64,000 nt of DNA. It comes from Patescibacteria group bacterium. Its GTDB lineage: Bacteria > Patescibacteriota > Patescibacteriia > Magasanikbacterales > GWA2-37-8. The notes below the pieces were generated by a model, which was not told the DNA's origin, searched no databases, and saw nothing but the letters and a program-made list of their open reading frames with translations. The position numbers and the translations under genes are program-made. Location: positions 32,001 to 96,000 of the forward strand of contig SCQK01000013.1 of NCBI GenBank assembly GCA_004321885.1, in the 5' to 3' direction. This document shows, piece by piece, positions 1 through 64,000 of this stretch (position 1 is the first letter of the stretch; the number at the start of each line of letters is the position of its first letter).

Positions 1-834
1 GGGTCCATCGTAAAAATGCTGGTGGCCGCGGCCGCTTTGCAGGAAGGAATCATAAATTCAAAAACGACCGTGCTAAGCAAAGGCGGATTGCAGGTTGGTC
101 GATGGTTTTTTAAGGATTGGAACGCCGGCGGACACGGCATCACCAATGTTGCCAAAGCAATTGCCTGGTCCGTGAATACCTTTTTTTATTACATCGGCGG
201 CGGCTACGGAGACTTTTCCGGTCTGGGCGCCGACCTTTTAACCAAGTACCTGCGCGATTTTGGACTAGCCAAAAAAACAGCCGTTGATTTGCCGGGCGAG
301 GCCGACGGTTTTGTGCCAAGCAAAGAATGGAAACTAACGACCAAAGGCGAAAAATGGTTTGTGGGTGACACATATAATCTGTCCATCGGCCAGGGCGACT
401 TGTTGGTGACGCCGATTCAAGCAGCCGCCTGGACAGCGGCGGTGGCTAATGGGGGGTTTATCGTCACTCCTCATTTAGCCGCCAAAATTGAAAATACGCT
501 CAAAAAAAAATCCGTGGAAATTGAGTACGAGAAGCGGCGCGGACCGGTTTCAGCATCCAATATGGCCGTCGTCAGGGCCGGCATGCGCGAATGTGTGACA
601 TACGGCAGTTGTAAAATAATGCAGACATTACCGTTTGCCGCGGGCGGCAAAACCGGCACGGCCCAGTGGAGCAAATCAAGGGGCAATCACGCCTGGTTTA
701 CCTCTTTCGCCCCCTACGACTCTCCCAAAATCGTCGTCACCGTGCTAGTGGAGGAGGGCGGCCAGGGCAGTTCGGTTTCCCAGCCAGTGGCGCGCGATTT
801 TTTGGCCTGGTGGGGAAAAAAATACATCAGATAA
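1..834 (+). CDS. Penicillin-binding protein transpeptidase domain (PBP2/FtsI-like). C-terminal part only; the ORF runs off the 5' edge of the window.
   Basis: Open frame from position 1; SxN and KTGT(A) motifs; transpeptidase-like sequence (GDTYNLSIGQGDLLVTP, KTGTAQ). Confidence 0.8.
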   Translation, partial: GSIVKMLVAAAALQEGIINSKTTVLSKGGLQVGRWFFKDWNAGGHGITNVAKAIAWSVNTFFYYIGGGYGDFSGLGADLLTKYLRDFGLAKKTAVDLPGEADGFVPSKEWKLTTKGEKWFVGDTYNLSIGQGDLLVTPIQAAAWTAAVANGGFIVTPHLAAKIENTLKKKSVEIEYEKRRGPVSASNMAVVRAGMRECVTYGSCKIMQTLPFAAGGKTGTAQWSKSRGNHAWFTSFAPYDSPKIVVTVLVEEGGQGSSVSQPVARDFLAWWGKKYIR

Positions 835-856
835 GGGATGCCCTTTCCGTGCGGTT

Positions 857-885
857 GACTTTACTTTAATTCGTGCTATAATCTA
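857..885 (+). promoter_or_regulatory. Sigma70-like promoter upstream of greA (TTGACT-16nt-TATAAT).
   Basis: Sequence ggTTGACTttactttaattcgtgcTATAATc read directly. Confidence 0.4.
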
Positions 886-908
886 CTTCATTAAACAACA
901 AAATAACA

Positions 909-943
909 TTGTCATTCTCCCGATTAAGTCGGGGGAATCCAGC
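909..943. repeat. Family-1 palindromic repeat, copy A (TTGTCATTCtCCCGAtTAAGTCGGGGGAATCCAGC). Intergenic, upstream of greA.
   Basis: Near-identical copies at 35405-35438, 38028-38063 and 51310-51345. Hairpin ATTCCCCCGACT/AGTCGGGGGAAT. Confidence 0.85.
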
Positions 944-947
944 ATAT

Positions 948-1418
948 ATGACAGATGAAAAAGTTCACTATCTCACTCCGCAAGGATTGGACGCGCTGAA
1001 AAAAGAATACGACGAGCTGAAAAACATAAAAATTCCGGAAATCGCGAACCGGATAGACGAGGCCAAACAGCAGGGCGACCTATCGGAAAACGCCGAATAT
1101 CACCAGGCCAAAGAAGATATGGCCTGGGCCCAAGGCCGGCTGATGGAGGTGAGATACGTACTTGACCGCGCCCAAGTAATGGAGCCGGGCAGTAAAAAAA
1201 GCGAAGTGGTGAACGTGGGCAGTACCGTGAAGACAAAGGTGAATGGCAACGAGAGACAGTACACCATCGTGGGCCCCCAGGAGGCTGACCCGCTCGCAGG
1301 CAAAATTTCCAACGAGTCTCCGTTGGGCGCGGCGTTTTTGGGCGCCAAGGCCGGGGACAAGGTAGCTGTCAGAACTCCGGCCGGAGAGCAGATTTATAAA
1401 ATTATTGAAATTAATTAA
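948..1418 (+). CDS. greA: Transcription elongation factor GreA.
   Basis: The six-frame ORF 909..1418 includes an N-terminal extension that overlaps the repeat; the real start is probably MTDEKVHY at 948. GreA/GreB N- and C-domain sequence (DLSENAEYHQAKE, SPLGAAFLGAK). Confidence 0.85.
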   Translation: MTDEKVHYLTPQGLDALKKEYDELKNIKIPEIANRIDEAKQQGDLSENAEYHQAKEDMAWAQGRLMEVRYVLDRAQVMEPGSKKSEVVNVGSTVKTKVNGNERQYTIVGPQEADPLAGKISNESPLGAAFLGAKAGDKVAVRTPAGEQIYKIIEIN

Positions 1419-1421
1419 CCT

Positions 1422-2567
1422 ATGTCTAATTTTTTAATTTCGTCAGAATCCGTAACCGAGGGTCATCCGGATAAAATTTGCGACCAAATTTCAGACGCGA
1501 TTTTGGATTCGCTTCTTACCCAGGACGCGAAATCGCACGTGGCCGTAGAAAGTTTTGTTACGACCGGTTTGGCCATAGTGGGAGGAGAAGTAAGCACGCG
1601 CGGCTACATTGACGTGCAAAAAACCGTGCGCGAGGTGTTGTGCGACATCGGCTACAACGACGCGGCTTACGGCATTGATTACGAACACGCCGGGGTTTTA
1701 GTTTCCATTCATGAACAGTCACCCGATATCGCGCAAGGCGTCAACAAGACGACCGTGGAAGAGCAGGGGGCCGGGGATCAGGGCTTGATGTTTGGCTATG
1801 CCTGCGATGAGACGCCCGAGCTGATGCCCCTGCCGATTACGTTGGCGCATAAGCTGGCGCGCCGGTTGGCCGAGGTGCGCAAAGACGGCACTCTGCCGTA
1901 CTTGCGGCCGGACGGCAAAACCCAGGTGGCCGTGGAATACAGCGATAACGGACCGGTGCGCGTGCACAATGTGGTGGTGGCGGCGCAGCATCATGAAACA
2001 GTGGCCTTGGAACAATTACGCGAGGATATAAAAAAGCACGTGATAATGCCGGTGTGCGAAAAATACGTTGACGAGCGCACGGAATATCACATCAACATGA
2101 CCGGCCGGTTCGTAGTCGGCGGTCCGCAGGGCGATACCGGACTGACCGGCAGAAAAATTATCGTTGACACTTACGGAGGCATTGGCAGGCACGGCGGCGG
2201 CTGTTTTTCAGGCAAAGACCCCTCCAAAGTTGACCGTTCCGCCGCGTACATGGCGAGATATGTCGCCAAAAATATTGTGGCAGCCGGATTGGCAAAGAAA
2301 TGCGAACTGCAGGTGGCGTATGTCATCGGCCGCGCCGAGCCGACCAGTTTGCATGTGGATACTTTTGGCACCGGCAAGGTGAGCGATGAAAAATTAGAAG
2401 AAGCGGTGAAAAAAATATTTGATTTCCGGCCGGGAAAAATTATTGAACACTTGGATTTAATGCGGCCGATATACCGTGCCACGGCCGTCTATGGTCACTT
2501 TGGCAGGCCGGAATTTCCCTGGGAGAAGACGGACAAGGCGGAAGAATTACAGAACGCGGTTTGCTAA
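1422..2567 (+). CDS. metK: S-adenosylmethionine synthetase.
   Basis: [21 protein letters not shown] and [19 protein letters not shown] motifs. Confidence 0.95.
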
Positions 2568-2580
2568 TGTTCAAAAAAAT

Positions 2581-2640
2581 AACTATACGAATTTCGTCTG
2601 ACTCACTTCGCATAGGCGCTAAATTTGTATAGTTATTTTA
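2581..2640 (+). terminator. Long inverted repeat downstream of metK (AATAACTATAC...GTATAGTTATT followed by a T-run).
   Basis: 11-bp arms read directly, then ttatttttg. Confidence 0.4.
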
Positions 2641-2644
2641 TTTT

Positions 2645-2673
2645 TGACCATTTTAGCAAATTGAGGTATAATA
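2645..2673 (+). promoter_or_regulatory. Sigma70-like promoter for lysS (TTGACC-17-TATAAT). It shares the GGTATAATATCTCT core with the xer promoter.
   Basis: ttTTGACCattttagcaaattgaggTATAATatctct. Confidence 0.5.
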
Positions 2674-2701
2674 TCTCTGCTTTTAAGCGTATTTTTGATA
2701 T

Positions 2702-4168
2702 ATGCTACAAAATATAAGCGAGGAAAAAATAAGATTGGAACGGCTGGAAAGTTTGCGCCAACAGGGGATTAACCCGTACCCGGCCAGAGTAGAGCGCGAG
2801 CAGACAACTAAAGAAGCCAAAGCAGAGAAAGAAGGGGCCAAAACATCCATTGCCGGCCGCCTTGTTTCCAAAAGGGAAATGGGCAAACTTTGTTTCTCGC
2901 ACATTAAAGACGAGAGCGGTTCTGTTCAAGTCGCTTTTTCGGAAAAAGAATTGGGCAAAGAAAAATACAAATTTTTCACCAAGAATTTTGACCTAGGCGA
3001 TTTTGTGGCTATCTCCGGAGAAATGTTTGTCACGCATAAGGGCGAGATAACGGTTTTGGTAAAAGATTTTCAGCTTATCAGCAAGGCGCTTCTGCCTTTG
3101 CCAGAAAAATTTCACGGCTTGTCAGACGTGGAGATCCGTTACCGCAAAAGATACCTGGATTTGTTGGCCAATGAGGAGGCGATGAAAATCGCCAAGACGC
3201 GGTCGCTTTTGGTGCGCGAGATACGCCGGTATTTTGACGACAAAGGGTTTTTTGAAGTGGAGACGCCGGAACTGCAGTCGCTCTACGGCGGCGCCTTGGC
3301 CAAACCGTTTGTCACGCATCACAACGCCCTGAACATGGATTTGTATCTGCGCATCGCGCCTGAATTGTATTTGAAACGCCTCATCGTGGGCGGATTTGAA
3401 AAGGTTTACGAAATCGCGCGCTGTTTTCGCAATGAGGGCATTGACCACAACCACAATCCGGAATTTACCCAGATAGAATTTTATTGGGCTTACGCGGATT
3501 ACAACAAATTGATGGATTTGATGGAGGATTTATTGCCGACGCTGATTAAAAAAATCGGCCTGCCTTTGCGGTTTACCGCCGAGGGGCAAGAAGTGGATTT
3601 TACACCGCCGTACCCGCGCGTCACCATGAGGGACTTGATAAAAAAACACGCCAAGATAGATATAGAGGATTTTCCGGACCAGAAATCGCTTTACAAAAAA
3701 GCGGTCGCGCTGAAGGTGGAGGGGATTGATAAAAACACCGGCCGGGGAAAATTGATAGACGAGATTTATAAAACTTTCGCCAGGCCGAAGATCACCGATC
3801 CGATTTTTGTGATTGACCATCCGGTGGAGCTGTCGCCTCTGGCCAAGGCCAAAGAAGACGACCCGCGCTACGTGGAACGCATGCAGCTGTTGTGCGTGGG
3901 CGGAAACGAGCTCTGTAACGCTTTTTCCGAGCTGAACGACCCGCTGGATCAGGAAGCGCGGTTTAAGGAGCAGGAGCGTTTGCAGAAAGAGGGCGACGAA
4001 GAGAGTATGCCCTATGACGCGGATTTTGTGGAAGCGCTAAGGCACGGCATGCCGCCGACCGCCGGGTTGGGCATGGGTATTGACCGGCTGGTGAAGCTTT
4101 TAGTCAATGCTGGCAATTTGAAGGAGGTAATTCTGTTCCCAACCCTCAAACCAGAGCAGAAATTATGA
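2702..4168 (+). CDS. lysS: Lysyl-tRNA synthetase, class II.
   Basis: FRNEGIDHNHNPEFTQIEFY and GMGIDRL motifs; 488 aa. Confidence 0.95.
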   Translation: MLQNISEEKIRLERLESLRQQGINPYPARVEREQTTKEAKAEKEGAKTSIAGRLVSKREMGKLCFSHIKDESGSVQVAFSEKELGKEKYKFFTKNFDLGDFVAISGEMFVTHKGEITVLVKDFQLISKALLPLPEKFHGLSDVEIRYRKRYLDLLANEEAMKIAKTRSLLVREIRRYFDDKGFFEVETPELQSLYGGALAKPFVTHHNALNMDLYLRIAPELYLKRLIVGGFEKVYEIARCFRNEGIDHNHNPEFTQIEFYWAYADYNKLMDLMEDLLPTLIKKIGLPLRFTAEGQEVDFTPPYPRVTMRDLIKKHAKIDIEDFPDQKSLYKKAVALKVEGIDKNTGRGKLIDEIYKTFARPKITDPIFVIDHPVELSPLAKAKEDDPRYVERMQLLCVGGNELCNAFSELNDPLDQEARFKEQERLQKEGDEESMPYDADFVEALRHGMPPTAGLGMGIDRLVKLLVNAGNLKEVILFPTLKPEQKL

Positions 4169-4575
4169 AAAAAGTGATGGTGTTTGGAACTTTTGATATT
4201 TTACACCGGGGACATGAGTATGTGCTAAAGCAGGCGAAGAAATATGGGGATTATTTGGTGGCCGTGGCGGCGCGAGACACCAATGTGCGCAAAATTAAGG
4301 GTCGCGCGCCGTTAAACAACGAAAAAACCCGCGTCCGTAATTTGAAAAAACTCGGTTTGGCCGACAAGGCGCGCTTGGGGTATGTGCGCGATCCATATAA
4401 AGTGATAACTGAAGAAAAACCAAATGTAATCGCGCTGGGATACGACCAAAAAGAGTTTGTTGAGGGTTTGAAGAGGTTTAAAAATGTAAAAATAGTGCGG
4501 TTAAAAGCATTTAAGCCGAACATTTACAAAAGTTCAAAGATGCGAAATGAAAAAAATTCTTATTGCGACAAGTAA
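4165..4575 (+). CDS. Small HxGH nucleotidyltransferase (cytidylyltransferase-like, TagD/RibL family).
   Basis: FGTFDILHRGHEYVLKQAKKYGDYLVAV resembles glycerol-3-phosphate cytidylyltransferase / FAD synthase-like enzymes. Confidence 0.6.
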   Translation: MKKVMVFGTFDILHRGHEYVLKQAKKYGDYLVAVAARDTNVRKIKGRAPLNNEKTRVRNLKKLGLADKARLGYVRDPYKVITEEKPNVIALGYDQKEFVEGLKRFKNVKIVRLKAFKPNIYKSSKMRNEKNSYCDK

Positions 4576-5581
4576 TCAAGGAAAATTTGAGGAAATGACG
4601 GCAGAATTCGCCGACCTGCCTTTTAAGTTTGTTTCTCTGCGTGATTTAAGATTGAACAAGCTTGAACCAACCGAAACAGCCAATACTACTTGGGAAAACG
4701 CGGTCAGTAAAGCGCGATTTTTTGCCAAAAAAAGCGGATTACTAACGATAGCTGAAGACACGGGATTTTTTGTGGATTATTTAAACGGCCGGCCGGGTGT
4801 GCACGCGCGCCGCTGGGCCACCACGCCACAGGAGCGCAACCGCAAAATAATTGATGGGTTAAAGGACGCGTCCAAAGGCAAACGCGGAGCGTACTTTGAA
4901 ACATCGGCCTGCGTCTACAATCCGGGAAACAATTCGTTTAGTGTGTTCAAGGGTCAGGCGAGGGGAGTGATAACGCGAAAATTGACCGGCGCTTCTCGGG
5001 GCGGTTTGCAGTATGATTCCATTTTTTATTATCCCCCGCTCAAAAAAACATTCGCCGAACTCCCGCTTTTGGAAAAAAACAAAGTCAGCCATCGGGGCAA
5101 AACGGTTAATCAAATAAAATATTTTCTCACTAAACAATTTGACACGCGGCAGTTTTCCGTGCCGGTCGCGCTTATAGTCAAAGACCACAGAATGCTGGTG
5201 CTCAAGAGGCGCGATTATCGTGAAGAGTTTAACGGCAAATGGGAATTCCCCGGCGGCGCCGTGGAGTATGGAGAAAGCATAGCCGATTGCTTGAAAAGAG
5301 AGACGCGTGAAGAATCGGGGTTTTCCGTGAAAATATTGGAACAATTGCCGGAAGTTATGACAACGGTCAGAAAACCGAAAGACGGCGGCTATCAAGTTCA
5401 TCTAGTCATCTTTATTTGCCGCGTGAAATCCGGTTCCCTGAAACTGGCTGACAACGAACATTACCAAAGCGGCTGGTTTAGTTATCGCGAGGCGTTAAAA
5501 AAGAAAATTATTCCCTTGAACAAAAAAAGTTTTCAAGCTCCCGCCAATAAAAAAGTACTATTAAAATACATTGATTTATAA
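4547..5581 (+). CDS. Fusion of non-canonical purine NTP pyrophosphatase (RdgB/HAM1) with a Nudix hydrolase.
   Basis: N-terminus: IATSNQGKFEEM...TIAEDTGFFVDYLNGRPGVHARRWA (HAM1). C-terminus: Nudix box GGAVEYGESIADCLKRETREESG. Confidence 0.75.
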   Translation: MKKILIATSNQGKFEEMTAEFADLPFKFVSLRDLRLNKLEPTETANTTWENAVSKARFFAKKSGLLTIAEDTGFFVDYLNGRPGVHARRWATTPQERNRKIIDGLKDASKGKRGAYFETSACVYNPGNNSFSVFKGQARGVITRKLTGASRGGLQYDSIFYYPPLKKTFAELPLLEKNKVSHRGKTVNQIKYFLTKQFDTRQFSVPVALIVKDHRMLVLKRRDYREEFNGKWEFPGGAVEYGESIADCLKRETREESGFSVKILEQLPEVMTTVRKPKDGGYQVHLVIFICRVKSGSLKLADNEHYQSGWFSYREALKKKIIPLNKKSFQAPANKKVLLKYIDL

Positions 5582-5590
5582 TGAACACAT

Positions 5591-6874
5591 ATGTTGGACA
5601 TAAAATACATCCGGGAAAACGCAGAAGCCGTGAAAGAAAATTGCGCCAATAGGGGAGTGGCGGCTGACATTGACGCATTGTTAAGATTAGACGAGCAGAG
5701 GCGGCAAACCCTGCAACAAGTGGAGCAGATGCGGGCCCAACGCAAACAGAAATCAAAAAGTAAACCCTCGGACGAGGAAATCGCCAAAATGCGTGAAGCA
5801 GGGGAGGAAATAAAGGAGGTGGAAGCGGAGTTGGCAGCCATTATGGCTAAACTTGAAGAAATTGCCTACAAAGTTCCAAACATGGTTTATCCGGGCACGC
5901 CCATAGGCAAAGATGAAACCGAGAATAAAGTAGTTAGAAAATTCGCCAATCTGCCCAAGTTTAATTTTCAACCAAAAGAACATTGGGAATTGGGTGAAAA
6001 ATTGGGGATAATTGACACAATTACGGCCACAAAAGTATCTGGCTCAAGATTCGCGTACTTAAAAGGCGCGTTGGTGAAGCTGGAATTTGCTTTAGTCCAG
6101 TATGCACTGGACGTATTGACCGATGAAAAAATTCTTAAAAAAATAATAAAATACAATAAGCTCAAAGTGTCGTCCAAGCCATTTTTGCCGGTAGTACCAC
6201 CTATGTTAATCAAACCAGACGTAATGCATAAAATGGCTCGCCTGGAACCACGCGAAGAACGTTATCATATCTCCGGCGACGACCTTTATCTGGTGGGTAG
6301 CGCCGAACATACCTTGGGCCCGATGCACATGGATACTATTTTAAAAGAGGAAGACCTGCCCATAAGATACGTCGGCTTTTCCACTGCTTTTCGCCGCGAG
6401 GCCGGCTCTTACGGCAAGGACATGAAGGGCATTTTGCGCGTGCACCAATTTGATAAAGTGGAAATGGAATCATTTACTGCGCCGGAGCAAGGCGTGGCCG
6501 AACAGGATTTCATTGTCGCCATTCAAGAATATCTGATGCAATCACTTGGCATTCCTTATCAGGTGGTGCAAAAATGCACAGGCGACATGGGAGCGCCGGA
6601 TTATAGAGAGTTTGATATAGAGGCATGGTTGCCCGGACAAAATAGGTATCGCGAAACACATACGGCTGATTACATGGCCGACTATCAATCGCGAAGATTA
6701 AACACAAAAGTGAAATTAGATGACGGCACAATCCATTTTGCTCATATGAATGACGCGACGGCTTTTGCCATTTCCCGCACGCCCATTGCCATAATGGAAA
6801 ATTTTCAGCAAGCAGACGGCAGTATTCTGGTGCCGAAAGCGCTACAGAAATATACGGGATTTAAAAAAATTTAA
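5591..6874 (+). CDS. serS: Seryl-tRNA synthetase.
   Basis: N-terminal coiled-coil arm plus class II core (FRREAGSYGKDMKGILRVHQF). Confidence 0.95.
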   Translation: MLDIKYIRENAEAVKENCANRGVAADIDALLRLDEQRRQTLQQVEQMRAQRKQKSKSKPSDEEIAKMREAGEEIKEVEAELAAIMAKLEEIAYKVPNMVYPGTPIGKDETENKVVRKFANLPKFNFQPKEHWELGEKLGIIDTITATKVSGSRFAYLKGALVKLEFALVQYALDVLTDEKILKKIIKYNKLKVSSKPFLPVVPPMLIKPDVMHKMARLEPREERYHISGDDLYLVGSAEHTLGPMHMDTILKEEDLPIRYVGFSTAFRREAGSYGKDMKGILRVHQFDKVEMESFTAPEQGVAEQDFIVAIQEYLMQSLGIPYQVVQKCTGDMGAPDYREFDIEAWLPGQNRYRETHTADYMADYQSRRLNTKVKLDDGTIHFAHMNDATAFAISRTPIAIMENFQQADGSILVPKALQKYTGFKKI

Positions 6875-6933
6875 TACCCCTCCTATCCTCCACCTTAATT
6901 AAGGGGGGGTAAGGTAGGGGGGTAAATATTATT

Positions 6934-8049
6934 ATGTTTTCGTGGATGGAAATAAACTCCAAAGCCATAGAGCATAACCTGAAAGAATTTCGCCGCGTAA
7001 TTGGCCCCAAAATTTTACTCATGCCTGTCGTAAAATCAAACGCTTATGGGCATGGACTTTTGGAAGTGGCGAGGATTTGCGACAAAAGTAAAGAAACGGA
7101 CCGGCTTTGCGTGGTCAATTCGGATGAAGCCATGGAACTGGTAAAAAATAAAATAAAAAAACCGATAATGATACTGAGTTTCTATGATTTTGATGAAAAA
7201 AGTCTGCTAACCTTAGCCAAAAAAGACGTTATTTTCCCGCTTTTTTCACTGAAACAAGCTAAAATCCTGAACAAAGCAGGGGAGAGGGCGCGTAAAAAAA
7301 TCAAAGTCCACCTTAAAATTGACACCGGCGCCGCGCGCCTGGGAATCTTGCCGCAAAACGCGGTTTCTTTCTGTGAGCAAATTCGTAAATTTAAAAATCT
7401 GAAATTGGAAGGATTGTGGAGCCACTTCGCCTCCAGCGAGGAAGACGGGGAGTACACAGAAAAACAAATTGCCAAATTCAACGAAACAACGCTCGCGCTC
7501 AAAAAAGCGGGGATTGATCCGCCGCTTAAACACATGGCTTGTTCGGCCTCGTCTGTTTTATACGAAAAAGCCAACCTAAACGGCGTCAGGCTTGGTCTGG
7601 GCATGTATGGTTTGTATTCGGCCAACAGCGACATGAAACTTAAAGTCAAACTGCGGCCGGCCCTGGCCTGGCGGGCGCGCGTCATTCAAATTAAAAACAT
7701 ACCGGCCGGCTCCAAAATCGGCTACGGAGGCACAGCCACCGCCGGCCGCCCCACAAAATTAGCCGTCATACCGGTCGGATACTTTGACGGCTACGACCGC
7801 GGGCTGTCCAATAAAGCGTTTGCGCTTGTAAAAGGCGAAAAATGCCCTGTGCTGGGCCGCATCTGCATGAACCTGTTTATGATAGACGTCACTTCTATTC
7901 AAAACGTAAGGGAAGGTGACGCGGCCACGCTTATCGGCCGGGAAGGCGCGAATGAAATATCGGCCGAAAATTTGGCGGACTGGGCCCAAACGATAAATTA
8001 CGAGATTGTTTCCAGGCTCAACCCGCAATTACCGAGAATTTTCAGATGA
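6934..8049 (+). CDS. alr: Alanine racemase.
   Basis: PVVKSNAYGHG PLP-binding motif; 371 aa. Confidence 0.9.
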   Translation: MFSWMEINSKAIEHNLKEFRRVIGPKILLMPVVKSNAYGHGLLEVARICDKSKETDRLCVVNSDEAMELVKNKIKKPIMILSFYDFDEKSLLTLAKKDVIFPLFSLKQAKILNKAGERARKKIKVHLKIDTGAARLGILPQNAVSFCEQIRKFKNLKLEGLWSHFASSEEDGEYTEKQIAKFNETTLALKKAGIDPPLKHMACSASSVLYEKANLNGVRLGLGMYGLYSANSDMKLKVKLRPALAWRARVIQIKNIPAGSKIGYGGTATAGRPTKLAVIPVGYFDGYDRGLSNKAFALVKGEKCPVLGRICMNLFMIDVTSIQNVREGDAATLIGREGANEISAENLADWAQTINYEIVSRLNPQLPRIFR

Positions 8050-8939
8050 AAAAATTTTATCGCTCACAAACCAATTTCAAACAATACAAACCGTACATTA
8101 GTAGACGGAGGCGGACGGTTAATCATGGCGTAAAAAAAATATTTATCATCGCGGTAGTCGCGCTGGCGACCGCCGGATGGCTCTGGCTCTTGTTGCGCCC
8201 ACCTTATTTTCAGATTCAAACCGTTTCCATAGAGGGTTTGGAAATAATTGACAGCGAGGAAATTCATTTACTCGTCAGGAATGAATACTTGAGTAAAAAA
8301 AGCTGGCTGGGTCTGCTCGCCAATGATAATTATTTTTCCGCCAGCGCCGCAAAAATAGAAAGGTTGATTGCGGATAAATACCCGCTCAATTTTCTTTCGG
8401 TTAAAAAATTATTTCCGAGAAGCATTTCCATATCACTAAAAGAAAAAATTTCCACCGTCATTTTAGACAACGGCAAAGATTATCTCCTGCTTGACGCAGA
8501 CGGCGGGTTGCTCAAAAGCCTCGGCGCGGCCGCTGTTTCAAATTCTACGCCGGTCGCGACCACGAGCGCGAGTACGACTATTTCCGCGCGCGCGCCGGAT
8601 TACTCCAAATTCAAAATTTTATATCCAAAATTTCCGCTGCTACTGTATGAAATGGAAGGACAAATTTCAGCTGACGGAAAAAATTTTCTATCAAGCAAAA
8701 TAATCAGTTCAGTTCTTGAACTTTCCCAAAGGCTAACCGCGGAAGCGGTGGAGACCAGGTATTTTGAGATGAACAGCCCGACGCACATCACAGCGCACGC
8801 GGCTAGACCAAAACAAATTATATTTGCTCTTAACGCTGACTTGGAACCACAAATGGAAAAACTGCGCATAATCATGCGCGCGAAAAAACCAAAAGAATAC
8901 GTTGACCTGCGCTACGGGGAAAGGGTGTTTTGGAAGTGA
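8046..8939 (+). CDS. ftsQ: Cell division protein FtsQ/DivIB-like (TM helix plus POTRA).
   Basis: N-terminal basic region, one TM helix (IFIIAVVALATAGWLWLLL), POTRA-like FQIQTVSIEGLEIIDSEEI. Sits among cell-wall genes. Confidence 0.6.
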   Translation: MKKFYRSQTNFKQYKPYISRRRRTVNHGVKKIFIIAVVALATAGWLWLLLRPPYFQIQTVSIEGLEIIDSEEIHLLVRNEYLSKKSWLGLLANDNYFSASAAKIERLIADKYPLNFLSVKKLFPRSISISLKEKISTVILDNGKDYLLLDADGGLLKSLGAAAVSNSTPVATTSASTTISARAPDYSKFKILYPKFPLLLYEMEGQISADGKNFLSSKIISSVLELSQRLTAEAVETRYFEMNSPTHITAHAARPKQIIFALNADLEPQMEKLRIIMRAKKPKEYVDLRYGERVFWK

Positions 8940-8971
8940 GGGGAATAGAGGAGGGGGTGTGGACAAGTGCG

Positions 8972-9000
8972 TTTGACCATATTTATAAAGAGTTATATAA
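8972..9000 (+). promoter_or_regulatory. Sigma70-like promoter for the xer gene (TTGACC-17-TATAAT), followed by the hairpin AATTGAGT...ACTCAATT.
   Basis: gtTTGACCatatttataaagagttaTATAATtgagtataatatctcttacactcaatt. Confidence 0.45.
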
Positions 9001-9088
9001 TTGAGTATAATATCTCTTACACTCAATTCCGTCGCAGTAAAACTGCTCCGGAAGTGTAAGAGTCGGTTAAGTTAGTATTCTATTACGT

Positions 9089-10042
9089 ATGTCTATAAAT
9101 GCACTTCCCTACCTGGATGATTTTATTTTGAACTTGAAAGCAAATAATTTTTCGGAAGAAACCGCGTATAATTACGAACGCGACCTCAATACTTTTGAGA
9201 TTTTTTTGAGTGAAGACCTAAAAAAAACATTTAACAAAGTAGATAAAACTGACCTGCTGAGATTTAAGGCCTATTTGATGTCTTCTGACCGTAAAACGGC
9301 TAAAACCGTCAAAACAAGCAAAAAATTAAGCAGTTATTCTATAAATCGCATACTATCTTCGTTGAGGTCGTATCTGAAATTTTTAGAAGATATGGACCAC
9401 AACCCTCCCGTCTCCCCTGCCGCGGTAAAATTAATCAAGAACATAAAAAAACACGCGCAGGTGCCGGAATTTGAAGAAATCATAAAAGTGATTGAGGCGC
9501 CGATGAAATACGAAGAAGACGAACGAATAGCTCTACGAAATCGGGCGATATTAGAGACACTGTTCGCTACAGGCATGCGTATTTCGGAACTTTTGTCGTT
9601 AAAAGTCGTTCAAATTGACCAAACCGGACGCATCTATATACTGGGAAAAGGCAAAAAACAACGTTTTGTCTACCTGACACCCAGAGCGCTCGCGCACCTA
9701 AAAAATTACCTGGCGAAACGAAACAGTACTTCTGAAATGCTATTTGTCCCCTACCGCGGCAGAAATAACAAAGAAAAAAATAAAAAAATATCGCCTAATT
9801 ATCTTCAATTTAAGATTAAGCGATACAGAGAGTTGCTTGATATCAATATTCCCATCAGCGCGCACACCTTGCGACACGGGTTTGCCACCTATCTGGCTGA
9901 AAACGGGGCAAACCCGGCCGCCATCCAGATATTGCTTGGCCACGAGTCGCTGGATACGACCACTCGCTATGTTCACGCTTCAGACAAATTCGCGGAGAAA
10001 ACTCACCACGATTTTCACCCTCTCTTTAAGGACAAAAACTAA
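9089..10042 (+). CDS. Tyrosine site-specific recombinase, XerC/XerD family.
   Basis: C-terminal catalytic motifs HTLRHGFATYLAENG...LLGHESLDTTTRYVH. Confidence 0.8.
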   Translation: MSINALPYLDDFILNLKANNFSEETAYNYERDLNTFEIFLSEDLKKTFNKVDKTDLLRFKAYLMSSDRKTAKTVKTSKKLSSYSINRILSSLRSYLKFLEDMDHNPPVSPAAVKLIKNIKKHAQVPEFEEIIKVIEAPMKYEEDERIALRNRAILETLFATGMRISELLSLKVVQIDQTGRIYILGKGKKQRFVYLTPRALAHLKNYLAKRNSTSEMLFVPYRGRNNKEKNKKISPNYLQFKIKRYRELLDINIPISAHTLRHGFATYLAENGANPAAIQILLGHESLDTTTRYVHASDKFAEKTHHDFHPLFKDKN

Positions 10043-11064
10043 ATACTCGCCTCAATTATTAAATCCAGCATCTCGGGAAAAGAGATTCCCATTTTTGCGG
10101 CCGCCTCGGGAAACAAGCTCGCCGGCGTCATACCGGGAATGGTGTTGGTCTCTATCACATAAATTTTTCCGTCGTCGGCCACAAACATATCGGTGCGCGA
10201 CATTCCCCTGCAATCCAAAATTTTGTGCGCCTTCTTTGCCAATTCCTGAATTTCTTTATTCACCTTTGCCGAAAAATCCGCCGGACAAATATGCGTGGAA
10301 CCGCCAGCCGCGTATTTTGACTTATAATCATAAAACTCGCCCAAATTAGGCAAAATATGAGTGGGCGGAAACGCAATCAGCTCTCCCCTCTTCTCTATTA
10401 TTCCGCAGGTGGCTTCCTTTCCTCTGATAAATTTCTGCGCCATTAACCACGGAAATTTTTTAATCGTTTTGTTCACGGCTTTTATCAATTCATTTTCATT
10501 TTTTACGATACTCACACCCACGGCCGAACCCTGGTCAACCGGTTTGAGCACGCACGGGTAGCTGATATTTTTTTTCACAACCGCGAGAAACTTTGGCTGA
10601 TTATTTTTCCACTCGTCTTTCTTAAAATGTTCAAACTTTGGGTGCGGCAGACCGTTGTGTTCATAAATCTGTCCGCTAAAAACTTTGTTCATGGCCAGGG
10701 CGCTGGCCAATACGCGCGAGCCTGTGTAAGGAATATCCAAACTTTCCAGCAACCCTTGTAAGCTGCCGTCTTCACCGAATGTGCCGTGAAGGGCAATAAA
10801 AACAACATCAATTTTTTTGTTTGCTTCCTCTCCGCTTTTCATCAATTTCGTTTCGTCGCTTAACTTTAGCGCGCCGACGGAATTCAATTGATGATAGAAT
10901 TTTTTATCAAACAAAATTTTGCGCTTTTGGTCTATTTCAAACGGCAGAATTTCATATTTTTTTTTGTCCAAACCCCTGCAAATCGCCTTGCCGGTAATAA
11001 GCGATATTTTTCTCTCGGCCGATGGGCCTCCCATCAGTACGCTAACGGATAATTTTTTTGGCAT
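10039..11064 (-). CDS. ddl: D-alanine--D-alanine ligase.
   Basis: ORF 10039..11217 trimmed to the MPKKLSVSVLMGGPSAER start. ATP-grasp Ddl sequence. Confidence 0.85.
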   Translation of the reverse strand: MPKKLSVSVLMGGPSAERKISLITGKAICRGLDKKKYEILPFEIDQKRKILFDKKFYHQLNSVGALKLSDETKLMKSGEEANKKIDVVFIALHGTFGEDGSLQGLLESLDIPYTGSRVLASALAMNKVFSGQIYEHNGLPHPKFEHFKKDEWKNNQPKFLAVVKKNISYPCVLKPVDQGSAVGVSIVKNENELIKAVNKTIKKFPWLMAQKFIRGKEATCGIIEKRGELIAFPPTHILPNLGEFYDYKSKYAAGGSTHICPADFSAKVNKEIQELAKKAHKILDCRGMSRTDMFVADDGKIYVIETNTIPGMTPASLFPEAAAKMGISFPEMLDLIIEASI

Positions 11065-11074
11065 AACTAAAACT

Positions 11075-12295
11075 TTAAGGCAAATACGGCTGCGGGTCAA
11101 CGGGAATGCCGCTCTGTCTAATTTCAAAATGCAAATGCGGACCCGTAACAAACGGCCCGGCGCCGGCTGTACCCGGGGTGCCGCCGCTGTAACCGATAAT
11201 ATCGCCTTTGGCCACAAACTGGTCTTCGGCCACGCTGATACTGCTCATGTGCCCGTATAAAGTGGACAAATTTCCGGGATGCACGATAAGTGTGTAGCTG
11301 TAACAGCTGGCGCTGGAACACCGCTTGGCCCGCGCCACATAACCCGAGGCCGAGGCCTGAATGGGCGTCCCCTGCTTGGCGCGAATATCAATGCCGCTGT
11401 GTTCAAAGACCTTGCGATAGGGGTATTCCGGATCGTGAAACAGGGCCGTGATAAACCGGCCCGGGACCGGCCAGTCAAAATCAGTACTGCCCGCCGATAA
11501 TTTGTTGCTGGCCGCCAATTTCTTTCGCACCTCGTTCTCAAAACCCTTGACCTCGTCTTCTATCTGCTGATACTGCCGCCGCAGGCTGGTAAGCAGGGTC
11601 TGGTATTGCATTTCCGAACTTTTTGTCTGAATAAGCAAACTCTGTTTGACAAAAGTATCTTCCAGCAAGTCTCCCTTCCTGCCTTCCAATTCTTCCTTCA
11701 AATTATCGTACATTTTTTTTCTGTTCTCCACCTGCTCTTTTTTTGACTGTAAATCTTCTTTGGCCAGTCTGATGGTTTTGGCCGAGCGTCCCAAATCAGT
11801 ATAAACATTTTCCAGATATTGAACTTGATTATAAAATTCGGAAAAACTTTTGTTCGTGAGCAAAATTTCCAAGTAGCCTTTTTGCTTATCGGCGTTGATT
11901 TCCCTCATCATTTTCGCTATTATTCTTTTTTCTTTCTCAATAGCCTGCTGTTTCGCCGTTATAGACAGCTCCAAGGCCTCAATTTCCAGCTTGGCCTGCT
12001 TGATTTTTTCTTCGGTAAGCTCAATTTCCGTTTTGAGCTGGTCCACATGATTGTCAAGGATGCTCAACTGATTGCGCAATGACACGGCCTCGGTCTGCTT
12101 TTGCCTGATACTGCGCTTGTAGCTTTCTATTGTCTTTTCCAATTCCTTAATCTTGTCTTTTCGCTCCTGAATTTTGCTGTTCAGCTCTTTTATCTCTTCG
12201 CTCGCCTGCCCCTCTTGCGCCAAAACAGAAAAATTTTGCCAAAGCGGCAAAGCAATAATAATCGCTCCCAAAATTACGACAAGCCTTAATCTCAT
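11075..12295 (-). CDS. M23 family murein endopeptidase with N-terminal signal and coiled coil (EnvC-like).
   Basis: Long coiled-coil region, then M23 motifs HSGIDI...GHMSS...HLHFEI. Confidence 0.8.
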   Translation of the reverse strand: MRLRLVVILGAIIIALPLWQNFSVLAQEGQASEEIKELNSKIQERKDKIKELEKTIESYKRSIRQKQTEAVSLRNQLSILDNHVDQLKTEIELTEEKIKQAKLEIEALELSITAKQQAIEKEKRIIAKMMREINADKQKGYLEILLTNKSFSEFYNQVQYLENVYTDLGRSAKTIRLAKEDLQSKKEQVENRKKMYDNLKEELEGRKGDLLEDTFVKQSLLIQTKSSEMQYQTLLTSLRRQYQQIEDEVKGFENEVRKKLAASNKLSAGSTDFDWPVPGRFITALFHDPEYPYRKVFEHSGIDIRAKQGTPIQASASGYVARAKRCSSASCYSYTLIVHPGNLSTLYGHMSSISVAEDQFVAKGDIIGYSGGTPGTAGAGPFVTGPHLHFEIRQSGIPVDPQPYLP

Positions 12296-12313
12296 GGGAA
12301 TATTTTACAATTC

Positions 12314-13738
12314 TTAGATAATTTTTGCAATCGCTTTGTCAAGCCGGGCCAGGGATTCCGCTTTCCCCAAAACCTCGGCGATTTCAAACGGCCCGGGAGA
12401 ATTTTGCTGGCCGGAAAGCGCCACGCGCATGGGCCACAACGCCGCTCCAACAGAATATCCTTTTTCCGCGAGCCACTCCCCTATCCCCTGCTCCAACTTA
12501 CCCATATTCCAGGCTTGAACACTAAATGTGTTCAATAATTTGGCTAACTCTGGCAAAATTTTAGCAACTTCTTGCCTGTTACTCTTTTTCCAAACCAGCA
12601 AATCAGATGGGTAATCGGGCAAAACAAACACAAACTTCAAGGCCCCGGGCAACTCGGACAATGTCGTAATTCGTTCTCTTTCCAAACCGACAGCTCGCTC
12701 AATCAATTCCTTGTTCTCTATGCTATATTCTTTATTCGCGTTAAACCACGGCTCGGCGATTTTGGCCAGTTCTTTATCGGACAATTTTTTAATATACTCC
12801 TTATTATACCAATCAAGTTTATCTACATTAAACACCGCGCCGGCTCTGCCCGCCTTAGTGATGTCAAATTCTTTGACCAACTCTTTTAAAGAAAAAAATT
12901 CTTTATCCGTGCCCGGATTCCACCCCAAAAATGCCACAAAATTCACCAGGGCTTCGGGCAAGTACCCTTTCTGGCGATAGTCCTCCACCGACACATCACC
13001 CTGGCGCTTGCTCAACTTTGATTTATCAGGATTGAGCAAAAGCGGCAGGTGCGCCATCTGCGGAATATCCCAGCCAAAAAAATTATATAACTGAATATGC
13101 TTGGGCACGCTGGAAATCCATTCCTCGCCGCGAATAATGTGCGTTATTTTCATTTCGTGGTCATCGACCACCACGGCCAAATGATAAGTGGGATAGCCGT
13201 CGGATTTTATCAGCACCTGGTCGTCCACCAATTCATTCTTAAATCTCACTTCCCCGCGTATTAAATCATTAAAAACCGTCTCACCGCTAACGGGCATCTT
13301 CATTCTTATCACATGCCTCTCCCCTGCTTGCACGCGCTGGCCGGCTTCCTTCGGGTCTATGTCCCGACAGAGACCGTCGTAGCCAGTAGGTATTTTTTTG
13401 TCCTTCTGTTTTTGACGTAAGTTTTCCAGCCGCTCGGCCGAGCAAAAACAATAATACGCGTGGTCCTCTTTTATCAACTGCTCGACGTGCCGGTGATAAA
13501 TATCCAGACGCTTGGATTGCTCAAACGGCCCTTCGTCAAATTTTATCCCGGACCAAGCCAATGATTTTATAATATTCTCCACCCCGCCCTCCACATATCT
13601 TTCTCTGTCTGTATCTTCAATGCGCAACACAAACTTTCCGCCGTTTTGTTTGGCGAACAAATAATTATACAAAGCTGTCCGGAGTCCTCCGACATGCAAA
13701 AACCCTGTGGGACTGGGAGCAAAACGAGTTCTTACCAT
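12314..13738 (-). CDS. gltX: Glutamyl-tRNA synthetase.
   Basis: RFAPSPTGFLHVGGLRTALYNY (HIGH motif) and KLSKRQG (KMSKS variant). Confidence 0.95.
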   Translation of the reverse strand: MVRTRFAPSPTGFLHVGGLRTALYNYLFAKQNGGKFVLRIEDTDRERYVEGGVENIIKSLAWSGIKFDEGPFEQSKRLDIYHRHVEQLIKEDHAYYCFCSAERLENLRQKQKDKKIPTGYDGLCRDIDPKEAGQRVQAGERHVIRMKMPVSGETVFNDLIRGEVRFKNELVDDQVLIKSDGYPTYHLAVVVDDHEMKITHIIRGEEWISSVPKHIQLYNFFGWDIPQMAHLPLLLNPDKSKLSKRQGDVSVEDYRQKGYLPEALVNFVAFLGWNPGTDKEFFSLKELVKEFDITKAGRAGAVFNVDKLDWYNKEYIKKLSDKELAKIAEPWFNANKEYSIENKELIERAVGLERERITTLSELPGALKFVFVLPDYPSDLLVWKKSNRQEVAKILPELAKLLNTFSVQAWNMGKLEQGIGEWLAEKGYSVGAALWPMRVALSGQQNSPGPFEIAEVLGKAESLARLDKAIAKII

Positions 13739-13757
13739 AAAATTTGCTGTAAAGCGC

Positions 13758-13835
13758 GGCTGAATGTGTTCGCAGCGCCTTATCCCGACTCAGTCGGGAT
13801 GGCCGAGGCCTCGCGGCCGAGGAAAGCGAGAACGC
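13758..13835. repeat. Structured intergenic element with nested inverted repeats (GCGCGGCTGAATGTGTTCGC...GCGAGAACGCATTCAGCCGCGC, CCCGACTCAGTCGGG, CGAGGCCTCG).
   Basis: Read directly. Lies between wecB-like and gltX, both minus strand. Its core resembles the family-1 palindrome core. Confidence 0.5.
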
Positions 13836-13837
13836 AT

Positions 13838-14575
13838 TCAGCCGCGCGAACTTATCAATAAATATGTAAATCTTATAGTCGCGTTAAAGATACGTTCAAA
13901 CCGTCGCGGCTGCGTCAACAACCGGTACATCCATTCTAACCCAACTTTACGCATCAGTAAAGGCGCGCGCTTTACTTTTCCAGAAAGATAATCAAAGGCC
14001 CCGCCCACGCCCATGGCTATTTTTACCGACGGCATTTTTGACAAATTTTCGTGTATCCATTTTTCCTGTTTGCCCATCCCAAAAGCGACAAAGAGAATAT
14101 CCGGCCGTGATTGATTAATTAGTTGAATCGTTGAATTGTCAACTGATTGGAAATTCTCGCTAATAGCCGGTCCCTTATCGCACCCTGCTATTTTCAAATT
14201 CGGAAACTGTTGTTTCAAATTTTCCGCCGCTTTTCTGACAACTTCGTCCTCACCGGAGCCGAGCAAATACACGCTCCTCCCCTCTTCGGCCGCCACTTGA
14301 CACAACTCCAGCATAAAATTCGCGCCGGTGATGCGCGGCGCTTTTGTCCCTGCTAAACGGCAAGCCAACGCCAATCCAAACCCATCGCACAAGTTCAAAT
14401 CGCCAGCGTTCAAAATATTTTTAAAATTTTCATCTTTTTGCGCCTTCACCGCCATCTCGGGATTGGGCGTAAATATCTTGTGCTGCTTGCCTATCAAGTC
14501 ACGCAAAAACTCACGCGCCCTCTCGCGCGCTCCTTCCAAATCCATCTCATCAACTTTCACTCCCAAAATCATCAT
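13838..14575 (-). CDS. WecB/TagA/CpsF family glycosyltransferase.
   Basis: Sequence typical of UDP-ManNAc transferases (LNLCDGFGLALA, MGVGGAFDYLSGKVKRAP). Confidence 0.75.
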   Translation of the reverse strand: MMILGVKVDEMDLEGARERAREFLRDLIGKQHKIFTPNPEMAVKAQKDENFKNILNAGDLNLCDGFGLALACRLAGTKAPRITGANFMLELCQVAAEEGRSVYLLGSGEDEVVRKAAENLKQQFPNLKIAGCDKGPAISENFQSVDNSTIQLINQSRPDILFVAFGMGKQEKWIHENLSKMPSVKIAMGVGGAFDYLSGKVKRAPLLMRKVGLEWMYRLLTQPRRFERIFNATIRFTYLLISSRG

Positions 14576-15126
14576 GGGGTCAGCTTAAAAGTTTGTAAAA
14601 TATTGTAAACCGGACCGGCCGGCGCGAGTTCGCTTTCTATCAGCTCTATTTTATCCGCGAGCCAGTTAATTTTTTCTATTGGCATGGCGGCAAGCCCGTT
14701 CGGATTATTCCATTCTCGCTTCACTCTGCCCAATGTAATGTGCGGCCGCCAAATATGGTCTTCAAATTCCAGCCCCAAGGCAAATAATTTTTCTTCCAGA
14801 TCTTTATGCAACTTCGCGCAGTCGCGTTTTTCCTCGGCCGCGGCGCAAACCAGCACTTTTGGCCGGTTCAAGTCGGGAAAACCGTCCAGTGAATCAAGCC
14901 AAATTGAAAATCCGGGGCGTTTGGCCGCCTCGTCCAGGACTTTTTTTACTTGTTCCGCCTGCCCGTCTGTGATATCGCCCAAAAAAGCCAGCGTGATATG
15001 CATATTCTGCCGTTCTGTCCATTTTATCGGTACGCGCTCATTCAGCCGTTTTATCTCATTCTGCGCCAATTCCAACTCATTTTTGGCCTCTTCCGGCACC
15101 GGCAAGGCAATGAAAATTCGCGGCAT
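14572..15126 (-). CDS. thpR: RNA 2',3'-cyclic phosphodiesterase (2H phosphoesterase, ThpR/LigT-like).
   Basis: Two HxT motifs (HITLAF, HITLGR). Confidence 0.75.
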   Translation of the reverse strand: MPRIFIALPVPEEAKNELELAQNEIKRLNERVPIKWTERQNMHITLAFLGDITDGQAEQVKKVLDEAAKRPGFSIWLDSLDGFPDLNRPKVLVCAAAEEKRDCAKLHKDLEEKLFALGLEFEDHIWRPHITLGRVKREWNNPNGLAAMPIEKINWLADKIELIESELAPAGPVYNILQTFKLTP

Positions 15127-15149
15127 AATTATGGTAATGATACCATATC

Positions 15150-15179
15150 TTGACAGCCCAGGACAACCCGTGCTATTAT
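15150..15179 (+). promoter_or_regulatory. Sigma70-like promoter for clpB (TTGACA-18-TATTAT).
   Basis: cTTGACAgcccaggacaacccgtgcTATTATc. Confidence 0.5.
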
Positions 15180-15202
15180 CACTCTATTAAGGAGAGTGAT
15201 AA
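15176..15202 (+). promoter_or_regulatory. CIRCE-like inverted repeat (putative HrcA operator), TTATCACTC-N9-GAGTGATAA. It overlaps the -10 element and the RBS of clpB.
   Basis: The CIRCE consensus is TTAGCACTC-N9-GAGTGCTAA; this copy has one mismatch per arm. The AAGGAG RBS sits in the 9-nt loop and the ATG is at 15204. Confidence 0.55.
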
Positions 15203-15203
15203 T

Positions 15204-17846
15204 ATGATTCCCCAAAACTTCACCAATAAAGCCCAGGAAGCCATCCAAAACGCGGCCCGCATCGCCTTTGAAAACAGCGGCCAGCAAGTAGAGCCGCCGC
15301 ATGTCTTTTTTTCGCTTTTAGAGGGCTCGGAAAGCATCATCAACTCGGTTTTTGCTAAAATCAACACCAACCTCATCGCCCTGAAAGCCGAAACCCAGTC
15401 GCTGATAGACCGCCTGCCCAAACAAACCTTAAATATTCTAAGCGGCGGCCTGGGGCAAATTTTGCTTGGCCAAGGGACGCTTTATTTATTTCAAACAGCC
15501 GGCGGCGAGGCCAAAAAAATGGGAGACGAGTATATTTCATTAGAGCATCTCTTGCTCGCCTTTACCACCACCAAAAATCCGGTCAGCGACCTCTTGGCGC
15601 GCCATGGAGTGAACTATGACAAAATTATCCAGGTGCTGGCGGGCATCCGCGGCTCGCAAAAAATAGACAGCCCTGAGCCAGAAAATAAATACAATGTTTT
15701 AGAAAAATACGGCAAAAATCTCACGGCCCTGGCGGCCAAAGAAAAACTTGACCCGGTCATCGGACGCGACATTGAAATCCGCCGCGTCATGCAGATACTT
15801 TCCCGCCGCACCAAAAACAACCCGGTGCTCATCGGCGAGCCGGGCACAGGCAAAACCGCCATTGTTGAAGGGTTGGCCCAACGCATTGTGAACGGCGACG
15901 TGCCCGAATCTTTGCACAATAAAGAAATCGTGTCCCTTGATATTGGCTCGCTTTTGGCCGGCACCAAATTCCGCGGCGAATTTGAAGAGCGCCTCAAGGC
16001 CGTACTTAAAGAAATAGACAGCTCGGCCGGCAAAATCATTCTATTTATTGATGAATTACACACCATCGTCGGCGCCGGCTCTTCCGAAGGCTCGGTGGAC
16101 GCCAGCAATATGTTAAAGCCCGCTTTGTCGCGCGGCACCCTGCACGCCATCGGCGCCACCACCCTCAAAGAATACCAAAAATACATAGAAAAAGACGCAG
16201 CCCTGGAGCGCCGCTTCCAGCCGGTGCTGGTATTGGAACCGTCGCGCGACGACGCCGTCGCGATACTTCGCGGCATCAAAGAAAAATACGAAGTACATCA
16301 CGGCGTGCGCATCACCGACGCCGCCATTATTTCGGCCGTAGACCTGTCCCAGCGCTACATCACCGACCGCTTTTTGCCCGACAAGGCCATAGACCTGATA
16401 GACGAAGCCACCTCGGCCCTGCGCATGCAGATAGACTCCATGCCCGACGAGCTGGATGCCATGAAGCGCAAAATGCTGAAACTGGAAATTGAAAAGCGCG
16501 CCCTGAAAAAAGAAACCGACGAAATTTCCAAAAAACGGCTCAATGATTTGGAAAAAGAACTGGCCAACCTGAAAGAAGAAAGCTCGGCTTTGGAAGGCCG
16601 CTGGAAAAACGAAAAAGAAATCATCGGCGTGATTCACGAAAGCAAAAAAGAAATTGAGCGCTTAAAATCACAAGCCGAAATAGAAGAGCGCAGGGGTGAT
16701 TTGCAAAAAGTCGCCGAAATTCGCTATGGCCGCATTCCCGAACTGGAAACCGCCATCAAAAACAGCGAGCGCAAGCTAGTGAAAATGCAAAAAGAGCGCG
16801 GCATCTTGAAAGAAGAAGTTACGGAACAAGACATCGCCGGCGCTGTCTCGCGCTGGACTGGCATTCCGGTTTCCAAAATGCTCATGACCGAAGCGGAAAA
16901 ATTGGTCAAAATGGAAAGTGAACTGGCCAAACGGGTGGTGGGACAGGAAGAAGCGGTGGAAACTATTTCCAACGCCATTCGCCGCTCGCGCGCCGGCATC
17001 AGCGAACCCAAGCGCCCCATCGGTTCGTTTATTTTTCTCGGCCCCACCGGCGTGGGCAAAACCGAATTGGCCAAGGCCCTGGCCGAATTTATGTTTGACA
17101 CCGATGAAGCCCTGGTGCGCGTGGATATGAGCGAATATATGGAAAAACACAGTGTGAGCAAAATTATCGGCTCGCCCCCGGGCTACGTGGGCTACGAAGA
17201 AGGCGGACAGCTGACCGAGGTCGTCCGCCGCCGCCCCTACGCCGTGGTCTTGTTTGACGAAATAGAAAAAGCCCACCCGGACGTATTTAATATTTTGTTG
17301 CAAATTTTGGATGACGGAAAAGTAACCGACTCCAAAGGCCGCGCCGTGAACTTCAAAAACACCATCATCATCATGACCAGCAATGTGGGCAGTGAAATGA
17401 TTTTAGACTTCAAGAAACGCGGGGAATTCGGCTTTGCCGAAGAAGCGAAGCCTGGTAAAAAAGACAAACAGGACGAAAAGAAAATTGAAGAAAAAGTGCT
17501 GGAAGCCCTACGCGGCCAATTCAAACCGGAATTTTTAAACCGCGTGGATGATATCGTGATTTTCCATTCCCTCGGGCAAAAACAAATCGCGAAAATAATT
17601 GAGATGCAATTGAATGAATTGCAGGAACGGCTAAGCGAACAACGTATCACTCTAAAAATAGATGAGGCGGCCAAAAAACATTTAGCGCAAAAGGGCTTTA
17701 ACCCCGACTATGGCGCCCGCCCCTTAAAGCGCGTGATTCAAACCGAACTGATGAATCTTTTATCTCTTCGCATTATTGAAGGAAAAATAAAAGACGGCCA
17801 AACCGTCAAAATCTCCGCCGACAAAGGCGCCATTGTCATCGCCTAA
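15204..17846 (+). CDS. clpB: ATP-dependent chaperone ClpB.
   Basis: Two AAA+ modules ([16 protein letters not shown]) with the coiled-coil M-domain. The likely start is MIPQNF at 15204; the ORF track starts earlier, at 15150. Confidence 0.95.
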
Positions 17847-17848
17847 AT

Positions 17849-17881
17849 TACCCCCCCTCCTTTCGGAGGAGGGGGCGAGGG
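17849..17881. terminator. Bidirectional terminator hairpin between clpB and typA (CCCCCTCCTTTCGGAGGAGGGGG).
   Basis: Perfect GC-rich stem-loop read directly, in a convergent gene arrangement. Confidence 0.55.
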
Positions 17882-17916
17882 GGTGGTGCAAAAAAACCGC
17901 GACATCAGGGAGGGAC

Positions 17917-19716
17917 TTATACGACTGCCGGTTTTTTACGGACCGCCCGCACCCTGCCGGTTTCCGTGAGTATTTGTTTTCGCAAACGAATGCTCTTGGG
18001 AGTAACTTCCAAATATTCGTCTTCGGCCATCATCTCCAAGCCGCGCTCCAGATTCAATTCCAGAGGCGGCGTAAGTTGAATAGCAATATCCGCGTTAGAA
18101 GATCGCATGTTGGTCAAATTTTTGCCTTTGATCGGATTTACCACCATATCCAGGCCTTTGGCCGTGGCGCCAATCACTTGCCCCTCGTAAACCTCCACGT
18201 TCGGACCCACGAACAGCGCCCCGCGCTCCTGCAAATTGGAAAGGGAATAGGCCAACGTTTTACCTGTCTCTCCGGAAATCATTGAACCGGTTTCTTTCTT
18301 TTCAATATCGCCGACATACGGCTTGAAGCCGATGACTTCACCGCACAGTATTCCTTCGCCGCGCGTATCCACGATAAATTCGCCGCGGTAGCCGAGCAGG
18401 CCGCGGGTGGGTATTTCGTAAACCATTCTGGTATGATTTTGCTCGGGGCGCATCTCCAGCATCTGTCCTTTTCTTTTGGCCATTTTTTCAATCACTGTTC
18501 CGCAAAATTCCGGCGGCACGTCAATGGTCACTTCTTCAAACGGCTCGCGCTTCACGCCGTCCACTTCTTTGATAATTACTTGCGGCTGGGAAACCTGCAC
18601 TTCAAAACCATCGCGCCGCATATTTTCCAAAAGAATGGCGATATGCAATTCGCCGCGGCCATAGACTTTGCAATAATCAACCGCGGAAAAATCAATCCTA
18701 AGCCCCACGTTTACCTCCAATTCCTTTTGCAAGCGCTCCCTTATCTGCCGGCTGGTCACATACTTGCCCTCGCGTCCGGCAAAAGATGAATTATTCACCA
18801 AAAAATTAAGCGAGATGGTCGGCTCGTCTATCTTTATCGCCGGCAAGGATTGCTGTTCTTTGTTCGCGCAAACCGTATCGCCGATATAAATGTCGGGCAG
18901 ACCGGCGAGCATCACAATATCCCCGGCTGTCGCTTCCGAAACTTCTTTTTTCGTCAGCCCTTCAAAGGTGTAAATTTTGGTAATGGCGCCCGAGACAATT
19001 TCGCCGGCTGGTTTTTTCACGAAAACATTATCGCCCAATTTCAAGGTGCCTTGATATATTCGGCCGATGCCCATGCGGCCCAAGTAATTGTCATAAGCCA
19101 GGTTAAACGGTTGAAAAGCGCAGGGCGCGTCAATGTCGGCCACAACCGGTGGCACATTTTCCAAAATTGCGTCCAAAAGAGGCGTCAGGTCTTTGCTCTC
19201 GTCAGTCAGTTTTATCTTGGCTATCCCCTCTTTGGCAATGGCGTAAATAGTTGTGAACTCCAGTTGCTCGGCGTTCGCGCCCAAATCCATGAATAGTTCC
19301 AGAATTTTTTCCTGCGTCCATTCGGGCCGAGCCGCGGCTTTATCAATTTTATTTATCACCACCATCGGCTTCAAGCCCAGCTCAAGCGATTTTTTCAAAA
19401 CGAACTTTGTCTGTGGCATGGGCCCTTCCTGCGCGTCCACCAGAAGCAAAACCGAATCAATGGAGCGCAAGACCCGCTCCACCTCGGAACCGAAATCAGC
19501 GTGCCCGGGGGTGTCCACGATATTTATTTTTGTGCCTTTATAAAAAACCGAGGTATTTTTTGAATAAATCGTAATGCCGCGCTCTTTTTCCAGCGCGTTG
19601 AAATCCATGGTCACGGAATCGTCGGTTACCATGCCGGTCTGGCGCATCAAAGCGTCGGTCAGCTTGGTCTTGCCGTGGTCCACGTGGGCGATAATGGCGA
19701 TGTTTCTAACTTCCAT
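17917..19716 (-). CDS. typA: Translational GTPase TypA/BipA.
   Basis: AIIAHVDHGKTKL and DTPGHADF motifs; 599 aa. Confidence 0.95.
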   Translation of the reverse strand: MEVRNIAIIAHVDHGKTKLTDALMRQTGMVTDDSVTMDFNALEKERGITIYSKNTSVFYKGTKINIVDTPGHADFGSEVERVLRSIDSVLLLVDAQEGPMPQTKFVLKKSLELGLKPMVVINKIDKAAARPEWTQEKILELFMDLGANAEQLEFTTIYAIAKEGIAKIKLTDESKDLTPLLDAILENVPPVVADIDAPCAFQPFNLAYDNYLGRMGIGRIYQGTLKLGDNVFVKKPAGEIVSGAITKIYTFEGLTKKEVSEATAGDIVMLAGLPDIYIGDTVCANKEQQSLPAIKIDEPTISLNFLVNNSSFAGREGKYVTSRQIRERLQKELEVNVGLRIDFSAVDYCKVYGRGELHIAILLENMRRDGFEVQVSQPQVIIKEVDGVKREPFEEVTIDVPPEFCGTVIEKMAKRKGQMLEMRPEQNHTRMVYEIPTRGLLGYRGEFIVDTRGEGILCGEVIGFKPYVGDIEKKETGSMISGETGKTLAYSLSNLQERGALFVGPNVEVYEGQVIGATAKGLDMVVNPIKGKNLTNMRSSNADIAIQLTPPLELNLERGLEMMAEDEYLEVTPKSIRLRKQILTETGRVRAVRKKPAVV

Positions 19717-19718
19717 GT

Positions 19719-20228
19719 CTACTCCCTCTTCTTCGCCGCCGCCTTTTTGAGAACCGCTTTTGTCTTAGTTAAAACGTTTTTGCTCTTTTTCGTCTCTTTG
19801 ACTTCCTTTTTATCGGATTGTTCCGGAGCCGAAACCTTAAAAGCAGTGGCTGATAACGTGATTAAAATTTTGTCCAGCTTGACGTTTAGCGCTTCAAATT
19901 GCGCCTTAAATTGATTCTGATTCTGGCCGCCCTCCCTGTTACCGCCGCCAAAGGCCTGAAATGACGGCCCGTTGCCGCCAAAAGATTGGCGCTGTGGCCT
20001 GTTACCGCCGGCATTGTCGCCAAAACCTTTCCTGCCAAAACCACCCCTGGGTTTGTCAAAACCCGCGTCTCTTTGGCTTTTGAAACAATTACTGCAAAAA
20101 ACAGGCCGGTCGCCGGTTGGCTTGAAAGGCACTTCGCAATTGTTGCCGCATTTGCTGCAAACCGCCTGAAACATGGCCTGTCTTCCCTGGCCTCGATTAA
20201 ATCTATTGCCTCGGTTAAAATTGCCCAT
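19719..20228 (-). CDS. Low-complexity protein. Order: Arg/Gly/Asn-rich N-terminus, a zinc ribbon (CSKCGNNCEVPFKPTGDRPVFCSNC), a GGN-rich segment, a Lys-rich C-terminal tail.
   Basis: CxxC-x(17)-CxxC with a conserved (V/L)PF(K/Q)PxGDRPV(F/Y)C core, shared with the ORF at 52254..52565. Sits immediately upstream of typA with a 3-bp spacing. Confidence 0.5.
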   Translation of the reverse strand: MGNFNRGNRFNRGQGRQAMFQAVCSKCGNNCEVPFKPTGDRPVFCSNCFKSQRDAGFDKPRGGFGRKGFGDNAGGNRPQRQSFGGNGPSFQAFGGGNREGGQNQNQFKAQFEALNVKLDKILITLSATAFKVSAPEQSDKKEVKETKKSKNVLTKTKAVLKKAAAKKRE

Positions 20229-20325
20229 ACGCGAAATATTAGATTATTTAACTCAACCAAGCCAAGCATACCCCTTTTTCAGACAAATAGCAATACCTGG
20301 CCCTTTGTGGTATGATAAAAGTGGT

Positions 20326-20826
20326 ATGCGCTCCACTAACAGAAAATCAGAAAAAATTAGGCAAAACAAATTCGACCCACTTTTGACCGAAAAGAAGGCT
20401 TTTGAATTAAGCGAAAAATTAAAGCGATTAAAAGAAATCAGCCGGCCGCGGGCGGCGGAGGAGGTAAAACGACTCGCCGAATTGGGCGATTTTTCGGAAA
20501 ACGCGGAGTACCAGCTGGCCAAAGCACGGCTACGGGGCATCAATAACAACATTCTTTTATTGGAAACTCAGCTAAACCAGGCAGTTATCATCAAGCCGCA
20601 AAAAACCAACACCGTGCAAGTCGGCCATCTTGTGACCATAGAAGGTAAAAACGGACAAAAAACATATCAGATCCTCGGCTCGGTTGAAACCGACCCGCAA
20701 AAAAATATTATTTCGCGTAATTCCCCACTCGGCGCCGCGCTTTTAGGACGCAAGGTCAGGGATGTGATAAAAATCAAACTGGCGAACAAAGAGGTGAAAT
20801 ATAAAATACTAAAAATCACCTCATAA
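20326..20826 (+). CDS. Second GreA/GreB-family transcript cleavage factor paralog.
   Basis: GDFSENAEYQLAKARL...SPLGAALLGRKVRD. Start uncertain: the ORF opens at 20173, and M at 20326 is chosen. Confidence 0.65.
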   Translation: MRSTNRKSEKIRQNKFDPLLTEKKAFELSEKLKRLKEISRPRAAEEVKRLAELGDFSENAEYQLAKARLRGINNNILLLETQLNQAVIIKPQKTNTVQVGHLVTIEGKNGQKTYQILGSVETDPQKNIISRNSPLGAALLGRKVRDVIKIKLANKEVKYKILKITS

Positions 20827-20912
20827 GGGTCTGTCGCCGAATACCATTTCTACTGCAATTTCAAAATTTTGACCTTGTTTGGTGTATTCAATTATGATAT
20901 AATTGATTTAGT

Positions 20913-23141
20913 ATGCTCAAAAAAATCGCTTGCCTTTTTTTGATTACGACCTGGATCCCAGTTTTCGCTGGAATGACAGTGTCCTTTTCCCCTGCCCTCG
21001 CCCAAACGGAATTTAATCCGCATTTTATTATCTCCGACGAAGAAATGCAGACCCTGGCGAACTGGACCCGCGACGACGTGCAAAAATTTCTGGACGGCAA
21101 GGGCAGTTATCTGCGCGCCTTTTCCACCGAAGATGTGTCCGGCGCCGTCAAACCAGCGGCCGATATTATCTACGACGCGGCGCGCGCCTACACCATCAAT
21201 CCAAAATATCTGCTCGTTACTTTACAAAAAGAGCAGTCGCTGATTACCGACGACGCGCCCAGCCAAAAACAGCTTGATTGGGCCACGGGCTACGCGGTCT
21301 GCGATTCCTGCGACCGCGGCGACCCGGCCGTGGCCAAACACAAGGGCTTTGGCAAGCAGGTAGACGACGCGGCCGGCATCATCCGCTGGTATTACGACAA
21401 TCGCGACCGCGGCATTGTCAAAAAAAAAGACCAGGCCGTCAGCATAGACAACCAATCGGTCATCCCGCAAAGCTGGGCCACGGCTTTTTTGTACACCTAT
21501 ACCCCGCACTTGCACGGCAATAAAAATTTTTGGAAAATCTGGCAGACCTGGTTTGCGCAAAACTACCCCAACGGCACCCTGCTGGTCGGCGAAACCACGG
21601 GCGACACCTATCTGATTCAAAACAACACTAAACGCAAATTCAAAAATAAATCCACCCTGCTGTCGCGCGCCGACCCGGAAATGATAATCACCGTGCCCGA
21701 AAGCGAACTCTCCAACTACGCCACTGGTCCGGAAATTTCTTTCCCAAATTTTTCGCTCTTGCGCTCTCCGGCGAGCGCCTATTACCTGCTTGACTACGAC
21801 ACCATCCGCCCGTTTGCCGGCGAAGAAGTCATCCGCTATCACGGCTACAATCCGCAAGAAATCATAGACGTTTCCGAAGCGGACCTGACCGGCCTGACTC
21901 TCGGTACCACCATTTACGCCACGTCCACTCCGGTGCAGGGCGTGGTCTATCAAATCACAGATCTAAAAAACGCCCTTTACATGCTCAAAGACGGCACGCT
22001 CTATCCGATTATAGATAAAAAAATGGTGGAGGCGAATTACAAAAATTTGAAACTGGAAAAAAAGAAGCTAACGGACATAAAAAATTATCCGGTCGCCAAC
22101 CAGCCTTTGCAGTTCAAAGACGGCACCCTTATCAGAATAAAAGACAGCGAAACGATTTACGTGATAGAAAACGGCAAAAAGCGCCGCCTGGCCGATGAAG
22201 ACACTTTCCTGGCCATGGGCTATAAATACGCCAACGTCATATCGGTGGAATTGCTGACTGCTTTGAATATCTTTGACGGCGAGCCGATATTCATCAACGG
22301 CAGTCTGCTTTCGGCCAAAGATAAATTTCTGGGCGACAACCAACAGGCTGTCATTGACAATTACGGCGCCAAGCTCCCCTCATATCTGGTGGCCGAGTAT
22401 CCCAGCGGCCGCATCTTATCCGGCAAAAATATAGACGCCAGGCGCCCCATTGCCTCGCTCACCAAAGCCATGGTCGCTTACGAAGCCATATACGAAAATT
22501 TAGCGCCCGCGAAAATCACGGCCTACAGCGCCAAGAAATACCGCTCCGAAGGCTATGCCCTAAAAGTGCGTGACGGAGCCAAATTCAAAAATGCCGACCT
22601 GCTGAGCGCCGCGCTCATCGGCTCTTACAACAATATTGCCAAAGCCGTCGTGGGCGCCACGGGCCTGGACGAAGACGCGTTTTTGGCCGCGCTCAATCGC
22701 CGTCTTAGCGACTGGGGGGCGGATAACACGAAAATCGCCGACCTCACCGGCTTGGATGAAAAAAACTTTTCCACGGCCCGCGACCTGCTTCGCGTTTACA
22801 CGAAAGTTTTGAAAAACGAAACCATCGCCAAGTCCCTGGGCACTAAAAAATTTATCCTGCGCAATGTCTCGGGCAAATCGTACGGTTCGCTCAAATACAC
22901 AGTGCAAAATCGCAATAAATTATTTTTCCAAAACAATAAAAATTATAAAATTATCGCCAGCAAAACCGGTTATACGGACGAGGCCGGCGCCGTGCTTTTT
23001 ATGGTAATAGAATCCAAAAAAACCAAAAAGAAATACACCATCATCACTCTCGGCGACAAAAATTATAATTATCGGTTCAAAGAGCCGGACAAAATCGCCA
23101 GCTGGATTTCTTCCGACAACGCGAATTTAGCCAGCAATTAA
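20913..23141 (+). CDS. Secreted multidomain protein. N-terminal signal peptide, repeated about 50-aa modules, and a C-terminal serine-type D-Ala-D-Ala carboxypeptidase (PBP5/DacA-like, S11).
   Basis: Signal MLKKIACLFLITTWIPVFAG. SxxK (ASLTKAM), SxN (GSYNN) and KTG (KTGYT) motifs in the last about 270 aa. Confidence 0.7.
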   Translation: MLKKIACLFLITTWIPVFAGMTVSFSPALAQTEFNPHFIISDEEMQTLANWTRDDVQKFLDGKGSYLRAFSTEDVSGAVKPAADIIYDAARAYTINPKYLLVTLQKEQSLITDDAPSQKQLDWATGYAVCDSCDRGDPAVAKHKGFGKQVDDAAGIIRWYYDNRDRGIVKKKDQAVSIDNQSVIPQSWATAFLYTYTPHLHGNKNFWKIWQTWFAQNYPNGTLLVGETTGDTYLIQNNTKRKFKNKSTLLSRADPEMIITVPESELSNYATGPEISFPNFSLLRSPASAYYLLDYDTIRPFAGEEVIRYHGYNPQEIIDVSEADLTGLTLGTTIYATSTPVQGVVYQITDLKNALYMLKDGTLYPIIDKKMVEANYKNLKLEKKKLTDIKNYPVANQPLQFKDGTLIRIKDSETIYVIENGKKRRLADEDTFLAMGYKYANVISVELLTALNIFDGEPIFINGSLLSAKDKFLGDNQQAVIDNYGAKLPSYLVAEYPSGRILSGKNIDARRPIASLTKAMVAYEAIYENLAPAKITAYSAKKYRSEGYALKVRDGAKFKNADLLSAALIGSYNNIAKAVVGATGLDEDAFLAALNRRLSDWGADNTKIADLTGLDEKNFSTARDLLRVYTKVLKNETIAKSLGTKKFILRNVSGKSYGSLKYTVQNRNKLFFQNNKNYKIIASKTGYTDEAGAVLFMVIESKKTKKKYTIITLGDKNYNYRFKEPDKIASWISSDNANLASN

Positions 23142-23180
23142 TTAGCGAACTGGAAATGCTGTTCGCTTTAAGAAAATTTT

Positions 23181-23969
23181 ATGCTTGTATTTGCCTGTAT
23201 CACGCCTCACCCCCCGCTGCTTTTGCCCACCATCGGAAAAAAGGTCGCCAAAAAAGTGGAAAAAACAAAAAGGGCCATGGAAAAATTGGAAGAGGATTTG
23301 TATTTGTCCAAGCCCGACATCCTGATTGTAATTTCTCCGCACGGCAGCTGTATGAACGACGCCTTCACGCTGAATCTGGCGCCCGAATACGAAACCGACT
23401 TGTCCGAATTCGGCGATATCACCACCAAGCTGAAATTCAACGGCGAGCAGGAACTGACGTCTCTGCTGCGCGAAGCGAGCAAAGAACAGGCTTTCGCCAC
23501 CGCGGTTATTAGCGAGCCAAAAATTGACCACGGCGCGGCCGTGCCGCTGTATTATCTGGCCGCGCATCTTCCCAAAATTCCGATTATCCCGGTCGGTTTT
23601 TGCGAACTGGACCCAAAACATCATCTTGATTTTGGCAAGATGCTGCAAGAGCAGATAAGCGAGCTCAACAAACGGGTGGCCGTGGTCGCTTCGGGCGATT
23701 TGTCGCACGCCCTTACCACCGACGCCCCGGCCGGATACAGCGAAGCCGGGGCCGGGTTTGACGCCAAAATTCAAGAACTGCTCGCGGCCGGCAACACGGC
23801 CGGCATGCTACAGCTGGACAAAAAATTAGTGGCCGACGCGGCCGAATGCGGCTTCCGCTCCTTTCTCATTTTGATGGGCGCTTTACGCGGCGTAAATTTC
23901 AACTATAAAGCTTACTCGTACGAAGCGCCGTTTGGCGTGGGCTATTTGGTCGCCAATTTCGCGATGTAA
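23181..23969 (+). CDS. Class III extradiol dioxygenase family protein (LigB/YgiD-like).
   Basis: VISPHGSCMN, DHGAAVPLYYL and ASGDLSHAL align with the conserved His-containing motifs of YgiD-type proteins. Confidence 0.55.
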   Translation: MLVFACITPHPPLLLPTIGKKVAKKVEKTKRAMEKLEEDLYLSKPDILIVISPHGSCMNDAFTLNLAPEYETDLSEFGDITTKLKFNGEQELTSLLREASKEQAFATAVISEPKIDHGAAVPLYYLAAHLPKIPIIPVGFCELDPKHHLDFGKMLQEQISELNKRVAVVASGDLSHALTTDAPAGYSEAGAGFDAKIQELLAAGNTAGMLQLDKKLVADAAECGFRSFLILMGALRGVNFNYKAYSYEAPFGVGYLVANFAM

Positions 23970-24032
23970 TTCGTTCGCTGTCATTCTAGCCCCTGCCTAC
24001 CGGCAGGCAGGCGCGAGCAGGAATCCCACACT

Positions 24033-25922
24033 ATGCTTCTGCAAATTATCCCCGCACGGAGAATGCCTTTTTCTCTTCCGTTTTTGGATTACGCGGCTCC
24101 CGCTGAACTGGAAGCGCGCGTCAAAATCGGCCAGCTGGTGAAAATTCCGTTTCGCTCGCGCGAAGAATTTGGCATTATTAAATCAATCGGCGGCGATGCG
24201 CCGCCAAAAAAAGTCAGGCCCATTTTGGAAATTTTTTATGATACGCCTCTTCTGTCGCAGGCGCAATTAAATTTTTTAGAAGAGATATCGGCTTTTTACG
24301 GCACGCCCTTGTCTTTTCTGTTAAAAACCAATCTGCCGCCGCTCTCGGAAAAAAAATTAAAAAAAGAACTGGACAAAAAAAACTTCAGGTCCGGCGCGGC
24401 GGTCAGTAAAAAACCTAAAAAGCCAGGGGTGTTTTATTACGCCGACAAAGGAGAAAAACAAAAACTATTTATTGACGCGCCGGCTAAACGAGGACAAACT
24501 TTAATTATAGCGCCCGAATTGGAGCAAATTACCGAAATATGGAATCTTTTGTCCGAAGAGCGGCGCGCCAAGTGCGCGGCCATTTCAGGCCGACTAAGCG
24601 AAAAACAATTTTTCGCCGTCTGGATGGATATTTTTTTTGGACGCAAAAACATCGTCATCGGCACGCGCCGGGCACTGTTTTTGCCCTGGCGAAACTTGAC
24701 GCGCGTAATCATTGACGACGAAGCCAATGAAAGCCATAAAAGCTGGGACATGGCCCCGCGCTTTCACGCCAAAGACGCGGCCCTGTTTCTGGCCGCCAAG
24801 CACGGCGCGGCTCTCCAAATTATGTGCCACACGCCCTCGGTGGAAACGTATTTTTTCGCGCAAAAGAACGTTTACAAAACAAAAGACGCGCCCAAAACGT
24901 TCGCTGACTCTGCTACCATCGTGGATATGTGCGGGGAACGTAGGGCCGGCAATTACACGTTTATCAGCCAATACTTGCGCGACAAAATCACGGCTCTAAA
25001 CGGAGACGCCTTTATTTTTCTCAACCGCAAAGGCGCCGCCGCGGCCGTGGGTTGCCGCGATTGCGGCAATGTCATAAAATGTCCGTCTTGCGGCCGCTCG
25101 CTGGTGTATCACGAAACCGATAAATCATTGCGTTGCCATTTTTGTAAAACCCTGAGCCGCATGCCCCCGTCTTGCGCGGTTTGCCGTGGCGTAAATATGG
25201 CCTTATACGGCATTGGCACCCAGCTCGCCGAAAACACCCTGCGCAAGCTCGCCCCTGACAAGCGAGTTATCCGCATTGATTCGGACGACGGCGAGCTTAG
25301 CGAGTTAAAAGCGCCGGGAAATAAAATTATCATCGGCACGCAACTGGCCTGGAATAAAATTGACTGGTCAGCGCTCAAACTGGCCGCTTTTTTGGACGCT
25401 GACTCGTCTCTTTTTATTCCCGAATTTAAGATAGATGAAAATGTTTGGTATCTACTGCGAGACGCGCAGTTTCGTTTGGGCTGTCATTCCGGCCTTGTGC
25501 CGGAATCCACAATCAATCCGGAATTAATCATTCAAACAGGCCATCCGGAATATCCTGTTTTTTCCGGGCTGGCCAAGCCGGCCAATTTTTATGAACAGCA
25601 GATAAAAATCAGACAGCTCTTGGGCTTTCCGCCTTTTAATTTTTTGCTTAAAATATACAACAGCGAGCCGGGCGAAGCGCTGGCCAAAAGCCAGGCCGAG
25701 GCTTTTTTGGCCGAACTGCGCGCCTTGACAAGAGGCATGCCGCGGGTTAATATAACCGGCCCGCTGGCGGCGCCGTTTCGCCGCGGCAAAGATTACTCGC
25801 AAATAATTTTGCTAAAAATCGGGTTTGCCAACTACAAGCGCGACACGGCCAAAATTTCGTCTTTGGCGGCAACGCGCGGCTGGAAAGTAGACCCAAATCC
25901 AAATACCTTATTAGCCCTATGA
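24033..25922 (+). CDS. priA: Primosomal protein N' (PriA)-like with apparently degenerate helicase ATPase motifs.
   Basis: PriA N-terminal 3'-DNA-binding region and Cys-rich zinc region (CRDCGNVIKCPSCGRSLVYHETDKSLRCHFCK...CAVCRG). Walker A reads APAKRGQT and Walker B reads IIDDEANES, where GxxGSGKT and DEEH are expected. Confidence 0.7.
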   Translation: MLLQIIPARRMPFSLPFLDYAAPAELEARVKIGQLVKIPFRSREEFGIIKSIGGDAPPKKVRPILEIFYDTPLLSQAQLNFLEEISAFYGTPLSFLLKTNLPPLSEKKLKKELDKKNFRSGAAVSKKPKKPGVFYYADKGEKQKLFIDAPAKRGQTLIIAPELEQITEIWNLLSEERRAKCAAISGRLSEKQFFAVWMDIFFGRKNIVIGTRRALFLPWRNLTRVIIDDEANESHKSWDMAPRFHAKDAALFLAAKHGAALQIMCHTPSVETYFFAQKNVYKTKDAPKTFADSATIVDMCGERRAGNYTFISQYLRDKITALNGDAFIFLNRKGAAAAVGCRDCGNVIKCPSCGRSLVYHETDKSLRCHFCKTLSRMPPSCAVCRGVNMALYGIGTQLAENTLRKLAPDKRVIRIDSDDGELSELKAPGNKIIIGTQLAWNKIDWSALKLAAFLDADSSLFIPEFKIDENVWYLLRDAQFRLGCHSGLVPESTINPELIIQTGHPEYPVFSGLAKPANFYEQQIKIRQLLGFPPFNFLLKIYNSEPGEALAKSQAEAFLAELRALTRGMPRVNITGPLAAPFRRGKDYSQIILLKIGFANYKRDTAKISSLAATRGWKVDPNPNTLLAL

Positions 25923-26413
25923 TTCTACCCATCTTAACCGAACCAAATCCCCTTTTGCACAAACAGGCAAAGCCGATTGCGGATGCGCGCATAATCTCTG
26001 CCGAGATGAAAAAACTCGCCACCGACCTTATTGAAACCATGCGCGCCAAAGACGGAGTGGGATTGGCCGCCACCCAAGCGGGACGCCTGGAACAAATTTG
26101 CGTAGTGGCGGTTGATTTAGAAAAACAGGAAAAACGCGAAATCGTTTTAATTAATCCGCGCTGGGAAAAAATCGGCCTAAGGAAAGAAACTGACGATGAA
26201 GGCTGTTTGTCCGTGCCTGAAATTTTCGGCAAAGTGAAGCGCTATAAAAAAATCCGCGTGTTCGCGAAAAATTTGCTCGGCAATAATTTGGAATTTGTCG
26301 CCGAGGACCTGCTCGCGCGAATCATCCAGCACGAGGTGGATCATTTGAACGGAATTTTATTCACAGAGAAAGCCAAGGGTTTGCATAAAATTGACAAAAG
26401 CGCCGGTAAATAG
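25919..26413 (+). CDS. def: Peptide deformylase.
   Basis: GVGLAATQ, EGCLS and HEVDHLNG motifs. Confidence 0.9.
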   Translation: MILPILTEPNPLLHKQAKPIADARIISAEMKKLATDLIETMRAKDGVGLAATQAGRLEQICVVAVDLEKQEKREIVLINPRWEKIGLRKETDDEGCLSVPEIFGKVKRYKKIRVFAKNLLGNNLEFVAEDLLARIIQHEVDHLNGILFTEKAKGLHKIDKSAGK

Positions 26414-26425
26414 CGCGACGAATTT

Positions 26426-27352
26426 ATGACTATTAGCACAATATTTTTTGGAACACATAATTTTGCGGCGAAAATTTTGGCAGAGCTTATCAAAAACGGC
26501 TCTTTTGACATTACACTGGCAGTCACCCAGCCGGACAGACCGGCGGGAAGAAAACAAGACCTGGAAATTCCGGCCGTGAAACTTTTAGCCGAAAAAAACA
26601 ATATTCCGGTCGCCCAACCGGCCGGTTTGTCATTGCGAGGAGTAATCCCTTTTCCTGATTTCTATGACCTGAACATCCTCTGCCAATACGGAAACATAAT
26701 CACCAAAGAAATTTTAGACAAATCAAAATACGGTTCAATCAATGTCCACCCTTCGCTATTGCCAAGATACCGCGGGGCCTCACCCATCCAATCCGCGCTC
26801 GTAAATGGCGAAACCGAAACCGGCGTTTCCATAATTTTGATGGATGAGGAGCTTGACCATGGCCCGATTTTGGCGCAAAAAAAAATGAACATTGGCGATG
26901 ATGATAATTTTGTTTCTTTGAGCGCGAAATTGTCGTATCTATCCGCCCCTCTTTTGGTAAATACGGCCCTTGATTTTGTAAACGGAAAAATTACTCCCGG
27001 GCCACAAAACCACGACCAAGCGACTTTTTGCAAACAACTCTCGCGCGAGGATGGTAAAATTGATTTTAATAAATCCGCCAAAGAAATTTACAATCAGTGG
27101 CGCGGCCTCGCGCCGTGGCCCGGGGTTTGGGCAAGCTGGGAAAACAAACGTCTCAAATTTATTAATATCAGCCCCCTTCCCCTTTATAAGGGGGATGTGG
27201 GGAGGGGGTATGTAAGGGGGCACAAACTCATCATCGCCTGCGCCCAAGGCGCTATTGAAATTTTAGAACTCCAACTTGAAGGAAAAAAGCCCATGGTCGC
27301 GGCCGCGTTTATAAACGGCTATGGCAAAATAAACGGCGCTATTTTACGCTAA
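26426..27352 (+). CDS. fmt: Methionyl-tRNA formyltransferase. Carries an in-frame palindromic insertion at 27169-27220.
   Basis: Formyltransferase N-domain (SINVHPSLLPRYRGASPIQ). The insertion encodes SPLPLYKGDVGRGYVRG. Confidence 0.9.
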   Translation: MTISTIFFGTHNFAAKILAELIKNGSFDITLAVTQPDRPAGRKQDLEIPAVKLLAEKNNIPVAQPAGLSLRGVIPFPDFYDLNILCQYGNIITKEILDKSKYGSINVHPSLLPRYRGASPIQSALVNGETETGVSIILMDEELDHGPILAQKKMNIGDDDNFVSLSAKLSYLSAPLLVNTALDFVNGKITPGPQNHDQATFCKQLSREDGKIDFNKSAKEIYNQWRGLAPWPGVWASWENKRLKFINISPLPLYKGDVGRGYVRGHKLIIACAQGAIEILELQLEGKKPMVAAAFINGYGKINGAILR

Positions 27353-27353
27353 T

Positions 27354-28769
27354 ATGCAGTCCAAAAAACTTTTTCTTGTTTTTTTAGGGCTCTACGCGCT
27401 CCTGCGCGTCTTTTCCTATTTCTTCAGCCCTGAAACCCCGCTTTACTCGGCCAATCCGGTTAATACTTTGGCCGCCGCGCTGGTTCTTTTCACGGCGATT
27501 TATTTTCTGCTCAAAAAAGACCAGCGCGGCTGGCTGATTGTGGCCGGTGAGCTAATTCTCGGCGGCGGTGGAAATTACCTGGCTGTCGGGCCATTATCCC
27601 TACGGACGTCGCTTCTTTTTGCTTCACTGCTAATTTACTTCGCTCAACTTAAAAGGGGAGGGGCAGGCCACCACACCAAAGATTTTGGTGTGGTGGCAGG
27701 GGGTGGGGTTTGGGCAATATTTTTACTGATTGTAGTCGCCATCATCGCGGCCGGCCGCGGCCTATATCTGGGCCACGCTACTCGCCAAATTTTTTCCGAC
27801 ACGCTTCCCTATTTTTTCCTGCTTTATTATTTTCCGCTTCGCGATTTAATTAAATCTGACAATTTCAAGTCCGTCTGTAAGCAAATGCTCTTCGCGGCTA
27901 TTGTTGGCAACGCGCTTTTTATGCTTCTTACCTATGCCGGCTTTTCCAGCGGCCTGTTCGCTTTGCAGGATGAGTATTACCATTGGTTCCGCGATGTGGC
28001 TCTGGGTAAAATTACCGACATCGGCTTTAATTCCTTTCGCATAATTTTAGACGAACATTTATTGCTCGTGCCGCTGCTGCTGGCGTTTCTTTCGTCTGTC
28101 ATTGCGACCCCCTCATCAAGTGTGGGGCTAAAGGCTGCCACGCTCGCAATGACATTCGTCCTCTCTATTAATATTACCCGCATTTACATTCTGGCGTTCG
28201 TTGTCGGTCTGCTGTTCTTATTTTCAAAAACAAACTGGAGGCGCTGGCTGGCAATTTCATCGGCTTCGCTGGTTTTATTTTTTATCTTTTTCACCTCGCT
28301 TCATCTTATTTCCAGCCGCGGCCAAAATTTGGGCTGGGAATATTTTGGCCTGCGCCTGCAAAGCGTAATGGCGCCGCAAATAGAAGAAAGTTCACTTTCG
28401 CGCGTATTGCTTTTGCCCAAAATTTGGGAAAAAATAAAAGCCCATCCCCTCTTGGGTAATGGACTGGGCGACACGGTCACTGTTTACAGCCCGGCGCTCA
28501 AACAAACCATTACCACTCCGCACTTTGATTGGGGCTATCTGGAAATCTGGGCGGAAGTGGGCTTACTCGGTTTGTTTATCTGGATATTATTGCTCACAAA
28601 AATAATTCCCTCCCCTATCAGGGGAGGGACAGAGGGTGGAGTAACGGTCGCGCCACTCGCCTCCCTTCTTGTCATCAATCTCACCTCACCTGCTATTTTC
28701 CACGCTTTCGGCGTTATCTTTCTTACTTTTTACTTCACTCATTATGGCTCAAATCAAAATTCTGATTGA
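27354..28769 (+). CDS. Polytopic membrane protein, O-antigen ligase/polymerase-like (Wzy/WaaL family guess).
   Basis: More than 10 predicted TM helices. Sits beside GT2, GT4 and a flippase. Contains in-frame palindromes at 27667-27697 and 28608-28628. Confidence 0.45.
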   Translation: MQSKKLFLVFLGLYALLRVFSYFFSPETPLYSANPVNTLAAALVLFTAIYFLLKKDQRGWLIVAGELILGGGGNYLAVGPLSLRTSLLFASLLIYFAQLKRGGAGHHTKDFGVVAGGGVWAIFLLIVVAIIAAGRGLYLGHATRQIFSDTLPYFFLLYYFPLRDLIKSDNFKSVCKQMLFAAIVGNALFMLLTYAGFSSGLFALQDEYYHWFRDVALGKITDIGFNSFRIILDEHLLLVPLLLAFLSSVIATPSSSVGLKAATLAMTFVLSINITRIYILAFVVGLLFLFSKTNWRRWLAISSASLVLFFIFFTSLHLISSRGQNLGWEYFGLRLQSVMAPQIEESSLSRVLLLPKIWEKIKAHPLLGNGLGDTVTVYSPALKQTITTPHFDWGYLEIWAEVGLLGLFIWILLLTKIIPSPIRGGTEGGVTVAPLASLLVINLTSPAIFHAFGVIFLTFYFTHYGSNQNSD

Positions 28770-29307
28770 GGGTTATCTGTCCGCTGATTCCGGCGGAAAA
28801 ACCTGTCCCACTATCACTCTGGTGCGCGACGAGCGCTTAAATATCATCATTGACCCGGGCACCACGCCCACGGCCGAAACTATCGTTGAGGCGCTGGCCA
28901 AAGAGGGTCTATCTCCCGACGACATCAACATCGTTTTTCTCACGCACTCGCATTACGATCACTTCAAAAATATTTCCATTTTTTCCAAAGCGAAATTGCT
29001 GGATTATTGGGGGCTGTGGGACAACGACAAACTGGAAAGCGCGCCCGAAGACCTGACCGACGACATTAAAATCATCAAAACACCCGGCCACAGCGATGAC
29101 AATATCACCATGCTGGTTAAAACCGAAAAAGGAATTGTCGCCATCTGCGGCGATGTTTATTTCAAAGAAAATTTTCCGGAAATTGACCCGTACGCCAGCG
29201 ATAATGCCGCCCTTTTTCTCTCCAGAGAACTAATTAAAAAATCCGCGGACTTCATCATCCCCGGACACGGCCGCATGTTCGCGGCTAAACCGCAAAATTG
29301 CGGCTAA
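28744..29307 (+). CDS. MBL-fold metallo-hydrolase.
   Basis: LTHSHYDHF (HxHxDH) motif. Start taken at MAQIKILIEG inside ORF 28669..29307. Confidence 0.7.
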   Translation: MAQIKILIEGYLSADSGGKTCPTITLVRDERLNIIIDPGTTPTAETIVEALAKEGLSPDDINIVFLTHSHYDHFKNISIFSKAKLLDYWGLWDNDKLESAPEDLTDDIKIIKTPGHSDDNITMLVKTEKGIVAICGDVYFKENFPEIDPYASDNAALFLSRELIKKSADFIIPGHGRMFAAKPQNCG

Positions 29308-29316
29308 ACCGCAAAA

Positions 29317-30060
29317 CTAAGACAGACCGTGTTTTTTCAGGATTATCTCTCTGGCGGCTTCAAATTCTTGCACTGCCCTTGTTTTCCAGAGTAATTTATA
29401 AAAAAATTTCGGAAACCAATGACTGTAGCCTTGTCTGCCGCGTGTAATTTTTTTGTATAAAACTTCCGGCACGAACACGCCGGTTTTATTTTGCTCCAGC
29501 ATGGTCAGCCACAAATCCCAGTCCTGAAAGCGCCTAAGAGATTCGTCCCAGCCAAAGGCTGGTCCGCCTTTGGCGGAAAAGCATTCTAAATAATCGGCTC
29601 TGCGTATCAACGAAGTGGTGTCAATATAATTATTTCTTTTCAATTTTTCGGCGTCAAAATTATGAGAGTTCATTTTTGTCCAGCCAAATTTGAACTGACA
29701 GTAGGCGTATGAAGCAGACGGATTTGCGCCCAGCGCCGCTAGCATTTTTTCCAGCATTTTTGGTTTGGCCACCGTGTCCGCGTCCCAAAAAATTACGTAT
29801 TCTCCCCTGCTTTCGGCCAATCCCCTGTTTCGCGCGGCCGCGGCGCCGCGATTTTCCTGCCGAACTACTTTGATATTCAGCGCCTCATAAACCGGCGTCA
29901 AAATTATTTCCTCCATCACCTTGGCAAAATTGTCCGTGCTGCCATCGTCCACCACAATCACCTCCGCCGGCTTTAGTGTCTGATTCGCAATACAATCAAA
30001 ACACCGCCCCAAAGTATGCGCGTGATTGTAAGCCGGAATAATAATGCTTATACCTTGCAT
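29317..30060 (-). CDS. Family 2 glycosyltransferase.
   Basis: IIIPAYNHAHTLGRCFDCIANQT...VIVVDDGSTDN. Confidence 0.8.
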   Translation of the reverse strand: MQGISIIIPAYNHAHTLGRCFDCIANQTLKPAEVIVVDDGSTDNFAKVMEEIILTPVYEALNIKVVRQENRGAAAARNRGLAESRGEYVIFWDADTVAKPKMLEKMLAALGANPSASYAYCQFKFGWTKMNSHNFDAEKLKRNNYIDTTSLIRRADYLECFSAKGGPAFGWDESLRRFQDWDLWLTMLEQNKTGVFVPEVLYKKITRGRQGYSHWFPKFFYKLLWKTRAVQEFEAAREIILKKHGLS

Positions 30061-31160
30061 AGCTGTTTCTCCCACTTAAATTCGGCCTCGGCGCGGGCGC
30101 GGCCGGCGGCGCCCATTTTTTTACCGTACTCGGCTTCGCGCAACAAGTCAACCACCGCGGCCACCACGCTCATATCCTGATACACATCCACCACCAACCC
30201 GGTTTCCAGGTGTTTCACGACTTCCTCCACTGCCCCGCTGCGGCCGGCCACCACCGGCAAGCCCGAAGCCGCGGCCTCCAAAAACACCGTGCCCCAGCCT
30301 TCTTCTCCCCTGGAGTCGTCGGGATGCGTAAGCAAAACAAACAAATCAGCTGTTTGATAATATTTGGGCAGCTCTTCGTACGAAATTTGCCCCACATAGC
30401 GCACCGTGTTTTGCAGGGAATTTTTCTGAATCTGTTCCATCAGCGCGGCCCGCTTGGGCCCGTCGCCGACAATAAGCCAAACTGCGTTGGGTATTTTTTC
30501 CAAAATTTGCGGCAGCAGGCGCGCCAGATGCGGGTAACCCTTGCCCTCGCCAATGCGGGACACGGTGAGGATTACTTTTTTGCCCGACAGCGCCAGCTGT
30601 GATTTGAGCGCGGTTAGTTTCTCGGGCGGCTCTTTGGCAAAAAAAATGTCAGCCGGACAGGGATAAATAATCTTGATTTTTTCCAAAGGGATTGCCTCAA
30701 ACGCGCCCGCGAATTTATTGCGCGTGAATTCGCTGTTTACAATAACGGCAGACGCCGCCCGGCACACACTTTCCAATTGCCGCCGCTTAAAGCGCGCGCC
30801 CAGTTCCAAATCCGCGCCATGAAAAAAAATCGTGTAGGGAATCTTTTTTCGCGACCAAAAATATCTCGCGACATAGCCCAGGGGCAAGGCGTGGTGCACG
30901 TGAATCGCTGAAATTTTTTCAGTTCTGATAATTTTTTTTATCTGCCAAATCAGGCGCAGCCAATGCGGCCACAAAAACCAATACGGTTTTCGGCGATAAA
31001 CCGGCCACGAATTTTTTTTGTCAAAATTCTCGCCTCCGGCCGTCTTTGGCGCGTAGACGATAATATCATTGGCCGGCGAATGCGCGCAATAATTATAAAC
31101 ATAAGAAGCAATGCCGCCGATCTGCGGTGGGTATTCCAGGGTGATAATCAAAATTTTCAT
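30048..31160 (-). CDS. Family 4 (GT-B) glycosyltransferase.
   Basis: EGWGTVFLEAAASGLPVV C-terminal motif. Confidence 0.8.
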   Translation of the reverse strand: MKILIITLEYPPQIGGIASYVYNYCAHSPANDIIVYAPKTAGGENFDKKNSWPVYRRKPYWFLWPHWLRLIWQIKKIIRTEKISAIHVHHALPLGYVARYFWSRKKIPYTIFFHGADLELGARFKRRQLESVCRAASAVIVNSEFTRNKFAGAFEAIPLEKIKIIYPCPADIFFAKEPPEKLTALKSQLALSGKKVILTVSRIGEGKGYPHLARLLPQILEKIPNAVWLIVGDGPKRAALMEQIQKNSLQNTVRYVGQISYEELPKYYQTADLFVLLTHPDDSRGEEGWGTVFLEAAASGLPVVAGRSGAVEEVVKHLETGLVVDVYQDMSVVAAVVDLLREAEYGKKMGAAGRARAEAEFKWEKQLCKV

Positions 31161-32596
31161 ACCGGCTGTTTTTTTAATTTAGCTAAAAAGCCGAAGAGTA
31201 TTTGTTTGGTCAAACCGCCGCTCGCAAATAGTAGCGCGCCGTAAACAATCGCTCCAATGGGAATGGCGAGCAAAAAATGGACTCTTTGCGCCAAAAAATA
31301 AACCGCCATACCCATGACCAGGGCCGGCCATAAAGCGGCAAAGGCCTGCCGCGATATGTTTTTTATATTTAGCTCCGCGTACTTACGGGAAAAATAATAG
31401 CCCCCAACGCACAGCAAAATATTGCTGGCCAGCGCGGCAACGGCGGCGCCCGTAATTCCGATTCTCGGCAGCATTATAAGATTCAAAATCAAATTCAGCC
31501 CCAGGGCCGCGGCCAAAAGGCCGGTCTGGGTTCGCTGATGATTGGTGGCATTGATGAGCGCTCCGGTAATTAAAGACAAATAGCCGAATATCAAACTGAA
31601 CATTAAAATCTTTAATGGCCAAACAGACGGCGCGTACTCGGCTCCATAAATTAATTTAATGATCGGCTCGCCCAGCACAAACAAACCAATGGACAATGGG
31701 AAAACAGCATAGAATAAATAGCGCCACGATTTTTCAAACAGCGGCCCGATTAAGGCGCGCTCGCCCGTGTGCAAATTGGAAAAAACCGGATACACGCTGG
31801 CCGACAGGGCAATGGGAATAAATTGAAAAGCAAAGGTAATTTTGTATGGCACGCTCCACCAGCCCAACTCTTTGGCCGAAAGCATCTTGGACATCAGCAA
31901 AGAATCGCTGTATGAATACAGCCGCCCGATAATGCCGGCCAGGGCGAACGGCAGGGCCGCGATAATAAAAGTTTTGAAAACGGCTTTGTCAAAAGCGAAC
32001 AAGTACCGCAAGCCGTAAAATTTTCTGCCGGCAACAGCCAGATAGGTAAAATTCAGCAAACTGGGAATGGCGTAGGCGATTATCAGCCACATCAGCGGCC
32101 AATGCAGAAGCAGGGCGGCCGTGCCCACAATCAGCGTGATGAACTGCGCGGCCACGATGGCGATTGATTCAAAAATCAAATTCTGGCGCGCGCGGAAAAA
32201 ACTGTTGAACACCGACTGTAAACTGTCAAAAAACATCGTCACGCCAGAAATGTAAACCAAAAGCCTGGTCTCGGCCGCATACCCCAAAATATTGATAAAA
32301 AAAATCGCCAACAAATAAGCGGCGACGCCGAAAAGCGCCTTGGTCCACAATATCGTATTAACGTAATTTTGCGCGTTGCTCGTGTCGCGCGCGACCTCGC
32401 GGGTAAGCACCGGTGAAAGCCCGAAATCCGCCACCACGGTAAAAATAGTGGTAAAAGTGAGCGCGAAAAAATATTGTCCGGTATTGGCCGCCCCTAAAAG
32501 GCGGGCAACCAAAATAAAATAAAAAAAAGAAATTATTTTTTGAAGCACCGAAGCCGCCGTCAAAAACGTGGTATTTTGCGCGACCGTATAAGACAT
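31157..32596 (-). CDS. Polysaccharide flippase (Wzx/MOP superfamily).
   Basis: 479 aa with about 12-14 TM helices, located in the glycosyltransferase cluster. Confidence 0.65.
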   Translation of the reverse strand: MSYTVAQNTTFLTAASVLQKIISFFYFILVARLLGAANTGQYFFALTFTTIFTVVADFGLSPVLTREVARDTSNAQNYVNTILWTKALFGVAAYLLAIFFINILGYAAETRLLVYISGVTMFFDSLQSVFNSFFRARQNLIFESIAIVAAQFITLIVGTAALLLHWPLMWLIIAYAIPSLLNFTYLAVAGRKFYGLRYLFAFDKAVFKTFIIAALPFALAGIIGRLYSYSDSLLMSKMLSAKELGWWSVPYKITFAFQFIPIALSASVYPVFSNLHTGERALIGPLFEKSWRYLFYAVFPLSIGLFVLGEPIIKLIYGAEYAPSVWPLKILMFSLIFGYLSLITGALINATNHQRTQTGLLAAALGLNLILNLIMLPRIGITGAAVAALASNILLCVGGYYFSRKYAELNIKNISRQAFAALWPALVMGMAVYFLAQRVHFLLAIPIGAIVYGALLFASGGLTKQILFGFLAKLKKQPV

Positions 32597-32676
32597 AGAA
32601 CCACTAATCTATATTCACTAATCACACTAATTGATGGCCACTTGTTACAATTTTACAGGAATTTGGACAAAAAAAC

Positions 32677-32699
32677 AACCCCGACTAAGTCGGGGTTGT
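32677..32699 (-). terminator. Hairpin terminator downstream of rpsI (AACCCCGACTAAGTCGGGGTT). Its core matches the family-1 palindrome.
   Basis: Perfect 9-bp stem read directly. Confidence 0.5.
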
Positions 32700-32705
32700 G
32701 TCGGA

Positions 32706-33173
32706 TTATCGTTTCGCCCACTGCGGAGCGCGTCTGGCTTTTTTGAGGCCGAATTTCTTCCGTTCTTTCACGCGCGGGTCGCGCGTCAGATACCCATTGG
32801 TTTTTAGGGTTTTGCGCAGCTGTTCATCCCATTTGAGCAGGGCCCGCGCGATTCCGAGCTGAACCGCAACCGCCTGCCCTCTTTTGCCGCCGCCCTTAAC
32901 TTTTACCGAAACGTCAAAATTCTTTTCTTTGGCAACGGCGCCAAGCGGCGCGACAACTAATTCGCGCTGTTCATATTCGGGAAAATAAATCTCCAACGGC
33001 TTGCCATTGATTGCAACATCTCCTTTTCCCAAACTCAACCGCACGCGCGCCGCGGCTGATTTGCGGCGCCCCACCGCGACGGCGGTTTCGCTTGCGGCAG
33101 GAGCTTTCACTGAAACCGGCCGCGCGCTTTTTTTCGCGGAAACTTTTGGCATAAAACTTTGTTCAACTTTCAC
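32706..33173 (-). CDS. rpsI: 30S ribosomal protein S9 with a Lys/Ala-rich N-terminal extension.
   Basis: GRRKSAAARV...GLKKARRAPQWAKR. The start may instead be M8, at 33152. Confidence 0.9.
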   Translation of the reverse strand: MKVEQSFMPKVSAKKSARPVSVKAPAASETAVAVGRRKSAAARVRLSLGKGDVAINGKPLEIYFPEYEQRELVVAPLGAVAKEKNFDVSVKVKGGGKRGQAVAVQLGIARALLKWDEQLRKTLKTNGYLTRDPRVKERKKFGLKKARRAPQWAKR

Positions 33174-33529
33174 TTAAAACTAATCCTTTGCAGTCTTAAT
33201 TCCCTCATTTTGTTTTTCGGCAGCATTTTTGACACGGCCAAAATAATCGCTTTTTCCGGCTCGGCGGCCATAACCTCTTTGGCCGGCTTTTCTTTCAAGC
33301 CGCCCGGGTGCATGCTGTGATGCCGGTAAACCTTCTGCTGAATTTTTTTGCCGGAAAAATAAACCTGCCCGGCGTGGAGCACCCTCACGCGGTTATTTTT
33401 ATCCACATGCGGAGCATAATCCGGTTCATTTTTGCCCATCAAAAAGACACTTATTTCGGTGGCCACCCGGCCCACGGCCTTGCCGGCCGCGTCAACCTGA
33501 AATTTTTTGCCCTTAATTTTATTGCTCAT
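33170..33529 (-). CDS. rplM: 50S ribosomal protein L13.
   Basis: DAAGKAVGRVATEIS...YRHHSMHPGG. Confidence 0.9.
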   Translation of the reverse strand: MSNKIKGKKFQVDAAGKAVGRVATEISVFLMGKNEPDYAPHVDKNNRVRVLHAGQVYFSGKKIQQKVYRHHSMHPGGLKEKPAKEVMAAEPEKAIILAVSKMLPKNKMRELRLQRISFK

Positions 33530-33876
33530 ACAAGCTCAATAATGGCTGCCTGGGCCGCGTCCCCTTTGCGCTCGCCCAAAGCCGTAACGCGCGTGTATCC
33601 GCCGACGCGCTCTTTGTAGCGACTAGCCAGCTCGCTCATCAATTTGCGCGCCGCCCTTGAACCGTAAAGCGCGCCCTCAATTTCGCGGCGCGCGGCCAAA
33701 TTTTGCTTTTTGGACTCGGTAATCAATTTTTCCACCAGCGGCCGCACTGCCTTGGCTTTGGCTTTGGTAGTTTTCACCTTTTCATACAAAATAACGCTAA
33801 CGGCCAAATTGGCGAGCAGTGAACGTCTGGCGGCGGTCTTTCTGTCTAAGGTAACCTTCTTTTTTTGATGACGCAT
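33526..33876 (-). CDS. rplQ: 50S ribosomal protein L17.
   Basis: MRHQKKKVTLDRKTAARRSLLANLA. ORF trimmed to M10. Confidence 0.9.
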   Translation of the reverse strand: MRHQKKKVTLDRKTAARRSLLANLAVSVILYEKVKTTKAKAKAVRPLVEKLITESKKQNLAARREIEGALYGSRAARKLMSELASRYKERVGGYTRVTALGERKGDAAQAAIIELV

Positions 33877-33877
33877 A

Positions 33878-34711
33878 TCATTTCTTGACTTTCTTCTTCT
33901 CAATTTTTTCCTTTTTCACCTTCGCCTTTTTTTCTTTCTTGGGGGTTTCTTTTTTCTCTTCTTTCGCAAGGGCGTCTTTTTCTGTTTTCACTTCGGGAAC
34001 GGCTTCTTCTTCTATCTTGGCGTCGCCGGCCGCAGCCAAAATTATGGAAAAATGGTCCATCACGATTTGCGCGGCCTGCCTGATGGCCTCGTGGGGCGTC
34101 AACGCGCCGTTTGTTTCTATATTCAAAATCAATCTTTCAAAATTGGTGATGTCGCCCACGCGCGTGTATTCCACGCTGTAGCCCACGTCTTTAACCGGGC
34201 TGTAAATGGAATCAATCACGATGGTGCCCAGGTCGTAATGTTTTTTGTCTTTTTCCTCCACCGGCTTGAAGCCGCGCCCGCGGCCCGCGATAATTTCCAT
34301 TTCAAAAACACGCGGGCTGGTGAGATTGGCAATAACCAGGTCCTTGTTCATTATTTCAACATTGGCGTTGGGCTCGATGTCGCCGGCGAGTAGCGGCCCG
34401 GGGCCTTTTTTGGAAAAGGTCAGCACGACCGGCTCTTCACTAAATACTTTCAGCGCCAGCTGTTTTAAGTTCAAAATAATCTGCACTACGTCTTCTTTTG
34501 CGCCTTCCACGGCGCTAAACTCGTGCGCCACGCCCTTGATTTTGAAGGCCTCCACCGCGGCGCCCGGCAGCGAAGACAGCAAAACGCGGCGCAGGGCGTT
34601 ACCCAAAGTGGTGCCATAGCCGAAATAACAAGGTGAAATCAAAAACGCGCCCTTGGTTTTGGTTTCGCCTTCCATAAATTCCACCTTTGACGGTAAAAGT
34701 AAATTTTCCAT
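33878..34711 (-). CDS. rpoA: DNA-directed RNA polymerase alpha subunit. The alpha-NTD is present; the alpha-CTD is replaced by a short Lys/Glu-rich tail.
   Basis: GYGTTLGNALRRVLLSSLPGAAV. The protein ends in EEKKETPKKEKKAKVKKEKIEKKKVKK; 277 aa from MENLL. Confidence 0.85.
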   Translation of the reverse strand: MENLLLPSKVEFMEGETKTKGAFLISPCYFGYGTTLGNALRRVLLSSLPGAAVEAFKIKGVAHEFSAVEGAKEDVVQIILNLKQLALKVFSEEPVVLTFSKKGPGPLLAGDIEPNANVEIMNKDLVIANLTSPRVFEMEIIAGRGRGFKPVEEKDKKHYDLGTIVIDSIYSPVKDVGYSVEYTRVGDITNFERLILNIETNGALTPHEAIRQAAQIVMDHFSIILAAAGDAKIEEEAVPEVKTEKDALAKEEKKETPKKEKKAKVKKEKIEKKKVKK

Positions 34712-34772
34712 ACTGTTCAAAATTTTACCCCTCCTCAATCCTCCCCTTAAATAAGGGGGGGATAAGCAGAGT

Positions 34773-35399
34773 TTATCGCGAATAAAACTCAATGATAGTT
34801 TTGGCGTCAAAACCCGGCTCGGCAATCGTCGGCGCATTCAAAATTTTCGCGCGCAACTGGGACGGTTCCAGCCCCAGCCATCCGGGCGCCTCCAGCTTGG
34901 CCAGTTTTTCTTCCATTTTATCGTAAAGCAGGCTTTTCTTTTTGGATTCTTTAAGCGCGACCATGTCGCCGACCTTCACGCGGTAAGACGGAATATTGAC
35001 CGGACGGCCGTTTACGGACAGATGGCTGTGGCTCACGATTTGCCTGGCCGCGGCCCGGGATTTGCCCAAACCCATTCTAAACGCCACATTATCCAGGCGC
35101 GACTCCAGATAGGAAATCAAAAACTTGCCGGTGTTGCCGGTTTTCTTTGCGGCTTCGGCCACATAATTGGCAAACTGCCTTTCGCGCAGGCCGTACAATC
35201 GCTTGGCTTTTTGCTTCTCAAACAATTGTTTGCCGTAAACCGAGCGCTTGGAGTGCTTTTTGCTCGGCCCGTGCGCGCCCGGCGGATAATTGCGCTTTAC
35301 CATGGTGCATTTCGGCCCAAAACATTTTTCGCCTTTCAGCATCAGTTTAACGCCGGCTCCGCGGCACTGGGCGCATTTTGAATCTAACATTAAAACCAT
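34773..35399 (-). CDS. rpsD: 30S ribosomal protein S4 (zinc-finger type).
   Basis: CAQCRGAGVKLMLKGEKCFGPKC...IIEFYSR. Start at M14 or M17 of the ORF. Confidence 0.9.
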   Translation of the reverse strand: MVLMLDSKCAQCRGAGVKLMLKGEKCFGPKCTMVKRNYPPGAHGPSKKHSKRSVYGKQLFEKQKAKRLYGLRERQFANYVAEAAKKTGNTGKFLISYLESRLDNVAFRMGLGKSRAAARQIVSHSHLSVNGRPVNIPSYRVKVGDMVALKESKKKSLLYDKMEEKLAKLEAPGWLGLEPSQLRAKILNAPTIAEPGFDAKTIIEFYSR

Positions 35400-35404
35400 A
35401 AATC

Positions 35405-35438
35405 GTGTCATTCCCCCGACTAAGTCGGGGGAATCCAA
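35405..35438. repeat. Family-1 palindromic repeat, copy B. Intergenic between rpsK and rpsD.
   Basis: GTGTCATTCCCCCGACTAAGTCGGGGGAATCCA. Confidence 0.85.
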
Positions 35439-35450
35439 TCATGAATAAGT

Positions 35451-35924
35451 TTAAACTCTCCTTCGACCGGGCGGACGGCAGCCGTTATGCGGCATCGGTG
35501 TCACGTCGTTCACGGAAACCACGTTGAACCCGTTGATATGCAAAGCGCGAATAGCGCCCTCGCGCCCGCCGCCGATGCCCTTGACAAAAACATGCAAATC
35601 TTTCACACCAAAATCAGCCACCTTCCCGGCCACGTCTTTCACCACCATGCCGGCCGCATAGGGGGTGGCTTTCTTGGGACCCTTAAAGCCCACTTTTCCG
35701 GCCGATGACCAGCTCAAAATATCCCCGTTCGGATCGGCAATGGAAACAATGGTATTGTTATAGGAAGCCTGAATATACGCGTTGCCGTGCGCCACCTGTC
35801 TGACTGCTTTTTTCTTCTTGGATTTCACGACTTTTTTTGCGCCCGGTTTTATTTCCGCCGCCGGAACAGCCGCAGGCGCGCTATCGGCCGCTTCAATTAT
35901 TTTTGTCGCTTGTTCATCGGTCAT
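35451..35924 (-). CDS. rpsK: 30S ribosomal protein S11 with an N-terminal extension.
   Basis: HGNAYIQASYNNTIVSI...NGCRPPGRRRV. Confidence 0.9.
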   Translation of the reverse strand: MTDEQATKIIEAADSAPAAVPAAEIKPGAKKVVKSKKKKAVRQVAHGNAYIQASYNNTIVSIADPNGDILSWSSAGKVGFKGPKKATPYAAGMVVKDVAGKVADFGVKDLHVFVKGIGGGREGAIRALHINGFNVVSVNDVTPMPHNGCRPPGRRRV

Positions 35925-35935
35925 ATCTCAATATA

Positions 35936-36322
35936 TCAAGTCTTTAACCCGGCCGGCTTGCGGCCGCTGCCCATGGTTTTGCGCACGTTGCCGCGCACGG
36001 TGCGGCTGTTGGTTTTGGTGCGCTGTCCGCGAACCGGCAAATGCTTCATGTGCCTGATGCCGCGATAGGCCTTAATGTCTTTCATGCGCTTGATATTGGA
36101 CATCACTTCGCGGCGCAAATCGCCTTCGGTCTTGTATTCTTTTTCCACAATCAAACGAATCTTATCTTCCTGTTCGTTGGTCAAATCCTTGACGCGGATG
36201 TCTTCGCTGATTTTGGCCTTGGCCAAGATTTTTTTCGCGGCCACGGCGCCCACGCCGTAAATATAGGGCAAAGACGCCACGATTCGTTTTTCTTTAGGTA
36301 TATTTATACCGGCGATACGCAT
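35936..36322 (-). CDS. rpsM: 30S ribosomal protein S13.
   Basis: [28 protein letters not shown] trimmed to M18. Confidence 0.9.
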
Positions 36323-36339
36323 AAAATCGTCATTCGTTA

Positions 36340-36362
36340 TTGGTAATTGGTAATTGGTAATT
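36340..36362. repeat. Tandem heptamer (CCAATTA)x3 on the minus strand, 18-40 nt upstream of the rpsM start.
   Basis: Plus strand reads ggtaattggtaattggtaattgg. Confidence 0.6.
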
Positions 36363-36375
36363 GGCCATTTCAACG

Positions 36376-36489
36376 CTATCCCTGTCTTTGTTTATGTTTG
36401 GGATTAAAACAAATAACGCGGATTCTGCCTTTTCGGCGCACTATTTTGCACTTAGCGCAAATTTTCTTTACCGACGTTCGCACTTTCAT
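36376..36489 (-). CDS. rpmJ: 50S ribosomal protein L36.
   Basis: [37 protein letters not shown]. It is the C-terminal part of ORF 36376..36600. Confidence 0.9.
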
Positions 36490-36612
36490 ACGGAAAACCA
36501 GTGTAAGAAAAACTCCAACCACTGCCGCGATATCCACGCCCGACGGCCCGTGCGCCGGACATTTGGCCGGAAAGCGCACGTCGGTCAAGCTACACCGCAA
36601 TGATTGGAATGT

Positions 36613-36831
36613 TTAAAATCTGTAAGTTATCCTTCCTTTGGTCAAATCGTATGGGGTCATTTCCAGCTTTATCTTATCTCCTATTCCCAGACGAATTTTA
36701 TTGAGCCGCATCTTGCCCGACAGATGAGCTATAATCACCTGGCCGCTTTCCAGTCTGACCTTAAAAGTGGCCGCAGGCAAAAGCTCCTCTACCGTCCCTT
36801 TTACCTCAATTACGTTTTTTTCGTTCGCCAT
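36613..36831 (-). CDS. infA: Translation initiation factor IF-1.
   Basis: [34 protein letters not shown]. Confidence 0.95.
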
Positions 36832-36881
36832 TTCCTAAGTTAGTTTTAACGAGATTATCTTACCCCAAAAGACAAAATCCG

Positions 36882-37349
36882 TCAAGGGGCGGCTGGCAAA
36901 TTATCCCCATGATTTCCGCTGTCATTCCCGCCCGCGAGTGGAAATCCATTTGCGTACACCCAGTATTTATACAATAAAAAATTCCAGGCCACGGCCACGG
37001 CAATATTTGCCACGCGCGCCAGGCGATAATCCAGGCCGAATTTTTCGTTAAAAAACCACATCCAGCCAATGGCGATGATGTAATTCAAAAACATTACCAC
37101 CAAAAAACGGGCCGCCTGCGTGGCGGCGCATCCGCGGGCTCCAAAAGACCAGTATTTATTCAGCAAAAAAACATAAGCCACCATAAACACCTGGTTTATG
37201 GCCACGGCCGCAACCGGACGCAGACGGGCATATTCTTTGAGCAAATAAAGCGAGCCGACGTCCAAAAACAAGGCGCTAAGCCCCACCAAAAAATATTTGG
37301 CAAACTGCGCTCGGCTGGCCCACAGTTTTTTTATAATATCTTTTATCAT
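36882..37349 (-). CDS. GtrA-family small membrane protein.
   Basis: Four TM helices; AKYFLVGLSALFLDVGSLYLL is GtrA-like. Start taken at MIKDI. Confidence 0.5.
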   Translation of the reverse strand: MIKDIIKKLWASRAQFAKYFLVGLSALFLDVGSLYLLKEYARLRPVAAVAINQVFMVAYVFLLNKYWSFGARGCAATQAARFLVVMFLNYIIAIGWMWFFNEKFGLDYRLARVANIAVAVAWNFLLYKYWVYANGFPLAGGNDSGNHGDNLPAAP

Positions 37350-39202
37350 TCTAATATCGCCTTTATCCTCCGCACGCCGGCGCTCACTGCCTCTTCTTTG
37401 ATAATGCGGAATTTTCCCAGCACACCCGTGTGCTCCACGTGCGGTCCGCCGCATATTTCGCGGCTAAAACATTGCGAGTTCTCGTGGGCTTCAACTTTGG
37501 CTTGCGAGTCGCCCACGGAATAGACCTTGACTTTTTGCCCGTAACGTGCTTCAAACAATCCAATGGCCCCCAATTTTTTGGCCTGTTCCACGCTCATTTC
37601 TTCAAAAACCACCGTATAATCGCGCTTTATGGCATAGTTGACAAGTTCTTCAATTTGTGCTTTCTGATTTTCAGTCAGCTTCTCGGGATGGCTAAAATCA
37701 AAGCGCAAACGCTCGGCCGTAATATTGCTGCCGCGCTGTGTCACATGCTCGCCCAACACCTTGCGCAGGGCGGCGTGGAGCAAATGCGTGGCCGTGTGGT
37801 ATTTTATGGACATCTCGCCGGTATCAGCCAGCCCGCCCTTGAATTTTTGCTCGGCGCCGGCCCGAGAAAGCTCCTGATGCTTTTTCATTTCCTCGTTAAA
37901 TCCTTTGATATCAACACTTAATCCTTTTTCCTCCGCCAATTCTATCGTCAGTTCAATCGGGAAGCCATAACTTTGATACAGGTCAAAAGCATCTTTCGCG
38001 GAAATTATTTTTCCGCCGTCAGTCACATTGTCATTCCCCCGACTAAGTACGGGGGAATCCAGTAACTCCTCAAATTTCGCCATTCCTCGTTCAATCGTAT
38101 TCCTAAATTTACTCTCCTCTTTTGCCATTTCGTTTATCACAAACTCGCGGTTGCGTTCCACTTCCGGATAAACATCGCTAAAAATTTTGATTGTTTCCTC
38201 GGCCATGGCCGAGGAAAAATTTTCTTTTATTCCCAGCAGTCGTCCGTGGCGCACGGCGCGGCGAATCAAACGTCTCACCACATACCCCTGGTCCACGTTG
38301 CTTGGCGCTATCCCCTTGTCATCGCCCATGATCATGGTGGCGGTACGCAAATGGTCGGCGATAACGCGCATTGATTTGGTGACTTCCGCGTTTTCCACGT
38401 ATTCGCGCCCGGAAATCTCTTCAATTTTTTGTATCAAAGGCCAAAAAGTGTCCACCTGAAAAACATCGGCAAAGCCGTTTAAGGCGACCAGCGTGCGCTC
38501 CAGACCCATGCCAGTGTCCACGTTCTTTTGTTTGAGGGGCGCGTAACTACCATCAACCAGTTTATTGTACTCCATGAAAACGTCGTTCCAAATTTCCAGC
38601 CAATTGTCTTCGTCGTTTTCCGGGTTGCTCTTTTTGGGTGGAAGCTCAGACTCCCCCATCCAATAAAACATCTCCGTGTCCGGACCGCACGGCCCGGTGG
38701 CTCCGGCCGGCCCCCACCAATTATTTTCTTTCGGTAAAAAACAAATTTTGTGCTCTGGCACGCCCGCTTCTTTCCAAATTTCGGCCGATTCTTCGTCGCG
38801 CTCGGCTGTTTTGCCTCCCTTAAACACGGACACGGCCAATTTCTTCGGGTCCAGCCCCAGCCATTTTTGGTCCGTTAAAAATTCCCAACTCCACTGTATC
38901 GCTTCCTTTTTAAAATAGTCACCCAGCGACCAGTTGCCGAGCATTTCAAAAAAAGTATCGTGGCGGTTGTCCCCCACTTCGTCAATATCCTGCAAGCGCG
39001 CGCATTTTTGCGCGCTGGCCAAACGCTTGCCCTCGGGATGTTTTTCGCCCAGTAAATACGGCACCAGCGGGTGCATGCCGGCGGTGGTAAACAAAACCGT
39101 CGGATCGTTTTCCGGAACGAGCGAGGCCGACAAAATCACCTTGTGTCCTTTACTGACAAAAAAATCCAAATATTTCTGCCGCAGTTGTTTTGATATGAGC
39201 AT
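37346..39202 (-). CDS. alaS: Alanyl-tRNA synthetase, short form (618 aa) lacking the C-terminal C-Ala domain. A family-1 repeat sits in-frame.
   Basis: N-terminal catalytic core (FTTAGMHPLVPY, GNWSLGDYFK) and editing-domain HxxxH (HTATHLLHAAL). The repeat encodes DSPVLSRGNDN. Confidence 0.9.
   Translation of the reverse strand: MLISKQLRQKYLDFFVSKGHKVILSASLVPENDPTVLFTTAGMHPLVPYLLGEKHPEGKRLASAQKCARLQDIDEVGDNRHDTFFEMLGNWSLGDYFKKEAIQWSWEFLTDQKWLGLDPKKLAVSVFKGGKTAERDEESAEIWKEAGVPEHKICFLPKENNWWGPAGATGPCGPDTEMFYWMGESELPPKKSNPENDEDNWLEIWNDVFMEYNKLVDGSYAPLKQKNVDTGMGLERTLVALNGFADVFQVDTFWPLIQKIEEISGREYVENAEVTKSMRVIADHLRTATMIMGDDKGIAPSNVDQGYVVRRLIRRAVRHGRLLGIKENFSSAMAEETIKIFSDVYPEVERNREFVINEMAKEESKFRNTIERGMAKFEELLDSPVLSRGNDNVTDGGKIISAKDAFDLYQSYGFPIELTIELAEEKGLSVDIKGFNEEMKKHQELSRAGAEQKFKGGLADTGEMSIKYHTATHLLHAALRKVLGEHVTQRGSNITAERLRFDFSHPEKLTENQKAQIEELVNYAIKRDYTVVFEEMSVEQAKKLGAIGLFEARYGQKVKVYSVGDSQAKVEAHENSQCFSREICGGPHVEHTGVLGKFRIIKEEAVSAGVRRIKAILE
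38028..38063. repeat. Family-1 palindromic repeat, copy C, in-frame inside alaS.
   Basis: TTGTCATTCCCCCGACTAAGTACGGGGGAATCCAG. Confidence 0.85.
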
Positions 39203-39219
39203 AGCGATAAAAAAATCGC

Positions 39220-39582
39220 CTACTTTACCAAGCGATTTTTGCCCAACAAATTTAAAATTTTAACAATCTCTTTCTTTAATTTTGGTATATCGTTCTCAAC
39301 GATTTTCCAAACCAGATTAATATCAACTCCAAAATATTCGTGAATGAGGACGTCCCGCGTACCGGCAATTTTTTTCCATTCTACCTGAGGATGCTTCTTT
39401 TTAAAACCAGCTGGCAAGCTTTTGCATGCTTCACCGATTATTTCCAAGCGGCGAATGATCGCGTCTTGAATTGTGGTTGAATCAAAAAAAAATTTTGGCG
39501 TTAATTTCGCCGCATTTTTTTCTATTTCTTCAATACTGGTTAAAATATATTCAAGAAAAAATTCAGGCTGTCTTTTTGCCAT
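39220..39582 (-). CDS. HepT-like (DUF86) toxin of a MntA/HepT nucleotidyltransferase TA pair.
   Basis: Rx4HxY motif (RDVLIHEY). Overlaps the upstream MntA gene. Confidence 0.8.
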   Translation of the reverse strand: MAKRQPEFFLEYILTSIEEIEKNAAKLTPKFFFDSTTIQDAIIRRLEIIGEACKSLPAGFKKKHPQVEWKKIAGTRDVLIHEYFGVDINLVWKIVENDIPKLKKEIVKILNLLGKNRLVK

Positions 39583-39877
39583 AAATTACCTTTTGCCCGC
39601 TCAAAATCGTCTTTCGCAATAACGGGTTGATGCCGCCGTATGAAAGCACGTCTACTCGCAAACCGAGTTTGTCTTCCAGCTCTAATTTTAAACCAACCAA
39701 ATCTAATAATGATTTATTTTTTTGTAATTTTACAAGGAGATCCAAGTCGCTTTTTTTGGTCTGTTCGCCTCGGGCGAAAGACCCAAAAATCGCGGCCTTT
39801 GTCACCCCGTTTTTTTTAAGAATCGGAAAAATTTTTTTGTTTAACGTTTTTAAGGTCATAGTTGAAATTATTACCAA
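39563..39877 (-). CDS. MntA-like minimal nucleotidyltransferase (antitoxin).
   Basis: GSFARGE...DLDLLV (GSx9-13DxD) motif. Confidence 0.8.
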   Translation of the reverse strand: MVIISTMTLKTLNKKIFPILKKNGVTKAAIFGSFARGEQTKKSDLDLLVKLQKNKSLLDLVGLKLELEDKLGLRVDVLSYGGINPLLRKTILSGQKVIYGKKTA

Positions 39878-39941
39878 TTAGACACCAACCCATTAGGAAA
39901 GCTAAATCCATTATTATTCTAACCCTTTTTTGCTTTTTTGT

Positions 39942-41000
39942 CTATTTTTTCTTCAACGTCGTTATCGGCCTACTTTGAGTAATGTATACTGTACCGCTTT
40001 CCATGGCCCATTCAATATCACAAGGGAAACCATAGTGTTGCTCAATTTTCTTGCACACCTTGGCCACTTCAATAATTTCTTTGCCGGTCAGCTTCTGCTT
40101 ACCCCCCTCTTTCTCACTCAACTCAATCCATTTGTTGGAGTCTCTCCCCTTTATAAGGGGAGAGTTAGTGAGGGGTAATTTCGCTTTCACCAACTTCTTC
40201 GTCTGTACTCCAACATTTATATCTACAATACTCATTTCGCTTTTGGAAACAATATAACTGTCGGGTGTAATCTGGCCGCTCACAATCGCTTCGCCCAATC
40301 CAAACCCGGCCTCAATAATCATCTGGTCGGGGTCTTCAGTAACCGGGTGCACAGTAAAGGCGATGCCCGAAATTTCCGACTGCACCATTTTCTGCACCAC
40401 TACCGCGACCGAAACATAATGGTCAATCAGTTTTTTTTCGTGACGATAAAAAATCGCGCGGGGGGTGAAAAGCGAAGACCAGCATTGCTTAACTTTTTCA
40501 ACAACGTTAACGCGCGTGGTGTTCAAATAGGTTTCCAGCTCCCCGGCCCAACTGGCCACGTCGCTGTCCTCGGCCGTAGCGCTGCTTCTCACCGCCACCA
40601 GGTTGTCATCCTGAACTTGTTTCAGGATCCCCGTTCGCCGTCTGTCATTCAGACCCCGCTTAGCGGGGGAGGAATCCCTCCCGCCCAACTCATCAAACGC
40701 CCCCAATATCTCATTCTCCAAATCTTTCGGCATGGGCGTGTCGTGTATCACATCGCGCAAAACATTACTCGCCTTGTCCACGCTGTTGGTGTCTTCGGGA
40801 TCCACGTCAGCCAATCGCGCCTCAATCTCTTCTTTCAATTTCGTTTCCTCAATAAATCTGTCAAACGCGCTCGCCAATACCACAAAACCCGGCGGCACAC
40901 GCAGTTTCGCTTTAGTCATCTCGCCAAGCGAAGCGCCCTTCCCGCCCGCGCTGGCCACATCTTTCTTGGAAATATCCTTAAAAAATTTTATGTGAGGCAT
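39942..41000 (-). CDS. Stand-alone PEP-synthase/PPDK N-terminal ATP-grasp (nucleotide-binding) domain protein. Carries two in-frame palindromic insertions.
   Basis: VASAGGKGASLGEM...VAVRSSATAED...CDIEWAMESGTVYITQSRP is collinear with the N-domain of the ppsA at 53413..56379 and stops at the domain boundary. Insertions sit at 40143-40177 (family 2) and 40607-40632 (family 3). Confidence 0.8.
   Translation of the reverse strand: MPHIKFFKDISKKDVASAGGKGASLGEMTKAKLRVPPGFVVLASAFDRFIEETKLKEEIEARLADVDPEDTNSVDKASNVLRDVIHDTPMPKDLENEILGAFDELGGRDSSPAKRGLNDRRRTGILKQVQDDNLVAVRSSATAEDSDVASWAGELETYLNTTRVNVVEKVKQCWSSLFTPRAIFYRHEKKLIDHYVSVAVVVQKMVQSEISGIAFTVHPVTEDPDQMIIEAGFGLGEAIVSGQITPDSYIVSKSEMSIVDINVGVQTKKLVKAKLPLTNSPLIKGRDSNKWIELSEKEGGKQKLTGKEIIEVAKVCKKIEQHYGFPCDIEWAMESGTVYITQSRPITTLKKK
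40143..40177. repeat. Family-2 palindromic repeat (TCTCCCCTTTATAAGGGGAGAGTTAGTGAGGGGT), in-frame in the ATP-grasp ORF.
   Basis: Shared with 54371-54409; a variant sits at 27169-27220; a related core lies at 34730-34765. Confidence 0.8.
40607..40632. repeat. Family-3 palindromic repeat (CATCCTGAACTTGTTTCAGGATCCCC), in-frame in the ATP-grasp ORF.
   Basis: Identical to 62591-62616 and near-identical to 63041-63066. Confidence 0.85.
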
Positions 41001-41036
41001 ATTTCAAAAGCAGTCGCTTTGGGCGACTGCCACGAA

Positions 41037-41459
41037 CTATTTAATATATTCACCGATGATCTTCATAAACTTTTTTATATCTCCACTTTCCGCTTTTAGC
41101 TCGGTCAAAAATCGTTTCATGTCAATGTCTTCGTACTTGTGCACTATCCTGTTGCGCAAACCGACTATCGGAGCCAGTTTTAGAGCAAACGCCATGGGCA
41201 AAATTTTATTCTGGCCAAGCGTGATAAATGTGCTTTGATAATCTTCGGGCGCCTGCAAATTTTTCTCGGCGATAATATGCGTGTTGATATCTACCATACA
41301 GTCCACAATGAGCTGAAACAAGCGCTCAATCGCGTGCAATTTCGTCTCATCCTGAATTAAATCAAAAACATCGTCTTCTAAAAGCGCGTCCAACTCTTTC
41401 TGATACCCGCCGATGTCGGTGAGTTTGTTGTAAATAAGCGTTTTGTTGGTCATACACAC
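41037..41459 (-). CDS. HepT-like (DUF86) toxin, second copy.
   Basis: RNRIVHKY (Rx4HxY). Confidence 0.75.
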   Translation of the reverse strand: MCMTNKTLIYNKLTDIGGYQKELDALLEDDVFDLIQDETKLHAIERLFQLIVDCMVDINTHIIAEKNLQAPEDYQSTFITLGQNKILPMAFALKLAPIVGLRNRIVHKYEDIDMKRFLTELKAESGDIKKFMKIIGEYIK

Positions 41460-41462
41460 AAT

Positions 41463-41864
41463 TTAAGCCAAAAATTTTTGAAGTTGTTTATGCCTTAATT
41501 CATAAAGCGGTTTCGCCTCAACATATCTCTTAAACGCGTACATGCGAAATTTGGCAAACTCGCCGACTTTATCCTCGTATAGAGGAACTCCGTCTCGCCC
41601 TATTTGCAGCATAAGTAACGGCGACGCTCCGCGCGCGTTCACCACTTCCACGTCGCCGCGGCCAAATATATGGCAAAAATTTTCCCGCAACCCGGCTTCT
41701 TCATAATAAGAAATTGGCCCTTTTGTTTTGACGGCAATATCAATGTCGCTGTATTTATGCGTTTTTCCGCGCGCGGCCGAACCAAATAATACGACGAAAT
41801 CAAGACCAGCTTGTTTAGCCGCCTTTTTTATCGCTGTCTTTGTTGTTGAATTTATGACTTTCAT
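41463..41864 (-). CDS. MntA-like nucleotidyltransferase antitoxin, second copy.
   Basis: GSAARGKTHKYSDIDIAV. Confidence 0.8.
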   Translation of the reverse strand: MKVINSTTKTAIKKAAKQAGLDFVVLFGSAARGKTHKYSDIDIAVKTKGPISYYEEAGLRENFCHIFGRGDVEVVNARGASPLLMLQIGRDGVPLYEDKVGEFAKFRMYAFKRYVEAKPLYELRHKQLQKFLA

Positions 41865-41908
41865 GATAAAAGTATAGCATTTTTGCAGTATTTTGCAAAT
41901 TTTTGTCT

Positions 41909-42229
41909 TTAATCAATTTTTCTCACAATTCCCTTCTCCGCGTCCACCTCCACCATATCGCCATTTTTAATCTTCCACAAAATTTCTTCCGAAAGACCGA
42001 CAATCGCCGGTTTGTTATTTTCGCGCGCCACAATAGCCGCGTGAGAAGTTACCCCGCCATGCACTGCCAAAATCGCCTTCACTTTTTTAGCCAGCGCCGC
42101 GTTTGGTTTGACTTGATTCAATAACACAATATTCTCTTCCGTGCAATGAGCAAATTGGTCAGTATGATTAATAATACAAACCAGCCCGCTCGCCTTGCCG
42201 GGACAAGCAGAAATTCCTTTGAATTGCAT
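41909..42229 (-). CDS. Stand-alone PEP-utilizing-enzyme mobile (phosphohistidine swivel) domain protein.
   Basis: ACPGKASGLVCII...HGGVTSHAAIVARENNKPAIVG...GDMVEVDAEKGIVRKID; 106 aa. Confidence 0.8.
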   Translation of the reverse strand: MQFKGISACPGKASGLVCIINHTDQFAHCTEENIVLLNQVKPNAALAKKVKAILAVHGGVTSHAAIVARENNKPAIVGLSEEILWKIKNGDMVEVDAEKGIVRKID

Positions 42230-42492
42230 AAATTATAAATAATGGCTTTGTTCTGCCATTATTTTACTCTTACTCTTGACAAAAGTCAAAAAATGTGCTA
42301 TATTGTTTTGTTGTGGTTTATTGGAAAATTGCGCTTTATTGCGCTATTTTCCGGCTATAACGTGAGTGTGTTGTTTTTTGAAAATTTGAGGTTTCTTTGG
42401 CCAGAAGTTGAATGCGTAATGCGAATATCTTTTGTTCGTAATGCGCAGTCAACTTCCACGCCCCACCGATGGGGCACACCAAGGAGAGGAAG

Positions 42493-43140
42493 ATGAAGAC
42501 CACGGTGCTGTTCACGAGGCACGAGGACCACAAAGACCAGGTCCTCCTGCCGGACGCGGTCGAGAGAGCGCGCATGCGCGGTCTGCGCCTGCGTGAGAAG
42601 GACTACAAGATCGACCGGGTCAAGGGCTCGCCCCTGCCCCGCGCCGATGCCACCGCCACCGAGATGATGACCGGCTACGGCCAGACCACGGACATCGAGC
42701 GCGAGGCGCGCCTCGGCGACTTCAAATCCGATCCAAGGACGCCGAAGGAGGCGGTGAAGGAGCTCAAGGCGAACGCGGTGGCCAAGCACGGGGATGACTC
42801 CGACTCCAACTTGGCCAAGGAGCTCATCAACACCCCCGCCCTGCACGACCTCCTCTTCGCCCGCGCGAAGGAAGGCGCCGAGGCCCTGCTGGAGATGGCC
42901 GCCGCCAACCCGGGCAAGACCATCCTGGCCGTGAGCCACGGCGTGGCCCGCATGGAGATCGTCCTGCGCTACCTGCGGGGCGTCCGCGACACCGCGCTCC
43001 TGGACATCGTCCCGGAGCTCATCGACCGCGGCGAGGTCATCAAGCTGACCTTCGAGGTCTCGGAAGAGTGGGACGACCTCGCCGAGACGCACCCGGCGCG
43101 GGCCGAGTTCGTCTCGGCCGAGCCCCTCCCGCTCCTCTAA
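42493..43140 (+). CDS. Histidine phosphatase superfamily (PGAM/SixA-like) protein on a GC-rich foreign cassette.
   Basis: RHE and SHG motifs (VLFTRHEDH, AVSHGVA). Local GC is about 65% against about 40% in the flanks. RBS AAGGAGAGG lies just upstream. Confidence 0.65.
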   Translation: MKTTVLFTRHEDHKDQVLLPDAVERARMRGLRLREKDYKIDRVKGSPLPRADATATEMMTGYGQTTDIEREARLGDFKSDPRTPKEAVKELKANAVAKHGDDSDSNLAKELINTPALHDLLFARAKEGAEALLEMAAANPGKTILAVSHGVARMEIVLRYLRGVRDTALLDIVPELIDRGEVIKLTFEVSEEWDDLAETHPARAEFVSAEPLPLL

Positions 43141-43261
43141 CCCCCCATCTCGCCCGCGTTCCGCGGGCAACTCCAAACACAACTCACTGACACGGCGGTA
43201 CGCATCGCGCGACCGCCCAACTCTCAATGCTTTTCAACGAAAAACATTGAGCGTTACAAAA

Positions 43262-43293
43262 AATCCTTCGCGTTTACGAAGGATTTTTTGTTT
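43262..43293 (+). terminator. Rho-independent terminator after the histidine phosphatase (TCCTTCG-CGTTTA-CGAAGGA plus a T-run).
   Basis: Read directly. Confidence 0.55.
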
Positions 43294-43319
43294 CTCAATT
43301 TTAATACCAGCGCGCTATT

Positions 43320-44828
43320 TCAAATTCTCCTCACCACCCCTTTATACCCATCCACCTCCAACCAATCCCCATCTTTCACCACCTCGCGCACAAACCTGGT
43401 TTGTATTACTCCCGGAATTTTGGCTTCCCGCGCAAGCGTGGCCGGGTGCGTCGTAATACCATGCCCGCCATCGCAAACCAAACCTGCCGCTTTCATAATA
43501 GCTGTGGAGAAACTGGGTACCACTTGAATACTGACGATAATATCTCCCTTCTGCACTTTATCGCATTCATCGGGATGCAAAATTACACGCGCTGGCCCCT
43601 TGGCGACTCCGGGCGAAACCGGCATACCGGTAAACTCTTTAGCGTTCTTATCTACTTTACAGAAAAGATTAAACAATCTTTCGGCCTGACTTCTCTCAAC
43701 TATCTTCATTGGCTGTCCGCGCCGACAATACCACAACATCAGTTCTATCCTTTCGTTAATATCAAAAGATAATTCTTTTCCTTTGATCAAAGCCGTTCTT
43801 ATCTCTTCTATTTTTAAGTGCCTGACCTGATTCAGACTCAAATAGAATCTGCGGCCAATCTCTTTCAAAACGCTATCAAAATAATACAAAGATTCGGAAA
43901 CGTAGCGCTTGCGCAATTCTTTCAAGTAAGCCACATGGCGCATGGAATTGAAAGAATCTTGTTCTTGCTTGCTGAAGTTCAATCTGGCCAAATATCTCTT
44001 TCTTTCGCTTTCATTTTTAGCCAAGTTACCGACCAATTTCTCATATTCCTTCCTCACATTGAGTATGAGATAGCCGGTCAAACGTTGAACTATCGATCTA
44101 AAATCCAAAACGGAGTCTTCGTAATCACGCGTTACCCAAAAATAATTTCTTTCATGCTTCCTTATAAGATTACTAAGTTTAGAATCTTTTTTAATGGCGT
44201 CTATATCTTTGGTTGTGACCAGAGAAACCCAATGTTTATCGGCTAAAATCCTTAACGCCAATTCAAACAACGCCTTCAATTCAACAGTCGCCACCATGGC
44301 GCTGGGTTCGCGCGTTAAAATGTCCAAAACTACCGCGGCCTTCCTTTTGTCCGCCACTTTGCCTTCCACCATACGTAGCAGGTCGGCGATATAATGGTCT
44401 TCCGTAATCCAAATCCATCCGTACCGAGCGTACACCTCTTTGTATTTTTTTTCATAATCAGCGAAAAATTCGTACAATGTCTGATTGCTTATTCTTTCTA
44501 AATTAGAATTGCCTGCTTTCTTGGCAAAAGCCACTAAACGCGCACCGTAGATATGCTGTTCTTTAATGAACTTGCCGACCAATTTTGAATCATAATGAAT
44601 TTTATCGGACATGTCGCGAGCAACCTCTTCGTAACCCTTCCTACCAATAAACATGTAGTGTACGTTATGCGTGCAAAAATAAAGTACCTCTCCGAGGGCA
44701 AAGCCGACGGCACTTTTCATCTCATTGCAGACAGCCTCCATTGAAAAATAATTAGGAAACGGACTGACGCGTTGGCGTTGAGACTTAAATACCCAGTGGT
44801 CGATATCCGTTGAAAATTTAACTGGCAT
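43320..44828 (-). CDS. Two-domain protein: about 400-aa N-domain of unknown function plus a C-terminal PEP-utilizers swivel domain (paralog 1 of 4).
   Basis: C-terminus: GMPVSPGVAKGPARVIL...DGGHGITTHPATLAREAKIPGV...GDWLEVDGYKGVVRRI. Confidence 0.7.
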   Translation of the reverse strand: MPVKFSTDIDHWVFKSQRQRVSPFPNYFSMEAVCNEMKSAVGFALGEVLYFCTHNVHYMFIGRKGYEEVARDMSDKIHYDSKLVGKFIKEQHIYGARLVAFAKKAGNSNLERISNQTLYEFFADYEKKYKEVYARYGWIWITEDHYIADLLRMVEGKVADKRKAAVVLDILTREPSAMVATVELKALFELALRILADKHWVSLVTTKDIDAIKKDSKLSNLIRKHERNYFWVTRDYEDSVLDFRSIVQRLTGYLILNVRKEYEKLVGNLAKNESERKRYLARLNFSKQEQDSFNSMRHVAYLKELRKRYVSESLYYFDSVLKEIGRRFYLSLNQVRHLKIEEIRTALIKGKELSFDINERIELMLWYCRRGQPMKIVERSQAERLFNLFCKVDKNAKEFTGMPVSPGVAKGPARVILHPDECDKVQKGDIIVSIQVVPSFSTAIMKAAGLVCDGGHGITTHPATLAREAKIPGVIQTRFVREVVKDGDWLEVDGYKGVVRRI

Positions 44829-44858
44829 AATTAACTGATAAAAATTTATTCAATTCTT

Positions 44859-46082
44859 TTAAATTTTTCTCACAATCCCTTTCTCCGCGTCCACCTCCAC
44901 CATATCGCCGTCTTTTAAAACCTTAGTCGCGATTTTCGTGCCGATAATACAAGGTATACCTAACTCACGGCTGACGATGGCAGCATGCGCGGTTAACCCT
45001 CCCTCGTCGGTCACGATAGCGGCCGCCTTTTTGACCGCCGTTATCAACGACGGCGTGGTCATGGATGAAACTAAAATATCACCCTTCTGCATCTTGACCT
45101 GATCTTCCCGCGTGATAACAATTTTGACCTTGCCGCGCACCTTTCCCTTGGATGCCACGAAGCCAATAATTTTATCCACCACCGCTGTTTTGTCTTCTTC
45201 AAAATAAAGCTTAAAATAATTCTGCGCCTTTTCGCCGCTTAAAATTTTTAATTTTCTCCGGCTGATCAGCAATATATAAAATTGTTGGCGGCGTTTCATT
45301 TCGCTTTCGGGCATTTTCTTGCCACCCAAATAATCGCGCAAGCTGACCGGATCGTACCAATCCAATTCAGCCAATTCTTTTTCGTTGTTGATGACCTTTC
45401 GCAAATGATCTAATAGCTGATCGTAAAGATAAGACGACACTCTTTCCCCCATTTCGTAAAAGTAAGTGAACCATGATAAAATTTCCGCAAGCTCTTTTTC
45501 TTTGGCGGTTAATTTTAGCCGTCGTGCAAGATCCTCTCTTTTTCTAATCAATCGCGGACTAGAACAATGCAATTGGTTTAATAGCCCGACAACCGCTTTC
45601 GGCACTGATAAAGTTGATAAGACATCGTCCAGCTCGCGCGCCGATACTTTCGCCGCCAGTAATTTTTTCAGCCGCTGTGCAACAGACTGCTCACCCCAGT
45701 AGCTATAGACAATAGCGCCACGCCCATAAGCGTGATATTTCATGAACAAACTGATGTAACTCCTCAAATCTTTGCGGGTCAAATTTTTATTCTCGTACTT
45801 TCTGCCCCAGTTATAACCTTGGATTAGCAACTTAACTATAATGTCACCCAAACGAGAAATATTTTTCCCTTTAAATTCTCGCAGAATAATTTTCTGCTGT
45901 CTTTTTTTGTCCGCGGGGTCAAAGTATAACGAGGTAACTCTGCCGCGGCCGACAATCGGACTTCTGGCTATTTTCGCCCGCCCAAATTTACCAATGCTCT
46001 GCGCATAAGCAATGGTGCGAAATCCGCGATCAAGCAAAGTATTTTCACGTGTTAATTGTTTGACGTATTTGACTTTGGACAT
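44859..46082 (-). CDS. Unknown N-domain plus C-terminal PEP-utilizers swivel domain (paralog 2).
   Basis: C-terminus: KGKVRGKVKIV...DEGGLTAHAAIVSRELGIPCIIG...GDMVEVDAEKGIVRKI. Confidence 0.7.
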   Translation of the reverse strand: MSKVKYVKQLTRENTLLDRGFRTIAYAQSIGKFGRAKIARSPIVGRGRVTSLYFDPADKKRQQKIILREFKGKNISRLGDIIVKLLIQGYNWGRKYENKNLTRKDLRSYISLFMKYHAYGRGAIVYSYWGEQSVAQRLKKLLAAKVSARELDDVLSTLSVPKAVVGLLNQLHCSSPRLIRKREDLARRLKLTAKEKELAEILSWFTYFYEMGERVSSYLYDQLLDHLRKVINNEKELAELDWYDPVSLRDYLGGKKMPESEMKRRQQFYILLISRRKLKILSGEKAQNYFKLYFEEDKTAVVDKIIGFVASKGKVRGKVKIVITREDQVKMQKGDILVSSMTTPSLITAVKKAAAIVTDEGGLTAHAAIVSRELGIPCIIGTKIATKVLKDGDMVEVDAEKGIVRKI

Positions 46083-46239
46083 AAATTAAAGCTTCCCCAT
46101 AACCCCCTTTAATATAGAACCCCGAAATTTGACAAATAACGTGCACATGTTATACTGATTATGGAATTGATACCGCTTCAAATAGTCCCGTTTATCGGGG
46201 CGTCCCGCAAGGGTAAGGAGCGGTATTTTTGTTTTACTC

Positions 46240-46869
46240 CTATTTCGGCCATCTTTGCACCCAAATCTCTTTGTCTGCCACGTATTTATAATAATTCGTC
46301 CAATCCTTTTTATTTTGAACTTTTCTGCTGACAACGCCGGTGATGTAATCAGCTACCTGCAGCAAATTATTTGATTTTGAACGCTGTTGTTTTAATTTTT
46401 TTATAACTTTCTTCCCGTTCGTATTTAACCGAACGCGCAAATATTTGGCAAGACGGCTGCGAAAATCCGGCGAACCTGACTTATCAAGTATTACTGTGGC
46501 GTTATTCAAATGCGGAAGCGCGTTGTTAAAAACCATCTGGCAGGCGTATTTGTAAAACGATTCTTTGGTGATAAAACCTGGCCCCCACAATTTATTTGGG
46601 TCTTTGTCTATCACGACTGCGAAGTATATAAAGCGATACGGCTGGATGGCCGATAAAAATCTTTCTTTTATCTTATCCGAATTAAAAGAAAAATGAAATT
46701 CAAAATCGGACGGCAAATCAAGCTCTTTTCGCAATAAATTAATCCGTTGGTCGCAAGATAGGGCGTCTTCATTGTCATCAAAAATAACCAAAGAAATTAT
46801 AAAATATCTGCTGGAACCGGATTCTGTTTTACGGCCGGTATCGCCGGCTTCATCTATAAAGACGAGCAT
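46240..46869 (-). CDS. DUF3800-like protein.
   Basis: N-terminal FIDEAGDTG hallmark (an IDESG-type start); 209 aa. Embedded in the paralog operon. Confidence 0.5.
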   Translation of the reverse strand: MLVFIDEAGDTGRKTESGSSRYFIISLVIFDDNEDALSCDQRINLLRKELDLPSDFEFHFSFNSDKIKERFLSAIQPYRFIYFAVVIDKDPNKLWGPGFITKESFYKYACQMVFNNALPHLNNATVILDKSGSPDFRSRLAKYLRVRLNTNGKKVIKKLKQQRSKSNNLLQVADYITGVVSRKVQNKKDWTNYYKYVADKEIWVQRWPK

Positions 46870-46879
46870 AACTGTTAAT

Positions 46880-48361
46880 TCAAATTTTCTTCACAATCCC
46901 CTTTGTCGCATCCACTTCCACCATGTCGCCGTCTCTGAAAACCTTAGTGGCGATTTTCGTGCCAATCACGCAGGGAATACCGAGTTCGCGCGAGACGATA
47001 GCCGCATGGCAGACAATGCCGCCCATATCAGTAACTATCGCCGACGCCTTTTTCATGGCCGCCACGATTTCCGGTATGGTCATTTCCGAAACCAACACAT
47101 TTCCACTTACCATTTTTTTCATATCCTCTATGGTATTTACAATCGTTACTTTCCCTTTGGCCGCGCCCGGAACCGCGGTTTGCCCCCGCAGTTCTTGAAC
47201 TGATAAATCCACTTCTTCCTCACGAGCCATATTCATTTTTGACATTACGTATCTCGCTTCTTCGCCAACAATAAACTTGGATCCATTGGCGTCCACATAT
47301 AGTAAACTATATTTCCAACGTTCATTTAATTCATCCGCGTCGCACTGCCCGCTTCTAATCGCAGAAGGAACTTCTTGTGGCAAAAAATATCGCGCTTGAC
47401 GAATTGAAATAAGCAATCTTTTTGCTACTTCCCGCAGTATTTTATCAAGCGCATAAAATCCTAAAAATTGGTGCTCTTTGCTCCATGCCTTTTGATAAAC
47501 AAGGTCTTTGGTAACGCGAAATAAATGCTTGTGTTTTTCATCAATTTTTAAATTATCAAACCAGGCGTTTTGTTTTTTTTCAGCTTCAAAAAACTGATTT
47601 TTCTGACGCAAAATTTCTTGCTCAATATCGGTCCCAGCTTCTATAATCTCCTGAATATGCTTTACCACATCCTTCTCTGTCCAAGTCGGCCCTTCACAGG
47701 CAAAGGGCAAAAAACAATACTTCCGCGCATGCGCCGCAATTTTTTCCTCCCCAACGGATAATTGAATTTTGCCTTCCACAACTTCCTTCGCCAGCTCATA
47801 AAGTTCCAAATGTTCCTGTGTACCCAAAGCCGGCTTTGTCAGCGTGAGTAAATCAGCCAAAACAAGAACGGCATCTATATCAGGATTAAACTTTTTTAAA
47901 TAGTTCAATAAATATATTCCTAATTGTTCAAACGGAATTTCCAAAAGCCAACTCGGAACACGATATAAGTGTAATTCCGTCTGTAACGGCAACAGTTGTT
48001 CGTAAATTCGCGCGAGTTCTTCGTTGGATAACTTTGATAAATCACTCTCAATAATTTTCCAGGCATAATTTCTAAGCTGCGGTAAAATTTTATCTGATTT
48101 TACATGCATATCATCAATGAGCCGGGGATTTTCCACAATTGCTTCTAAAGTTTTTTTACCGGCCACTATCCATTCATTGCGAATATAGAATAACTTTGTC
48201 GCGCCGTTTTCATACAAAGGAAGGCTGTGTGCCACATCGGCAAGCCCCAGCTTGCTCAATTCGCTTGTCATGGCGCGAAAAGGCGGCTCCAATGTAATGG
48301 GAGGATACTGATACAACTTCTCAATCATTATCCATTCTTTTCTTAACAATTCTTCATTCAT
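46880..48361 (-). CDS. Unknown N-domain plus C-terminal PEP-utilizers swivel domain (paralog 3).
   Basis: C-terminus: AVPGAAKGKVTIV...DMGGIVCHAAIVSRELGIPCVIG...GDMVEVDATKGIVKKI. Confidence 0.7.
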   Translation of the reverse strand: MNEELLRKEWIMIEKLYQYPPITLEPPFRAMTSELSKLGLADVAHSLPLYENGATKLFYIRNEWIVAGKKTLEAIVENPRLIDDMHVKSDKILPQLRNYAWKIIESDLSKLSNEELARIYEQLLPLQTELHLYRVPSWLLEIPFEQLGIYLLNYLKKFNPDIDAVLVLADLLTLTKPALGTQEHLELYELAKEVVEGKIQLSVGEEKIAAHARKYCFLPFACEGPTWTEKDVVKHIQEIIEAGTDIEQEILRQKNQFFEAEKKQNAWFDNLKIDEKHKHLFRVTKDLVYQKAWSKEHQFLGFYALDKILREVAKRLLISIRQARYFLPQEVPSAIRSGQCDADELNERWKYSLLYVDANGSKFIVGEEARYVMSKMNMAREEEVDLSVQELRGQTAVPGAAKGKVTIVNTIEDMKKMVSGNVLVSEMTIPEIVAAMKKASAIVTDMGGIVCHAAIVSRELGIPCVIGTKIATKVFRDGDMVEVDATKGIVKKI

Positions 48362-49836
48362 ATTTTTCTCACAACCCCACTTGTCGCGTCAACCTTCACC
48401 ATATCGCCGTCTTTGAGTACGGAAGTGATTTTTTTCACGCCCACCACGCAGGGAATTTTAAATTCGCGCGCCACAATGGCCGCATGGCAAGTGATGCCGC
48501 CGTCCTCCGTCACGATAGCCGAGGCGCGTTTCATAGCCGGCAACATCGCCGGATAAGTCGTGAGCGCCAACATAATATCTCCTTTTTCCACCTTATCCGC
48601 GTCTGTTAACGATAGAACAACTTTTACTTTGCCTGAAACAAAACCCGGATACGCGGTGGCGCCCTTAAATCCGTCTTCAACATTTAATTTTATTTCTTCA
48701 ATATCCAAGCCGGCTATAATCGCGTCGGCCTCTTTGCCGTAATAATACTTTGTTCCGCTTTCAGTCGCTTCAATCACGCAATGCTTAATTCTCTCATTTA
48801 TTAAATCAATGTCCAATTTGTCACGCAATAGAGCGTTTTCCATTTCGTCCGTCAAAAAATGATTCGCTTGTTTATGCGATATATTCAATCGCTTGGCAAT
48901 TTCTTTGGTGAGCATGTCCAAAACATAGTGCCCATGCCAAATACAATATTTTCTGAGATCCTTAAGCCAAATAATCTCGCGGGCGATGGCGAACAATCGC
49001 GCGAGCTGCGGGGGCAAGTTGATTTCGGAAATTACTTTATTTTGTTCCGCGATGAGTTTCTCGTAGCGTTCTTTTTCTTCTTTGAGCATTTGGTCCGGGT
49101 CAGTTACGCGAGGCAGGGCTTCCTTAACCTGCTCTTCATAATATTTCAAATCATAAGCCGGCCCGATATAGCCGTATGGCGTCCAGCGCCATTTTTGCCA
49201 ATGCTTTGTTATTAATTCTTTGTACTGGATTCCCGCTTTCGCGGGAATGACAACGGCCTTAAGCAACTCCAAAAAATCCAATTGCTCCAACTGGACAAAA
49301 TTCTGTTTAGCCGGAGTGGTAAGCAGAACAAAATATTCTATTGTTTTTACCGGATCATCTATGCCTAAACTTTTTAAATGTTCTCCTAATTTTTGCTTTA
49401 AATACTCCGAAAAAATCATGCCGTCGCTGTCCACAAACCAAGTGGTGGCGATTGATGGAAGATGACCTTGCTCGGTAAGCCATAAAAGCGTTTTGTAGTA
49501 ATCAAAAAGCTCGGCATTGTTTAGCGCGCCAAAATCTTTTCCCACCAAACTTTGAGCGTAATTAAAATAATCCCAATTTAATTTTTCGGTTCGCGCATGC
49601 AATTCCTCTGCCCACTGCGGCTCGGTAATAATTTTTTCCGCAATCCATTTCACCGTCGTTTCTATTACTTCAACCGGCACATACGCCGTATCCCTGTCGT
49701 TTCTATAATCTTGATACCAAACAGTAAATAATTGTTTGCCATTCTTTTTTGGAATATGCGCAAAAATCCCTTGGGGGTAATAGCCCAGCATGTTAAAATT
49801 CACGTCGCGGATATCAAAATTTATTCGCCATTTCAT
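48358..49836 (-). CDS. Unknown N-domain plus C-terminal PEP-utilizers swivel domain (paralog 4).
   Basis: C-terminus: AYPGFVSGKVKVV...EDGGITCHAAIVAREFKIPCVVG...GDMVKVDATSGVVRKI. Confidence 0.7.
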   Translation of the reverse strand: MKWRINFDIRDVNFNMLGYYPQGIFAHIPKKNGKQLFTVWYQDYRNDRDTAYVPVEVIETTVKWIAEKIITEPQWAEELHARTEKLNWDYFNYAQSLVGKDFGALNNAELFDYYKTLLWLTEQGHLPSIATTWFVDSDGMIFSEYLKQKLGEHLKSLGIDDPVKTIEYFVLLTTPAKQNFVQLEQLDFLELLKAVVIPAKAGIQYKELITKHWQKWRWTPYGYIGPAYDLKYYEEQVKEALPRVTDPDQMLKEEKERYEKLIAEQNKVISEINLPPQLARLFAIAREIIWLKDLRKYCIWHGHYVLDMLTKEIAKRLNISHKQANHFLTDEMENALLRDKLDIDLINERIKHCVIEATESGTKYYYGKEADAIIAGLDIEEIKLNVEDGFKGATAYPGFVSGKVKVVLSLTDADKVEKGDIMLALTTYPAMLPAMKRASAIVTEDGGITCHAAIVAREFKIPCVVGVKKITSVLKDGDMVKVDATSGVVRKI

Positions 49837-49838
49837 AT

Positions 49839-50882
49839 TTATCCGAAGTAGTTTTTCACCGCGAATTCAAATTGCTGGACAAATAATTCCTTAAAGTAGC
49901 GCAAACTATTTTGTTCGTAAAATAAAAGCAACGCCTTCTTGTATTCGGCGCTATCAACGCTTCTAAACGACAAAGGACACCAGTCATGCGCCAAGAGAAT
50001 CGCATTGCCCAAAATTCTGCCTGTTCTTTTATTTCCATCCACGAACGGCTGAATATATGAAATCATCGCCGCCGCGATTATGGCCTTGATTATCGGTTGC
50101 TCCTCTGTATTTACCGCGGAAATCATTTTTTCCATCGCTTCTTTTATTTGGAATTGGTTGTCTATCGGCTTATAATTTGTGCCGACAATACCCACTACAA
50201 TCTTCCTGTAATCATCCGTCACGCCCAAATCTTTTATCAACAAAGAATGCAGGGCGCGTATCAGCGCGGCGGTCGGTTTCTTGAATTTATTTTTATTTTT
50301 CAAAACAAAATCAAGCGCGTATTTATGATTCAATATCATCGTCGCCTCCGCTTTAGTGTGCCCTTTCGCCTCTTTCATTTCCTTTAACAATACTTCCGTA
50401 TCCAATAACGAATAAGTATTACCTTCAAGTTCAGATGATTTCCAGCTCAATTCAATCAAAAGTCGCTCTAATTCTTTTTGAGCGACATCGACCGCCATTT
50501 TGTCTGTTTTTTGTTGATACGCCTTGTTGCGCTTTTCTAAATCTTTTAATTCTTCCTTGTTAAACAAGCCGGATAAATGGTCAAAAATTTCCCAGTCAAA
50601 TCTGTATTTTATTTTTCTTTCATCCACCGGAACCGCAAAATAATCCGCGGCATTAACATAACGCAGAAGCGGAGTTTTAATTTTTGACGAATATGTGACA
50701 CTGCGAGCCTTGCCTCTCTTTTCTATCTGTCCGATCGAGAGTAAAATTTCCAATTCACGCAGGATTGTCGGTTTTGACAATCTGTCAAATTTACCCGCTA
50801 ATCCTTTAATAAGTTCGGCCGCTGTTACCTGTTCATTAGCCTGTACAAATTCCAAAATCGCTTTTTGACGTTTTGTAAGCAT
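49839..50882 (-). CDS. Fic/Doc-family protein with an N-terminal wHTH. The Fic motif has Gln in place of the catalytic His.
   Basis: IQPFVDGNKRTGRILGN matches HPFx(D/E)GN(G/K)R except for H to Q. First gene of the paralog operon. Confidence 0.7.
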   Translation of the reverse strand: MLTKRQKAILEFVQANEQVTAAELIKGLAGKFDRLSKPTILRELEILLSIGQIEKRGKARSVTYSSKIKTPLLRYVNAADYFAVPVDERKIKYRFDWEIFDHLSGLFNKEELKDLEKRNKAYQQKTDKMAVDVAQKELERLLIELSWKSSELEGNTYSLLDTEVLLKEMKEAKGHTKAEATMILNHKYALDFVLKNKNKFKKPTAALIRALHSLLIKDLGVTDDYRKIVVGIVGTNYKPIDNQFQIKEAMEKMISAVNTEEQPIIKAIIAAAMISYIQPFVDGNKRTGRILGNAILLAHDWCPLSFRSVDSAEYKKALLLFYEQNSLRYFKELFVQQFEFAVKNYFG

Positions 50883-51004
50883 ATATTATAGGCAGAGCAT
50901 ATAATTTTATCGGCCTCGCAAACCCGAATAGAATCGGGTTTGTCTCGGCCTTAATAAAATTATTGTCTCATTTTTATAGTTTAATTGTATCATAATGATA
51001 CAAT

Positions 51005-52186
51005 TCAAGCAATCACTCCCCCGCCCAAACATTCACCTTTAAGATAAAATACCGCGAACTGACCCGGGGTGACGGCGCGTTGGGGGTGAGTGAAAGTAAC
51101 TAAAGGGAGGGAAACAGTGCATCTCTGCAAAGGTTGACGGTGACGCAGGCGCACCTGGCATTTTAGCGGGAAATTGGGTGTGTTTCCACTTATCCAATTT
51201 ACGTCTTTGACCCTTGCTTCCATACTGTACAGCATATCGCTTTTCTCGTCGCCGACAATCAGTTCGTTCTTTTTTATATTCTTACCGACAACAAAGAGAG
51301 GCAACGCGCTGGATTCCCCCGTACTTAGTCGGGGGAATGACAAACTGATACGTTGGCCGATGGTGTAAAACGCCAGGCCATCGTGCTGGCCCACGACTTT
51401 ACCCCTCTCTCGCCACCGCCGCGAGGCGGGGCCCCGCCGTGGCGGTGGCTCTCCCCTTGTAAAGGGGAGAGAGAGCACTATGTTCCCGGGTTTGAATTTT
51501 ATCTTTTTCATCAAAAATTCTTTCATCGGCACTTCGCCGATGAAACAAATGCCCATGCTTTCTTCTTTTTCCGCCGTGGGCAAGCCGAATTTTTTTGCCA
51601 GGGCGCGCACCTGTGGTTTGGCATACTCACCGATGGGAAACAAAACGTGGCGCAGTTGTGCTTGAGATAATTGATTCAAAAAATATGTTTGGTCTTTATT
51701 GAGATCTTTTGACTGCAAGAGGTGCAGAACCCCACCCCCCTTTCGTTCCCCCTTTATTAAGGGAGGAAGAAACGCGTAGTGTCCAGTCGCTAATTTATCA
51801 AACCCTAACGCACGGGCTTTATCCAGCCAGGCGCCAAACTTGATGAATTTATTGCACAAAACATCCGGATTGGGCGTGCGGCCGGCCTTGTACTCGCTAT
51901 ACATGTAATCCAAAACATCGCGCTTGTATTTGCGCGTAAAATCCAGCTTCAAAAGTTTAATGCCCAGTTTGGCGGCCACGCGCAAGGCGTCGCGATAATC
52001 GCCGGTCCAACAGCGCGATCCCACCCCCCCTTCGCCCCCCCCTCTGGCATGAGGGGATATTTTCTCATCATAGTTCACCATGAACGCGCCGCTTACGTTA
52101 TATCCTTGCTTAACCAAAAGAGCGGCGGCAACGGACGAATCCACGCCGCCGGACATGGCGACTAAAATTTTTTGCTTTTTTTTCAT
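51005..52186 (-). CDS. mnmA: tRNA-specific 2-thiouridylase MnmA with several in-frame palindromic insertions.
   Basis: ILVAMSGGVDSSVAA PP-loop. Gly/Pro/Arg-rich insertions at 51310-51345 (family 1), about 51410-51478, about 51740-51770 and about 52020-52060. Confidence 0.85.
   Translation of the reverse strand: MKKKQKILVAMSGGVDSSVAAALLVKQGYNVSGAFMVNYDEKISPHARGGGEGGVGSRCWTGDYRDALRVAAKLGIKLLKLDFTRKYKRDVLDYMYSEYKAGRTPNPDVLCNKFIKFGAWLDKARALGFDKLATGHYAFLPPLIKGERKGGGVLHLLQSKDLNKDQTYFLNQLSQAQLRHVLFPIGEYAKPQVRALAKKFGLPTAEKEESMGICFIGEVPMKEFLMKKIKFKPGNIVLSLPFTRGEPPPRRGPASRRWRERGKVVGQHDGLAFYTIGQRISLSFPRLSTGESSALPLFVVGKNIKKNELIVGDEKSDMLYSMEARVKDVNWISGNTPNFPLKCQVRLRHRQPLQRCTVSLPLVTFTHPQRAVTPGQFAVFYLKGECLGGGVIA
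51310..51345. repeat. Family-1 palindromic repeat, copy D, in-frame inside mnmA (encodes LSFPRLSTGESS).
   Basis: The reverse complement equals copy C. Confidence 0.85.
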
Positions 52187-52253
52187 AACAATATAATACC
52201 ACACAAAACAAAAACTGCCAGCCTTGCGGCCGGCAGTTTCTTGTTTGCAGTAA

Positions 52254-52565
52254 TTACCTATCGCGCCTGGCCCGCAGACATTCTCTGCAGTAAACCGGCT
52301 TGTCGCCGGTGGGCTGGAAGGGCAACTCGGTGATCTTGCCTCCGCACTGGGCGCAGGTCAAGTCCACCTGGTACATCTGGCGCGGAGCGCCAAACGAGCG
52401 TCCGCCGCCGCTCGGGCGGGTCTGGCGGTACGCGCGATTGCATTCATTGCAATACACGGGTCTGTCGCCGGACGGCTGGAAGGGCAGCTGTGAAATATGG
52501 GTCCCGCATTTGCCGCAGGAAAGGTCCACATCGTACATCTGCCTAGTGCTGTTGTCAAAAGCCAT
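52254..52565 (-). CDS. Small protein with two tandem zinc-ribbon repeats (CGKCGTHISQLPFQPSGDRPVYCNEC and CAQCGGKITELPFQPTGDKPVYCREC).
   Basis: Internal duplication read directly; paralogous to the motif in 19719..20228. Confidence 0.5.
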   Translation of the reverse strand: MAFDNSTRQMYDVDLSCGKCGTHISQLPFQPSGDRPVYCNECNRAYRQTRPSGGGRSFGAPRQMYQVDLTCAQCGGKITELPFQPTGDKPVYCRECLRARRDR

Positions 52566-52674
52566 AACTTTGCTGTTTTTGTTCCCAAAATGTGTTTTGA
52601 GATTGTTTTAGTCGACCTATTTTGGGAACTTTGGCCGAAAACCGGCCTTTTTTAACGTTTCCAAAATTTGTTAA

Positions 52675-52703
52675 ATTATATCACAAAAGCCTGATTTTGT
52701 CAA
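52675..52703 (-). promoter_or_regulatory. Strong sigma70-like promoter on the minus strand (TTGACA-17-TATAAT) driving the zinc-ribbon gene.
   Basis: Reverse complement reads TTGACAaaatcaggcttttgtgaTATAAT. Confidence 0.5.
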
Positions 52704-52881
52704 TATCCCCCTAATTTTATCCACAACTATTCCACCAGGCGGCTATTGACAAAAAAACTTATTTGTGATACATATCTGGTATCTTACAATCAAGCCCGGA
52801 GAATGTTTGGCATAAGGAGAAGCGTCCCCTCCTTCGCTTCTTTCCTTTTGTCAAACATCTTCCGGGTTTTTTGTTTGCAGA

Positions 52882-52910
52882 TTGACATTTGGATAAAAAT
52901 TTTATACAAT
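52882..52910 (+). promoter_or_regulatory. Sigma70-like promoter (TTGACA-17-TACAAT) upstream of the tRNA-like fragment and GIY-YIG ORF.
   Basis: aTTGACAtttggataaaaattttaTACAATg. Confidence 0.5.
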
Positions 52911-52929
52911 GAAGCCAACAATTTAACTT

Positions 52930-52984
52930 GGGTCGGTAGTTCAACTGGTTAGAGCATCCCGACTGAGTCGGGAAAGTTGCGGGT
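52930..52984 (+). pseudogene. tRNA-like 5' fragment, from acceptor to the 5' side of the T-stem. Its body is identical to tRNA-Asp, but the anticodon arm is TCCCG-ACTGAGT-CGGGA.
   Basis: GGGTCGGTAGTTCAACTGGTTAGAGCA is shared with tRNA-Asp. No T-loop or 3' acceptor follows it. The anticodon arm resembles the family-1 palindrome core. Confidence 0.55.
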
Positions 52985-53245
52985 ATGGAGGTAATTTTAT
53001 ATTATATTTACAGTAAAAAACTGAATAAATACTACTTAGGAAAAACCAATGATTTGGAGCGACGTTTTATAGAGCATAATAACGGTGAAGAAATTTTTAC
53101 CAGAACTGGTATTCCATGGAAATTAGTTGGATTTATTAAAGCCAGCGCGAAGATAATTAGTAAATTAGAGTATAAACTAAAAAAAGCAAAAAATCCAAAA
53201 TACGTTTATTGGTATTTCAATCAACACGGAACTGTATTGGAATAA
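52985..53245 (+). CDS. Small GIY-YIG nuclease-domain protein (YhbQ/UPF0213-like).
   Basis: ILYYIYSKK...YYLGKTNDLERRFIEHNNG covers the GIY, YIG, Arg, Glu and Asn positions; 86 aa. Confidence 0.6.
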   Translation: MEVILYYIYSKKLNKYYLGKTNDLERRFIEHNNGEEIFTRTGIPWKLVGFIKASAKIISKLEYKLKKAKNPKYVYWYFNQHGTVLE

Positions 53246-53250
53246 TGAGC

Positions 53251-53324
53251 GGGTCGGTAGTTCAACTGGTTAGAGCACTGCCCTGTCACGGCAGAAGTTG
53301 CGGGTTCGAGTCCCGTCCGACCCG
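53251..53324 (+). tRNA. tRNA-Asp (anticodon GTC).
   Basis: Hand-folded cloverleaf. Acceptor GGGTCGG/CCGACCC, U8, D-arm, anticodon stem CTGCC/GGCAG with loop CTGTCAC, T-loop TTCGAGT, discriminator G. No encoded CCA. Confidence 0.85.
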
Positions 53325-53346
53325 CTTATTATTCCATCAAAGCAAG

Positions 53347-53405
53347 CTGGTTAGAGCATCCCGACTGAGTCGGGAAAGTTGCGGGTTCGAGTCCCGTCCG
53401 ACCCG
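53347..53405 (+). pseudogene. tRNA-like 3' fragment, from D-loop to the 3' acceptor. It complements the 5' fragment at 52930-52984 and has the same variant anticodon arm.
   Basis: CTGGTTAGAGCATCCCGACTGAGTCGGGAAAGTTGCGGGTTCGAGTCCCGTCCGACCCG. The 5' acceptor strand is missing. Confidence 0.55.
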
Positions 53406-53412
53406 CATAAAA

Positions 53413-56379
53413 CTATTTAACCGAGAACAAAGTAAACCAGCCGAGCATCTCGTCAAAGGTTTTTTTGTCGCCAGAAATTTCTATGATGTTTTTGGATTTT
53501 TTGAAACCTTGGGGATAAAGCTCCATTAATTTTGTGCCGTCGGCGCGAGTATAAATTTTGGCCGGAATATTTTGCCATACAGTTGTGGTAGACGAACCGG
53601 ACAGAGAACCCCCGGTCGCCTCAGGCGACCTCGGGATGACAGCTGAGGCTATTATAAACCGGCTTAACTTATCGGCCGACTGAAAACGCACCACCTTGTC
53701 CCCGTGCTCCACTGTCCAGGCCGCCGGATATTGCAAAGTAAACCGCGCGAAAGAATCCTCGCTGTACAAACTCTTGGGCTGTTCGCTTTCCCGCTTGCGA
53801 ATCTCGGCCGCCAGCTGTTCCAGCTGCGTTTTCAATTTTCCGGTTTCTTCCACGATGGCTTTTTTCACGTTTTCGTTCACAATCTGATTATTGGGCTGGC
53901 AGGCGTAGCCGCCCAGCGTGGAAAGCAAACCCACCACGCCAAAAATCAACAACAATTTCGTAGCCGCCGCTATTTTTATAATGGCGCCTTTTTTGGCCGA
54001 AACTTTTTTCTCCAGCCCGGCCACCCGCTCGCGCGCCTTTAGCACCGTGTCCGGATTAAGCGAAATGCTGTCTATCCCCTCTTGCACCAAAAAATCGGCG
54101 AACTCGGGATAGTCAGAGGGCGCCTGACCGCAGATGCCCACCTTGCGTCCATACTTGTGCGCCGTGGAAATCACCTGTCGTATCAAAGTTTTTACGGCCT
54201 CGTTTCTTTCATCATACACATGGCTCACCAAAGCGCTGTCGCGATCAACACCTAGGGTCAACTGGGTTAAATCGTTGGAGCCGATGCTAAAGCCGTCAAA
54301 AATCTGGCTGTACTCTTTGGCCAAAATCACGTTGGAAGGAATCTCGCACATCACGTAAACTTTCAAGCCAGACCCCTCACTAACTCTCCCCTTATAAAGG
54401 GGGGAGGAGCTTCCTCGCTCCAATCCGAATTCTTTCATCACAGCCAGCACCTTTTTTCCCTCGGCCACGGTGCGGCAAAACGGCACCATCACGATTATAT
54501 TTTTCAGCCCCCACTCTTCACGCGCCATTTTCAATGCCGCGCATTCCAGCCTAAAACCGGGCTTGTAGGCCGGGTCATAATAGCGCGAAGCCCCGCGCCA
54601 GCCCAGCATGGGGTTTTCTTCTTTGGGCTCGTACAAATGCCCGCCGATAAGCGTGGCGTATTCATTGGTTTTGAAATCAGACAAGCGCACAATAACATCG
54701 CGCGGATAATACGCGGCCGCGATAAAAGCGATGCCCTCGGCCAGCTTGTCCACGCAGTACCGGGCCTTGTCTTTGTAGCCGATGGTCAGCTCGTCAATTT
54801 TGGCTTTCAATTCCCGGTCCGCCAATTTTTTGTAATTTACCAAAGCGAGCGGATGGATTTTTATAAAATTGGTGAAAATAAATTCCTCGCGCGCCAGGCC
54901 CACGCCGTCACTGGGGATATGCGACAAAGCAAAAGCGCTGCCCGGGTCGCCCACGTTCATCATTATTTTGGTGCGGGTTTTGGCAATGGCTTTTATTTCC
55001 TGTTTTTCTATTTCAAAAGGCAGGCGCCCTTTGTACACATAACCGGCCTCGCCCTCGGCGCAGGAAACAGTCACTTCCTGCCCGGGCTTCACAATCTGAC
55101 GCGCCCTGGCCGCGCCCACCAGGCACGGCGTGCCCAGCTCGCGGCTGACAATAGCCGCGTGCGAGGTCTTTCCCCCCTGCTCCGTGACAATGGCCGAGGC
55201 AATGCGCATTATCGGCTCCCAATCCGGGTCCGTAATGCGCGTAATCAAAACTTCGCCTGGCCGAAAGCTCTTCATCTGCCTGGGCGAGTTTATTACCCGC
55301 GCTTTGCCCTGACCGATTTTTTGCCCGATGCTGATTCCCTCCACCAAAACTTTGCCTTTTTGTTTCAAATGGTACTGCTCTATTACATTTATATTGTCGC
55401 GCGAACGCACTGTTTCGCTGCGCGCCTGCACGATATAGAGTTTTCCGCTCCGTCCGTCTTTGGCCCACTCTATATCCATGGGCCGCTGGTAATGCTCTTC
55501 TATTTGCATGCCCCACTTGGCCAGTTGCAAGACTTCGTCCGGGGAAACGCAGAACCGGTGCTGGTCCGGCATTTTTACTGTTTCCTGCCTGGTGCCTGTT
55601 TTTCCGTAAACAAGTTTTACTTCTTTGCTCCCCAGCCGCTTGCTGATGATTGATTTCAATCCGCGCCGAACCCCATCTTTGAAAACAAAAAACTGGTCCG
55701 GTATCACCCGGCCCTTGACCACATATTCGCCCAAGCCATAAGCCGCGTTTATAAGCACCACGCCCTTAAAACCCGACTCGGTGTCCAGAGTGAACATCAC
55801 GCCGCTGGCGCCCAAATCCGAACGCACCATTTCCTGCACGCAAACCGAAAGCGCCACAGCCGCGTGGTCAAAGCCCTTGTCCACGCGATAGGAAATGGCG
55901 CGGTCCGTAAAAAGAGAAGCAATACATTTCTGGCAGGCTAAAATAAGTTCATCGGCGCCGACGACATTCAAATAGGTTTCCTGCTGGCCGGCAAAACTGG
56001 CGTCGGGCAAATCCTCGGCCGTGGCCGACGAACGCACGGCCACTGAACTCTTGCCCAATTCTTTATACGCCGCTTTCAATTCATCTGCTATTATTCCTGG
56101 AAACTCGGCGCTTAAAACCATCTGGCGAATCTTGGCGCCGGCCGCGGCCAGCGATTTCACGTTTTTGCCGTCGGTCTTGTTTAGAATTTCTTTTATTTTT
56201 TTATCCAATTTGTCCTCACGCAAAAAAAGCCGGTAGGCGTCGGCAGTAAGAGCGAACCCGTTTGGCACGGCCACTCCATTGGCAGTCAAATTATTATACA
56301 TCTCGCCCAGCGACGCGGTCTTGCCGCCCACGCTGGGAATGTCTTTGATGCCGAGTTCCTTAAACCAGCGGATATACAT
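53413..56379 (-). CDS. ppsA: Phosphoenolpyruvate synthase (pyruvate, water dikinase), full length, with an extra C-terminal extension of about 190 aa that contains a TM helix.
   Basis: ATP-grasp N-domain, swivel (QGGKTSHAAIVSRELGTPC) and PEP-binding TIM barrel (GFSIGSNDLTQL...GICGQAPSDYPEF). A family-2 insertion sits at 54371-54409. The C-terminal tail reads IIKIAAATKLLLIFGVVGLLSTLGGYAC and so on. Confidence 0.9.
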   Translation of the reverse strand: MYIRWFKELGIKDIPSVGGKTASLGEMYNNLTANGVAVPNGFALTADAYRLFLREDKLDKKIKEILNKTDGKNVKSLAAAGAKIRQMVLSAEFPGIIADELKAAYKELGKSSVAVRSSATAEDLPDASFAGQQETYLNVVGADELILACQKCIASLFTDRAISYRVDKGFDHAAVALSVCVQEMVRSDLGASGVMFTLDTESGFKGVVLINAAYGLGEYVVKGRVIPDQFFVFKDGVRRGLKSIISKRLGSKEVKLVYGKTGTRQETVKMPDQHRFCVSPDEVLQLAKWGMQIEEHYQRPMDIEWAKDGRSGKLYIVQARSETVRSRDNINVIEQYHLKQKGKVLVEGISIGQKIGQGKARVINSPRQMKSFRPGEVLITRITDPDWEPIMRIASAIVTEQGGKTSHAAIVSRELGTPCLVGAARARQIVKPGQEVTVSCAEGEAGYVYKGRLPFEIEKQEIKAIAKTRTKIMMNVGDPGSAFALSHIPSDGVGLAREEFIFTNFIKIHPLALVNYKKLADRELKAKIDELTIGYKDKARYCVDKLAEGIAFIAAAYYPRDVIVRLSDFKTNEYATLIGGHLYEPKEENPMLGWRGASRYYDPAYKPGFRLECAALKMAREEWGLKNIIVMVPFCRTVAEGKKVLAVMKEFGLERGSSSPLYKGRVSEGSGLKVYVMCEIPSNVILAKEYSQIFDGFSIGSNDLTQLTLGVDRDSALVSHVYDERNEAVKTLIRQVISTAHKYGRKVGICGQAPSDYPEFADFLVQEGIDSISLNPDTVLKARERVAGLEKKVSAKKGAIIKIAAATKLLLIFGVVGLLSTLGGYACQPNNQIVNENVKKAIVEETGKLKTQLEQLAAEIRKRESEQPKSLYSEDSFARFTLQYPAAWTVEHGDKVVRFQSADKLSRFIIASAVIPRSPEATGGSLSGSSTTTVWQNIPAKIYTRADGTKLMELYPQGFKKSKNIIEISGDKKTFDEMLGWFTLFSVK
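54371..54409. repeat. Family-2 palindromic repeat, in-frame in ppsA (encodes SSPLYKGRVSEGSG).
   Basis: The reverse complement matches 40143-40177. Confidence 0.8.
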
Positions 56380-56419
56380 AATTGAAGTTCAAAGCGTGCG
56401 GTATTATACCACACTTTGA

Positions 56420-59279
<2,860 letters not shown>

Positions 59280-59325
59280 AACTGTTATTTTAACATAAAA
59301 CGGCTGACTTATGCAACTGCCGGCT

Positions 59326-59366
59326 GACAAAAAAGCCCCCCGACAAGCTCGGGAGGCTTTTGACTA
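59326..59366. terminator. Hairpin with flanking A/T runs between the pilin gene and pilD (AAAAAAGCCCCCCGACAAGCTCGGGAGGCTTTT).
   Basis: Read directly. Plausible attenuator/terminator after the highly expressed pilin. Confidence 0.45.
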
Positions 59367-59389
59367 ATATTATGGGGTACCCAATAATA

Positions 59390-59827
59390 CTAATCAGCAA
59401 TGCCTGACTGCGATAATGTTACTGTGCCGCTCATGCCGTTCATATTGCCTTCCAGAGTGGCAACCACGCTGTAACTGCTTGAGGCCGTGCTGGTGTAAAC
59501 ATAGTTCTGCCCGGCTTTCGGATCTTTTGGCACAACCGCCATGTATGGGTCGGCACAGCCAGTGGCGGCGAATCCGGCGGAAGATAAACAGACATAGCTG
59601 CCTCCGGTAACGCCCAGGTTCTGGCCAGTGGCCGCGGCCGGATAACCGCTGTTATCGGTGTAGTACAACTCCAGCGCGGTTTGAATCTGTTTAAGGTCGG
59701 ACAAGCGCTTGGAATCGCGCGCTTTTGTTCTGGCGTTTCCCAAAGCGACCACTGCCAAAGTGGACAACAAACCGATGATGGCTACCACGACCAATAACTC
59801 AATCAAAGTAAAACCTTTCTTATTCAT
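59390..59827 (-). CDS. Type IV pilin (prepilin-type N-terminal methylation domain).
   Basis: MNKKGFTLIELLVVVAIIGLL class III signal. Confidence 0.85.
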   Translation of the reverse strand: MNKKGFTLIELLVVVAIIGLLSTLAVVALGNARTKARDSKRLSDLKQIQTALELYYTDNSGYPAAATGQNLGVTGGSYVCLSSAGFAATGCADPYMAVVPKDPKAGQNYVYTSTASSSYSVVATLEGNMNGMSGTVTLSQSGIAD

Positions 59828-59871
59828 AAATTCACCCCCTCTCTATGCGTAAAGTTTCTTGACATATCGTA

Positions 59872-60306
59872 TTAATCTTGTATGCCCCCGGGAACCAAAG
59901 TTATCCCGCCGCTTAATCCTTCCATGGTCCCTTCCAAATTGGCGGTGACGGAATAAGTGCTCGAGGCCGCGTTGTAAGTATAAACATAAACCCCGGAATT
60001 TTTGGGGTCTGTGGGCACCCGGCCCATCAGCGCGTTGGCGCATCCAACAGCCGCAAAGCCGGAAGCGTTCAAACAGGCGTAATTGGTTCCTCCGAGAGCA
60101 GCGCTCGCGCCGGCCGGATAGCTATTGTTCTCGTCCTGGTAAAGCTCCAGCGCGGTTTGAATCTGTTTAAGGTCAGACAGACGTTTGCCATCGCGCGCTT
60201 TTATGCGCGCGCCGTTTAGGGCCACCACCGCCAAAGTCGCAAGCAGGCCGATAATGGCGACAACGACCAATAACTCAATCAGTGAAAAACCCTTGCTCTG
60301 TTTCAT
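59872..60306 (-). CDS. Type IV pilin, paralog.
   Basis: MKQSKGFSLIELLVVVAIIGLL. The N-terminal 60 aa are nearly identical to the neighbouring pilin. Confidence 0.85.
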   Translation of the reverse strand: MKQSKGFSLIELLVVVAIIGLLATLAVVALNGARIKARDGKRLSDLKQIQTALELYQDENNSYPAGASAALGGTNYACLNASGFAAVGCANALMGRVPTDPKNSGVYVYTYNAASSTYSVTANLEGTMEGLSGGITLVPGGIQD

Positions 60307-60310
60307 ACCA

Positions 60311-60703
60311 TTATTTTTTAAGTTTCAAAACGCTTCTCACTTTATCCACCACCTCGGACGGCTTAAAATGGATTTTAATCAAGTAGTCAGCCGCGCCCTG
60401 CTCTATACCGCGTTCCACGTCGTCTTTTTGGCCTAAATTCGTGAGTAAAATTACCGGAATATTTTTGACTTCCGGGTCTTTTTTTAGAGCCTCCAAAACC
60501 GCGAAGCCGTCCATTTTTGGAAGCAAAATATCCAGCAAAATAATGTCGGGCTTTTTTTTCTTCGCGTCGGCCAGGCCTTTTTCCCCGTTGTTTGAAACAA
60601 AAATCTTAAAACCCTCCATTTCAAATTTTTTCTGGTAAATGCCCGCTAAAAATACGTCATCCTCCACGAGCAGAACCACTGTCTCCTTTGGATTTTTTAG
60701 CAT
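60311..60703 (-). CDS. Single-domain response regulator (CheY-like receiver, PilH-like).
   Basis: VLLVEDD...DIILLDILLPKMDG...ILLTNLGQKDD: acidic pocket, phospho-acceptor Asp and a conserved Lys. Confidence 0.8.
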   Translation of the reverse strand: MLKNPKETVVLLVEDDVFLAGIYQKKFEMEGFKIFVSNNGEKGLADAKKKKPDIILLDILLPKMDGFAVLEALKKDPEVKNIPVILLTNLGQKDDVERGIEQGAADYLIKIHFKPSEVVDKVRSVLKLKK

Positions 60704-60745
60704 ATTTTTAATTATACGATTTGAAATTTGCGACTAACGCGTTCA

Positions 60746-61903
60746 TTATACCATATTTCTCAACGCGAGGCCAATAGCCACGGACATGCGCGGCCCGATG
60801 TCTTGCAAAATCGGCCGCAAGCTGTCTTGGTGCACCACTCGCGCCCACGGGTCCCCCACATAGCATTTTGTCTTGAACTTGTCCGCGATGATTTTAGCCA
60901 GATAGGGCAAACCAGCCATGCCGCCCGTCAGAATAATTTTTTCCGGACGCTTGTTTTCATTGCCGGTCTGGCGCAAATATAATTCAAAGCTCACTTCTAC
61001 TTCTTTTATTATCGGTTCAATGACCGCGCCGAACATTTCCAAAAGTTTGGCTGATAAATTCACGCCGCTGCGCGGCTGGGAAACAAAATCAAACAAGTCG
61101 CGCTTAATCTGCTCGGTACCGCCCTCGTCTATCCCCAGCGCGTTGCGCAAAATTTTGTCTATTTTCACTCCGCCCGCGTCTATGGTCTGGTGCGTTACCG
61201 GATAAGCCGAGTCAACGATAAAAAAATTGGTGCGCTCGGCCCCGATGTCTATCAGCATGCAAACGGCCTGGTCCCGCCAAACCAGCGAACGGGTGAGCGC
61301 GGCCGACTCGGGTTCCAGCGCCGATAGCGCGATGCCCGCCTTTTGAAAAACTCTGGTGTAAAAGCTGATAAGCTGGTGCGGCACCGCGTTGATGAGCACG
61401 CGCTGAATTTTCTGCTCTTCGTCCGCGGAGATTATTTCGTGCTCAATAGCCACTTCTTCCAGCGGAATGGGCACGAATTTTTTTATCTCGGCGCGTAAAA
61501 TGCGGTCCAGCTCTTCTTTTTTCACCAAAGGCAAAGTGACCACCGCGTGAAAGACCGATGAAACCGGCAGGCTGACCACCGCGCTTTTGGAAACCACGCG
61601 GCTGGCCCGGCACACGGCCGCGATTTTGGCCGCGTATTCTTTTATTTTTTCTTCGCTGAAATTTTCGGCCTTGGCCGCCGTGGCTTCGGCGGAAGCCACA
61701 CCCGCCTCGGCTCCGATTTTCTTTTTCAGCAATTCACTCACCGCGTCTTCTTTGGCCGTGCTTATCTGGTGCACGTCTTGCGACTGCGAAGTCAGGCCAT
61801 AGGTAAAAAGCACCGGCCTTTTTTTCTCCTGGCGCAATTCCGCTAACTTAATGCCGCCCGCTCCGATGTCTATGCCTAAAAACGATTTCGGCTTGAAGAA
61901 AAA
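60746..61903 (-). CDS. pilM: Type IV pilus assembly protein PilM (actin-like ATPase fold).
   Basis: LGIDIGAGGIKLAEL N-terminus and overall PilM-like sequence. Confidence 0.75.
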   Translation of the reverse strand, partial: FFFKPKSFLGIDIGAGGIKLAELRQEKKRPVLFTYGLTSQSQDVHQISTAKEDAVSELLKKKIGAEAGVASAEATAAKAENFSEEKIKEYAAKIAAVCRASRVVSKSAVVSLPVSSVFHAVVTLPLVKKEELDRILRAEIKKFVPIPLEEVAIEHEIISADEEQKIQRVLINAVPHQLISFYTRVFQKAGIALSALEPESAALTRSLVWRDQAVCMLIDIGAERTNFFIVDSAYPVTHQTIDAGGVKIDKILRNALGIDEGGTEQIKRDLFDFVSQPRSGVNLSAKLLEMFGAVIEPIIKEVEVSFELYLRQTGNENKRPEKIILTGGMAGLPYLAKIIADKFKTKCYVGDPWARVVHQDSLRPILQDIGPRMSVAIGLALRNMV

Positions 61904-61990
61904 CATACGGTAATAGTATAGCACATTTTTCCGCTGTTCGTAAGAAGGCCTGTTGATAAGTGGGCGCGAATAGAGTAAAATAAAAGCACT

Positions 61991-63385
61991 ATGCTACAAC
62001 TTTTCAATACCCTGATCAGAAAAACAGAAGAATTCGTCCCGCTCAAAAAAGGCCGCGCAGGCCTCTACACCTGCGGCCCCACTGTCTACAACTACGCGCA
62101 CATCGGCAATTTGCGCGCTTATGTTTTTGAAGATGTGCTCAAGCGAGTTTTGCTCTACGACAAATACAAGGTGAAGCACGTGATGAATATCACCGACGTT
62201 GGGCATTTGACCGATGACGGCGACGCGGGCGAAGACAAGATGGAAAAAGGGGCGCGACGCGAGGGCAAGACCGCCTGGGAAATCGCGAAATTTTACGAAA
62301 ATGCTTTTAAGAACGACTTGAAAAATTTGAACATTTTGCCGGCCGACAAATATCCGCGCGCCACCGAGCACATCAAAAACCAAATCGCTTTGATAAAAAA
62401 ATTAGAGGCGAAAGGATTTACTTACCGCACGAGCGATGGCGTGTATTTTGACACTTCAAAGTTGTCGGATTACGGCAAGCTGGCGCTTTTGGGCAAACAG
62501 GAATTGATGGCCGGAGCGCGGGTGGAGATGGGAGAAAAAAAACACGCGACTGATTTCGCGCTGTGGAAGTTGAGCGCCTCGCAGGGCGGTCATCCTGAAC
62601 TTGTTTCAGGATCCCCAAAACGCCAAATGGAATGGCCTTCGCCCTGGGGCATCGGTTTTCCTGGCTGGCATATAGAGTGCTCGGCCATGTCAGTAAAATA
62701 TTTGGGCCAGCCGTTTGATATCCACTGCGGCGGAGTTGACCATATTCCGGTGCATCACACCAACGAAATAGCGCAAAGCGAAGCGGCCGGCGGCAAACCC
62801 CTGGCGAATTATTGGTTGCACGGAGAGTTTTTGATAACCGGTACGGAAAAAATGGCCAAATCGGAAAACAACTTTTTGACTTTGGCGAAATTGAAAGAAA
62901 AAGGCATCTCTCCCCTGGCCTATCGTTATTTCCTGTTGCAGACGCATTACCGCAAACAACTGAACTTTTCCTGGGAGGCGCTCTCCGCCGCGCAAAAGGG
63001 CTTGGAGCATTTGTATGACTTAATCCCTGTGTCCAATAGTCATCCTGAACTTGTTTCAGGATCTCCGCTCGCTCAACGATTCCAAGAAGCCATCAACAAC
63101 GACCTGGACACTCCGGCCGCTCTGGCTCTGGTCTGGGATGCCCTGCGCGCCAAAACAATTTCCAAAAAACAACTTTTGGATTTTGACAAGGTTCTCGGTC
63201 TTGGTCTGAACAAAGTGAAAAAAGAAAAAATCAAAATCCCGGCCGAAGTTCAGAAGCTGATCAAGGAGCGCGAAACCGCCCGCACGGCCAAGAACTGGGC
63301 CGAATCCGACCGTTTGCGCCGTGAAATAGAGGCCGCCGGTTTTACGGTTGAAGACACGCCGGATGGGCAGAAGGTGAGGAAATAA
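61991..63385 (+). CDS. cysS: Cysteinyl-tRNA synthetase with two in-frame family-3 palindromic insertions.
   Basis: [17 protein letters not shown] (HIGH) and KMAKSENN (KMSKS). The insertions, at 62591-62616 and 63041-63066, each encode HPELVSGSP. Confidence 0.9.
62591..62616. repeat. Family-3 palindromic repeat, in-frame in cysS.
   Basis: CATCCTGAACTTGTTTCAGGATCCCC; the hairpin is ATCCTGAA-cttgt-TTCAGGAT. Confidence 0.85.
63041..63066. repeat. Family-3 palindromic repeat, second cysS copy.
   Basis: CATCCTGAACTTGTTTCAGGATCTCC. Confidence 0.85.
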
Positions 63386-63388
63386 AAT

Positions 63389-63631
63389 ATGTCTAAATAT
63401 TTGACTGAATTAGATATTACAAGACCTGAGTATTTAGGTAACACAAATTGGCAATTAAAAGATCTTAACGAAATTACAATACTTTTTGGTAAAAATGGTT
63501 CTGGAAAAAGTAAACTGCTACGTACTCTACGCGATAGCAACAAAACTGTCTTTCATTATACATCACCAGAAAGAGCTGGTGACATAACTCACAATGTTGG
63601 TATCATGCAAGAGGAGCTAAACGGAGAATAG
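63389..63631 (+). CDS. N-terminal fragment of a P-loop ATPase (Walker A GKNGSGKS). It stops prematurely; possible pseudogene at the edge of a low-GC region.
   Basis: ILFGKNGSGKSKLLRTL. The frame is broken after 80 aa and the downstream sequence is AT-rich. Confidence 0.4.
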   Translation: MSKYLTELDITRPEYLGNTNWQLKDLNEITILFGKNGSGKSKLLRTLRDSNKTVFHYTSPERAGDITHNVGIMQEELNGE

Positions 63632-64000
63632 CCACTCATAGCACCACCTTACTTTCCGCACTCGGTTATCACGACGAAGATAAAACTAGTATTATTTACA
63701 TCAACAATTCCGTAGCAGAACAACCAGCAAAAAAATTTGATAAAGAACACACTCAAATTAGTTACCTGATGCTGGTTGTTACGCTGGCCGTGCTGGCGCT
63801 TTTCGCCTGTGCTTATATTTCGGCTCGGGCAGAACCCCCCTCGTACTACTCCGGCACAAATTTTGCCGCCACCGCCATGATGACATTAATCGTACTTATT
63901 CTTGCTTCCTTGGTGTCGCTCCAAGTAATTATTGATGAAAAATATTTACGAATTAAATTTGGCTACGGTATTTATAAAAAAAGGTTTTTACTTGATGATA

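Follow-up and report, generated by a model that had tools for sequence, protein, structure and literature searches.

The mnmA gene, which encodes tRNA 2-thiouridine(34) synthase, lies on the minus strand at positions 51005-52186 of the window, that is, of the whole 64-kb stretch of Patescibacteria DNA that was analysed. It codes for 393 amino acids followed by a stop codon; the 394 amino acids given by the first-pass annotation count the stop codon. The product is 100% identical to a Patescibacteria MnmA deposited at NCBI, for which the Pfam domains PF03054, PF20259 and PF20258 are recorded, and it matches MnmA in the PDB with E = 3e-84. The PP-loop ATP-binding motif SGGVDSS (aa 12-18; 52133-52153, minus strand) is intact, as had been claimed, with invariant alignment columns. 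Both catalytic cysteine motifs are also kept: PNPDVLCNK, with C111 (51848-51874, minus strand), and GICFIGE, with C214 (51533-51553, minus strand), align with the solved structures 2hma and 9hlv, and the two cysteines presumably have the catalytic roles of E. coli Cys102 and Cys199, respectively. The three-domain fold of MnmA (catalytic, central and C-terminal barrel) was found both by Pfam and by matching an AlphaFold2 model, whose target-normalised TM-scores (TMt) against the crystal structures 2hma, 2det and 2der were 0.85-0.87.

Five repeat units were found within the gene, distributed over four loops of the protein: three triplex-motif (TM) units, one nested palindrome and one REP-like hairpin. 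All segments are on the coding (minus) strand, in frame and free of stop codons, and the GC content of the inserted DNA is 66.7% vs 47.7% for the remainder of mnmA. Site 1 (52020-52057, minus strand) is a degenerate copy of the TM family that gives the peptide ISPHARGGGEGGVGS (aa 43-57); its DNA reads TCCCCTC-ATGCCA-GAGGGGGGGG-CGAA-GGGGGGGTGGG, contains a G8 run at 52035-52042 and a G7 run at 52024-52030, and encodes SPHARGGGEGGVG. Site 2 (51730-51769, minus strand), also a degenerate TM copy, reads CTTCCTCCCTT-AATA-AAGGGGGAA-CG-AAAGGGGGGTGGGG and gives LPPLIKGERKGGG (aa 140-152). Site 3 (51400-51475, minus strand; peptide FTRGEPPPRRGPASRRWRERG, aa 242-262) is composed of a TM unit and a second repeat nested in it. 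The TM unit has the Y arm CTCTCCCCTT, the loop TAC, the R1 arm AAGGGGAGAG, the spacer CGA and the R2 arm GAGAGGGGTA, and is split between R1 and the spacer by a 36-nt GC palindrome (51413-51448, minus strand) of exactly 12 codons, PPPRRGPASRRW. The sequence of this palindrome is CCACCGCC-ACG-GCGGGGCCCCGCC-TCGC-GGCGGTGG, with arms at 51412-51423 and 51438-51449, and a similar hairpin, GCCACC...GGTGGC with G-run flanks, was found in the Wzy_C gene (27665-27697). Site 4 (51309-51343, minus strand; peptide LSFPRLSTGESS, aa 282-293), previously called family 1, is a REP-like hairpin of the GTCAT superfamily, TTGTCATTCCCCCGACTAAGTACGGGGGAATCCAG. It is identical at 35/35 nt to a copy in alaS (38029-38063), which runs opposite in orientation to alaS, and this identity points to recent copying.

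The four palindromic in-frame segments listed by the first-pass annotation were thus all located on the coding strand where it had placed them, free of stops, but their description as plain palindromes had to be revised. Folding energies of the segments were compared with those of dinucleotide shuffles and expressed as z-scores. Site 3 folded far better than its shuffles (z = -6.0; 0/200 shuffles as good), and the segment first reported around 51410-51478 is a strongly folding composite of two elements. The site 4 hairpin also exceeded its shuffles (z = -3.0). No folding excess was found for the other two sites (z = +0.5 and -1.2, in the order of the second and third segments of the first-pass annotation, sites 2 and 1); they are present and in frame, but their stems are weak (6-7 bp). 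Since their folding is no better than that of shuffles, plain palindromes are an inadequate description of sites 1 and 2. What three of the segments have in common is a three-arm TM design, in two cases degenerate, and the putative membership of sites 1 and 2 in this family is argued from their common architecture.

In a TM unit a loop separates a C-rich arm from a complementary G-rich one, and after a short spacer comes another G-rich arm, the mirror image of the first G-rich arm. In the window the arms of the family are 7-10 nt long, the first loop has 3-6 nt and the canonical second loop has 3 nt (TTA, CGA, CAG), from which the mnmA copies at sites 1 and 2 deviate. The stem of site 3 has 10 bp, that of site 1 has 7 bp, and that of site 2 has 7 bp with a G-T pair. 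A perfect mirror third arm was found 2-4 nt downstream of 17 of the 27 pyrimidine/purine hairpins in 224.5 kb, vs 0.5 expected, and 13 distinct R1/R2 arm pairs covary in mirror fashion. The arm pairs were counted with a purpose-written script, MAFFT being unable to align the TM units in structural register; ViennaRNA covers Watson-Crick and wobble pairs only. Once the nested palindrome is taken out, R2 of site 3 mirrors R1 at 10/10 positions. The third arms of sites 1 and 2 match at 6/7 positions, which is no better than shuffled tails, and on visual inspection their poly-G arms are shifted by one base. A G-quadruplex reading of the G-rich arms is less likely, because it leaves the mirror covariation of non-G positions unexplained; for TMECO, a triplex-forming repeat of E. 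coli, a G-quadruplex was excluded by NMR (Holder et al. 2015, PMC4666352).

A 36-mer found in other genomes follows the same plan, TCCCCCTCT-GCCCG-AGAGGGGG-TTA-GGGGGAGT (written whole, TCCCCCTCTGCCCGAGAGGGGGTTAGGGGGAGTGGG), and is related to the TM family. Read directly from the sequence, it is stop-free in 4/6 reading frames, and it is always read in the frame giving SPSAREGVRGSG. TM units were found in sense orientation 17 times and in antisense orientation 5 times (p ~0.01-0.02). Together, the sense bias and the single frame of the 36-mer may be signs of selection or targeting on top of simple tolerance.

Alignment of the protein to the MnmA structures 2hma, 9hlv and 2der left gaps opposite all inserted segments: 10 residues in total at site 1, 6 residues at site 2 and a break of ~23 residues at site 3. 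Loop lengths were also compared among the 120 closest MnmA homologues, in which five loops are hypervariable in length; four of these hold the segments, and their commonest lengths are much shorter than those found here. The site 1 loop has 19 aa here vs a commonest length of 9, the site 2 loop 21 vs 13, the site 3 loop 33 vs 12 (the latter in 91/120 relatives) and the site 4 loop 19 vs 13. The extra residues (+10, +8, +21 and +6) come to ~45 aa, and 393 - 45 = 348, which is the size of insertion-free relatives (337-357 aa). In the AlphaFold2 model the segments are low-pLDDT coil between regular secondary-structure elements, with pLDDT <50 at residues 48-55 (site 1), 241-259 (site 3) and 286-293 (site 4), and a mean pLDDT of 57 in the coil of the site 2 block (141-150). 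The inserts are accordingly predicted to occupy disordered surface loops. The structures, the relatives and the model all place the insertions in loops, and nothing in the 120 relatives marks the segments as conserved MnmA sequence across taxa.

Repeats of these kinds are not restricted to mnmA. Perfect GC-rich hairpins with a stem of at least 7 bp numbered 41 in the window vs 1-12 in block shuffles, and the strict C-arm/G-arm/G-arm pattern was matched 4 times vs 0.2 expected, with 2 of the 4 matches in mnmA. The window contains 9 GTCAT-hairpin units and 10 TM-type units, of which 7/9 and 9/10, respectively, are within genes. The host genes are priA, fmt, the Wzy_C gene, rpoA, alaS, the PPDK_N gene, cysS and mnmA, as well as a paralogue with a PEP-utilizers domain (48358-49836) and a full-length PEP synthase gene; three further sites are intergenic. 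By sequence comparison, the unit families are dispersed through this genome and through related Patescibacteria genomes. Insertions were confirmed against solved homologues in CysRS (+10 aa), AlaRS (+8 aa) and the PPDK_N protein (+4 aa). The fmt copy was left out of this set because it shows no net length change against 4iqf, so some copies may replace native sequence instead of adding to it. Of the 16 intragenic units in the window, 4 are in mnmA, an enrichment with a binomial p of 2.6e-4 (0.015 when corrected for 58 genes). The description of mnmA as a hotspot is therefore supported within the window, and it is supported across orthologues too, in which the same loops hold other repeat-derived peptides; however, in-frame insertion was found genome-wide and is not peculiar to this gene.

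None of the 16 intragenic units in the window breaks the reading frame or contains a stop, and none splits its host gene. A metagenome scan with the family-1 31-mer gave 3 matches, too few for a census, and 3/3 were within ORFs. From the preservation of the frame, the units are apparently translated as part of the proteins. Another explanation is that they are removed from the message or skipped, since GC-rich "byp" elements are bypassed by the ribosome in some yeast mitochondria, and the units here are likewise compact, structured, GC-rich elements in an AT-richer gene. Yet elements that are excised or bypassed need not keep the frame or avoid stops, as every intragenic unit in the window does; dozens of independent insertions among the 120 homologues leave the downstream domains in frame; and the whole window, when scanned against Rfam with gathering thresholds, gave a tRNA-Asp only, with nothing in mnmA. 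Escape from translation is accordingly very improbable. The window was also searched for an enzyme that could mobilise the repeats: Pfam scans of its 58 ORFs of at least 100 aa revealed no transposase or RAYT-like gene, and the sole recombinase is a XerC/D-like integrase (9089-10042). No literature was found on in-frame palindromic elements in Patescibacteria/CPR or on the characteristic peptides.

Filled and empty sites both occur among MnmA orthologues that are 89-92% identical at the nucleotide level. Among three such orthologues, a 33-nt TM unit is variably present at site 3, as is a composite of ~90 nt at site 4. No target-site duplication was found at the one clean pair of filled (L001) and empty (L081, L082) sites. 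Larger TGTCAT...ATGACA composites exist in the relatives L016 and L082. In three other genomes, sites 1 and 3 contain the near-identical 36-mer, which is 89-100% identical between genomes in which its flanks are 53-77% identical. Site 3 is occupied in 18 carriers; on a neighbour-joining tree their distribution takes 17 changes, as many as if they were placed at random. The resolution of this tree is poor, all sequences being 60-75% identical. A single ancient insertion at site 3 is disfavoured, because the carriers scatter on the tree, conservation of the unit exceeds that of its flanks, and orthologues that are 90-92% identical have empty sites. Other repeat-derived peptides recurrently fill the same MnmA loops in relatives. 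Taken together, the comparisons point to loops that gain and lose units quickly.

These comparisons also bear on whether the segments are dispersed elements at all, or ancient lineage-specific MnmA sequence, products of local slippage or assembly artefacts. The genome is metagenome-assembled, repeats can mislead assemblers, and sites 1 and 2 are low-complexity G/C runs. However, the identical protein was independently deposited at NCBI, equivalent units are present in many independent assemblies from different sources, and identical or near-identical copies are found in other genes. The segments are missing from most relatives, and slippage or template switching does not make mirror repeats. 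Such origins are the least probable of the explanations considered here, and hardly credible.

We favour, with a probability of roughly three in four, the reading that a functional mnmA has been colonised by five short GC-rich repeats of a non-coding type, which are translated as loop extensions. At the level of DNA, the units would be selfish or instability-prone repeats that spread or turn over, probably while their DNA is in single-stranded form, so that a hairpin or triplex could fold and either stall polymerases or be recognised by an enzyme. With 90% of the genome coding, units would fall in genes at about the chance rate. Purifying selection would then keep those copies whose length is a multiple of three, which are stop-free and which lie in tolerant loops, and this filtering would produce the apparent hotspots. 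The translated units would be flexible Gly/Pro/Arg/Ser-rich loop extensions, neutral or mildly costly to MnmA.

The loop extensions could instead be adaptive, with Arg/Gly-rich loops selected for tRNA binding or partner contacts and the repeat DNA serving as raw material or being co-opted. Several of the hosts bind tRNA (MnmA, AlaRS, CysRS and Fmt), the same MnmA loops are repeatedly occupied, the 36-mer is always read in one frame and TM units show a sense bias. But the same units are also found between genes, in the membrane protein Wzy_C and in PEP-utilising enzymes, and antisense units give unrelated peptides. Presence and absence vary between orthologues that are 90-92% identical, 91/120 relatives are without any site 3 insertion, the nucleotide identity of the units is above what peptide conservation alone would demand, and the segments are disordered in prediction. 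Adaptive loops are thus unlikely, at odds of around one in ten by our estimate of these arguments.

A somewhat lower probability is given to a role of the units as nucleic acid, in which they would serve the host as pause sites, as hotspots of recombination or instability, or as a G-tract on/off switch of mnmA, the peptides being a by-product. The mirror covariation of the third arm with the second indicates that a nucleic-acid structure is under constraint, and G8, G7 and G6 runs are present within the mnmA coding sequence. TMECO-type motifs are tied to instability, and R-type triplexes can arrest polymerases (PMC4666352). The structural constraint is, however, explained equally well by the propagation needs of the element itself, and the units are scattered across unrelated genes in both orientations. 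In vivo, BoxC/PIT had no promoter, terminator or polymerase-blocking activity (PMC4666352), and triplexes of the purine motif reportedly do not form in RNA (PMC4666352), which argues against a role of the units in the mRNA.

If mnmA has indeed been colonised by translated repeats, repeats of a non-coding type, among them a design whose E. coli representative folds as a DNA triplex, can persist inside essential genes where the genome is ultra-small and 90% coding, and can be read as protein loops. The intragenic units would then be a concrete source of fast loop-length evolution in Patescibacteria proteins, and for protein engineering the pattern would mark five naturally permissive insertion sites in MnmA. 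Alignments for phylogeny should have the Gly/Pro/Arg segments that stem from repeats masked, and in annotation the short ORFs that these segments create would be spurious. The units could also serve as fine-scale strain markers, as their presence or absence differs between near-identical orthologues. Two questions become testable: how replication and transcription proceed through triplex or hairpin motifs and G8 tracts in an essential gene, and which enzyme, if any, moves the units.

Several known repeat systems share features with the units described here. Rickettsia palindromic elements (RPE) are likewise dispersed palindromes inserted in frame in many unrelated housekeeping genes of a reduced genome. 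Proteins with RPE inserts can still fold and function (PMC10969869), and the inserts here are similarly at fold-compatible sites, the predicted surface loops. RPEs are ~150 bp long with a conserved peptide module (PMC10969869), whereas the units here have 30-40 nt (76 nt when nested), are GC-rich with unrelated sequences, include some with a three-arm triplex design, and belong to another phylum. The GTCAT units resemble REP/REPIN sequences in being multicopy (nine in the window), GC-rich imperfect palindromes of 25-35 nt; their flanks (TGTCAT... ...ATCCAG) are conserved and non-complementary, and their stems vary with compensating changes. REPIN-like inverted doublets were found in relatives, as in site 2 of P0042 (VIPAQAGIQ...LDSRFHGND), with a similar pair in L084. 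By definition REPs lie outside genes, and their tags are GTAG or CGTC (PMC3733652), whereas the GTCAT units have the 5' tag TGTCAT and 7/9 of them are in genes. Among the 58 ORFs of the 64-kb window there is no RAYT.

Mobile GC clusters of yeast mitochondria, such as GC42, are also hairpin-forming GC-rich units of ~40 nt in an AT-richer genome. They are sporadic between strains, their hairpin is constrained with changes mostly in the loops, and their palindromes merge or nest (PMC4478555). They differ from the units here in belonging to a eukaryotic organelle and in being mostly intergenic, and they are reported with an AG target dinucleotide, whereas no flanking duplication was seen at the units here. 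The units also stand apart from MITEs, with neither a target-site duplication at L001 compared with L081/L082 nor a transposase in the window.

The closest likeness in design is to the BoxC/PIT/TMECO repeats of E. coli and other Proteobacteria, whose five-part architecture and size (36-37 nt for TMECO; PMC4666352) are the same as those of the TM family, apart from the looser copies at mnmA sites 1 and 2. In such class II purine-motif repeats, the second G-rich stem follows a loop of ~3 nt and mirrors the first through G-G, A-A or T-A triads. Both families are dispersed in multiple copies, and in both the stems are better conserved than the loops; both vary in presence or absence among close relatives, and no transposase is associated with either (for the TM units, within the window). 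In vitro, BoxC/TMECO forms a stable triplex, which for TMECO was established with melting experiments, CD and NMR, and an association with local instability of the genome has been described (PMC4666352). The TM units have other stem sequences and come from Patescibacteria instead of Proteobacteria; the TMECO consensus CCCTCNCCC-N3-6-GGGNGAGGG-N3-GGGNGAGGG had 0 matches in the window. In E. coli K-12 TMECO is always intergenic (PMC4666352), whereas 9/10 TM units in the window are intragenic, in frame and apparently translated. The TM units share the TMECO architecture, with a putative triplex, and stand outside the E. coli sequence family. Triplex-forming DNA repeats have been described until now only between genes. 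Patescibacteria may tentatively be proposed, at rather less than even odds, to carry an undescribed class of BoxC/TMECO-like intrastrand-triplex cassettes adapted to life inside genes. This proposal is drawn from the length of ~36 nt, equal to 12 codons, of a 36-mer open in most frames and the sense bias; from near-identity of units between genomes whose host proteins are only ~70% identical; and from repeated landing in the same few loops of housekeeping enzymes, with nested palindromes accepted between the arms. If it is true, these would be the first case of translated triplex-motif repeats and a natural form of loop-insertion mutagenesis, in which the mobilising mechanism may be specific for DNA structure.

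The mnmA ORF (51005-52186, minus strand) encodes a 393-aa protein; the 394 aa of the first-pass annotation counted the stop codon. An NCBI entry of a Patescibacteria group bacterium, named tRNA 2-thiouridine(34) synthase MnmA, matches the product at 100% identity; the nearest relatives of the protein, with 55-64% identity, belong to Candidatus Magasanikbacteria and unnamed Patescibacteria. The PP-loop SGGVDSS is intact, as had been proposed, and so are both cysteine motifs, PNPDVLCNK and GICFIGE. The core of an AlphaFold2 model (29 input sequences, mean pLDDT 81) superposes on MnmA crystal structures with target-normalised TM-scores of 0.85-0.87.

The four segments described in that annotation as palindromic insertions were all found in frame on the minus strand: the triplex-motif (TM) units of site 1 (52020-52057, ISPHARGGGEGGVGS), site 2 (51730-51769, LPPLIKGERKGGG) and site 3 (51400-51475, FTRGEPPPRRGPASRRWRERG), and the family-1 hairpin of site 4 (51309-51343, LSFPRLSTGESS). 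In phmmer alignments with the solved MnmA structures 2hma, 9hlv and 2der (E-values down to 3e-84), gaps totalling 10 residues lie opposite site 1 and 6 opposite site 2, site 3 falls within a break of ~23 residues separating two aligned blocks, and site 4 within a variable stretch. Alignment of the 120 closest MnmA homologues revealed five hypervariable loops, whose commonest lengths, measured between conserved anchors, are 9, 13, 12, 13 and 22 residues (12 in 91 of the 120 sequences); the corresponding lengths in the window MnmA are 19, 21, 33, 19 and 18, an excess of ~45 residues at four of the five. Subtracting 45 from 393 leaves 348 residues, in agreement with the 337-357 aa of insertion-free relatives. 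The AlphaFold2 model places all four segments in coil separating regular elements, with pLDDT under 50 for residues 48-55, 241-259 and 286-293, and an average of 57 for block 141-150. Location opposite structural gaps, in hypervariable loops and in modelled coil supports the original reading of insertions in loops, which the alignments with structures and orthologues bear out; the segments are not MnmA sequence conserved across taxa. The units occupy loops predicted to be disordered, while the motifs and fold of MnmA are preserved.

Sites 1, 2 and 3 share one plan: a pyrimidine arm and its complementary purine arm (R1) are separated by a 3-6-nt loop, and a short spacer then leads to a G-rich arm (R2) that is complementary to nothing and mirrors R1, G facing G and A facing A or T. 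Site 3 carries a nested 36-nt palindrome (51413-51448, minus; 12 codons, PPPRRGPASRRW) exactly between R1 and the spacer; once this is removed, the mirror fit is 10/10 positions with a 3-nt spacer. The window and 27 Magasanikbacteria-like loci, 224.5 kb together, contain 27 pyrimidine/purine hairpins, of which 17 are followed 2-4 nt downstream by a perfect mirror arm, where 0.5 would be expected from shuffled tails, and 13 distinct R1/R2 pairs covary at non-G positions, such as AAGGAGGGG with GGGGTGGTT and GAGGGGAGGA with AGGTGGGGTG. The nucleic-acid design of the units is constrained: their stems compensate, and the third arm is a mirror. Sites 1 and 2 are degenerate members of the TM family, with 7-bp stems and the mirror rule satisfied at only 6/7 positions; they were rightly called in frame. 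Neither folds with a better energy than shuffled sequences do.

Runs of G7 (52024-52030), G8 (52035-52042) and G6 (51735-51740) on the coding strand of mnmA, an essential-type gene, are every one supplied by repeat units. Homopolymer tracts of such length are prone to slippage, which could here give frequent frameshifts or phase variation. A 14-bp-stem hairpin (GCCACCACACCAAA-GAT-TTTGGTGTGGTGGC, reading KRGGAGHHTKDFGVVAGGGV) lies at 27642-27710 (+) in a Wzy_C gene (27354-28769), with mirror G-rich runs on both sides (GGGGAGGGG ... GGGGGTGGGG) and without a pyrimidine arm; it is similar to the nested GCCACC...GGTGGC palindrome of site 3. A perfect 10-bp hairpin in mnmA (TTTCATCGGC-ACTTC-GCCGATGAAA, 51521-51545) sits in the conserved active-site segment FIGEVPMK and is not an insertion. 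By eye, the matching stretch of L001, the mnmA locus of a relative, has no self-complementarity, so chance or codon choice probably accounts for this hairpin.

The family-1 copy forms the hairpin TTGTCATTCCCCCGACTAAGTACGGGGGAATCCAG (fold z = -3.0) and is identical at 35/35 nt to a copy within alaS, which is opposite in orientation to that gene and reads LDSPVLSRGND. Across this superfamily the flanks are conserved (TGTCAT... and ...ATCCAG or ATCCCC), and the stems differ but remain self-complementary. Seven of the nine GTCAT-superfamily units in the window are intragenic, in priA, alaS, the PPDK_N gene, a PEP-utilizers-domain paralogue (48358-49836), mnmA and, twice, cysS.

Repeat units in the window comprise 16 intragenic and 3 intergenic copies, a chance-like distribution at 90.5% coding density (p = 0.27). 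The units are dispersed repeats, the intragenic ones in frame and stop-free, and in-frame units occur genome-wide. Relative to solved homologues, insertions amount to +10 aa in CysRS, +8 aa in AlaRS and +4 aa in the PPDK_N protein; the fmt copy brings no net length change against its solved homologue. Although mnmA makes up 2% of the coding DNA, 4 of those 16 intragenic copies fall in it (p = 2.6e-4; 0.015 corrected for 58 genes). Given this enrichment and the repeated use of the same loops seen independently in orthologues, "hotspot" is a fair description, for which five unusually tolerant MnmA loops are the simplest cause.

Gain and loss were evident among the mnmA orthologues of three relatives (L001, L081 and L082; 89-92% nucleotide identity). 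At site 3, L001 alone has a TM unit, 33 nt long, in the same loop as the window gene and at almost the same codon, and only L082 has a ~90-nt TGTCAT...ATGACA composite at site 4. Three other genomes have the 36-mer TCCCCCTCTGCCCGAGAGGGGGTTAGGGGGAGTGGG at site 3, and two of these have it at site 1 as well; it is read as SPSAREGVRGSG in every case. Between genomes the 36-mer shares 89-100% identity, against just 53-77% for its 150-nt flanks. Mapped onto a neighbour-joining tree of the 120 homologues, built with the loops masked, the 18 carriers at site 3 require 17 state changes (17.1 under random placement), a value that is an upper bound on turnover since the tree is weakly resolved. Unit turnover in relatives is fast. 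In relatives, the five loops contain several recognisable repeat families in translated form, as the peptides SPLGRGRGGL, VIPAQAGIQ...LDSRFHGND, CHSERSEESL, CHSDRSGGIPY and CHCEEAKGRRSNL.

Nesting of units was also observed in relatives (proteins P0005, at sites 2 and 3, and P0059; loci L016:2733-2864 and L082), and the peptide PARNALACEAGG sits within both a SPLGRGRGGL unit and a SPSAR...GVRGGGSG unit of one protein. Site 4 in relatives holds 90-130-nt composites with TGTCAT...ATGACA ends. The mnmA loops of L004, L005, L008 and L010 contain AT-rich tandem repeats in place of GC palindromes, for example TTTCCAA x4, ACGGATT repeats, and repeats of AAGTC type, the last encoding SQKSIKS.

The main explanation, to which we assign a probability of roughly three in four, is that in-frame repeat units colonise the MnmA loops, are filtered by selection and are translated; the first-pass observation is confirmed and its interpretation supported. 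The units would spread or disappear as DNA, probably while it is single-stranded; purine-motif triplexes reportedly do not form in RNA (PMC4666352). Selection would then retain only stop-free insertions of a multiple of three in tolerant loops, and the retained units would be translated into flexible loops. No transposase was found among the 58 window ORFs of 100 aa or more, and no target-site duplication was seen on comparing the filled L001 site with the empty L081 and L082 sites. The orientation bias of TM units (17 sense versus 5 antisense), the constant frame of the 36-mer and the 12-codon lengths hint at more than passive tolerance.

Several features were observed in neighbouring loci. 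Directly upstream of mnmA, lies a gene (52254-52565, minus) with an internal 101-nt direct repeat, whose small product has two treble-clef zinc fingers (PF23477); the gene has the same position in L081, L087, L089, L090 and L091, indicating conserved synteny with mnmA. Another zf_Tbcl_2 gene lies at 19719-20228. A tRNA-Asp-like gene at 52930-53406 (+), called by neither ARAGORN nor Rfam, appears split into 5' (52930-52985) and 3' (53342-53406) parts, each with one copy of a 40-nt direct repeat (52945 and 53347). Enclosed by the two parts are an ORF for a GIY-YIG nuclease (52985-53245; Pfam E = 1e-9) and, after it, an intact tRNA-Asp(GTC) (53251-53325). The anticodon arm of the split copy is TCCCGAC-TGA-GTCGGGA, and the core CCCGAC-TNA-GTCGGG is common to family-1 hairpins. 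The region 41909-49836 (minus) and 39220-41864 has five tandem paralogues with a C-terminal PEP-utilizers mobile domain, between which are interspersed a DUF3800 gene and two toxin-antitoxin pairs of the HepT/nucleotidyltransferase type; next to them is a PPDK_N gene that stands alone. The gene for a full-length PEP synthase is at 53413-56379.

No description of such elements in Patescibacteria was found in the literature. The closest architecture is that of the intrastrand triplex motifs named BoxC, PIT or TMECO (Holder et al. 2015, PMC4666352), of 36-37 nt in total, with three 9-nt stems, the first C-rich and the other two G-rich; a 3-6-nt loop separates the first from the second, and a 3-nt loop (TTA or CCG) the second from the third. 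TMECO forms a stable class II purine-motif triplex by CD and NMR, and 3610 copies are known across 262 proteobacterial genomes, with no transposon link and an association with local genomic instability (PMC4666352). The window TM family has this architecture, including a TTA second loop in several copies, but differs in its stems and phylum, and the exact TMECO pattern had 0 matches in the window. Whereas the E. coli K-12 copies are intergenic in every case (PMC4666352), 9 of 10 window TM copies are intragenic. Rickettsia palindromic elements (RPEs), of ~150 bp, have as their hallmark in-frame residence in many unrelated housekeeping genes (PMC10969869), and the window units reside likewise. 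The GTCAT hairpins resemble REPs, and inverted doublets in relatives resemble REPINs, although the hairpins have neither the GTAG nor the CGTC tag and their location is not extragenic. The elements are variations, in Patescibacteria, on three known themes: RPE-like in-frame insertion, a triplex motif like that of BoxC/TMECO, and a hairpin resembling REPs.

Follow-up and report, generated by a model that had tools for sequence, protein, structure and literature searches.

In a member of the Patescibacteria (GenBank assembly GCA_004321885.1), a gene encoding a predicted minimal GIY-YIG nuclease lies beside an intact tRNA-Asp gene and between two partial, disabled copies of that tRNA, in both of which the 17-nt anticodon arm is replaced by the palindrome TCCCGACTGAGTCGGGA. 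The same layout occurs in more than 25 independent patescibacterial loci, around tRNA-Asp, Lys, Arg and Ile, while variants occur in Cloacimonadota, Bacteroidota and other bacteria, which points to a nuclease–tRNA genetic module. No published description of such an arrangement was found in literature searches, although the literature covered was incomplete; the searches returned the phage endonuclease SegB, a 2006 phylogenomic study of GIY-YIG proteins and a report on tRNA introns in Patescibacteria.

The window analysed, that is, the whole stretch of 64,000 nt (positions 32,001 to 96,000 of contig SCQK01000013.1), had been described in an initial annotation as containing a tRNA-Asp flanked by tRNA-like 5′ and 3′ fragments, with a GIY-YIG ORF between them. 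This observation was confirmed, including the near-consensus promoter and all coordinates (Table 1), except that the segment shared by the two fragments, CTGGTTAGAGCATCCCGACTGAGTCGGGAAAGTTGCGGGT, is 40 nt rather than about 38 nt in length. ARAGORN and Rfam call exactly one tRNA in the window, and neither fragment scores as a tRNA, even with permissive thresholds. Outside the arm, both fragments are identical to the local tRNA-Asp. The hypothetical 74-nt sequence obtained by joining them folds as a cloverleaf (−33.7 kcal/mol, z = −3.3) with a 7-bp stem and a 3-nt loop in place of the anticodon arm. The palindrome CCCGACTNAGTCGGG occurs six times in the window, against 0.01 expected by chance. 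An assembly artefact is excluded, because the same arrangement recurs in dozens of independent assemblies. Loci found in the scans described below are designated by L and a number.

Table 1. Features of the tRNA-Asp/GIY-YIG unit and dispersed copies of the palindrome core (positions within the 64,000-nt window)
Position	Strand	Feature	Observations
914-938		Dispersed copy of the palindrome core	
13782-13800		Dispersed copy of the palindrome core	
32675-32699		Dispersed copy of the palindrome core	
35410-35434		Dispersed copy of the palindrome core	
38033-38058		Dispersed copy of the palindrome core	In frame in alaS
51313-51338		Dispersed copy of the palindrome core	In frame in mnmA
52882-52910	+	Sigma-70-type promoter, TTGACA-17-TACAAT, which would drive the whole unit	11 of 12 consensus positions; comparable promoters upstream of the 5′ fragment in L022, L008, L032 and L055
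52930-52984	+	5′ partial tRNA-Asp copy, 55 nt: tRNA positions 1-26, the palindrome, then positions 44-54	Ends at T54 and abuts the ATG of the ORF; identical to the local tRNA over 27/27 nt on the 5′ side and 11 nt on the 3′ side; not called as a tRNA
52957-52973	.	17-nt palindrome TCCCGACTGAGTCGGGA replacing anticodon stem-loop positions 27-43 in the 5′ fragment	The same 17-mer, with a variable central base, at the same place in more than 25 related loci
52985-53245	+	86-aa minimal GIY-YIG nuclease gene of the UPF0213/Slx1-like clade, no extra domain	Pfam PF01541, E = 1e-9, 39 bits against a cut-off of 22.6, residues 4-73
53238-53250	+	tRNA-Asp leader pairing with the trailer (53324-53336)	Extends the acceptor helix by 13 bp; overlaps the stop codon of the ORF; same feature, with different but complementary sequences, in about half of the related tRNA-Asp loci
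53251-53324	+	Intact tRNA-Asp (anticodon GTC, discriminator G73, no encoded CCA), the working gene of the unit	ARAGORN; Rfam RF00005, 66.8 bits (end called at 53324/5)
53347-53405	+	3′ partial tRNA-Asp copy, 59 nt: positions about 16-26, the palindrome, then positions 44-73 complete	Ends 8 nt before the stop codon of the convergent PEP synthase gene; 12 nt match on the 5′ side, 31/31 nt on the 3′ side
53359-53375	.	Second copy of the palindrome TCCCGACTGAGTCGGGA	Same central G as the first copy

The recurrence of the module was established by two approaches. A protein-based scan of species-representative genomes, using a four-sequence alignment, yielded 11 loci, in 10 of which the GIY-YIG gene abuts a tRNA or tRNA fragment, and most of which show the order of 5′ fragment with palindrome, GIY-YIG gene and intact tRNA. 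A DNA scan for the palindrome in its D-stem context yielded 33 metagenome loci, of which 21 have the GIY-YIG gene beside it, while in four more the start of the ORF is visible at a contig end. Fragments of tRNA-Asp, Lys, Arg, Ile, Ala and Val carry the same palindrome. Nine further loci found through the protein, which include a Cloacimonetes MAG, Runella and a locus with a Bacteroidota-type neighbour gene, lie beside tRNA-Asp, His, Ala, Thr, Lys or Gly genes or beside unassigned tRNA fragments, and their partial tRNA copies have an anticodon or T arm replaced by a TCCCGA…TCGGGA hairpin. Overall, among 19 loci found through the protein alone, 18 lie beside a tRNA or tRNA fragment and 13 carry a TCCCG…CGGGA hairpin within 400 nt, at a density of 1.23 per kb against a background of 0.11 per kb. 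The GIY-YIG clades track tRNA identity, with an Asp clade and a Lys clade.

The encoded protein belongs to the GIY-YIG superfamily by profile, residues and predicted fold. Residues Y6, Y17, G19, R27, H31 and E62, which include the catalytic residues, are invariant in 12 sequences sharing 35–61 % identity with the query. The AlphaFold2 model (mean pLDDT 95) shows a beta-beta-alpha-alpha-beta-alpha-alpha layout, and the top Foldseek hits are 1zg2 and Slx1, with I-TevI and the UvrC N-terminal domain also among them. Profile comparison places the protein in the stand-alone UPF0213/Slx1-like clade (PDB 1zg2, E = 2.9e-14; 1ywl, E = 1.5e-9; SLX1 next, about 2e-4) rather than in the I-TevI/Seg (I-TevI, 1.7e-3) or UvrC clades. 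The gene is under strong purifying selection (dN/dS 0.08–0.15), although silent sites are near saturation. In Patescibacteria it sits at a syntenic position (infC-rpmI-rplT … ppsA), and its divergence is about that of ribosomal protein L20 (55 % against 59 % mean identity, r = 0.70), consistent with largely vertical inheritance.

The locus appears to be recombinationally active. The fragments match lineage-specific acceptor-stem and D-loop variants of the local tRNA, over 27/27 nt in most loci, and the 5′ and 3′ fragments of one locus share the same central palindrome base. Tandem arrays occur in L008, L036, L027, L054 and L058, while L059 and L060 carry one and two units between identical flanking sequence, in two samples. 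The order of the GIY-YIG gene and tRNA is swapped in L035 and L047. The ORF is frameshifted, deleted or absent in L032/L038 (frameshifted), L019 (deleted), L018 (absent at a syntenic site), L034 and L041, while the fragments persist.

The interpretation offered in the initial annotation was partly supported. It had proposed either a tRNA gene split by a small insertion carrying a GIY-YIG gene and a tRNA copy, with a duplication, or a tRNA-Asp duplicate whose anticodon arm was overwritten by the palindrome. Each captures part of what is present, since the flanks are partial copies of the local tRNA, their anticodon arm is exactly replaced by the palindrome and the GIY-YIG gene lies between them; however, the arrangement is a conserved module rather than a private accident of this genome. 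The third proposal, that tRNA-like structures seeded the palindrome family, is not supported, because the same core occurs in unrelated surroundings (terminator-like hairpins, a 26-nt element inserted in frame in alaS and mnmA, and a 23S rRNA helix tip) and in fragments of different tRNAs. The two outcomes set beforehand as contradicting the annotation were not observed: no second normal tRNA is called, and relatives show the same module rather than a plain tandem tRNA pair. The suggested anticodon UGA with C33 is not meaningful, and a suppressor or odd-anticodon tRNA was rejected, because the loop comprises 3 nt and the central base of the palindrome is A, C, G or T in relatives while the arms are invariant. 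A contiguous version of the composite exists only in L012/L020/L028, where ARAGORN labels it ‘tRNA-Stop tta’.

The explanation favoured here, at roughly even confidence, is that the gene is a long-resident, homing-endonuclease-like selfish or semi-domesticated cassette within a tRNA transcription unit. In this view, one promoter would transcribe the 5′ fragment, the nuclease ORF, the functional tRNA-Asp and the 3′ fragment, of which only the middle tRNA is a real gene. The nuclease would make breaks in the hairpin or tRNA-like DNA beside its own gene, and recombinational repair between neighbouring tRNA copies would create the partial duplications, keep them identical to the local tRNA and occasionally amplify or delete units. 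The hairpin would be the cis site of the element and would also keep the extra copies from being tRNAs, while selection on the presumably essential tRNA-Asp would keep the middle copy intact and tie the cassette to it. The anatomy of the locus, its recurrence, the protein family, purifying selection, concerted evolution of the fragments, amplification and decay variants and the enrichment of hairpins near the gene rest directly on the analysis, whereas nuclease activity, its target and the notion that it causes the rearrangements are inferred. Several observations fit this model poorly. The 86-aa protein lacks a DNA-binding domain of the kind required by site-specific homing endonucleases, and stable inheritance at a syntenic site fits a possibly host-useful gene better than a frequently transferred parasite. 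Moreover, homing does not explain why the hairpin stays intact on both sides, or how the same 17-mer came to replace the arm of different tRNAs with locally matching flanks. Hairpin-bearing tRNA fragments also exist without any GIY-YIG remnant (L018, L023, L024, L034, L041 and L046), and the palindrome core is scattered elsewhere in the genome.

The closest precedent is SegB, a free-standing GIY-YIG endonuclease of the T4/T6 tRNA gene cluster, which cuts inside tRNA genes at a preferred motif (RAWTSGAAC) and drives tandem amplification of a unit of tRNA plus segB, with junctions at microhomologies (PMC13096335, PMC2330249). On our reading, the reverse complement of this motif matches the T-loop-coding sequence; in the loci studied here, the 5′ fragments break off in the T arm, at positions 49–60, and tandem arrays of fragment plus GIY-YIG gene exist. 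However, SegB is a phage protein of the I-TevI/Seg clade with a C-terminal part whose truncation abolishes its toxicity, and arm-substituted partial tRNA copies and a conserved hairpin are not features of SegB loci. The protein described here is chromosomal, consists of the catalytic domain only and is inherited largely vertically; it scores 18.7 bits against a cut-off of 56 for the group I intron endonuclease profile TIGR01453. A phage origin was rejected, as neither the palindrome pattern nor the protein was matched in viral contigs and no PHROG match was found. In sequence, predicted fold, size and absence of added domains, the protein resembles the UPF0213/COG2827 family (E. coli YhbQ, B. 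subtilis YazA, BH0048 = PDB 1zg2 and EF2693 = PDB 1ywl), a family without a known function; two papers examined (PMC1564403, PMC7017083) mention no link to tRNA genes, tRNA fragments or hairpins.

Other comparisons are more limited. Integrative elements that insert into tRNA genes also leave partial tRNA copies as direct repeats (attL/attR) around inserted DNA, and L016, L017, L059 and L063 have exactly the layout of tRNA, insert and 3′ fragment. However, no integrase is present, the whole insert of about 270–360 bp holds only the nuclease ORF with or without a tRNA, fragments occur on both sides, and an arm of the displaced copy is replaced by a palindrome. Group I introns at position 35/36 interrupt tRNA-Asp and tRNA-Asn in Patescibacteria (PMC13011429). 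Split or permuted tRNA genes occur in Nanoarchaeum and red algae. As in such genes, a tRNA-like sequence, here of the same phylum and isoacceptor as the intron-bearing genes, is interrupted by extra DNA and its halves could pair in RNA, but the halves overlap by 40 nt instead of abutting, the arm carries no anticodon and a complete tRNA-Asp lies inside. A group I intron or other ribozyme was rejected, as Rfam gave no match at gathering or permissive thresholds and the 362 nt between the fragments (52985–53346) are filled by the ORF, the tRNA-Asp and short spacers.

A less likely alternative is that the protein is a domesticated or housekeeping nuclease, for instance one processing hairpins or branched DNA in a palindrome-rich genome, or RNA. 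The 5′ tRNA fragment with its stable hairpin would then be a regulatory or stabilizing leader, which might act as an autoregulatory mimic of the substrate, as do the hairpins in the rnc and rne leaders, and the partial tRNA copies would be historical by-products kept similar by gene conversion. This reading is favoured by vertical descent at a syntenic site, purifying selection, the invariance of the hairpin despite saturated silent sites and its constant position between the promoter and the ORF. The stop codon of the ORF lies in the tRNA leader helix, in the tRNA itself or in the loop of the hairpin in relatives, suggesting coupling of mRNA and tRNA processing, and the relatives YhbQ and YazA are ordinary chromosomal genes of the Slx1 family (PMC7017083). 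Nevertheless, the ORF is lost or broken in several lineages without loss of the tRNA, several copies per genome, tandem arrays and copy-number differences between samples occur, and many homologues lie on very short contigs, as repeats do. In addition, a leader function does not explain the 3′ fragments or the fragments without a GIY-YIG gene.

It is also possible, though unlikely, that the protein is the dedicated nuclease of the TCCCGA…TCGGGA hairpins and spreads them, in a manner analogous to REP/RAYT systems, with arms of redundant tRNA copies being preferred landing sites because they are hairpins. As RAYT genes sit between REPs, the gene is flanked by two hairpin copies here and in many relatives, and six further copies of the core are dispersed in the window (Table 1). 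Hairpins are 11-fold enriched near the gene across phyla, and further palindromes have piled up in the D arm of the 5′ fragments in L001, L007, L008, L009, L019 and L032. The conserved part is the stem, while loop length varies, which fits recognition of a folded hairpin. However, this model does not explain the tRNA linkage in 18 of 19 loci, including loci without TCCCG hairpins, GIY-YIG enzymes are not known to carry out strand transfer, and the window contains only one GIY-YIG gene against eight hairpins. Furthermore, RAYTs are HUH/Y1 (IS200/IS605-like) enzymes, and REPs are extragenic and have no link to tRNA. Rickettsia palindromic elements likewise sit in frame inside essential protein genes, but no enzyme is known for them. 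In its broadest form, which is improbable but not excluded, this reading implies a new kind of mobile or semi-domesticated system built on a GIY-YIG fold, which would recognize a folded hairpin, use tRNA arms as landing sites, generate arm-swapped partial tRNAs and be responsible for the short palindromes that pepper these reduced genomes, including those in alaS and mnmA; the large UPF0213 family would thereby gain a function.

An RNA-level device is considered very unlikely. The two fragments might act together as a split tRNA-like RNA or a processing stalk, enclosing the nuclease mRNA and tRNA-Asp like a giant intron or an RNase III stalk, or they might be decoy or antitoxin RNAs for the nuclease. 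The minimum-free-energy fold of 52925–53410 (−153 kcal/mol, z = −6) does form a 16-bp duplex between the two palindromes, with acceptor, D and T arms drawn from both fragments; the L001 fragments keep mutually complementary acceptor strands that differ from the tRNA between them, and tandem arrays of the 5′ unit upstream of the gene in L027 and L035 recall type III antitoxin repeats. However, pairing of two copies of a palindrome is automatic and carries no information on selection, many loci lack the 3′ fragment (L011, L014, L022, L039, L044, L048 and L050), the 5′ fragments end at variable positions, often before the T stem is complete, no ribozyme is present, and bacteria have no known enzyme to join such halves. 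Passive decay, in which tandem tRNA duplicates became pseudogenes, were hit by an unrelated palindromic mini-element and were trimmed by deletions with the ORF as an incidental passenger, is equally improbable and already disfavoured, since, although hairpin-bearing fragments occur next to tRNA-Arg, Ile, Ala and Val without the gene and the palindrome family is genome-wide, the three-way association of GIY-YIG gene, tRNA fragment and TCCCG hairpin recurs across phyla in loci found by the protein alone, the hairpin is invariant and the ORF is under purifying selection where neutral DNA is saturated, and the fragments track the local tRNA rather than decaying.

The origin of the palindrome was also considered. 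Inspection by eye of the anticodon arm, T arm and acceptor stem of tRNA-Asp revealed no convincing derivation, and the same 17-mer also occurs in Lys, Arg and Ile fragments. A symmetric staggered cut around the palindrome centre as the source of a target-site duplication fits the window (20 + 19 nt) and L010 (26 + 24 nt) but not L032, L043 and L047. The heptamer CCCGACT, examined as an uptake-signal-like half-site, is not enriched beyond its palindromic copies (16 counts, 12 of them from the six palindromes, against 6.9 expected).

Stand-alone UPF0213/Slx1-like proteins are widespread, with more than 3,000 clusters matching the profile at E ≤ 1e-8, and the tight cross-phylum link to tRNA genes, arm-substituted tRNA fragments and one hairpin motif provides a concrete, testable hypothesis about the substrate and biology of this family, for which two structures have been solved. 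If the favoured reading is correct, the phage SegB paradigm, in which a nuclease remodels tRNA loci, would extend to cellular chromosomes, including the very small genomes of Patescibacteria. The system may explain the short palindromic insertions inside essential genes of these organisms. The modules also have practical consequences, as they break assemblies, with contigs often ending at them, and leave tRNA-like fragments that can confuse annotation, at least one being called as a suppressor ‘tRNA-Stop’.

The sequence of the locus is as described in the initial annotation, with the exception that the two tRNA-like fragments share 40 nt, and not the 38 nt counted there. The promoter, which matches 11 of 12 consensus positions, precedes a 55-nt stretch that equals positions 1-54 of a tRNA and runs directly into the ATG of an ORF matching Pfam GIY-YIG (E = 1e-9). 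Five bases after the ORF lies the only tRNA called by ARAGORN or Rfam in the whole 64-kb window (66.8 bits), followed after 22 nt by a 59-nt stretch that equals positions about 16-73. Outside the anticodon arm both fragments are identical to the tRNA-Asp between them, whereas in both the 17-nt anticodon stem-loop is replaced by TCCCGACTGAGTCGGGA, a palindrome whose core occurs 6 times in the window, against 0.01 expected. Neither fragment scores as a tRNA, even at permissive thresholds, although when joined in silico they fold as a cloverleaf whose 'anticodon arm' is a 7-bp stem with a 3-nt loop. The intergenic region between the 5' fragment and the upstream double zinc-ribbon gene also contains a perfect promoter with an upstream TG that faces the zinc-ribbon gene, and is therefore a divergent promoter region.

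Positions of the features of the locus, of dispersed palindromes in the window and of related features in other loci (designated L)
Sequence	Position	Strand	Feature
Window	914-938		Near-identical copy of the 26-nt palindromic element, upstream of greA
Window	13755-13850		Longer inverted repeat (cgcggctgaatgtgttcgc … gcgagaacgcattcagccgcg)
Window	13782-13800		Palindrome copy at the centre of this inverted repeat
Window	27172-27194, 40142-40164, 51449-51471; also 23992-24011		Further GC-rich palindrome families
Window	35410-35434		Near-identical copy of the 26-nt palindromic element, between rpsK and rpsD
Window	37346-39202	minus	alaS
Window	38033-38058		26-nt palindromic element inside alaS
Window	51005-52204	minus	mnmA
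Window	51313-51338		26-nt palindromic element inside mnmA
Window	52254-52565		103-aa double zinc-ribbon gene
Window	52566-52929		Intergenic divergent promoter region
Window	52675-52703	minus	Divergent promoter TTGACA-17-TATAAT
Window	52882-52910		Promoter TTGACA-17-TACAAT
Window	52930-52984		5' tRNA fragment
Window	52985-53245		86-aa GIY-YIG ORF
Window	53238-53250 with 53324-53336		Complementary leader and trailer of tRNA-Asp
Window	53251-53324		tRNA-Asp(GTC)
Window	53347-53405		3' tRNA fragment
L009	1-389 and 530-802		Second UPF0213-type GIY-YIG gene downstream of the tmRNA gene
L012	2812-2886		Contiguous full-length 'tRNA-X' (identical in L020 and L028)
L046	1199-1215		17-mer at the tip of a helix in a 23S rRNA gene
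L047	about 5240-5270		GIY reading frame ending inside the next tRNA or a hairpin loop

The ORF is identical to a protein annotated as GIY-YIG nuclease family protein from a 'Patescibacteria group bacterium'. A 60%-identical protein from Candidatus Magasanikbacteria lies in the same arrangement, comprising a 5' fragment, the GIY ORF, tRNA-Asp and a 3' fragment, with a PEP synthase gene nearby as in the window. In that genome the fragments have picked up extra palindromes, and they keep mutually complementary acceptor strands (GGGTCGG/CCGACCC) that differ from those of the tRNA-Asp they enclose (GGACCGG).

The arrangement is a family trait. A protein-based scan of one genome per species yielded 11 loci, and in ten of them the GIY gene abuts a tRNA or tRNA fragment, the partners being Asp (L007, L009-L011), Lys (L012, L014, L017), Ser (L015) and Leu (L016), as well as Asp-like 5' fragments without an intact tRNA on the contig (L008). 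A DNA scan of metagenomes for the palindrome in its D-stem context yielded 33 loci, of which 21 have GIY beside the palindrome, while in four more the start of the ORF is visible at a contig end and seven have a hairpin-bearing tRNA fragment but no GIY; since these metagenome loci were selected by the exact palindrome, only the loci found through the protein count as unbiased. The extension of matches outward from the palindrome gave consistent results. The upstream fragments hold the complete 5' half of the local tRNA (27/27 nt in most loci), followed by the palindrome and by 5-16 nt of positions 44 onward, whereas the downstream fragments start in the D-arm region and, where they are not cut off by a contig end or diverged, run through to the 3' end of the tRNA. 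The same 17-mer replaces the arm in copies of tRNA-Asp, Lys, Arg(ACG) and Ile, with both flanks matching the local tRNA. Its central base is A, C, G or T, so it is not an anticodon. The only contiguous full-length 'tRNA-X', a tRNA body carrying the palindrome as its anticodon arm, is found in L012 and identically in L020 and L028; ARAGORN reports it as tRNA-Stop (anticodon tta), so such pseudo-tRNAs may be mis-annotated as suppressor tRNAs in Patescibacteria genomes.

Nine further loci were reached only through the protein, and include a Cloacimonetes MAG, Runella (Bacteroidota), a locus whose neighbour gene carries a Bacteroidota-type secretion-tail domain and several unclassified genomes of 0.7-4.5 Mb, although all loci come from metagenome assemblies and several taxonomic labels of the MAGs may be wrong. 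The GIY gene again lies beside tRNA-Asp, His, Ala, Thr, Lys or Gly genes, or beside unassigned tRNA fragments. Partial tRNA copies in these loci have the anticodon arm or the T arm replaced by a palindrome of the form TCCCGA…TCGGGA, examples of which are TCCCGACAGGTCGGGA, TCCCGACTCGTAGAGTCGGGA, TCCCGAAAGCATTCGGGA, TCCCGATAGCTATCGGGA and TCCCGTTTTATAAACGGGA. Tandem arrays are common, with five 336-nt units in L058 and repeated units in L054. L059 and L060, which come from two samples and have identical flanking sequence, carry one and two tandem units of GIY plus a 3' tRNA-Ala fragment with hairpin, respectively, a copy-number difference consistent with recent duplication or collapse. Over the 19 loci found by protein alone, 18 are tRNA-linked, and 13 have a TCCCG-N3-14-CGGGA hairpin within 400 nt, at 1.23 per kb against 0.11 per kb in distal sequence.

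A profile built from close relatives of the protein hits the solved UPF0213 proteins BH0048 (1zg2, E = 2.9e-14) and EF2693 (1ywl), followed by eukaryotic Slx1 and, only weakly, I-TevI. The group I intron endonuclease model is far below threshold and no phage family matches. The AlphaFold2 model is confident (mean pLDDT 95), and its best structural matches are 1zg2 and Slx1, while the catalytic Tyr, Tyr, Arg, His and Glu are invariant. The protein is not a member of the Seg/I-TevI homing endonucleases. In L009, a second, more distant UPF0213-type GIY-YIG gene lies about 140 nt downstream of the tmRNA gene, with no obvious duplication of the tmRNA end.

GIY sequences linked to tRNA-Asp and those linked to tRNA-Lys form separate clades, and many Asp-type loci share neighbours (infC-rpmI-rplT upstream, ppsA nearby). 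Across nine such loci, pairwise GIY identity (mean 55%) tracks that of ribosomal protein L20 (mean 59%), with r = 0.70 over 36 pairs. dN/dS is 0.08-0.15, while dS is 0.7-1.9 even for the closest pairs; the ORF is therefore old, mostly vertically inherited and strongly constrained. Against that background the palindrome is invariant and the 5' fragments track lineage-specific acceptor-stem and D-loop variants of their tRNA, which means either ongoing gene conversion or selection. The locus is also structurally restless. The order of GIY and tRNA is swapped in L035 and L047, arrays occur in L008, L036 and L027, 3' fragments are present or absent, and extra palindromes have been inserted in the D arm. 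Moreover, the ORF is frameshifted in L032/L038, internally deleted in L019 and missing at a syntenic site in L018.

The leader and trailer of tRNA-Asp are complementary and extend the acceptor helix by 5-14 bp in L001, L009, L018, L033, L040 and other loci, as well as in the window (13 bp), with sequences that differ between lineages but stay complementary, whereas the 32 other tRNAs in the same loci have 0-2 bp of such extension. The helix, which covers the stop codon of the GIY ORF, could be an RNase III-type processing stalk or the inverted ends of a tRNA cassette. In several relatives (the GIY–tRNA junctions of L007, L010, L012 and L050, as well as L047 and the unit junctions of L058) the GIY reading frame ends inside the next tRNA, at the TAG of positions 8-10, or inside the loop of the hairpin of the 3' fragment (…CWLEHPD, …SSGHPVL, each followed by the stop). 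RNase P cleavage at the 5' end of the tRNA would then remove the stop codon from the mRNA.

While the anatomy and distribution of the module were observed directly, nothing in these data shows activity of the protein, and the mechanism considered here is inferred. The best-fitting precedent is SegB, a GIY-YIG endonuclease in the T4/T6 tRNA cluster that cuts inside tRNA genes at a preferred motif, RAWTSGAAC, the reverse complement of which, in our reading, matches the T-loop-coding sequence, and that through recombination amplifies a unit of tRNA plus segB (PMC13096335). In the present family the 5' fragments break off in the T arm and the 3' fragments begin in the D-arm region, which are two of the most conserved parts of tRNA genes. 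We therefore favour, with no more than moderate confidence, a long-resident nuclease cassette whose breaks next to its own gene would be repaired from the neighbouring tRNA copy, thereby generating and homogenizing partial copies. In this view the hairpin would be the cis site of the cassette, which would be kept in place by the presumably essential tRNA. However, this model does not explain how the same hairpin came to replace arms of different tRNAs with locally matching flanks, why it stays intact on both sides, or why fragments exist without GIY.

By sequence the protein is a member of the UPF0213/Slx1-like clade. By behaviour the module resembles SegB loci, tRNA-targeting islands and REP/RAYT, but it fails a defining feature of each, having no DNA-binding domain, no integrase and no HUH enzyme, respectively. 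The 2006 phylogenomic survey of the superfamily treats the stand-alone Slx1-like proteins as the minimal form and mentions no tRNA link, and our literature searches, whose incomplete coverage does not allow novelty to be considered proven, found no description of small GIY-YIG genes nested among arm-substituted tRNA fragments. We regard the module as a form of an already known arrangement, a nuclease gene that lives in and remodels tRNA loci, that differs from SegB loci, tRNA-targeting islands and REP/RAYT in the features listed; that it is a new kind of hairpin-element system is unlikely but possible.

Among the alternatives, a domesticated nuclease with a tRNA-derived regulatory leader is favoured by the vertical descent and strong constraint, but is an unlikely though possible reading. 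A REP/RAYT-like hairpin system, which appears somewhat more doubtful, is favoured by the flanking hairpins, their cross-phylum enrichment and the dispersed copies, including in-frame ones in alaS and mnmA. Passive decay is very unlikely, as the cross-phylum three-way association argues against it, and pairing of the halves at the RNA level is equally so, because the pairing of the two fragments and the two palindromes in the minimum-free-energy fold of the whole transcript is automatic for a palindrome and many loci lack the 3' fragment.

The in-frame copies in these two essential genes belong to a 26-nt palindromic element, ATTCCCCCG(A/T)ACT.AGT.CGGGGGAAT, that shares the core of the tRNA-fragment hairpin and encodes DSPVLSRGND in AlaRS and FPRLSTGES in MnmA, which recalls the Rickettsia palindromic elements. 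Further GC-rich palindrome families include CTCTCCCCTT(T/G)TA(T)AAGGGGAGAG, whose copy in mnmA matches the odd 'SPLYKGR'-type peptides seen in ORF translations, and CCTGCCTACCGGCAGGCAGG, which also follows the hairpin in the unrelated locus L024; the genome seems to carry several families of short palindromic insertions. The inverted repeat centred on one palindrome copy looks like a larger MITE-like element. In L046, the same 17-mer, TCCCGACTTAGTCGGGA, forms the tip of a helix in a 23S rRNA gene, at the place where E. coli has the short helix-25 hairpin, a site of intervening sequences, and the same locus has a hairpin-bearing tRNA-Ile 5' fragment in the 16S–23S spacer.

What the first reader, a model, noticed from the sequence alone, without database searches (positions are those of the whole stretch)
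53413..54000. PEP synthase with an extra C-terminal segment of about 190 aa containing a TM/signal-like helix
The PpsA homolog is complete through the usual C-terminal end (…GIDSISLNPDTVLKARERVAGLEKK). It then continues in-frame for about 190 residues with a basic stretch, a hydrophobic helix (IKIAAATKLLLIFGVVGLLSTLGGYAC) and a Ser/Thr-rich soluble region. Two explanations fit: a gene fusion or loss of a stop codon joining a downstream membrane-anchored or lipoprotein-like gene, or a genuinely membrane-tethered PEP synthase. A cytoplasmic central-metabolism enzyme with a C-terminal membrane anchor is unusual.
Basis: partly seen in the sequence, partly recalled or inferred. Interest (0 to 1): 0.5.

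Follow-up and report, generated by a model that had tools for sequence, protein, structure and literature searches.

The report
Membrane-anchored PEP synthase with outside domain
This bacterium's PEP synthase, normally a free cytoplasmic enzyme, carries a conserved membrane-spanning helix and a small PsbP-like domain predicted to sit outside the cell, and related bacteria keep this tail even after losing the enzyme's catalytic residues.

Summary
ORF 53413..56379 (-) encodes 988 aa. Residues 1-792 are a complete PpsA with all catalytic motifs intact. A 196-aa tail with no Pfam or NCBIfam match follows in the same frame.

It is not an assembly error. About 98 of the 120 closest homologues carry the full tail. 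All 19 related loci from species-representative genomes (Magasanikbacteria and other Patescibacteria) have it in frame with PpsA, with no stop between.

The tail consists of:
- a basic linker;
- a hydrophobic helix with positive-inside charge bias;
- the motif L-x-G-[YF]-x-C-Q, with Gly and Cys invariant in 98/98;
- a variable helical stalk;

The best reading is an N-in/C-out membrane-tethered PEP synthase that arose by an old gene fusion.

Same-locus relatives (downstream of ligA) have lost catalytic His407 and other motifs but keep the helix, the Cys motif and the ectodomain. In one, LigA is 64% identical to the window's while the PpsA-like body is only 32%. The tail therefore appears to have a function that does not depend on catalysis.

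Whether the protein is cleaved or lipidated at the invariant Cys is untested. I found no published description.

The parts
54004..56379 (-). PEP synthase body, residues 1-792. PPDK_N 55390..56337; swivel phospho-His domain 55051..55266, with His407 at 55159..55161 in GGKTSHAAIVSRELG; PEP/pyruvate domain 54013..54999, with SNDLTQ and with Cys750 at 54130..54132 in GICGQAPS.
   Evidence: Pfam. NCBIfam equivalogs NF005057 at 1160 bits and TIGR01418 at 1125 bits, both above their cut-offs. Closest solved structure is PpsA 2ols, E 1e-263, aligned to query residue 782. T405, H407, N702, D703 and C750 are invariant in the 120 closest homologues.
54370..54405 (-). 12-aa insertion (residues 659-670, SPLYKGRVSEGS) in a surface loop of the PEP-binding domain. 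It is encoded by a copy of a small palindromic repeat and is not part of the tail.
   Evidence: Absent from all 119 other homologues. The repeat CTCCCCCCTTTATAAGGGGAGAG also occurs at 40142 and 51449, against 0 matches expected by chance. pLDDT is below 50 at residues 665-668.
53980..54003 (-). Basic linker VSAKKGAI (residues 793-800), equivalent to the n-region of a signal sequence.
   Evidence: pLDDT below 50 in the tail-only model. The full-length model draws it as helix, at low confidence. Mean net charge of the 15 residues upstream of the helix is +3.5 across homologues, against -0.4 downstream.
53914..53979 (-). Predicted transmembrane helix IKIAAATKLLLIFGVVGLLSTL (residues 801-822).
   Evidence: KD19 of 2.13, the maximum of the whole protein. 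Helix in both AF2 models. 114 of 120 homologues reach KD19 >= 1.6 at this place and 3 more reach 1.50-1.57. Mean pairwise identity of the TM plus Cys-motif region (801-828) is 48%, against 24-30% for the rest of the tail.
53896..53916 (-). Juxtamembrane motif L-G-G-Y-A-C-Q (residues 822-828; Cys827 at 53899..53901). A possible processing, lipidation or disulphide site.
   Evidence: Across 98 long tails: G(-3) 98/98, C(+1) 98/98, L(-5) 95/98, Y/F(-2) 90/98, a small residue at -1 in 96/98, Q(+2) 83/98. 87 of 98 have no other Cys downstream. G824 and C827 remain invariant when divergent non-catalytic relatives are added.
53785..53886 (-). Helical stalk (residues 832-865), variable in sequence.
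   Evidence: Helix 40-73 of the tail model and 833-866 of the full-length model. Mean pairwise identity 24%.
53416..53775 (-). PsbP/Mog1-fold beta domain (residues 869-988), predicted to be extracytoplasmic. It carries the Y-P-x-x-W motif (Y884, P885, W888).
53413..53415 (-). Stop codon TAA of the fused ORF.

Best explanation
The ORF is a real, conserved in-frame fusion. A catalytically intact PEP synthase (residues 1-792) sits in the cytoplasm. It is followed by a short basic linker, one membrane-spanning helix, a strictly conserved G-x-x-C motif at the outer face, a helical stalk of about 35 residues, and a PsbP/Mog1-fold domain of about 120 residues on the outside (N-in/C-out). What is shown is the architecture, its conservation, the intact active site and the fold of the C-terminal domain. 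What is inferred is the topology, from hydropathy, charge bias, and the fact that most bacterial proteins among the top fold matches are periplasmic, secreted or lipoproteins. Also inferred is the origin by fusion of ppsA with a gene for a signal-anchored or lipoprotein-type secreted protein in an ancestor of a Magasanikbacteria-centred clade of Patescibacteria. The likely working model is that the helix holds the enzyme at the inner face of the membrane. This is the part retained even in lineages that truncated the tail. The outside domain acts as a binding module with a role that does not depend on PpsA chemistry, because relatives at the same locus that lost the catalytic residues still keep the helix, the Cys motif and the domain.
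For: Conservation:
- 120 best homologues are 60-77% identical. About 98 have tails of roughly 195-243 aa. Most of the rest keep linker plus helix only.
- 19 related loci from species-representative genomes all have the tail in the PpsA frame with no stop. 13 of them have complete open frames of 985-1047 aa.

Helix and topology:
- The helix is present in 114-117 of 120 homologues. Net charge is +3.5 upstream and -0.4 downstream.

Motif and domain:
- The Cys motif is invariant in 98/98.
- The AF2 tail model has pLDDT 82.9, with the domain mostly above 90.
- The PsbP/Mog1 fold is found by two methods.

Distribution of the tail module:
- A profile search of 1.84 billion cluster representatives gave only 93 hits. 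Of these, 28 are proteins of at least 840 aa with the match at the C-terminal end (26 with a BLAST-detectable PpsA body, 2 with only a weak PPDK_N match). Another 14 are shorter pieces that still include part of a PpsA body. The remainder are short ORFs holding the tail only (mostly fragments, a few complete stand-alone proteins) and weak hits to stand-alone secreted proteins with an N-terminal helix. The module was not seen fused to any other enzyme.

Intact active site:
- T405, H407, N702, D703 and C750 are invariant in all 120 close homologues.

Independent role of the tail:
- P0146, P0129, P0135 and P0141 align end to end with the window protein (E <= 1e-132), but His407 is F or Y and the NDLTQ and GICGQ motifs are degraded. 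The tail is kept.
- P0146 and P0129 lie downstream of ligA, as in the window.
- Window versus L026: LigA 64% identical, PpsA-like body 32%, tail 26%. Window versus L001: LigA 57%, PpsA body 72%.

Truncated forms:
- Short-tail forms are nested among long ones in an NJ tree of the enzyme body.
Against: - No topology, signal-peptide or lipoprotein predictor could be run, and there is no experimental localisation.
- The PsbP/Mog1 fold also includes cytoplasmic or nuclear members such as Mog1, so the fold alone does not prove an outside location.
- The NJ tree is midpoint-rooted and has no support values.
- The function of the outside domain is unknown. Its conserved residues are mostly hydrophobic core, so no ligand site is evident.
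- Whether genomes with a non-catalytic relative carry another functional ppsA was not checked.
Confidence: 0.7

Rival explanations
1. Two products from one ORF. The linker, helix and G-x-x-C act as an internal (lipo)protein signal peptide. After the C-terminal part is translocated, a signal peptidase cuts just before Cys827: LspA after lipidation by Lgt, or signal peptidase I. This releases a surface lipoprotein or secreted PsbP-like protein and leaves PpsA tail-anchored by the retained signal peptide.
For: - The layout is n-region (basic), h-region (about 14-16 uncharged residues after Lys808), helix-breaking G-G, small residues at -3 and -1, and Cys at +1 invariant in 98/98, usually the only Cys of the tail.
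- A subgroup has L-G-A-G-C (P0120, P0151, P0155, P0171). This resembles N-terminal lipoprotein-like signals of neighbouring genes in related genomes, such as IAGAG|C in L025.
- P0155 is a separate ORF with an in-frame stop just upstream and an N-terminal lipoprotein-like signal.
- Clades that lost the outside domain also lost the Cys and end as PpsA plus helix, which is the proposed cleavage product.
Against: - The signal lies about 800 residues from the N-terminus, and I know of no precedent for Lgt/LspA acting there.
- The main motif G-[YF]-[TGS]-C is not the canonical lipobox [LVI][ASTVI][GAS]C. Thr at -1 and Tyr at -2 are atypical.
- AF2 models a 22-residue helix long enough to be a stable anchor.
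- The presence of lgt and lspA in these genomes was not tested.
Confidence: 0.2
2. Receptor-type enzyme. The outside domain binds a ligand or partner, for example from a host cell or the envelope. Through the helices of a PpsA dimer it changes the activity or oligomeric state of the cytoplasmic enzyme, as in bitopic Ser/Thr kinases of the PknB type.
For: - The topology is the same as that of bitopic receptor enzymes: N-terminal cytoplasmic catalytic domain, one helix, C-terminal outside domain.
- The linker is short and is modelled as continuous with the last PpsA helix (H776-822, low confidence).
- The helix has small-xxx-small spacing and is the best conserved part of the tail.
- The functional unit of PpsA is taken to be a dimer by homology with PPDK (bioRxiv 10.1101/2022.08.11.503304, read).
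Against: - No conserved polar pocket is visible in the outside domain.
- Two clades dropped the outside domain yet keep an intact enzyme.
- Relatives keep the outside domain after losing catalysis, so regulating PpsA chemistry cannot be its only role.
Confidence: 0.15
3. Artefact of this assembly: a missed stop codon or a frameshift near 53990-54010 (two A6 runs lie there) joins PpsA to a separate downstream gene.
For: The junction DNA (GAGAAAAAAGTTTCGGCCAAAAAAGGC) contains homopolymer runs that are prone to sequencing error.
Against: The same in-frame junction is found in 19 related loci from species-representative genomes and in about 98 of 120 nearest homologues from many studies and sources. 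An identical 988-aa protein is on record from an NCBI assembly (P0001). Apparent stand-alone tails (P0142, P0214) are fragments at contig ends.
Confidence: 0.01
4. The hydrophobic helix is not a membrane span but a cytoplasmic oligomerisation element, like the C-terminal helix that builds archaeal 24-mer PEP synthases. The whole tail would then stay in the cytoplasm.
For: Archaeal PpsA uses a C-terminal helical motif to form 24-mers (bioRxiv 10.1101/2022.08.11.503304; 24-chain entries 9dae and 8a8e). Mog1, one of the fold matches, is not extracellular.
Against: - KD19 of 2.13 with a flanking positive-inside charge bias is typical of a membrane span.
- The sequence alignments to the archaeal enzymes end at query residues 794-797 and do not cover the tail.
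- The bacterial proteins among the top fold matches are mostly periplasmic, secreted or lipoproteins.
- Weakly related stand-alone proteins carry the domain behind an N-terminal signal anchor.
Confidence: 0.04

Closest known systems
Bacterial PEP synthase PpsA (pyruvate, water dikinase; TIGR01418 / NF005057; Neisseria meningitidis structure 2OLS, 794 aa)
   Same: Same three-domain enzyme with the phospho-His swivel domain and Cys-containing PEP/pyruvate domain. Scores above the equivalog cut-offs. E 1e-263 to 2OLS over query residues 2-782.
   Different: Known PpsA proteins end at about 790-800 aa and are soluble (own knowledge). This one continues for 196 aa with a membrane helix and a PsbP-like domain.
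Archaeal multimeric PEP synthases (Pyrococcus furiosus 24-mer; Staphylothermus marinus MAPS)
   Same: PpsA with a functionally important C-terminal addition (24-chain entries 9dae and 8a8e).
   Different: There the addition is a short helical oligomerisation motif of about 20 residues with a conserved Met, and it is cytoplasmic. Here it is a 196-aa tail with a hydrophobic span and a folded beta domain, with no sequence similarity to the archaeal motif.
PsbP/Mog1-fold proteins (PsbP and CyanoP, Tsi3, TplEi, LpqN, MTC28, DcrB, BT_1490; Pfam PsbP PF01789 and PsbP_2 PF18933)
   Different: Identity is 9-16% and no Pfam model passes its threshold. None of the listed members is fused to a cytoplasmic enzyme.
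Bitopic receptor-type enzymes such as PknB-family Ser/Thr kinases (own knowledge)
   Same: N-terminal cytoplasmic catalytic domain, single helix, C-terminal outside domain.
   Different: The catalytic part here is a central-metabolism enzyme, not a signalling kinase. No ligand is known.
Membrane-anchored aminoacyl-tRNA synthetases of cyanobacteria (CAAD domain; PMC4893482, seen)
   Same: Housekeeping cytoplasmic enzymes that acquired a membrane anchor in one lineage.
   Different: The anchor type is different and there is no outside globular domain (from the title and abstract only; the paper was not read in full).

Membership tests
PEP synthase (PpsA; TIGR01418 / NF005057) | Three domains in order: PPDK_N, PEP-utilizers swivel, PEP-utilizers_C | tested here: met
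   Pfam 15-330, 372-443 and 461-789, E 8e-119, 1e-23 and 6e-63
PEP synthase (PpsA; TIGR01418 / NF005057) | Score above the curated equivalog cut-off | tested here: met
   NF005057 1160.2 bits against 598; TIGR01418 1124.9 against 739.75
PEP synthase (PpsA; TIGR01418 / NF005057) | Catalytic phospho-His (T-S-H) in the swivel domain, Cys in GICGQ, and the NDLTQ motif | tested here: met
   GGKTSHAAIVSRELG (His407), GICGQAPS (Cys750) and IGSNDLTQ are present and invariant in 120 close homologues. The functional assignment of these residues is from my own knowledge of PpsA, PPDK and Enzyme I.
PEP synthase (PpsA; TIGR01418 / NF005057) | Pyruvate + ATP + H2O <-> PEP + AMP + Pi activity | not testable with these tools
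   Needs an enzyme assay of residues 1-792 or of the full-length protein in membranes
PsbP / PsbP_2 (Pfam PF01789, PF18933) | Sequence match above the Pfam gathering score | tested here: not met
   No hit for the window tail. Only 4 of 36 tails hit PsbP_2 (best E 0.042) and 1 hits PsbP (E 0.039)
PsbP/Mog1-like fold | Antiparallel beta sheet with flanking helix that superposes on PsbP, Mog1 or Tsi3 | tested here: met
Bacterial lipoprotein (Lgt/LspA substrate) | N-terminal signal peptide | tested here: not met
   The signal-like segment lies at residues 793-826 of a 988-aa protein
Bacterial lipoprotein (Lgt/LspA substrate) | Lipobox [LVI][ASTVI][GAS]C with invariant Cys | tested here: inconclusive
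   Cys is invariant in 98/98, but -3 is Gly (98/98), -2 is Tyr/Phe (90/98) and -1 is Thr in 58/98. A subgroup has L-G-A-G-C
Bacterial lipoprotein (Lgt/LspA substrate) | lgt and lspA present in the genome | not tested
   Only 64 kb of this genome was available, and neither gene was looked for in it
Single-span N-in/C-out (type II) membrane protein | One hydrophobic segment of at least 19 residues with a positive-inside charge bias | tested here: met
   KD19 of 2.13 at residues 800-818; the rest of the protein reaches at most 1.39. Net charge +3.5 upstream and -0.4 downstream across homologues. No dedicated predictor was available
Archaeal multimeric PpsA (MAPS type) | Short C-terminal helical oligomerisation motif with a conserved Met | tested here: not met
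   The alignments to 9dae and 8a8e end at query residues 797 and 794. The tail has no sequence match to any PDB chain (best E 0.29)

The most novel reading that the evidence does not exclude
The lasting, selected function of this protein family may not be PEP synthesis. It may instead be something done at the membrane or cell surface by the helix, the invariant Cys and the PsbP-like domain. The PpsA body would then serve as a cytoplasmic module that can lose its chemistry. Under this reading the window protein is a bifunctional (moonlighting) enzyme. It could also be a precursor cut at Cys827 into a tail-anchored PpsA and a surface (lipo)protein. The recurrent gene order PilM, response regulator, pilins, PilD, LigA, PpsA hints at a link with the type IV pilus and cell-surface apparatus of these episymbiotic bacteria. 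So does one short scaffold on which the same domain follows a pilin N-terminus.
Probability: 0.3. Interest if true: 0.75.

Novelty: new variant of a known kind. Interest (0 to 1): 0.58.

Why it matters
PEP synthase is a textbook soluble enzyme of central carbon metabolism. A clade-wide version built like a receptor (cytoplasmic enzyme, one membrane helix, outside domain) would place the PEP/pyruvate/ATP node at the membrane in Patescibacteria. These are bacteria with minimal metabolism that depend on host cells.

Relatives at the same locus keep the tail after losing the catalytic His. This gives a concrete, testable case of an enzyme turning into a membrane pseudoenzyme. It also points to an unknown surface or envelope function. 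In addition, it warns annotators that the roughly 880-1040-aa 'phosphoenolpyruvate synthase' entries in these genomes are neither all ordinary nor all catalytic.

Tried and rejected
- Word-indexed searches with the tail. The single-sequence search found nothing, not even the identical database protein. The search with alignment A1 found only two fragments. This is a limit of the index, not evidence of absence: the full-length search and the exhaustive profile search did find the family.
It worked with the narrower alignment A2.
- The afdb50 fold library was unavailable.
- P0001 is not on record in the look-up of encoding contigs.
- Apparent stand-alone tail proteins. P0142 and P0214 start 16-20 nt from contig ends, so they are fragments of fused genes. 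Only P0155 has an in-frame stop upstream, and its contig is too short to show the neighbouring gene.
- Split-gene idea. I tested whether short-tail genomes encode the missing domain in a downstream gene. The ORFs downstream in L001 and L002 are unrelated, and an HMM of the tail finds nothing else in the window or in L001-L003.
- No paralogue of the tail domain exists in the window.
- Internal translation start or frameshift at the A-runs. There is no ATG, GTG or TTG at the junction. The Met of the usual 'MEKK' is Leu here. The zero-frame tail is conserved as protein in every homologue, so this was not pursued.
- The window holds no clear N-terminal lipoprotein from which to derive the organism's own lipobox.
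- Seven literature searches and two papers read found no description of a membrane-anchored or PsbP-fused PEP synthase.
Full report
**1. What is in the sequence**

The minus-strand ORF 53413..56379 encodes 988 aa (DNA read).

- Pfam finds the three PpsA domains: PPDK_N at 15-330, the PEP-utilizers swivel domain at 372-443, and PEP-utilizers_C at 461-789. It finds nothing on the last 197 residues.
- The NCBIfam equivalogs for PEP synthase are far above their cut-offs: NF005057 at 1160 bits against 598 (residues 2-796), and TIGR01418 at 1125 bits against 740. The tail has no meaningful hit.
- The closest solved structure is the 794-aa Neisseria PpsA 2OLS. It aligns to query residues 2-782 with E 1e-263.
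- The catalytic motifs are present: GGKTSHAAIVSRELG with His407, IGSNDLTQ, and GICGQAPS with Cys750.

So a complete PpsA is followed in frame by 196 extra residues. The finding's coordinates are correct.

**2. Artefact or real**

The full-length search returned an identical 988-aa protein from an NCBI Patescibacteria assembly, plus 119 homologues at 60-77% identity.

- About 98 of these homologues are 915-1059 aa long (all but two 967 aa or more) and carry tails of about 195-243 aa.
- Most of the others carry shorter tails of 39-70 aa. Three have almost none.

A scan of one genome per GTDB species found 19 loci. They are labelled Magasanikbacteria/Magasanikiibacteriota, Patescibacteria, Parcubacteria or Paceibacterota; several carry an obviously automatic 'uncultured Gammaproteobacteria' label.

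- In all 19 the tail lies in the same open frame as PpsA.
- 13 have complete open frames of 985-1047 aa that contain the TSHA and GIDSxS motifs.
- None has a stop at the junction.

Candidates for a separate tail gene (P0142, P0214) are fragments at contig ends.

**3. Anatomy of the tail**

From the alignment of tails, hydropathy and two AlphaFold models, the tail has five parts.

- **Basic linker** (793-800).
- **Hydrophobic helix** (801-822).
  - It has the highest 19-residue hydropathy of the whole protein: 2.13, against 1.39 for the next best segment.
  - 114 of 120 homologues reach at least 1.6 at this place, and three more reach 1.50-1.57.
  - The 15 residues upstream have a mean net charge of +3.5 and those downstream -0.4. 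This predicts N-in/C-out, with PpsA in the cytoplasm.
- **Juxtamembrane motif** L-x-G-[YF]-x-C-Q.
  - Gly(-3) and Cys(+1) are invariant in 98 of 98 long tails.
  - Leu(-5) is present in 95, an aromatic residue at -2 in 90, and a small residue at -1 in 96.
  - In 87 of 98 this is the only Cys of the tail.
- **Helical stalk** of about 35 residues, with variable sequence.
- **Beta domain** of about 120 residues, modelled at pLDDT mostly above 90. Y-P-x-x-W and a few Phe residues are conserved.

Mean pairwise identity among the long forms is 77% for the enzyme, 48% for the helix plus Cys motif, 24% for the stalk and 30.5% for the domain.

**4. Fold of the C-terminal domain**

- Foldseek independently ranks maize PsbP first (E 1.4e-4), followed by Tsi3 and Mog1.
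- A few tails give sub-threshold Pfam hits to PsbP_2 and PsbP.

This is a PsbP/Mog1-fold domain at the level of fold, not a member of the Pfam families. From my own knowledge, most bacterial proteins of this fold are periplasmic, secreted or lipoproteins that bind proteins or lipids. That agrees with the predicted outside location.

**5. Distribution and origin**

An exhaustive profile search of 1.84 billion cluster representatives found only 93 proteins with E <= 1e-3.

- 28 are proteins of at least 840 aa with the match at the C-terminal end. 26 have a BLAST-detectable PpsA body. Two (P0160, P0162) show only a weak PPDK_N match.
- 14 more are shorter pieces that still include part of a PpsA body.
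- The remainder are short ORFs holding the tail only, which are mostly fragments with a few complete stand-alone proteins. There are also weak hits to stand-alone proteins with an N-terminal signal anchor, a coil and a 'YPxxW' domain.
- The module was not seen fused to any other enzyme type.
- P0155 is a separate ORF with an in-frame stop just upstream and a lipoprotein-like N-terminus (...LIGLGAG|C).

This pattern fits one old fusion between ppsA and a gene for a signal-anchored or lipoprotein-type secreted protein.

In a rough NJ tree of the enzyme body, the short-tail forms are nested among long-tail forms. There is an 822-aa clade ending right after the helix, an 855-aa clade, and scattered singletons. 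So the outside domain was lost secondarily while the helix was kept (midpoint-rooted, no support values). The short forms lack the Cys.

**6. Relatives that lost catalysis but kept the tail**

Among the long profile hits, many have PpsA-like bodies only 15-55% identical to the window protein.

- Pairwise BLAST gives collinear, end-to-end alignments for P0146, P0129, P0135, P0141 and P0147 (E 1e-132 or better).
- His407 is replaced by Phe in P0146 and by Tyr in P0129, P0135 and P0141.
- In all five the NDLTQ motif and the GICGQ context are degraded. In P0135 the catalytic Cys itself is Ala. The nucleotide-binding motifs have also decayed.
- The helix, L-x-G-[YF]-T-C-Q and the Y-P-x-x-W domain remain.
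- In a mixed alignment of 41 full-length proteins, G824, C827, P885 and W888 are invariant, while His407 is not listed even among the >=90% conserved columns.

These relatives sit at the same locus.

- P0146 follows response regulator, pilin, PilD and LigA.
- P0129 follows LigA with one small ORF between.
- The window has the order PilM, response regulator, pilin, pilin, PilD, LigA, PpsA.

A rate comparison makes the point.

| Window compared with | LigA identity | PpsA(-like) body identity | Tail identity |
|---|---|---|---|
| L026 (P0146, His407 lost) | 64% | 32% | 26% |
| L001 (catalytic, truncated tail) | 57% | 72% | no match |

In the L026 lineage the enzyme body lost constraint while the tail did not. 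A second set of divergent members (P0156, P0181, with the L/V-G-A-G-C type of motif) lies immediately downstream of pyruvate kinase.

All 120 close homologues of the window protein keep T405, H407, N702, D703 and C750. The window protein itself should therefore be an active PpsA.

**7. How it most likely works**

*Shown:* the architecture, its conservation, the intact active site, the PsbP-like fold, and retention of the tail in non-catalytic relatives.

*Inferred:*
- The topology is N-in/C-out.
- The helix tethers PpsA to the inner face of the membrane.
- The outside domain is a binding module whose role does not depend on PpsA chemistry.

The full-length model draws one long helix from the last PpsA helix through the linker into the membrane span (H776-822). 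Confidence there is low (pLDDT about 40-60), so the coupling may be rigid but this is uncertain.

Whether the protein is processed at the invariant Cys is open.
- For processing: the n-h-c layout, small residues at -3 and -1, and the invariant Cys at +1 look like a (lipo)protein signal.
- Against it: the main motif is not a canonical lipobox, and the signal is internal.

I put about 0.2 on cleavage into two products and about 0.7 on an uncleaved tether.

What the enzyme gains from membrane location can only be guessed. Possibilities are local ATP or PEP supply, or coupling to transport or the envelope. PpsA can also run in the glycolytic direction in some archaea (Imanaka et al. 2006, cited in PMC7304191).

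**8. Comparison with what is known**

- The enzyme part is a member of the PpsA family by every sequence test.
- Known C-terminal additions of PpsA are the short helical oligomerisation motifs of archaeal 24-mers (9dae and 8a8e). These are unrelated to this tail.
- The domain order resembles bitopic receptor kinases (own knowledge).
- Acquisition of a membrane anchor by a housekeeping enzyme recalls the cyanobacterial CAAD-anchored aminoacyl-tRNA synthetases (PMC4893482, title and abstract only).
- Database entries of the clade are named simply 'phosphoenolpyruvate synthase'.
- Seven full-text searches and two papers read gave no description of the tail.

I class it as a new variant of a known kind.

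**9. Limits**

- No transmembrane, signal-peptide or lipoprotein predictor could be run, and there are no reads or expression data.
- The library behind the divergent relatives carries no taxonomy.
- I did not check whether genomes with His-less copies hold another ppsA.
- The tree is only a distance tree.

Noticed in passing
window 54372-54406, 40142-40176, 51449-51471, 27178-27210, 17853-17885; 910-941, 35406-35437, 38029-38060, 51309-51348, 32678-32699; 40605-40638, 62589-62622, 63039-63072: There are three families of short palindromic repeats: CTCTCCCCTTTATAAGGGGAGAGTTAGTGAGGGGT, TGTCATTCCCCCGACTAAGTCGGGGGAATCCA and GTCATCCTGAACTTGTTTCAGGATCCCC. Several copies lie inside housekeeping ORFs without breaking the frame. 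In ppsA the copy encodes a 12-aa loop insertion (residues 659-670) that is absent from all 119 homologues. The mnmA ORF 51005..52204 carries at least two copies and shows odd G/R/P-rich inserts. This resembles the in-frame palindromic elements of Rickettsia (own knowledge).
   Followed up: partly
window 52927-53407: A tRNA-like gene appears to be split. Its 5' two-thirds (52927-52984) runs directly into a GIY-YIG ORF (52985..53245, +). A normal tRNA-Asp(GTC) follows (53251-53325), and then the 3' part of the tRNA-like gene (53336-53407). A 40-nt direct repeat (52945-52984 = 53347-53386) is 100% identical. The anticodon stem-loop of the tRNA-like gene (TCCCGACTGAGTCGGGA) resembles one of the palindromic repeat families. 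Neither ARAGORN nor Rfam calls it a tRNA.
   Followed up: partly
window 39942-49836 (-): This is a cluster of split PEP-utilising-enzyme parts. It holds a PPDK_N-only ORF (39942..41000, 352 aa) and a 106-aa ORF that is only the swivel domain (41909..42229). It also holds four ORFs of 407-502 aa with an unknown N-terminal part and a C-terminal swivel domain (43320..44828, 44859..46082, 46880..48361, 48358..49836). A HepT/nucleotidyltransferase toxin-antitoxin pair (41037..41864) and a DUF3800 ORF interrupt the cluster. It may be a multi-substrate phosphotransfer system, and it was not studied further.
   Followed up: no
L027 487-1023 (protein P0139, 178 aa; 1044-bp metagenome scaffold): This protein has a type IV pilin N-terminus (MNKKGFTLIE...) followed by a PsbP-like domain of the same type as the PpsA tails (profile E 2.8e-35). 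It could be a real domain shuffle. A deletion between the upstream pilin gene and the ppsA tail would produce it. It could also be a chimeric scaffold. It is a single observation.
   Followed up: partly
window 56420-61924 (-); L001 37-6568; L026 293-7267; L028 522-5717: The gene order PilM, response regulator, pilin(s), prepilin peptidase PilD, LigA, fused PpsA recurs in distinct lineages. These include lineages whose PpsA-like gene has lost its catalytic residues. Another group places the fused PpsA-like gene directly after pyruvate kinase.
   Followed up: partly
window 52254-52565 (-): A 103-aa ORF made of two copies of a treble-clef zinc finger (Pfam zf_Tbcl_2, E 9e-27). The two halves are also a 101-nt direct DNA repeat at 73% identity.
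   Followed up: no
window 49839-50882 (-): A Fic-domain protein with an N-terminal winged-helix-like region lies next to the swivel-domain gene cluster.
   Followed up: no
tool behaviour: The word-indexed protein search did not return the identical database protein P0001 when queried with its last 197 residues. It found only two fragments when queried with a 36-sequence alignment of tails. A negative result from that tool for short or fast-evolving domains should not be read as absence.
   Followed up: yes
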